Of a stretch of 20,000 bases of DNA, positions 1 to 20,000 are shown piece after piece. Every line of letters starts with the position of its first letter. The stretch's first letter is position 1. The notes beneath the pieces are model-generated. The model was not told the DNA's origin and ran no database searches. It was given only the letters and a program-made list of their open reading frames with translations. Made by a program: the position numbers and the translations under genes. The stretch is taken from IMG/VR virus record IMGVR_UViG_3300028129_000011; one strand, written 5' to 3'. The DNA comes from an uncultured virus (IMG/VR IMGVR_UViG_3300028129_000011) (lineage: Duplodnaviria; Heunggongvirae; Uroviricota; Caudoviricetes).

Positions 1-117
1 GGAAGTAATAATAACGTAGTTGTAAGTCAAGCTACTGATTGTTTGGTTCCTGGCTTTAGTGGGTTGGTTACATCAGACAATCCAGATACTCGTGGATATG
101 TATTTACCATAGTGTAA
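1..117 (+). CDS. 3' end of upstream (probably structural/tail) gene, partial
   Basis: Frame 1 is open from base 1 (GSNNNVVVSQATDCLVPGFSGLVTSDNPDTRGYVFTIV) to TAA at 115-117, followed by a second TAA. It lies 27 nt upstream of the next structural ORF. Confidence 0.6.
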   Translation, partial: GSNNNVVVSQATDCLVPGFSGLVTSDNPDTRGYVFTIV

Positions 118-144
118 TAAGAATGAAAAATAAGTAATAATTAT

Positions 145-1545
145 ATGGGAGCAGTTATAGAAGTTAAATATTTTAACACTTTTCTACTTAGAAAAACAAA
201 TAGAAATGTATCAGGTGGAGGAAGTTCTACTCAGTCTCCAGCTTGGAATGGTTCCACAGGTATACCTAGTTCTGTTAACGGTGGGTATCCTGTTATTGAT
301 AGTGCAGATATTGTAGATAATAATTGGGTGATAGAGGAATCTAGAATAAGAGGAGGATACAATAATACAAGTGTAGATTTTGGAGTTAGAGCTTATGTAG
401 TAGAAGACGAGCCTAAAGGTTTTAGAAGAGCAAATTCTTTAATATACTCAGGCATATTTAATTCTAGAACAGGTATAAATAATACTAATGTATTTTCTGT
501 AGGAGAAGAAATAACTAAATCAGCTGACCCAGCTAATGGCAGTATACAAAAGCTATATTCTGAAGACACAAACCTTATTGTGTTACAAGAATCTAAAGTT
601 TCTAGAGCTTTAATAGATAAAGACGCTATATATAGTGCTGAAGGAGGAGGTAGTATAACTAATGTTAATACTACTATAGGCACAATACAACCTTATGCTG
701 GTAATTTTGGTATAAGTAGAGATCCAGGTAGTTTTGCCGTTTATGGATATAGAAAGTATTTTACAGATAGAGATAGAAATACAGTTATAAGATTATCAAT
801 GGATGGCATCACTGAAATATCTAGATACGGTATGAGTGATTACTTTAGAGATGAATTTTCTAATATTGATACATCTGGTTTAAGTGGCGTTGTAGTAGGT
901 GGTTGGGATACGTACAACAAGCAGTATGTTATTTCAACTATGACTAATATTAATTCAACTAATAATAGTTATAATACGTTATCATTTGACGAGGATGTTA
1001 AAGGTTTCCCTAGTTTCTTTACTTACAAACCTGATCAAATGTTCAGTGTTAGAGGTAGTTTCTATAGTTTAAAAAACGGTAGAATATGGAAACACTATAG
1101 TGACGACGTTAATAGAGGTAGTTTTTACGGAGATAATTCTTATGACACTACTAAAAGCTATATAGAATTCGTATTTAATCCAAACGTTAGTGCATCTAAA
1201 GTTTTTAAAACAATAAACTATGAAGGCAGTAATGGTTGGAAAGTTGAAAGTTTTATAACCGATGTTGGTGATAAATCTAACATTGTATACAGTTACAACG
1301 AAGGAGCTTATCAAGAAGGTGGTGTGACTTATAGAGTTGGTTTTAATAATAAAGAAAATAAATACCACGCAGACTTAATAAATAACTCAGGTGTAAATCC
1401 TGGGGAAGTTGTATGGGGTAACAACATGACAGGTGTTAAAGGGTATTTTAGCACAGTTAAAGTATCTACAGATCAAACAACAGACCCTGGTGGTTTAAAA
1501 GAGTTATTTGCTGTGTCATCTAACTTTGTAGAATCATCTTACTAA
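145..1545 (+). CDS. Tail stabilization protein / tail tubular protein B-like (nozzle)
   Basis: 466-aa beta-rich ORF with motifs recognised from Bacteroidota podophage stabilization proteins (IEESRIRGGYN, LIYSGIFNSRTGIN, GSIQKLYSEDTNL, YFTDRDRNTVIRLSMDG, KVFKTINYEGS, KELFAVSS). It sits immediately upstream of the ejection-type genes. Confidence 0.75.
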   Translation: MGAVIEVKYFNTFLLRKTNRNVSGGGSSTQSPAWNGSTGIPSSVNGGYPVIDSADIVDNNWVIEESRIRGGYNNTSVDFGVRAYVVEDEPKGFRRANSLIYSGIFNSRTGINNTNVFSVGEEITKSADPANGSIQKLYSEDTNLIVLQESKVSRALIDKDAIYSAEGGGSITNVNTTIGTIQPYAGNFGISRDPGSFAVYGYRKYFTDRDRNTVIRLSMDGITEISRYGMSDYFRDEFSNIDTSGLSGVVVGGWDTYNKQYVISTMTNINSTNNSYNTLSFDEDVKGFPSFFTYKPDQMFSVRGSFYSLKNGRIWKHYSDDVNRGSFYGDNSYDTTKSYIEFVFNPNVSASKVFKTINYEGSNGWKVESFITDVGDKSNIVYSYNEGAYQEGGVTYRVGFNNKENKYHADLINNSGVNPGEVVWGNNMTGVKGYFSTVKVSTDQTTDPGGLKELFAVSSNFVESSY

Positions 1546-1574
1546 AATATTAATAACATTAAAAAATATAAACA

Positions 1575-2324
1575 ATGCCTATACCATTAGTAGCAGCGGG
1601 TTTAATAACCGGAGGAGCACAAATATTGTCAGGTATATTTGGTTCTAGTCAAGCAGCAAGAGCTAGAAGAGCGGCAGCAGCTGAAAAGAAAAGACTAAGC
1701 AATAAATTAGAAAGCCTAGAAAATAGTAGACAAGCAATAGTAAATCCATATGCCAATGTAGAAAACTTATCTGGCATGATTGATAACCCTTATGAAAACC
1801 TAGGTGTAGCTACTCAAGCAGCAGAAATGCAAGCTGAGCAAGCTGACATAGCTTTAGCTAATACTTTAGATACTATAATGGCAACAGGCGCTAGTGCTGG
1901 TGGTGCAACCGCTTTAGCTCAAGCAGCTTTACAATCTAAAAAAGGTATATCAGCTAGTATAGAAATGCAAGAAGCTCAAAACGAAAAACTAAAAGCTCAA
2001 GGTGAACAACAAGCTCAACAATTAAAAATGCAAGAAACTGCTAGAGTACAAGGTTTAGAAGCTAGAGGTAAAGAATTTATGTTTAACGCTCAAGAAACTA
2101 GAGAAATGCAGCAGTTAGATAGAGTTTCAGCTCAATTAGCTGGTGCTCAAGCTAGAGAAGCACAAGCTAGAGCAGATCAAACAGGTGCAATAACAAGTGC
2201 TATTGGTGGAGTTGCAAGTACTTTTGGTAGTATGGCTTCAGCTGGAGTTTTTAAAGGTGGTAGCGGTGCTACTGGTGGTTTTAACCCTGGTTTTACCATT
2301 GATAGAAGTCCAATAAAAGTTTAA
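1575..2324 (+). CDS. Probable internal virion / DNA ejection protein (small; P22 gp7 / T7 gp14 positional analogue)
   Basis: 249 aa. Gly/Ala-rich hydrophobic N-terminal helix (MPIPLVAAGLITGGAQILSGIFG), Ala/Gln-rich coiled coil, second Gly/Ala hydrophobic segment near the C-terminus. First of three genes of increasing size after the tail gene. Confidence 0.65.
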   Translation: MPIPLVAAGLITGGAQILSGIFGSSQAARARRAAAAEKKRLSNKLESLENSRQAIVNPYANVENLSGMIDNPYENLGVATQAAEMQAEQADIALANTLDTIMATGASAGGATALAQAALQSKKGISASIEMQEAQNEKLKAQGEQQAQQLKMQETARVQGLEARGKEFMFNAQETREMQQLDRVSAQLAGAQAREAQARADQTGAITSAIGGVASTFGSMASAGVFKGGSGATGGFNPGFTIDRSPIKV

Positions 2325-2330
2325 TATAAA

Positions 2331-3812
2331 ATGAGTTATAGAAATCCACAACAAGTAATAGATACGCAAACAGGTCAACATTATAGAAATTTACAAAATG
2401 TTATATCCAGTACGTTTGCAGGTGTAGCTCAAAGCTATAAAGCTGAGCAAGATAAATTAGAAAAAGAGCAAGAAGCAAGAGAAGCTAGAAATAAAGCAAT
2501 AGTAGATTTCAATCAAAAGCAAGAAGACGCTATGATGAGTAGTGTCGCGAAGTTAAAAGCCAATAACCCTACATTAGATACATCGTCTATATACGATATG
2601 ATTGATATGTATAGTGATATTAAAAACGCTATAGATTTGGGAACTATAACTGACAAAGAAGAGCTTAGAAAAATGAGAGAGCAATTAGCTCAAATAAAAT
2701 CTATACCTGACGGCTTAAATACTTCTCTAGTTGGTTTTGGTGCGTTATCTGAAGATTTTACTGAGTACATGGCTAAAGCTGGCAAAAAAGGTGGTTTAGA
2801 TTTAAAATCAGCAGATACTACATTGTTAAATCACTTAAATGTTTTCTTAAATAAAAGAAAAGGAGAAAGAAAGTTTCAAACTCAGTTTGATGAAAACGGT
2901 AATATGCGAACTGGTATATTTTTAAAATCAAGTGAAGAGAGTGATGAGGGTAAATTCTACACTAAAGATGAGCTAGTTTCTTATATGGATGGTGTTACAG
3001 GTGGTTTACCAGCAATACCAGATGATACTGAAGCTTCGGAAGAACTAATGAGTAATGTTTTTGGTATAGATCCAATTACTAAAAAAAGAACTATGCCTAC
3101 ACCAGGTATTGTAGATAAAATTAATGTTAGACAAAGAGATGGTAGCATTAAAGTTGAAGAAAGAATAAACGAAGAAAAATTAAAAGAAAAATTAAAACCT
3201 ATTGCTTTAGGTAATGTTTCTTCTTGGGGTGACAATGGTATAGTGTCTTTTTATAACAACATGTTAAAATCAGGTGAACTTTTAAAAGATAAAGACGGTA
3301 AAGAAATTAAAGTTTTAACAACTGAAAATATAGATGAAGATACGAAAAATAAAATAACAGATTTGTATCTAAACAAGTTTATAAAAGACAAAGGTATATT
3401 AAACTATGGCAAAACCTTAGAAAAAGATACAACAACAAAAAGACCTAACATTTATTCAGGTAGTAATAATAAATCTAATAAAAAAGTAGAAATAGACACT
3501 TCTTTTATAGATGAAATGGATATAACTTTAGAAGGTGAATTTCCAGGTGCGGCTGTTGATTTTGACAAAATAGAGCTAACTTTAAAGAAAGAAGGTTTTA
3601 GAGTACTTAGTGAAAGATTGGTTGATGGCAAGAAGGAGTTAGATATAACAAAATCAGTTAAAGGTGCTGATAATTCTGTAACTATAACTGAAGATATGAC
3701 TCCTAAACAAATAAAAGACTTGTTGAAACTTGTTGAAACAGGATCATTACCTAAAGAAGATAAAGAACCGACAGGTTCAGAGGACGATCCATTTATCTAC
3801 AAACCACAATAA
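2331..3812 (+). CDS. Probable internal virion / ejection protein (medium)
   Basis: 493-aa helical, charged ORF with an N-terminal coiled coil. Function is inferred only from its position between the small and giant ejection-type genes. Confidence 0.55.
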   Translation: MSYRNPQQVIDTQTGQHYRNLQNVISSTFAGVAQSYKAEQDKLEKEQEAREARNKAIVDFNQKQEDAMMSSVAKLKANNPTLDTSSIYDMIDMYSDIKNAIDLGTITDKEELRKMREQLAQIKSIPDGLNTSLVGFGALSEDFTEYMAKAGKKGGLDLKSADTTLLNHLNVFLNKRKGERKFQTQFDENGNMRTGIFLKSSEESDEGKFYTKDELVSYMDGVTGGLPAIPDDTEASEELMSNVFGIDPITKKRTMPTPGIVDKINVRQRDGSIKVEERINEEKLKEKLKPIALGNVSSWGDNGIVSFYNNMLKSGELLKDKDGKEIKVLTTENIDEDTKNKITDLYLNKFIKDKGILNYGKTLEKDTTTKRPNIYSGSNNKSNKKVEIDTSFIDEMDITLEGEFPGAAVDFDKIELTLKKEGFRVLSERLVDGKKELDITKSVKGADNSVTITEDMTPKQIKDLLKLVETGSLPKEDKEPTGSEDDPFIYKPQ

Positions 3813-3825
3813 AAAATAATATAAT

Positions 3826-6800
3826 ATGCCTAAGTATAAATTATCAAGCGGTAAATTCATTATAGTTAAAGATGATGATGTTCAAGACTTCTTAAACTCA
3901 GATATCGGTAAAGGAGCTACGGTTGTAGAAGAAATAGCCACTCCTGTAGTTACAGAAGATTATGTTAAAACACCAGGTATAGACTTTGATGATTACTTAA
4001 AACCAGCAAAGACCGAAGACTCTGCGAGTGCGGATCCAACTGTGGAGTCAAAAGATATGGGATCCAAATTGGTAGATGGTTCTTTGGAATTCAAAGAATC
4101 TAATCAACAAGCTTTATTAAACTATAAAAAAAGAACTGGCAAAGAAGCAGGTTCTATAATGGATTTATCAGATGAAGACTATGAAACTCCTTTAGATAAA
4201 TTTAAACCAGTAGACTATAATAAAGTAGTAATAAATGGTAGAAAAAAAATAAAAAACTACGCTGACGAAAGAGTAAAGCTTGCGAAAAAATTAGAAATAT
4301 TTTCTTATGATCAATTTGGAGCAACAAACGAAGCTGTAGATTATGTTAAGCAAGGTTTAAAATCTTTTGATAAAAAAGTTGATAACGAAGTTAAAAATCT
4401 AGAATTAAACGACGAGTTTAAATTAAGAAACGATGCTTTAAATCAATTAATTAAAGACACTGGTAACACACAAGCTACAGGAGAAGCTGTTAAGGATGTA
4501 GGTAGTGAATTTAATGTTTTAAATGTATTTAGAGGTGCTAGTTACTATAAAGACATAGAAGCTGATGAAGTTATTTCCTTAAACGATGAAGTAGAGCAGA
4601 GCGTTTTAGATAAGTTAGATAAAAGATCTTTGCAGAAATTAGCTGGTGGTTTCTACACGTTACAAGAAAAAGAAAACTTGATAAATGAGTCTAAGTCAAG
4701 TATAATAGATACTAGAATAAAAACTTATAAAGATAATTTAGATAAAGCTACGTTTAACGTAGAGTCTAAATTAGATAATAATAAAAAGAAACTTAAAGAG
4801 CTTGAAAGTTTTATTAATCCTTTAGAAAATAGAGAAGACTTAACTCAAGAAGAAGCTAATAACTATAACGATGCTGTTAATCAATATAATAGCATATTAG
4901 CTGAATCTAAAAATATAGTAAAAGAGTATAATGAATACAAAACTATTGAAACTCAAAAAGTAGAATCATTAGAAGGTGAATTTGGTTTCGATGTAGCTAA
5001 AGGCGTTTTAAGAAACAACTTTAAGCTTACAGACAAAGTAGAGAAGTTTAGAGAAAAATATTCCGGTGAAGGTTTCTGGAATGGCGCCGCGGATATATTA
5101 GGAGGTGAAGTTCTTCAAGGTTTTTATCAGACAATGAAAAAAGCAACTGTCGGTAGTGTTACTTGGGCTATGGCAAACAGCGCTGATTTGCTCACGGATC
5201 AAGACTCTTATTCAGCTTATGATGCTTTTAGTGACGTTATTAATAACTGGTCAAATAAAACATTGGTACCTAGATCAACTAGTGAGGAATTTGATATAAC
5301 AAAAAAAGAAGGTGGCTTTAAAGATTTCTCAGCTAGAAATTATGCTAAGCTAGGTGCTTCTATGGTTCCATTTACAGGTTACTTAATAAGCGAAGTAAGG
5401 AAAGGTAAATACAATAACATAAAACAAGCTATAGGTGATACGTATTTAAAGTTTGGAAATAAAGGTAAAGTATTAAAAGACGCTTCACAAACCCTAAAAA
5501 ACAACATCATAATGGTTGATGCTACTTTTAGAGCAACTATACTTGACAACCAAAAAGAAGCTGAAGCTAAAGGTTTTAACGGCTTAAAAGCAAACTCTTA
5601 TGCAACTACAGTTTCAGCTACTGAAGCTATGGTACAAATGATAATGCCAGATACACAGTTTTTAAAAGGTGTTAAAGGTAAAGCTATTTTAGATAATTTC
5701 ACTGGCTCTTTGAAAAAAGCAGCTAATAAACAAGCTGTGATATCAGCTGGTAAAGAATTTACTACTAACGTGTTAAAAGAATACGGTGAGGAAGAGATAA
5801 ATGCTTTTGCTAACATGATAACAGACGTTTCTTATGGATTAGCACTACCAAAAACTAGTGACTTTTTAAACGAACAAATACAACTAACAGCTGGTACTTT
5901 GATGCTAAGTGGTAGCATGGGTTTAGTAGGTGCTGCTAATACTTATAGTAATCAAAAAAAGCTTGTATACAATCAAATACACGAAAACATAAACTCTTTA
6001 AACACTCACTTATTAGAGATAGCTAGAAAATCTAAAAACATTGAAGTCAAAGATGATATAGTAAAAGCTATGAAATTTGCTAAAGATGTTAGTCAAGCTA
6101 TTGAATCTTCACCTGAAAACGTTACTTCTGATCAAATAGATCTTTTAATAAAAAAGAAAAACCTTATCGATAAAAAATCTAAGACAGATAAATCTTTTCA
6201 TGTAGCTATAGATAAAAGCATTAACGAGATTAATGAAAAAATAGAAGCTGGCTCAATAAGGGAAAACGTAAGAAATAAGTTTGACGCGGATATAAAAAAT
6301 ATAAGTAAATCTTTAAATTCATCTGGAACAAGAGTAGATGAAACTATAGTTTTTGAAGATTCTGATGGTAGAACAGCAGCAGAAAAAATGAAAGAAAAGC
6401 TTTTAGAGCTTGGTAAGTCTGAAGAATTTGCTGAAGCAAATAAAAACTCATATGGTGCTTTTATAGTGGATAAAAACGGTAAAGAGTTGTTAATAGTAAA
6501 CAAAGAAGCTGCTGTTGCTAATAGTGTTGTGTCTACTGGTCAACATGAGTTTTTACATAAACTACTAAGATCTAGGTTTAAAAACAAACCTGAAGAGCTA
6601 AAAAAAGCTGCTAACTTATTAAAAGAGGAAGTAGAATCTATAAACAAAAAAACAGGTCAAGGTTATGATTTTATTAGTAGATTAAAAACATACGAAGAAG
6701 ATTTAGCTGAAGGAAATCTTAGCGAAAGCGGTTATTATGAAGAGGTGTTTACTCTTTTTTCAGAAGCTTTATCTAGTAAAGATATAAAAATAAATAAAAG

Positions 6801-9800
6801 CACTATAGGAAAAATTGGAGATTTTATTAGACAATCTTTTCAAAACGCTGGGTTTAAGAAAATAAAATTCAACAACGCTGACGACGTTAAAAACTTTATA
6901 ATAGACTACAACAAAGCTTATTCCAAAGGTAAGATTAAAGGTTCTTTAGCTGGTAAAACTAAAAGCTTTGCTATAGGATCTTCTATTTCTCTTAGTAAAT
7001 CAGTTGAGCAGATACAAAAAGAAATTATAGCTTTAGAAGAACAATATGATGAGCAAACTATAGACTACTATGATTTCGAAAATAGAATGGATATACTTGA
7101 AGCTGAATTAGAGAAAGCTAAAAAAGCTCCTAAGGAAACTCAAGTAAAACCTGTTAAAAAATCTACTCAATTAAGCGTACAAGATATAAAAGATCAAATA
7201 GAACAACTAGATGAAGATTTATATAGCGGAGTTATAGATGACATTGACTACGAGCAAAGATTAGATTTATTAGAAGAGAGATTAAAGCAAGCTGAATTAA
7301 GAGCAACTAATCCTAAAAAAGCTCAAGAGAATCAAGATAAGATAGTAAAACAATCTATAGATAAATTCAAAAAAGAAGTATCTGAAGAAACAGTATCTGA
7401 TAAAAACAAGAAAATAGCTAAAATAAACGAAGATATAGCTAATGAAATGTTGGAACTAGGTGCTAATCAAGTTTCAGATATAGAAGATCCTATTAAGCGT
7501 AAACAAATAATAGATAAGTTAGGTAGGAATAACTTAGGTGCTGTAACTAATTTGACAAAAAGAGCAGCAGCTGCAGGTAAAAACCTAGCTATAGATGATA
7601 ACCTTAAAATAGGTTATGATGAGTTTTTCTCTGGATTTAGTGAAGAATTATCAGCATTGATAAAATCATATAAGGTTGAAGTTGACGGTAAGAGAGTACC
7701 TTTTGGTGCTTACATGAATAAAAACTTACCTTTAAGATATGGACAGATATTAGATAATGCTTTAAAAGGTAGAATAGAAGGTTCTAAGAGCTTAGATGTT
7801 CAAGCTGGAGAGAAAGGTTATGCTGGATCTATAATAGCTGATAGAGCAGCAGATTTCGATGCTACTACTAGTGCTGAAATGGGATTACCTGTTGATGATC
7901 TTATAGATGTAACTACTTTTAGAAAAGTTAAAGATAAAGTAGAAACAATAAAAGAAAGTATAGATTTAACAGATGTTGACTTAGATAACTTAACTTATAG
8001 AAAAATACAAGATGATTATTCTGGTCAAGTTGGTGCTGAGTTAATTGGTATGTGGGATAGAAACGCTAAACCTGAAGCTGATCAAGATAGAAATGATTTC
8101 CAAAAACTAGCAGAAAGAATAGAAGGTACTAGAACTTTAAACTACGGTAAAGATACTGGTGGTGAAGCTGAGGTTAGAGCTATGCAAGGTTTATTCTTAG
8201 ACTACAATGATGCTGTTAAGTTTATAAAAACTATGCCTGAATTCAATGTTGCTCCTTTTGAGACAACTATCGATGAACAAGGTAGATCTATAGATTTAAC
8301 TGAAGATGCTAGAGGTTACAGTACAGGTATATCAAATAAATTACTTAAAGAGTTTTACGAACCATACATTGATCCAAAATCTAAAAGTTCTGACAAAGGC
8401 ACTAAAAGTAGAGCAATAACGTCTCCTTCAGGTAGAGGTAAAGGTAAAACATCTCAAGTAGCTAAAGTATATAGATTAAAACCTGAGTACAGAGGTAAAA
8501 TATCTAGACAAACAGTACAAGAGTTACAAAAAAAAATAGGTATAACACCTGCTGGTGAAGCATTCATACCTATGAAAGGTAAAAATAGAACTGAATTTGG
8601 TACTGCTTTACAAGGTTTAACTAAAATGTATGCTACTAACGTAGCTAATACTATAATTAGAAAGAAAATTGTAGAAGAAGGTCTTAGCTCTGAAAGAAAA
8701 ACACCTGAAAAACTATTAGCTGACATAGGTGGTGGTAAATCTAGTATTATGTTTAGTAGAGCAGCTGACCTAGGTTTAAATGTTCCTTTTGAAACACCTC
8801 AGTTAGGTAATGTATTGTTTTCTAAAAAAGCTAGAGCCGAATACGAAAGTGTACTTAGAAATAAGAGACCTGATTTAGAAAATCCAAGAGAACAAGTAGA
8901 TGAGTTAATAAAGTGGGGTGATGCTTTAAATGTTAAAGAAAATAAGAAGGCTAAGTACAAGAAGTTAGCGTTATATTATATGGCTAACGGCTTTGTTATA
9001 ATGCCAGAAGATGGTTACAAGGTTGTAGAAGCTATTAGGTTGGGTGAAGCAAATAAGGTAGATCCATACACTGTTAAAAACCCTAACGAACTTATAGAGA
9101 GATATCAAGCTAAAACTAAAGGCGCTAGAATAAATCCAGACGAAGTTGAACAGTTTTCAAATAAAAAAGCTTTAAAAGAAGGCGTTGTTGTATATGATGT
9201 TGAAGATTCTAAGAAAGGGCAGTTAGCTTTAAGGAAAGTTATTGACACTAATTGGGGTTATAAAGCAAACCCTTGGTGCTTAGCGGCTAGATCTGACGGG
9301 GCTGATTACATAGAAACCAACGAAGCAGAATCTAGAGAAGAAGCTGAAGAAATGATCGCTGATTACAAAGAAGCAGGGTATCATGCTAAAATAGAAGGTA
9401 CTTACACACATAAAGGTAAAGAGATTTTTGAGATAGCAGTATCTGAAATTGATAAAGACCCTGAAAAGCTGAGTCAAGCTTTTAAACTGTGGAAAAGTTA
9501 TAATGAAGAAGGTAATGGTTTTAAAATAGCTTTTCAAAACGGTAAATTAATTTCTTTTAGAGATGGTGACAAAATGGAATGGTGGGATAGAATGGATAGA
9601 GGTTCTGTAAATATACCTTTGAAACCGTTAGATAAAAGCAAAAAACAACACTTAAAAAACTTAAATGAAGAAAAACAAATGGATCCTGAAACAGGTGAAG
9701 TTTTTATTTCAAAAAGAATTACAGAAAACACTATAGATGGTGGTGCTATCGAAAAGATAACTTATGTTGCAAATCCTGATACTAGAGAGCTTATAATAAA

Positions 9801-12800
9801 CGAAAGGTCGAAAAAATTAGAAATAAAAGAAAATATTCTTGAAACTGAAGAACAAAAGTACGATGAAAATGGCCGTTTAATTGAAGAGATAAATACTATT
9901 GCTGATGAAAGTAAGGGAACACACGTTGAGACTACAATAAACACAAGATATGATAAAAAAGGTGATGTTACTGGTACATACAAAACTATTAATACCTTAG
10001 GTGAAAAGTTTTACCAATCTGAAAGAATATTTAACGACGAAAACAATGTCTATATTAAACTCATAGAGTTAGCTGATGCAAAAGTGTTTTTTGAAAATAG
10101 TGTTTATTTATACAAAGAATCTAACGGAAAAGTAATTGAAGAAATAGATAACAGAAAGAAGTATGGTTTTGATGAAAATGAATTTTTAGATAGTGTTGTT
10201 AATGTCTCATTTAGTACTTCAGCTTTAGCCGATGTTTTAATAACTGACATATTAAAAAGAGAATATGGTTACAATAAAAAAGGTAAACTACCTAAAATCA
10301 AAGGTAATAAAAAAGAATTAAATAAAATAATAACAAATCTTTTAAATATAAACAACTTTGAAGATGAAGAAGCTTTCAACGATTACGTAGAAACATTACT
10401 TCCAATGCAAAGAGACATTGTTAAACGTGTTTTTGAAGGTAGATATTGGATGTTTGGATTGTATTCTGATGAAAAAGCTGCAAACAACGGTATAAAGTAT
10501 GAAAAACTTATTAGAAAAGCTATAAAAGAGTCTGGGGTCAAAGGTGTCAGCGTGGAATTTAGTGAAGGTGGTTTTAGTAGTGGAACTGATTTAGTTTTAA
10601 CTATTAAAGGTAAAAATATAAACATAGAATTAAAGCTGAATAGAAAAGCTCAATTTGGTAGTTTTATGGTGAAGCAAGAAGGAGATAAATATATTTATAC
10701 TTCTGGTATATCTGGTTTACAACAAAGTTTACCTGACTTGCACGAAGAGATACAAAACCAACTTAAAAGTGAAAAATATAAAAAAGCTGTAAAAGAGTAT
10801 ATTAACAAAGGTAGAAGCCTAGCTCAAAAACTTGGTGTATATTTCAAATATAACGAAGATACTAATACTCTAAAAACAACTAAACAGGTTTTTGAACAGT
10901 TAGCTACTGATGGGTATTTAAAGAAAACAAACTTAACTATAAGAAAAGACTCTAAGGGTAATTTGTTAAACGAAGACTTAATAAACACGCTGTACAATAA
11001 CAAGGATGTATACTATATAGAAATAGGTGGTAAAGGTCTTTATTATCTAAAAGAAAACAAAGATAATCTAAATATACCAAAATTGGAAGGTAATACTAGT
11101 CTAGTTATAAGAAATACTTATAATCAAATAGGTAAAACTGGAATATATCAATCATTGTTGAGAGGTTTTATTAAGTTAGATTCAGATATAGTTGATTCTA
11201 ATATAAGTTTTGCTGATGTAGATAGTATTAAAGAAAATTTACAAGATATTTCCGGTACTAGTTTTAGTAAAGGTAGACTCGACGCTGAGTTTAACAAAAT
11301 AATAGAAAACAAAACTGGTATATTAGCGACTGACGAAATATCTGAGGTTAAAGCTAAAATGATAGCTAATAACAAAAGAAGTTTTAATATATTTATTCCT
11401 CCTTCAGCTGAAGATTTCGTAGGTTTATTATATGCTACTTTAGGTAAAGGCAAGGTTGGAGAGAAGCAAATGATGTTTTATGACAGAACATTAATCAGAC
11501 CTTACGCTAGAGCTATGCAAGCTATAACTAGAGACAGAATTGATCTAGGTAAATCTTTTAATAAAATTAGAAAGCAATTCAACGCTACTCCTAAAGATCT
11601 TAAAAAGAAAGTACCTAACAGTTTATTTACTAAAGAGCAAGCGGTAAGAATTTACATATGGGATAGTATAGGAAAAGAGGTTCCAGGTTTAAACGTGGAA
11701 GAAGTTAATGAATTAGCTAACTATGTAGCTGATAACAAAGAGCTTAGGGATTTTGCTGATCAAGTTATGAGGTTAAACCCGGGTTCTGCATATACTTCAC
11801 CAGGTGAAACTTGGACAACTGGTACTATTACAACAGACTTGCTTGAAACCCTAAACGAATCAAGAAGAGCTAAGCATTTAGGTAGGTGGCAACAAAATGT
11901 TGATGAAATATTCTCTAAAGAAAACTTAAACAAATTAGAAGCTGCTTACGGTACTAGTTATAGAAAAGCAATGGAGAACATGCTTACTAGAATGAAAACT
12001 GGTAGAAATAGAACGTATGGTACGGATTCACAAACAGCAAAATGGATTGACTGGGTTAATGGATCTGTTGGTACTATAATGTTCTTGAACGCTAGATCTG
12101 CTGTACTTCAAACAATATCTGCAGCTAACTTTATAAACTTTGGTGATAACAATGTATTTGCCGCTGGTAAAGCATTTGCTAATCAAAAACAATACTGGTC
12201 AGATTTTGCTTTTTTAATGAACTCAGATTATTTAGTAGAAAGAAGAGATTCGTTAAAGATAAATATAAACGAAGCTGATATTGCTGAAGCTGCTCAAAAG
12301 AAAGGTGCTAGAGGTGCTATAAACTATTTATTAAAACTAGGATTTACACCTACTAAATTCGCTGATAGCTTTGCTATAGCTTCCGGTGGTGCTACTTTTT
12401 ATAGAAATAGATTAAATGCTTTAATAAAGAAAGGTATGGATCCTGCTGCTGCAGAAAAAGCTGCAATGAGGGATTTTATAGAAAAATCAGAGGAATCTCA
12501 GCAGTCAAGTAGACCTGATAAAATAAGTCAGGAGCAAGCGGGTCCATTAGGGCGTGTTATATTAGCTTTTGCGAATACACCAGCACAATATGCTAGAATC
12601 ATAAAAAAAGCCGCTAGTGACCTTAAAAACAGACGAGGCAGTGATAAAGAGAACATATCTAAGATTATATATTATGGTTTAGCTCAAAACTTACTATTTA
12701 ATGCGCTTCAACAAGCTATATTTGCAGTTGCTTTTGGTGATGAAGAAGATGAAGGTGCATTAGACGATAAAAAGTTAAATATAGTTAACGGTATGTTAGA

Positions 12801-13305
12801 TGGTATTATTAGAGGTACTGGAGTTGGTGGTGCAATATTTACTGTAGTTAAAAACTCTGGTTTAAGAATATATAAAGAATCTAATAAGAAAAGACCTAAC
12901 TACGAATCAGTTGTTGATGAAGCTTTAAAAATATCTCCACCTATATCATCAAAGATCTCTAAATTAAAATCCGCTGGTAGAACTTTCACTTGGGATGCTA
13001 AAGAAATAAAAGGTAAAGGATTAGATATAACAAACCCAGCTATTGGCGCTAGTGCTAAGATATTGTCTGCAGGTACTAACTTACCTTTAGATAGGGTTGT
13101 TAGAAAAATAGAAAACTTAAAAGCTGCATCTGACAGTGAACTAGAAACATACAAGCGTTTAGCTTTAGTGTTAGGTTGGGGTAAATGGGAGTTAGGTATT
13201 AAAGATGAAAAGTGGAAAGATCCAAATGCAAAACCTAAAATAAAAAATAATACAAGAAAAATAAAACAAAGAAAAATAAAACAAAGAAAAATAACAATAA
13301 GATAA
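3826..13305 (+). CDS. Giant polyvalent internal virion / ejection protein (3159 aa)
   Basis: Uninterrupted 9480-nt ORF. Gly/Ala-rich hydrophobic helices at about 5080-5950, an HExxH zincin motif, several internal cargo-like modules, and a helical C-terminal region (FIPPSAEDFVGLLY ... GGATFYRNR ... ESQQSSRPD ... LAFANTP) of the kind seen at the end of large podophage ejection proteins. Last gene before the lysis cassette. Confidence 0.75.
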   Translation: MPKYKLSSGKFIIVKDDDVQDFLNSDIGKGATVVEEIATPVVTEDYVKTPGIDFDDYLKPAKTEDSASADPTVESKDMGSKLVDGSLEFKESNQQALLNYKKRTGKEAGSIMDLSDEDYETPLDKFKPVDYNKVVINGRKKIKNYADERVKLAKKLEIFSYDQFGATNEAVDYVKQGLKSFDKKVDNEVKNLELNDEFKLRNDALNQLIKDTGNTQATGEAVKDVGSEFNVLNVFRGASYYKDIEADEVISLNDEVEQSVLDKLDKRSLQKLAGGFYTLQEKENLINESKSSIIDTRIKTYKDNLDKATFNVESKLDNNKKKLKELESFINPLENREDLTQEEANNYNDAVNQYNSILAESKNIVKEYNEYKTIETQKVESLEGEFGFDVAKGVLRNNFKLTDKVEKFREKYSGEGFWNGAADILGGEVLQGFYQTMKKATVGSVTWAMANSADLLTDQDSYSAYDAFSDVINNWSNKTLVPRSTSEEFDITKKEGGFKDFSARNYAKLGASMVPFTGYLISEVRKGKYNNIKQAIGDTYLKFGNKGKVLKDASQTLKNNIIMVDATFRATILDNQKEAEAKGFNGLKANSYATTVSATEAMVQMIMPDTQFLKGVKGKAILDNFTGSLKKAANKQAVISAGKEFTTNVLKEYGEEEINAFANMITDVSYGLALPKTSDFLNEQIQLTAGTLMLSGSMGLVGAANTYSNQKKLVYNQIHENINSLNTHLLEIARKSKNIEVKDDIVKAMKFAKDVSQAIESSPENVTSDQIDLLIKKKNLIDKKSKTDKSFHVAIDKSINEINEKIEAGSIRENVRNKFDADIKNISKSLNSSGTRVDETIVFEDSDGRTAAEKMKEKLLELGKSEEFAEANKNSYGAFIVDKNGKELLIVNKEAAVANSVVSTGQHEFLHKLLRSRFKNKPEELKKAANLLKEEVESINKKTGQGYDFISRLKTYEEDLAEGNLSESGYYEEVFTLFSEALSSKDIKINKSTIGKIGDFIRQSFQNAGFKKIKFNNADDVKNFIIDYNKAYSKGKIKGSLAGKTKSFAIGSSISLSKSVEQIQKEIIALEEQYDEQTIDYYDFENRMDILEAELEKAKKAPKETQVKPVKKSTQLSVQDIKDQIEQLDEDLYSGVIDDIDYEQRLDLLEERLKQAELRATNPKKAQENQDKIVKQSIDKFKKEVSEETVSDKNKKIAKINEDIANEMLELGANQVSDIEDPIKRKQIIDKLGRNNLGAVTNLTKRAAAAGKNLAIDDNLKIGYDEFFSGFSEELSALIKSYKVEVDGKRVPFGAYMNKNLPLRYGQILDNALKGRIEGSKSLDVQAGEKGYAGSIIADRAADFDATTSAEMGLPVDDLIDVTTFRKVKDKVETIKESIDLTDVDLDNLTYRKIQDDYSGQVGAELIGMWDRNAKPEADQDRNDFQKLAERIEGTRTLNYGKDTGGEAEVRAMQGLFLDYNDAVKFIKTMPEFNVAPFETTIDEQGRSIDLTEDARGYSTGISNKLLKEFYEPYIDPKSKSSDKGTKSRAITSPSGRGKGKTSQVAKVYRLKPEYRGKISRQTVQELQKKIGITPAGEAFIPMKGKNRTEFGTALQGLTKMYATNVANTIIRKKIVEEGLSSERKTPEKLLADIGGGKSSIMFSRAADLGLNVPFETPQLGNVLFSKKARAEYESVLRNKRPDLENPREQVDELIKWGDALNVKENKKAKYKKLALYYMANGFVIMPEDGYKVVEAIRLGEANKVDPYTVKNPNELIERYQAKTKGARINPDEVEQFSNKKALKEGVVVYDVEDSKKGQLALRKVIDTNWGYKANPWCLAARSDGADYIETNEAESREEAEEMIADYKEAGYHAKIEGTYTHKGKEIFEIAVSEIDKDPEKLSQAFKLWKSYNEEGNGFKIAFQNGKLISFRDGDKMEWWDRMDRGSVNIPLKPLDKSKKQHLKNLNEEKQMDPETGEVFISKRITENTIDGGAIEKITYVANPDTRELIINERSKKLEIKENILETEEQKYDENGRLIEEINTIADESKGTHVETTINTRYDKKGDVTGTYKTINTLGEKFYQSERIFNDENNVYIKLIELADAKVFFENSVYLYKESNGKVIEEIDNRKKYGFDENEFLDSVVNVSFSTSALADVLITDILKREYGYNKKGKLPKIKGNKKELNKIITNLLNINNFEDEEAFNDYVETLLPMQRDIVKRVFEGRYWMFGLYSDEKAANNGIKYEKLIRKAIKESGVKGVSVEFSEGGFSSGTDLVLTIKGKNINIELKLNRKAQFGSFMVKQEGDKYIYTSGISGLQQSLPDLHEEIQNQLKSEKYKKAVKEYINKGRSLAQKLGVYFKYNEDTNTLKTTKQVFEQLATDGYLKKTNLTIRKDSKGNLLNEDLINTLYNNKDVYYIEIGGKGLYYLKENKDNLNIPKLEGNTSLVIRNTYNQIGKTGIYQSLLRGFIKLDSDIVDSNISFADVDSIKENLQDISGTSFSKGRLDAEFNKIIENKTGILATDEISEVKAKMIANNKRSFNIFIPPSAEDFVGLLYATLGKGKVGEKQMMFYDRTLIRPYARAMQAITRDRIDLGKSFNKIRKQFNATPKDLKKKVPNSLFTKEQAVRIYIWDSIGKEVPGLNVEEVNELANYVADNKELRDFADQVMRLNPGSAYTSPGETWTTGTITTDLLETLNESRRAKHLGRWQQNVDEIFSKENLNKLEAAYGTSYRKAMENMLTRMKTGRNRTYGTDSQTAKWIDWVNGSVGTIMFLNARSAVLQTISAANFINFGDNNVFAAGKAFANQKQYWSDFAFLMNSDYLVERRDSLKININEADIAEAAQKKGARGAINYLLKLGFTPTKFADSFAIASGGATFYRNRLNALIKKGMDPAAAEKAAMRDFIEKSEESQQSSRPDKISQEQAGPLGRVILAFANTPAQYARIIKKAASDLKNRRGSDKENISKIIYYGLAQNLLFNALQQAIFAVAFGDEEDEGALDDKKLNIVNGMLDGIIRGTGVGGAIFTVVKNSGLRIYKESNKKRPNYESVVDEALKISPPISSKISKLKSAGRTFTWDAKEIKGKGLDITNPAIGASAKILSAGTNLPLDRVVRKIENLKAASDSELETYKRLALVLGWGKWELGIKDEKWKDPNAKPKIKNNTRKIKQRKIKQRKITIR
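4008..4065 (+). promoter_or_regulatory. Candidate programmed -1 ribosomal frameshift signal (A_AAG plus H-type pseudoknot)
   Basis: GCA_AAG at 4006-4011, then a 6-nt spacer ACCGAA. Stem 1 is GACTCTGC(G)AGT 4018-4029 paired with ACTGTGGAGTC 4039-4049. Loop GGATCC 4032-4037 can pair with GGATCC 4060-4065. The -1 frame is open to TAA at 4101-4103. Confidence 0.6.
6330..6940 (+). other. Zincin metallopeptidase (MPTase-like) domain within the giant protein
   Basis: GAF...LIVN...STGQHEFLH (HExxH at 6544-6558, H907/E908/H911), with a downstream YYEEVFTLFSE helix (6733-6765) that can supply the third Zn ligand. Boundaries approximate. Confidence 0.75.
7000..7293 (+). repeat. Two 40-aa acidic helical-hairpin repeats within the giant protein
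   Basis: SVEQIQKEIIALEEQYDEQTIDYYDFENRMDILEAELEKA (7000-7119) and SVQDIKDQIEQLDEDLYSGVIDDIDYEQRLDLLEERLKQA (7174-7293) align without gaps, 16/40 identical. Confidence 0.85.
7501..7820 (+). other. Sigma70 region-2-like segment within the giant protein
   Basis: IIDKLGRNNLGAVTNLTKR ... YDEFFSGFSEELSALIKSYK ... VPFGAYMNKNLPLRYGQIL ... SKSLDVQAGE follows the order and spacing of sigma regions 2.1, 2.2, 2.3-2.4 and the 3.2 SLD motif. Recognised by eye. Confidence 0.5.
10470..11250 (+). other. PD-(D/E)xK restriction-endonuclease-fold domain within the giant protein
   Basis: GIKYEKLI (E at 10501), GTDLVL (D at 10588), NIELK (E at 10627, K at 10633), then AQFGS and YYIEIGGKGLYYL (11011-11049). Confidence 0.7.
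13255..13299 (+). repeat. 15-bp tandem repeat encoding a basic C-terminal tail (RKIKQ)x2-RKITI
   Basis: agaaaaataaaacaa at 13255-13269 and 13270-13284, with a degenerate agaaaaataacaata at 13285-13299. Confidence 0.85.
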
Positions 13306-13309
13306 TGTT

Positions 13310-13768
13310 ATGAAATTAAAAGGTTGGGTTATAATAGCTTTGTTTGCAGGTTGGAATACTTTAAGAGTTTTTAGAAAAAAATTAGAAAAAATGTTTAAAA
13401 GATTAAAAAATATCTGGTCACGTAGTGATTCGCAACCTACAGAAATAACTTTATCTTTAGCGAATATATTTTTAACCCATGTTGCAATTGGTATTGAGTT
13501 TGGAGGTAATTATGTCTTTAGAGTGGTAATACTATTAAGTGGTATATATCAATTATATTGTGTATCAAAAGAAGAAATAAACTGTAGATTAAAAGCTTCG
13601 GTTTTTTCATTTGCAGTTTACTTAATTTCAACTGTTATTTATATTAAATCTATTGGACTTCCAACACCTACTCATTATGGGTGGTTAGTTCTTTGCTTTG
13701 CATCCTTCGGTAGTATGCGTCGATTAATATTAGAAAAAATACATAGACAAAAAGTAAATAATGGATAA
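13310..13768 (+). CDS. Multi-pass membrane protein, holin-like (alternative start at 13391)
   Basis: About four hydrophobic segments and a basic C-terminus. First gene of a tightly coupled cassette ending in a peptidoglycan peptidase. A second in-frame ATG at 13391 has an A-rich leader. Confidence 0.55.
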   Translation: MKLKGWVIIALFAGWNTLRVFRKKLEKMFKRLKNIWSRSDSQPTEITLSLANIFLTHVAIGIEFGGNYVFRVVILLSGIYQLYCVSKEEINCRLKASVFSFAVYLISTVIYIKSIGLPTPTHYGWLVLCFASFGSMRRLILEKIHRQKVNNG

Positions 13769-14072
13769 CATCACACAAATTATAATTACACTTGTAACAG
13801 TAGCTGGTTCAGCTGGAATATGGAAGTTCTTAGAAGCTCGCTTAAAAACAAAAGCAGAAAATAAAAAAATAGATTTACAAAACAACGACGGTATACAGTA
13901 TAGAGACGACTTAAAACATAGAGTAAAAAATCTTGAAGCTTTGCTTTCTGAGTCTAGTAATGATAAAGATGAACTACGTAATCAAGTTTTAGAACTGACA
14001 GCGGAAGTTAATGCTTTGCGTGTTAAAGTAGAGTTTCTTGAAAAAGAAAACGAACGCTTAAAAAATAAGTAA
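13761..14072 (+). CDS. Single-TM plus coiled-coil protein (holin/antiholin-like lysis accessory)
   Basis: N-terminal hydrophobic helix (ITQIIITLVTVAGSAGIWKFL) followed by a heptad coiled coil. Overlaps the upstream gene by 8 nt and is coupled to the endolysin through TAATG. Confidence 0.55.
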   Translation: MDNITQIIITLVTVAGSAGIWKFLEARLKTKAENKKIDLQNNDGIQYRDDLKHRVKNLEALLSESSNDKDELRNQVLELTAEVNALRVKVEFLEKENERLKNK

Positions 14073-14458
14073 TGAAAATAACAGAAAACTTTAATCTTAG
14101 TGAGTTTCAATGTAAGTGTGGTTGTGAGATGCCTTATACTGTTGAAAAAAATATAATTGAACTTGCTGATAATTTACAAATATTAAGAAATCACTTAAAC
14201 AAGCCTATAAATCCAACAAATGGCTTTAGATGCGCTACACATAATAAAAGTGTTGGAGGAGTTAAAAATTCTCAACATATATTAGGTAAAGCTGCGGATA
14301 TTAAAGTTAAAGATGTTTCTCCTAATGAAATAGCTGACGCTATAGAGTATTTAATGGAAAGTGGTAAATTTAAAATGGGTGGAGTTGGTAGATATAATAC
14401 ATTTACTCATGTAGATATACGTGGTAGTAAAGCTAGATGGAATAAAACTAAAAAATAA
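14072..14458 (+). CDS. Peptidase M15A-family (Peptidase_M15_3) Zn peptidase, probable endolysin
   Basis: NFNLSEFQCKCG N-terminus; GFRCATHNKSVGGVKNSQHILGKAADI (H-x6-D Zn ligands); FTHVDIR (third ligand); ARW end. Confidence 0.9.
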   Translation: MKITENFNLSEFQCKCGCEMPYTVEKNIIELADNLQILRNHLNKPINPTNGFRCATHNKSVGGVKNSQHILGKAADIKVKDVSPNEIADAIEYLMESGKFKMGGVGRYNTFTHVDIRGSKARWNKTKK

Positions 14459-14640
14459 TGAAAACAAAAAAACAACAAAATTTCAGAGCTTTAATGGATA
14501 ATGAAGCTAGATTAAAAGCATTAGGTAAAGGAATCAACAGTCCTTTTAAGATGAAAAATCCTTGCTGGAAAGGATATGAAGCTATAGGTATGAAAACACT
14601 TAAAGGTAAAAAAGTACCAAACTGTGTACCTAAAAAATAA
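14458..14640 (+). CDS. Small basic protein with CWKGY...VPNCVP motif
   Basis: 60 aa, coupled to the endolysin through TAATG. Contains PCWKGYEAIGMKTLKGKKVPNCVPK, a two-Cys motif familiar from aquatic phage proteins of unknown function. Confidence 0.7.
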   Translation: MKTKKQQNFRALMDNEARLKALGKGINSPFKMKNPCWKGYEAIGMKTLKGKKVPNCVPKK

Positions 14641-14687
14641 AGGAGCAAGATAAAATAGGCGTACCATACCTAACGTTCCTAAATAAG

Positions 14688-14715
14688 AAAGGGCCCTAAT
14701 TGAGGACCCTTTTTT
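14688..14715. terminator. Bidirectional intrinsic terminator at the convergence of the two arms
   Basis: AAAGGG-C-CCT-AATTG-AGG-A-CCC-TTTTTT on +. On the - strand the C/A mismatch becomes a U-G pair and the stem runs into TTTCTTATTT. Confidence 0.85.
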
Positions 14716-14761
14716 AGTATAAATATGTATAGCACAATACTTGTATGTATGAATTATTCAA

Positions 14762-14797
14762 TTTTTTATACAGATTAGTTGTTGTATGTATAAAAAA
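14762..14797. repeat. Perfect 11-bp inverted repeat with 14-nt spacer
   Basis: TTTTTTATACA (14762-14772) ... TGTATAAAAAA (14787-14797). Confidence 0.8.
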
Positions 14798-14814
14798 GTC
14801 ATAACTTTTAGCCT

Positions 14815-16581
14815 TTAACCGTCACAGCTTAAACAGCTTTCATCCATAGCTTGTTGAGCTATATCTCCACGTAAAACACTTTCTGTTCTAGTATAATACA
14901 AAGTTTTAACACCTTTTTTCCAAGCTTCAAAATGAACTTTATTAATCCATTTAGGAGTAGCTTCTGATGGAAAAGCTAAATTTAAACTTACAGATTGATC
15001 AATATATTGTTGACGAATACCTGCTTGATTAACTAACTCTAACTGATTGATTTCTTTAAACGTTTTAAAAACATCTTTAACTTTATCATAATCAGTTTCT
15101 TTTAAATCAGGATTGTCAGATATTTTAGTTAATTTTCTATTAACATAACCCCAATTATCAAGTTCTTCAATATCTTGTATACTACCTCCGTCAGCTAATA
15201 TCTTGTCCCAAACCTGTTTAGTATTAATACCTATTTTTCTTAATACTTTAGTTAACTCTTTATTTTTTCTTATAAACGTCCCTTTGGCTGATTGTTCTGT
15301 GAAAACATTAGCAGCCCAAGGCTCAATCCCAGGAGAAACGTTACCAGATAATTTAGAGTTAGATACAGTAGGAGCAATCGCACGAAGATGAGTATTACGC
15401 ATGCCAGTACCCACACACCATAAAGGTTCTCCATAAATTTCAGCAAGATCCCTAGAAGCTCTTTCGCTTTCAATTTTGACCTGCGAAAAAATCTTCCTAG
15501 TTTCAAACTGCGCAAGTAAGCCTTCAAAAGGTATACCTCTTTCTTGGAGATATGTATGCCATCCAAGTACTCCCAAGCCCAAAGCACGCCCTTTTGTTGC
15601 TGATCTAACACTATTCTCGAAACCTCTAAGTCCTTTTGCTCTTTGTATAAATTCTTCCATAACACCATCAAGAAAGTAAATGGCGTCATATATAAGGTTA
15701 GTATCTTTCCATTCGTCATATTTTGCTAAATTTAATGATGATAAACAACATACAAAACTATGTGACTCATCTGTATGTAATGTAATCTCAGAACATATAT
15801 TTGTCATATGAACTTTTAATCCATTGTCTTTATATGCTTTTGGATTTGATTTATTAGTGTTTCCTTTAAATAATATATATGGCTCTCCAGTTGCTTTTCT
15901 TTTTCTAAGTAATTTACTCCACTTAGTTCTTGCTTCTGCATCTCCTTGTTCAAGTTTTCGCATAAACTTATCACCAATAACTGCACACTGGTGTAAATTA
16001 AGCGATTGTCTATTAACGTCGCCTTTAGGTTCTCTAATTTCAAGCCACTCTTCAAAATCGTCGTGCTCAATGTTAATATTAACCGATGCAGCTCCTCTTC
16101 TAACTGATCCTTGATTAGTTGCGAGGATTGTTGAGTCATATATTTTACAAAAGGGTACAACCCCGTCTGATGTTCCATTTCCTGTAATTTTAGCGCCGGC
16201 GGGTCTAATTTGATTAACTCCAATGCCAACTCCACCCCCGTGCTTAGCGAGTAGCATCATCTCTAAATTTTTACCACCTATATCTTGGATTGAGTCAGCA
16301 ACGTCGATACCAAAGCAACTAATAGGTAAGCCACGATCTGTACCAGTGTTGGAAAGTACCGGAGAAGCAAGGCAAAGCCAACCATTCCAGATATAATTAA
16401 AAAAGTTTTCAGCCATCTCTGGCTTATATAATCTTCGAGCAACTGTTTTAGCGACTCTTTTGTATGCCTCTTTCGGACTTTCGTCGTGATATAAATATCC
16501 CCCGGATATTGTCTTTTTGTATACGTCGTTATCACCCCACGAAGGAAAGTCTTCACCTTTAATCCATTCATTATTCCACAT
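14815..16581 (-). CDS. nrdA: Class I ribonucleotide reductase alpha subunit (compact, no ATP cone)
   Basis: LPISCF (redox Cys), HGGGVG, NQGSVRRGA, TNICSEI (N-C-E catalytic motif), VCCLSSLN, RALGLG, AIAPT, KTLYY (radical-relay tyrosines), C-terminal CLSCDG. Confidence 0.97.
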   Translation of the reverse strand: MWNNEWIKGEDFPSWGDNDVYKKTISGGYLYHDESPKEAYKRVAKTVARRLYKPEMAENFFNYIWNGWLCLASPVLSNTGTDRGLPISCFGIDVADSIQDIGGKNLEMMLLAKHGGGVGIGVNQIRPAGAKITGNGTSDGVVPFCKIYDSTILATNQGSVRRGAASVNINIEHDDFEEWLEIREPKGDVNRQSLNLHQCAVIGDKFMRKLEQGDAEARTKWSKLLRKRKATGEPYILFKGNTNKSNPKAYKDNGLKVHMTNICSEITLHTDESHSFVCCLSSLNLAKYDEWKDTNLIYDAIYFLDGVMEEFIQRAKGLRGFENSVRSATKGRALGLGVLGWHTYLQERGIPFEGLLAQFETRKIFSQVKIESERASRDLAEIYGEPLWCVGTGMRNTHLRAIAPTVSNSKLSGNVSPGIEPWAANVFTEQSAKGTFIRKNKELTKVLRKIGINTKQVWDKILADGGSIQDIEELDNWGYVNRKLTKISDNPDLKETDYDKVKDVFKTFKEINQLELVNQAGIRQQYIDQSVSLNLAFPSEATPKWINKVHFEAWKKGVKTLYYTRTESVLRGDIAQQAMDESCLSCDG

Positions 16582-16588
16582 ATTTTAA

Positions 16589-16963
16589 TTATTTTATTTG
16601 CCATCTTTTATTATACTTAGGCTCGTGTTTAAATTCTAATTCTATTTCTTTAATTAATCTTTCTTGTTTATTAGTAGTCTCTATAACTTCGTATGTCCAA
16701 AACTCTTTACAGTAGGCTTTTTTAAATTGACCTTTGTGAAAAGCTTTTGATTTATCGTAGCCAAAGTGTTCAGCTAATCTTCTTGGACCGTTAGTTGTTT
16801 CTCCAACATAAATAATTTCACCGGTCTCATCTTTAATTATATAAACTATTTCCATAGGAACAGGAAACTCTTTATTATGTAACTTCGCTCTTGCTTTTCT
16901 AACTGTAGCCCTTCTAGATTCTGTATTTACATAGCCATTATATGCATCGTGTATCTTTGTCAT
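16589..16963 (-). CDS. GIY-YIG endonuclease, probable free-standing homing endonuclease
   Basis: IVYII...IIYVGET, RRLAEH (catalytic Arg), IKEIEL (metal-binding Glu), PKYN, with a basic N-terminal extension. Ends 7 nt upstream of nrdA. Confidence 0.85.
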   Translation of the reverse strand: MTKIHDAYNGYVNTESRRATVRKARAKLHNKEFPVPMEIVYIIKDETGEIIYVGETTNGPRRLAEHFGYDKSKAFHKGQFKKAYCKEFWTYEVIETTNKQERLIKEIELEFKHEPKYNKRWQIK

Positions 16964-17225
16964 ATTTGTTTTTATAATTTTCTACTTCAATCCACTCAAT
17001 AGGATCTATAAACCATCCTCCTTCTATTTTTACTTCAAAGAAATTATTTACGTCTTGTGGTTTGTAGAAGATTTTATTGTTTTCAACTTTCCACATATGA
17101 CCGTAACCAGTTCTAATAAAGTTGTTGTTGTTAATTAAAGCTTTACTAATATCCTCGAAGCTTTTAACAATTACTGTTGGAAAATCTGTTATATCTTCTC
17201 CTTTGATCCAGTTTTCATTCCACAT
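16938..17225 (-). CDS. Hypothetical chimeric protein starting with a copy of the NrdA N-terminus
   Basis: 95 aa. Begins MWNENWIKGED-ITD-FP versus NrdA MWNNEWIKGED-FP; the remainder is unrelated to RNR. Overlaps the GIY-YIG gene by 26 nt. Confidence 0.65.
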   Translation of the reverse strand: MWNENWIKGEDITDFPTVIVKSFEDISKALINNNNFIRTGYGHMWKVENNKIFYKPQDVNNFFEVKIEGGWFIDPIEWIEVENYKNKYDKDTRCI

Positions 17226-17229
17226 ATTA

Positions 17230-17496
17230 TTATTTTAAAAAGTGAGTTATCCAGGCTATTAACCCATTTATATTTAAAGCTACTAAGTTCCATTGTTTCC
17301 TAGAGCTTGTTTGTATTATTACTAGTATAAATCCTACCATGTAAAGTTTTGGATCTATAGTCCATTGAGCAGCGATTAAAAAACCACTGCCCATATACCC
17401 TGCTCTAGTCGCTAATCTCTTCCAAGGAGTTAACCGCTTTTGCCTCACTAGCTTGTTTAGCAGCTTGTTCCTTAACTCTTTCGATCGCTTCATCAT
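17230..17496 (-). CDS. Small 2-3 TM membrane protein (true start possibly GTG at 17448)
   Basis: Hydrophobic segments AGYMGSGFLIAAQW, LYMVGFILVIIQ and WNLVALNINGLIAWI. The helix pattern is loosely PnuC/SemiSWEET-like. GTG at 17448 would reduce the overlap with the upstream gene. Confidence 0.6.
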   Translation of the reverse strand: MMKRSKELRNKLLNKLVRQKRLTPWKRLATRAGYMGSGFLIAAQWTIDPKLYMVGFILVIIQTSSRKQWNLVALNINGLIAWITHFLK

Positions 17497-17635
17497 AATC
17501 TGGCATTTGTTTAATTGTTTCTAATACACCTATAGCTATTGTAGCTGTCTGATTTAATTCACTTATTAGTTTTTGATTGATCAAACCCAAGGTTTCAATC
17601 TTATTCTTCATTTCAATTAGTGTCTGTTCTTTCAT
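17405..17635 (-). CDS. Hypothetical coiled-coil protein
   Basis: 76 aa. ATG lies 1 nt after the upstream stop; helical heptad pattern. Confidence 0.7.
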   Translation of the reverse strand: MKEQTLIEMKNKIETLGLINQKLISELNQTATIAIGVLETIKQMPDYDEAIERVKEQAAKQASEAKAVNSLEEISD

Positions 17636-17636
17636 G

Positions 17637-17894
17637 TTACAGTGATTTTAAGATTAGCATCATAATTGCTGGAGCGGTTGTGTATATAAAGTCAGCTATT
17701 TCACAGTTACCTTTACCCATAGCCTTGTCCCATATAAGCTCTTTTGCTGCAGCGATAGCTGCTACAATAACTAAAGCTATATCTCCTAATAATAAAAATC
17801 CTACAAAAGATAAAATAGTACCGTAAAAGAAATGCAGTAGTTTATCGTTAGGAATTTTATTTAATGTGCTAAATATTTGTTTAATTTTATTCAT
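17637..17894 (-). CDS. VanZ/YfiM-like small membrane protein
   Basis: PNDKLLHF ... AKELIWD ... G ... ADFIYT pattern (DK-x2-H, KE-x3-D, D) with three hydrophobic helices. Confidence 0.7.
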   Translation of the reverse strand: MNKIKQIFSTLNKIPNDKLLHFFYGTILSFVGFLLLGDIALVIVAAIAAAKELIWDKAMGKGNCEIADFIYTTAPAIMMLILKSL

Positions 17895-17912
17895 TTTTTT
17901 TGTTTTTAATTA

Positions 17913-18896
17913 TTACCAAATGTCTTCATAATCTTCATCTTCTCCAGCTTTTGAATAATCAGTCGGCCTAATAGCGAAAAAATCAGTATGAGTGACGCCC
18001 CCGGTAAGATGGTAAAACCAATCAAGATTAGCTGCTGCTTTCTCGTCATACGCGAAGTAGTTGCCCAAGTCGACATAACCAAGTTCCACAAGTTTTTCAT
18101 TTGTTCTCTTTTTTATAAAGTGTTTTAAATCATTAGCTGATATACCTTCTACATCACCCATCTCAAACATTTTGTCAATATAATTACATTCAAGCTCTAT
18201 CATTATTTCAGCAGCTTTAATTATATCTTTTCGACATAAATCTAGTAATTGATCGTTTTCTTCGCACATATGACGGAATAATTGACAACCCATTTTACTG
18301 TGTAATGACTCATCTCTTACAGACCACTTCATTTGCTGTCCAATACCTTTAAGTAAGTTCCTAAGTTGAAAAGAATACAGTATTGCAAATGCAGAATAAA
18401 GACTTACTCCTTCCGCAAACGCTGAAAATACAGCTAGTGATCTACCGATACCTACTTGACTTTCGCCATCATAAGCAACTAAATTTTCAAACCTAGCAGC
18501 AGTTGCTGGCTCGTGTAGGAATGCTTCAAAGTCCATTAACTCTGGAGCCGCAGTTTCTAATGTTTCATTTAAGTAACTATAAGCAACAGCGTGAACTGTT
18601 TCGTTACCACCAAAAGCCATAGCCATTTGTTGTATTTCATATTTAGGAAACCAATTAACTACGTTTTGTGTCCAGTAATCACTAACAGCACATTCTGTTT
18701 GTGTGAAACCTAATAGTATATTACCTACTAAGTTTTTTTCTTCATAAGTTAATCTTTCATTCCAATCTTTTATATCGCTTTGCATCGATATTTCTGTGTG
18801 TAACCAGTGAGCTTGCTGTATTGGCAACCAACCTTCGTTGTAATATACAGGGTACTCAAAAGGTTTATAAGCTACTCTTTTATCAAATAATCCCAT
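17913..18896 (-). CDS. nrdB: Class I ribonucleotide reductase beta subunit
   Basis: YKPFEYP, HWLHTEI, metal ligands E68, E99/H102, E162, E196/H199 (RDESLH), radical-site Tyr106, C-terminal HTDFFAIRPTDY. Confidence 0.97.
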   Translation of the reverse strand: MGLFDKRVAYKPFEYPVYYNEGWLPIQQAHWLHTEISMQSDIKDWNERLTYEEKNLVGNILLGFTQTECAVSDYWTQNVVNWFPKYEIQQMAMAFGGNETVHAVAYSYLNETLETAAPELMDFEAFLHEPATAARFENLVAYDGESQVGIGRSLAVFSAFAEGVSLYSAFAILYSFQLRNLLKGIGQQMKWSVRDESLHSKMGCQLFRHMCEENDQLLDLCRKDIIKAAEIMIELECNYIDKMFEMGDVEGISANDLKHFIKKRTNEKLVELGYVDLGNYFAYDEKAAANLDWFYHLTGGVTHTDFFAIRPTDYSKAGEDEDYEDIW

Positions 18897-19063
18897 TATG
18901 TTTTTGTAAATTGTTTTATTGTTTCTAATTCGTTCTTCCAGGCATCTATATGAGCCAATATAACGGGTTTTGTTGTAGACTTAGATACATTCTTCATATC
19001 AACTAATACGTTGTCTATAAATAAGCCTACAGCCGCCACCACGCTTTCTAAGTTATCATCCAC
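18896..19063 (-). CDS. Hypothetical 55-aa protein (not in supplied ORF track)
   Basis: GTG at 19063 gives MDDNLESVVAAVGLFIDNVLVDMKNVSKSTTKPVILAHIDAWKNELETIKQFTKT. The start overlaps the upstream stop (TAGTG) and the stop overlaps the nrdB start (TAATG). Confidence 0.7.
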   Translation of the reverse strand: MDDNLESVVAAVGLFIDNVLVDMKNVSKSTTKPVILAHIDAWKNELETIKQFTKT

Positions 19064-19215
19064 TATTTGAATATTTTTAAAGCTATATCAAAAAATGGTA
19101 AATACAAAACATGTATAGCAATATCTTCCTCTATATAAGATCTAAACCCTAATAATACACCTGGGTAAAAACCTACTTCTATAACCCAAGCTGTTTCGTT
19201 TTCGTTTTCTTTCAT
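19063..19215 (-). CDS. Hypothetical 50-aa protein (not in supplied ORF track)
   Basis: MKENENETAWVIEVGFYPGVLLGFRSYIEEDIAIHVLYLPFFDIALKIFK. ATGA overlap upstream and TAGTG overlap downstream. Confidence 0.75.
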   Translation of the reverse strand: MKENENETAWVIEVGFYPGVLLGFRSYIEEDIAIHVLYLPFFDIALKIFK

Positions 19216-19382
19216 GTACATTTTATATTATGTCTTTTGTGTAATTGTTCTATATCTATTGATCTCACTTTGCCTTTTGCTTCCCAGCTCCATTTAACAA
19301 ACTTGTCAATCTGGCGCTCTGCGTATTTTTGTCTTGCTATCCTCTTTGCTTCGAAAGGATTAACTCTACGGTCTTGTCGCAT
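19212..19382 (-). CDS. Hypothetical small basic protein (56 aa; start likely 19382 rather than 19457)
   Basis: MRQDRRVNPFEAKRIARQKYAERQIDKFVKWSWEAKGKVRSIDIEQLHKRHNIKCT. Fills the gap after the resolvase and is coupled to the next gene through ATGA. Confidence 0.65.
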   Translation of the reverse strand: MRQDRRVNPFEAKRIARQKYAERQIDKFVKWSWEAKGKVRSIDIEQLHKRHNIKCT

Positions 19383-19795
19383 TCTTTTTGATTTTGTGGT
19401 TTGTATAATGTTACATTTGGGAATTGCCTGACTATAAGTTGCTTGAACAACTTCCATCTCATAGGAAACGACTCATTTGCTCTACCTTTGGTTTCAATTA
19501 TAAAATCTTCGCCAATAAAATCAGGTGTATACTTGATAGGTAGAATACGTTTGCATCCTCTATTTTTATAATCACCTTTACCATTAGCTTGTCTTTCATA
19601 AACTTCATTTTCAAAATGAAAACCATTTAATAAAACAAATGTCTCTCCTTCGTACTTAGCTTTTATTTTTGCTTTTCTTAAAGCTATGTACATATATTTC
19701 TCAAGACCTGAAGCAAAGTTGATACCATCATATGATACCTTCTTTGCTCTTACTGGTCCACGCTTTCCGCTCTTTCTTTTAAATAATTTTTTCAT
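19337..19795 (-). CDS. T7 endonuclease I-like Holliday junction resolvase (PD-(D/E)xK)
   Basis: FASGLE...YE...YTPDF...IIETKGR motif series matches the phage endonuclease I family. Confidence 0.85.
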   Translation of the reverse strand: MKKLFKRKSGKRGPVRAKKVSYDGINFASGLEKYMYIALRKAKIKAKYEGETFVLLNGFHFENEVYERQANGKGDYKNRGCKRILPIKYTPDFIGEDFIIETKGRANESFPMRWKLFKQLIVRQFPNVTLYKPQNQKECDKTVELILSKQRG

Positions 19796-20000
19796 AATCT
19801 ACATCTAAATCGCTTAGCAAGTCTTCTTGAAGATTAGTAGTATAAACTTCTTTAGCTTTCTGTAAATACAATACAGCATCCATAAGTTCTTCTTGCAAAT
19901 GATTTAGCCATTCAAACATTTTAGACGGATCTTGTTCTAATGTTACACCGTACTTAGCAAAGCCTATGTCTGATCTTGATACAAATTTTTGTACAACTCT
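19779..20000 (-). CDS. Partial (5'-truncated) all-alpha protein, MazG-like NTP pyrophosphohydrolase candidate
   Basis: Frame open from the window end: RVVQKFVSRSDIGFAKYGVTLEQDPSKMFEWLNHLQEELMDAVLYLQKAKE...YEKII*. Contains G-x2-KYG and the EE-x2-D-x3-Y acidic helix motif. Confidence 0.6.
   Translation of the reverse strand, partial: RVVQKFVSRSDIGFAKYGVTLEQDPSKMFEWLNHLQEELMDAVLYLQKAKEVYTTNLQEDLLSDLDVDYEKII

Follow-up and report, generated by a model that had tools for sequence, protein, structure and literature searches.

The giant ORF and its setting

The window analyzed here, a stretch of 20,000 nucleotides from an uncultured tailed phage (IMG/VR IMGVR_UViG_3300028129_000011), contains a giant zero-frame ORF of 3159 aa (3826 to 13,305; this and all features below are on the + strand). 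The question raised by this locus is whether ribosomes translating the ORF also make a short second protein by changing frame early in the gene, as the original prediction had proposed from an A_AAG shift codon followed by an H-type pseudoknot. The slip site, its spacing, the covariation of the stems, and selection on the encoded peptide all support that proposal, and we consider it very probable, from comparative sequence evidence, that the 5′ part of this giant virion-protein gene carries a programmed −1 ribosomal frameshift cassette. A literature search found no publication on frameshifting in these giant genes, and the cassette is apparently undescribed so far.

The ORF call is backed by homologues and by gene order. 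Seventeen homologues of the giant protein and 560 related stretches in viral contigs were found, and the best 80 of the 560 were taken for comparison of the giant-gene stretches. The ORF is set in a phage structural and lysis module, and its slot in the gene order is that of the giant “structural protein” genes of Tenacibaculum phage Gundel_1 and Cellulophaga phage phi38:1; its product is probably a virion-internal or structural protein. The giant protein had no match in Pfam, PHROGs, or a PDB sequence search, and its earlier description as nuclease-bearing found no support in any of the analyses; cultured phages gave no match either to positions 3600 to 5600 by blastn or to the conserved C-terminal 679 aa by tblastn. 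Among the nine larger ORFs scanned with Pfam and PHROGs, no tape-measure family and no transposase were detected. In each of the three seawater runs examined, the stretch of the window was found within whole contigs; the index lists it in 21 seawater runs, which may include its source. A pattern back-translated from MDLSDEDYETPLDKFKP, intended to retrieve the closest homologues at the DNA level independently of the slip site, had no match in viral or metagenome contigs, and the nucleotide comparisons below do not include the closest homologues P0003 (86%) and P0014, nor P0004.

Predicted slip site and pseudoknot in the window

The predicted slip site is the heptamer A_GCA_AAG (4005 to 4011), identified by sequence and by enrichment in the family. 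GCA AAG (4006 to 4011) was confirmed as codons 61 and 62 in the frame of the 3159-aa ORF, with the core A_AAG at 4008 to 4011. A TGA at 3990 to 3992 closes the −1 frame upstream, and the −1 frame is then open through 30 codons (DRRLCECGSNCGVKRYGIQIGRWFFGIQRI, 4011 to 4100) up to a TAA at 4101 to 4103, an arrangement that recurs in the tails of relatives. The heptamer is noncanonical: only the A-site codon AAG re-pairs in the −1 frame (as AAA), and the efficiency of the shift in the window may be low because the P-site tRNA-Ala cannot re-pair. Of the 26 in-frame A_AAG sites in the giant gene, the codon-62 site ranks first both in the length of its −1 tail (30 codons; median, 4.5) and in the stability of the 60 nt downstream. 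Since the site could have been chosen for just these properties when the prediction was made, the real test was the comparison with relatives, which it passed.

A 6-nt spacer (4012 to 4017), of a length also seen in relatives, separates the heptamer from the putative pseudoknot. Stem 1 is formed by a 5′ arm at 4018 to 4029 (GACUCUGCGAGU) and a 3′ arm at 4039 to 4049 (ACUGUGGAGUC), both assigned by folding and by pairing in relatives. As had been drawn, with 11 bp and G4026 bulged, it is the minimum-energy fold of 4018 to 4049 (−11.1 kcal/mol). Within the loop of stem 1 lies the 5′ arm of stem 2 (GGAUCC, 4032 to 4037), assigned by covariation, and its 3′ arm (GGAUCC, 4060 to 4065) is assigned by covariation and duplex energy, the hexamer duplex being worth −8.4 kcal/mol. 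GC makes up loop 1 and A4038 makes up loop 2, and loop 3 comprises the 10 nt at 4050 to 4059 (AAAAGAUAUG). The local GC-richness and the unusual codons remarked on earlier are both present, with 52% G+C at 4018 to 4065 versus 31% gene-wide; the gene has 12 GCG and 11 GTG codons, of which two and one, respectively, fall in the same interval.

When pseudoknots were disallowed, the fold of 4006 to 4103 was only modestly better than that of shuffles (z = −1.93; 10 of 200 shuffles were equal or better); in this fold, the two GGAUCC segments are paired inside a long hairpin and stem 1 is absent. The outer helices of the minimum-energy fold (4021 to 4029 with 4068 to 4076) were rejected, being 60.6% paired versus 59.4% in shuffles. 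A hairpin formed by TCCAAA and TTTGGA had been suggested to compete with stem 2. This suggestion did not hold: the hairpin was 79.2% paired versus 79.1% in shuffles, showed no both-side changes and no covariation, and had its middle pair broken in 14 of 20 sequences. A cmscan of 3850 to 4250 against Rfam gave no match above threshold, with one 20.7-bit hit elsewhere in the stretch (gathering score, 50).

Slip sites and spacing in relatives

From public viral and metagenome contigs, we assembled 61 distinct versions of the cassette. An in-frame slippery site is present in 60 of the 61, and a stem 1 of 5 to 11 bp begins 4 to 7 nt past the heptamer in 54 of 60; absence of the shift site or pseudoknot from homologues, one of the outcomes that would have refuted the prediction, was not what the comparison showed. 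Several of the sets were collected by −1-frame patterns, so that simple conservation counts such as these are biased, and the set of 68 genes and the test on 12 pairs described below are free of this bias. The commonest heptamer was G_GGA_AAG (19), followed by A_GCA_AAG (10), A_GTA_AAG (8), A_AAA_AAG (5), and others; A_AAT_TTT and G_GAA_AAG were further types at the equivalent position in relatives. A strong canonical heptamer occurred in a 13-codon interval at 19 of 35 family loci versus 3.1% expected, and N_NNA_AAG occurred at 25 of the 35 versus 8.5% expected. Among the 54 cassettes with a stem 1, 34 have a 6-nt spacer, 15 have a 5-nt spacer, 4 have a 7-nt spacer, and a single one has a 4-nt spacer; loop 3 in relatives measured 7 to 30 nt. 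By looser criteria, the cassette was present in 37 or more of the 68 giant genes picked by their C-termini, and none was detected in approximately 31. On these sequence grounds, the cassette has the elements expected of −1 frameshifting, namely, a slippery site, a predicted structure approximately 5 to 9 nt downstream, and a conserved open −1 frame. The carriers are uncultured marine phages of Flavobacteriia, an abundant group. Short contigs from other phages in the seawater runs matched the window only at 4000 to 4069.

Covariation of the stems

Compensatory changes were found in both stems of the pseudoknot by shuffle tests, whose controls do not remove relatedness among sequences that are both related and dual-coding. 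In an alignment of 20 sequences including the window, 96.3% of the pseudoknot cells were paired versus 85.3% in shuffles, and the covariation score was 0.472 versus 0.249 (0/500 shuffles in each case, relatedness uncorrected). Seven pairs of the pseudoknot had changes on both sides, and slid controls paired at 20 to 53%. A second subclass of 11 sequences was 88.0% paired versus 81.9% in shuffles (0/500).

Each helix was also considered separately. For the lower nine pairs of stem 1, both-side changes were seen in four of the six basal pairs, and the upper three pairs were 75% paired versus 62.5% in shuffles. Stem 2 (helix 3) was 98.3% paired, with both-side changes at pairs 34-67 and 35-66, and its variants in relatives include GGAUGC/GCAUCC, GGGUGC/GCACCC, GGACAC/GUGUCC, GAGUGC/GCACUC, and GGAGAC/GUCUCC, among others. 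When loops and downstream arms were exchanged among sequences, the score of stem 2 fell from 12.12 to 9.34, and none of 5000 permutations reached the observed value.

Selection on the −1 peptide

In relatives, the −1 tail is 29 to 51 codons long (median, 34) and has a constant layout: a Cys-rich part leads into the RYGIQIGRWFFG region, and a stop codon comes within a few codons of that region. Random −1 stops across homologues, which would also have refuted the prediction, were not observed. The RYGIQIGRWFFG region (4053 to 4088 in the window) is the best-conserved part by profile matches and near-invariant residues, with Y, G, G, F, and G invariant or nearly so. The tail comprises 16% G, 19% R+K, 8% C, and 14% F+Y+W. 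A β-hairpin is predicted in the RYGIQIGRWFFG segment with low to moderate confidence; AlphaFold gave the tail alone a pLDDT of 60.6. Pfam searches with 60 tails returned scattered hits with E-values of 0.02 or worse, and tblastn with the 36-aa −1 ORF against cultured phages returned five chance-level hits (E of approximately 4 to 5).

A conserved −1 peptide had been proposed as a check on the prediction, and profile matches and substitution patterns both bore it out. The back-translated −1 motif YG[IV]QIGxWF matched 27 loci among viral contigs, and 25 of these lie at approximately codon 50 to 140 of a long ORF one base downstream, which is the giant zero frame, and two look like chance. The back-translated zero-frame motif of the same island was found at six loci only. 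When the tail profile was run against 68 distinct giant-gene 5′ ends chosen solely by C-terminal motifs, 28 of them matched at E < 0.01, always in the −1 frame, with nothing comparable in frames 0 and +1. The residue before the Tyr is Arg in 19 of 27 sequences, encoded by AGA, AGG, CGT, CGA, CGG, or CGC, and the zero-frame residue there is variable. In 12 related pairs, selected by similarity further downstream of the cassette, differences at zero-frame codon positions 1, 2, and 3 numbered 66, 107, and 75 in the cassette versus 266, 131, and 491 downstream (chi-square, 99.8). Zero-frame position 2 is the third position of the −1 frame. These patterns indicate purifying selection on the −1 peptide, which is better conserved than the zero frame.

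Alternative explanations

The pseudoknot might act purely at the RNA level, as a translation brake or in mRNA stability, with the −1 ORF left untranslated and its conservation a by-product of the RNA and the zero frame. The covariation in both conserved stems and the partial overlap of the tail coding with them agree with this explanation, but we regard it as very improbable, since most of the best-conserved −1 codons (4053 to 4088) fall outside the stems, Arg is maintained across both of its codon families, and differences are concentrated on −1-frame third positions. It is also difficult to reconcile with a −1 stop that invariably follows within a few codons, with the strong enrichment of a correct-frame slippery site just upstream, and with the 3′ arm of stem 2, whose position against the peptide motif differs by 11 to 15 nt from one subclass to another while both features are retained. 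The −1 ORF as a separate small gene with its own initiation would account for the conservation of a short ORF. The window's −1 ORF was confirmed to contain no ATG, and it has no GTG or TTG; ATG, GTG, or TTG precedes the motif in 0 of 60 −1 ORFs, which makes independent initiation unlikely, and the −1 frame in relatives opens a median of three codons before the slip codon. We give a separate gene next to no weight. Chance, that is, a locally G+C-rich segment of an A+T-rich gene folding and lacking −1 stops by luck, could draw on the choice of the best among 26 A_AAG sites and on the z-score of the plain fold; conservation across 61 distinct cassettes refutes it, leaving a negligible probability.

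Indels in the nucleic acid, from RNA-polymerase slippage or DNA variants in the phage population, could also give the second frame. The distant cultured relatives Gundel_1, phi38:1, and Maribacter phage Panino have A9 to A10 runs at the equivalent place, and in the Panino record, the giant gene has its N-terminal portion in one frame and its body in another. Moreover, 35 short database proteins (58 to 131 aa) fuse an N-terminal module directly to the tail, several of them joined exactly at the slip site. However, the window has three A's only, too few for polymerase slippage, and a heptamer with a 4- to 7-nt spacer and a pseudoknot is the layout of ribosomal frameshifting and would have no purpose in polymerase slippage. 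All 10 of the short proteins checked came from a single contig each (nine singleton clusters and one with two members), and these contigs are mostly short with varying junction positions, which fits assembly errors or rare variants. The window's stretch is also identical in the seawater runs examined. An indel origin is accordingly improbable, and ribosomal frameshifting is the reading that we develop below.

Proposed mechanism and products

We infer the mechanism from the anatomy of the cassette and from established −1 frameshifting. The H-type pseudoknot 6 nt downstream would delay the ribosome at codon 62 (AAG, 4009 to 4011), and in a fraction of passages, tRNA-Lys would re-pair onto AAA (4008 to 4010). 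The −1 frame would then be read for 30 codons to the TAA at 4101 to 4103. Two products are expected: the full-length protein of 3159 aa and a short one of 92 aa, in which the first 62 residues are followed by a basic tail that is rich in Cys and closes with the conserved motif RYGIQIGRWFFG.

Our best guess is that the short protein is an accessory sharing the N-terminal “address” module of the giant protein, and that its predicted β-hairpin tail may bind a conserved partner or the membrane during assembly or ejection. Whether the short product limits synthesis of the giant protein, or serves as a chaperone or packaging adaptor, is a matter of speculation. One conserved unit of slip site, pseudoknot, and tail is preceded by short N-terminal modules of at least six kinds that are unrelated to one another, and the island DNA is approximately 90% identical between phages with unalignable flanks. 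The composition of the tail may resemble that of membrane-active β-hairpin peptides. A bolder and rather unlikely interpretation would make the cassette a portable recoding module whose product is a new class of small phage protein, with an exchangeable N-terminal “address” in common with the giant protein, followed by a disordered linker and a cationic, aromatic β-hairpin rich in Cys, acting on the host envelope in ejection or lysis or tethering the giant protein in the capsid.

Comparison with known frameshift systems

The tail assembly chaperone pair G/GT of phage lambda, which has many counterparts in other phages, has a heptamer, G_GGA_AAG, identical to the commonest in the cassette family (19/61); both systems lie in a phage structural module and give two products with a common N-terminus, presumably at a fixed ratio. 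The lambda shift is not known to need a pseudoknot. It occurs close to the 3′ end of a small gene that precedes the tape-measure gene and lengthens the product, whereas the cassette lies at approximately codon 60 of genes of 2000 to 3400 codons, is truncating, has a pseudoknot, and belongs to podophage relatives. A lambda-type G/GT chaperone pair, with two small overlapping ORFs just ahead of a tape-measure gene, does not fit the truncating shift at codon 62 of a 3159-codon ORF, nor the lack of a tape-measure match among the nine larger ORFs scanned.

In E. coli dnaX (tau/gamma) and copA, an early or internal −1 shift with a prompt stop likewise gives a short product with a common N-terminus. 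These two are cellular genes. Their post-shift tail is only a few residues long, whereas that of the cassette has 29 to 51 residues and is the best-conserved part of all. For copA, a review gives 70 aa for CopA(Z) versus 834 aa (PMC5009743). For the IS3 family, the same review describes slippage on an A_AAG codon with a short spacer and stimulation by an H-type pseudoknot in bacterial translation (Atkins et al. 2016, PMC5009743), and the cassette shares all three features with that family. The IS3 shift, however, fuses two ORFs into a longer transposase, whereas the phage cassette would end translation early in a structural gene; there is no sequence relation between the two, and orfA/orfB transposase genes are absent among the nine larger ORFs scanned. 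A −1 shift in a very long ORF that gives a short trans-frame product and less downstream synthesis is also found in cardiovirus 2B* and flavivirus NS1′; these are eukaryotic RNA viruses with other stimulators and no sequence relation to the cassette.

Well-supported programmed frameshifts are rare in tailed phages beyond the tail-chaperone genes and a few capsid genes. With its variety of slip sites, fixed spacing, and covarying pseudoknot in 61 sequences, the cassette would be among the better comparative cases of bacterial-type pseudoknot-stimulated frameshifting. It points to a conserved hidden small protein that gene callers have overlooked, leaving the annotation of giant genes incomplete, and the recurrent zero-frame “motif” of the giant proteins would be explained as the shadow of an overlapping frame. 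The system should be testable at the bench because the cultured phages Panino, Gundel_1, and phi38:1, although distant, carry A-runs and aromatic −1 tails at the equivalent place.

A putative frameshift cassette near the 5′ end of the giant gene

The giant ORF (3826-13305, + strand) encodes 3159 aa, and its codons 61 and 62, GCA AAG (4006-4011), place an A_AAG tetramer in frame at 4008-4011. A TGA at 3990-3992 closes the -1 frame, which, when entered at 4011, reads DRRLCECGSNCGVKRYGIQIGRWFFGIQRI up to a TAA stop at 4101-4103. Folding of 4018-4049 alone reproduced exactly the stem 1 of the original prediction, 11 bp with G4026 bulged (-11.1 kcal/mol). Stem 2 pairs GGAUCC (4032-4037) with GGAUCC (4060-4065), a hexamer pairing of -8.4 kcal/mol, and loops 1, 2, and 3 consist of GC, A, and 10 nt, respectively. 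The pseudoknot patch, described earlier as GC-rich with unusual GCG and GTG codons, has a G+C content of 52% versus 31% for the giant gene and accounts for 2 of the 12 GCG codons and 1 of the 11 GTG codons in that gene. The original observation, including the in-frame tetramer and both stop codons, is therefore confirmed at these coordinates. Among the 26 in-frame A_AAG sites of the giant gene, the codon-62 site ranks first both in the length of its -1 tail (30 codons; median 4.5) and in the stability of the 60 nt downstream, a distinction that could reflect how the site was selected. A plain fold of the region was only modestly unusual (z = -1.93).

The proposed programmed -1 frameshift gained support from comparison with other phages, in which the slippery site and its spacing are conserved, an H-type pseudoknot covaries, and the -1 peptide appears to be under selection; together, these features support a conserved cassette for -1 frameshifting that includes an H-type pseudoknot. 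Frameshifting of this kind is known; what is new is the gene in which it would occur and the predicted product. The cassette is apparently undescribed: full-text searches of literature outside subscription journals, on phage frameshifting with pseudoknots, the G_GGA_AAG site, IS3 elements, Crassvirales, and Cellulophaga and flavobacterial phages, yielded no description of it.

Conservation of the -1 peptide

A degenerate search with the zero-frame sequence DSASADPTVES, all codons being permitted, gave six viral loci, of which five belong to other phages, and seven metagenome loci. Neither the N-terminal 60 aa nor the downstream sequence of those five can be aligned with that of the window; they nevertheless retain GCAAAG, both stems, and the -1 peptide in DNA approximately 90% identical to the window. 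A degenerate search with the -1 peptide itself (YG[IV]QIGxWF) gave 27 viral loci, against a rough expectation, based on an assumed collection size, of about one chance match. At 25 of them, the peptide lies in a short closed -1 ORF, at approximately codon 50 to 140 of a long enclosing ORF whose frame is set one base downstream; L098 and L102 appear to be chance matches. Positions that the search pattern did not fix are also retained: Arg precedes Tyr in 19 of the 27 peptides, encoded by six different codons, and WF is followed by F or I and then G. The zero-frame residues opposite the conserved positions vary (e.g., G/E/A/V).

We also used an unbiased set of 68 distinct giant-gene 5′ ends, selected by C-terminal motifs and not by the -1 pattern. 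A tail profile matched 28 of these (E<0.01), each time in the -1 frame, and looser criteria placed the cassette in at least 37; in approximately 31 of the 68, it was sought and not seen. In 12 related pairs chosen on downstream similarity, differences at zero-frame codon positions 1, 2, and 3 numbered 66, 107, and 75 within the cassette versus 266, 131, and 491 downstream (chi-square 99.8). Such an excess at position 2 is a signature of selection on the -1 frame. The predicted -1 peptide is better conserved than the zero frame. The recurrent zero-frame "motif" of the giant proteins (..DA.V.P.. ..VD[TG]S[LS]E) is accordingly for the most part a shadow of the -1 peptide.

Slippery sites

An in-frame slippery site occurs soon after the -1 frame opens in 60 of the 61 distinct cassettes. 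Counted by hand over the listed cassettes, the heptamers are G_GGA_AAG (19), A_GCA_AAG (10, including the window), A_GTA_AAG (8), A_AAA_AAG (5), G_GAA_AAG (4), and A_AAT_TTT (4), the remainder being related T_TTT or A_AAN forms. Z_ZZN tetranucleotides, A_AAG, and G_GGA_AAG have been described as bacterial shift sites in Atkins et al. 2016 (PMC5009743). In the unbiased set, a strong canonical heptamer was found within a 13-codon window at 19 of 35 loci versus 3.1% expected, and N_NNA_AAG at 25 of 35 versus 8.5% expected. Such exchange of slippery types for each other at one place is to be expected of a functional shift site. The -1 frame had been noted to lack ATG, and none of 60 -1 ORFs (a raw count) has ATG, GTG, or TTG between the upstream stop and the Tyr codon of the motif.

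In L003, P0004, P0005, and P0009 (one locus and three proteins), a zero-frame SPVGGFFG(E/G)E lies directly 5′ of the slip site, which is A_GTA_AAG in L003; it resembles the WFFG of the -1 tail, yet it is in the main frame.

A covarying pseudoknot

In 54 of 60 cassettes, a stem of 5 to 11 bp begins 4 to 7 nt past the heptamer, the distance being 6 nt in 34; 28 distinct 5′-arm starts occur among the cassettes. The 66 nt past the slip site have a mean folding energy of -16.9 kcal/mol (mean z = -1.11), versus -7.3 kcal/mol (mean z = -0.16) for control segments 300 nt farther. Changes in the loop hexamer are matched by changes in its downstream partner: GGAUCC/GGAUCC, GGAUGC/GCAUCC, GGGUGC/GCACCC, GGACAC/GUGUCC, GAGUGC/GCACUC, GGAGAC/GUCUCC, GGGUGU/ACACCC, and GACUGC/GCAGUC. 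When loop and downstream regions were swapped among 32 representatives, the stem 2 score fell from 12.12 to 9.34, and 0 of 5000 permutations reached the observed value.

In a MAFFT alignment of 20 sequences including the window, in which row L030 is misaligned by one column, to the detriment of the structure, 96.3% of the pseudoknot cells were paired versus 85.3% in shuffles, and the covariation score was 0.472 versus 0.249 (0 of 500 shuffles in both cases). Two-sided changes occur in seven pairs, and slid controls paired at only 20 to 53%. The upper three pairs of stem 1 are weaker (75% versus 62.5%), the middle one being broken in 9 of 20 sequences. Pairing in a second subclass, whose stem 2 has its 3′ arm 11 nt ahead of the Tyr codon, was 88.0% versus 81.9% (0 of 500). 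Such displacement of the arm with respect to the peptide shows that RNA pairing and the peptide are separate constraints. No matching Rfam family was found for the cassette RNA. The additional competing hairpin proposed for the window (TCCAAA 4063-4068/TTTGGA 4083-4088) was not borne out, as it paired at the level of shuffles; the outer helices of the minimum-energy fold did likewise.

Cultured phages and in-frame proteins

Three cultured phages have an A run at the corresponding place of the giant gene. Gundel_1 gp074 (L123 24539-24800) and phi38:1 gp101 (L124 9423-9650) carry an A10 run near codons 50 and 33, respectively, of a giant structural gene, followed by a short -1 ORF with an aromatic, Gly-rich end (..YHFYFGW.. 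and ..FGWFRL*); these may represent a distant version of the cassette. In Maribacter phage Panino (L125 approximately 19935-20200), the annotation names the giant gene "tRNA methyltransferase" and places its start at an internal codon. Upstream, in a different frame, is an N-terminal module, MEDELMSFEQF..., which is joined to the body at an A9 run; read in the frame -1 to the body, the sequence terminates in ..GGGWFFGISRKSD*. Behind this frame break is either a homopolymer error of the record, polymerase slippage, or real recoding, and polymerase slippage is a live alternative source of the second frame in all three phages. Their tails scored poorly with the tail profile, so homology with the cassette is suggestive only.

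The predicted short products have 65 to 141 aa (median 83.5) with tails of 29 to 51 aa in which G, R, S, C, F, and K are abundant; the copA product has 70 aa (Atkins et al. 2016, PMC5009743). No Pfam family matched the tails. AlphaFold predicted a low-confidence β-hairpin, RYGIQI/WFFGIQ, for the tail alone (pLDDT 60.6) and, for a 96-aa database protein of like layout, a small folded N-domain (pLDDT 81-89) followed by a disordered linker and by the hairpin (pLDDT 74-79). The N-terminal modules 5′ of the cassette (3826-4011 in the window) are of at least six unrelated kinds across phages, 30 to 60 aa each, such as MPKYKL..FL..P.A, MFxFxGxxYSLExV, MEELEKIVQRMIDAGESE, and repeated YTKSFEDF and NGYNG types. 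In a profile search across 1.84 billion proteins, 35 short ones (58-131 aa) carried the tail at the C-terminus, after such modules, joined in some exactly at the slip site and in others a few codons downstream. All 10 proteins checked occur on a single contig each (nine singleton clusters and one two-member cluster), the contigs being mostly short; we therefore take the 35 as indel variants or errors, and as evidence they are ambiguous. In two database proteins, P0035 and P0040, the tail motif continues in frame into giant-protein-like sequence; either the tail is main-frame in some phages or these contigs contain indels.

Genomic context of the giant gene

The gene at 145-1545 encodes a crAss-type muzzle C-terminal domain, and its closest cultured relatives (32-34% identity) are structural proteins from phages of Cellulophaga, Tenacibaculum, Maribacter, and Flavobacterium. 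These phages share the gene order of an approximately 200-aa protein, an approximately 500-aa protein, and a giant "structural protein". On the 3′ side (13310-14458 and 14815-18896) are a lysis module, comprising a 152-aa ORF without assignment, a holin-like 103-aa ORF, and an M15 peptidase endolysin, and, on the opposite strand, the large and small subunits of a class I ribonucleotide reductase. The stretch is present unaltered in seawater metagenome runs, possibly including its source run. The giant protein had no match in Pfam, PHROGs, or a PDB sequence search and none in cultured phages by tblastn with its conserved C-terminal 679 aa; its relatives comprise 17 homologous proteins and, in viral contigs, at least 560 stretches. 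At residues 907-911 (6544-6558), it contains HEFLH, an HExxH motif as in zinc metalloproteases, in a region without a Pfam family match; H907, E908, and H911 are invariant over 13 aligned giant proteins.
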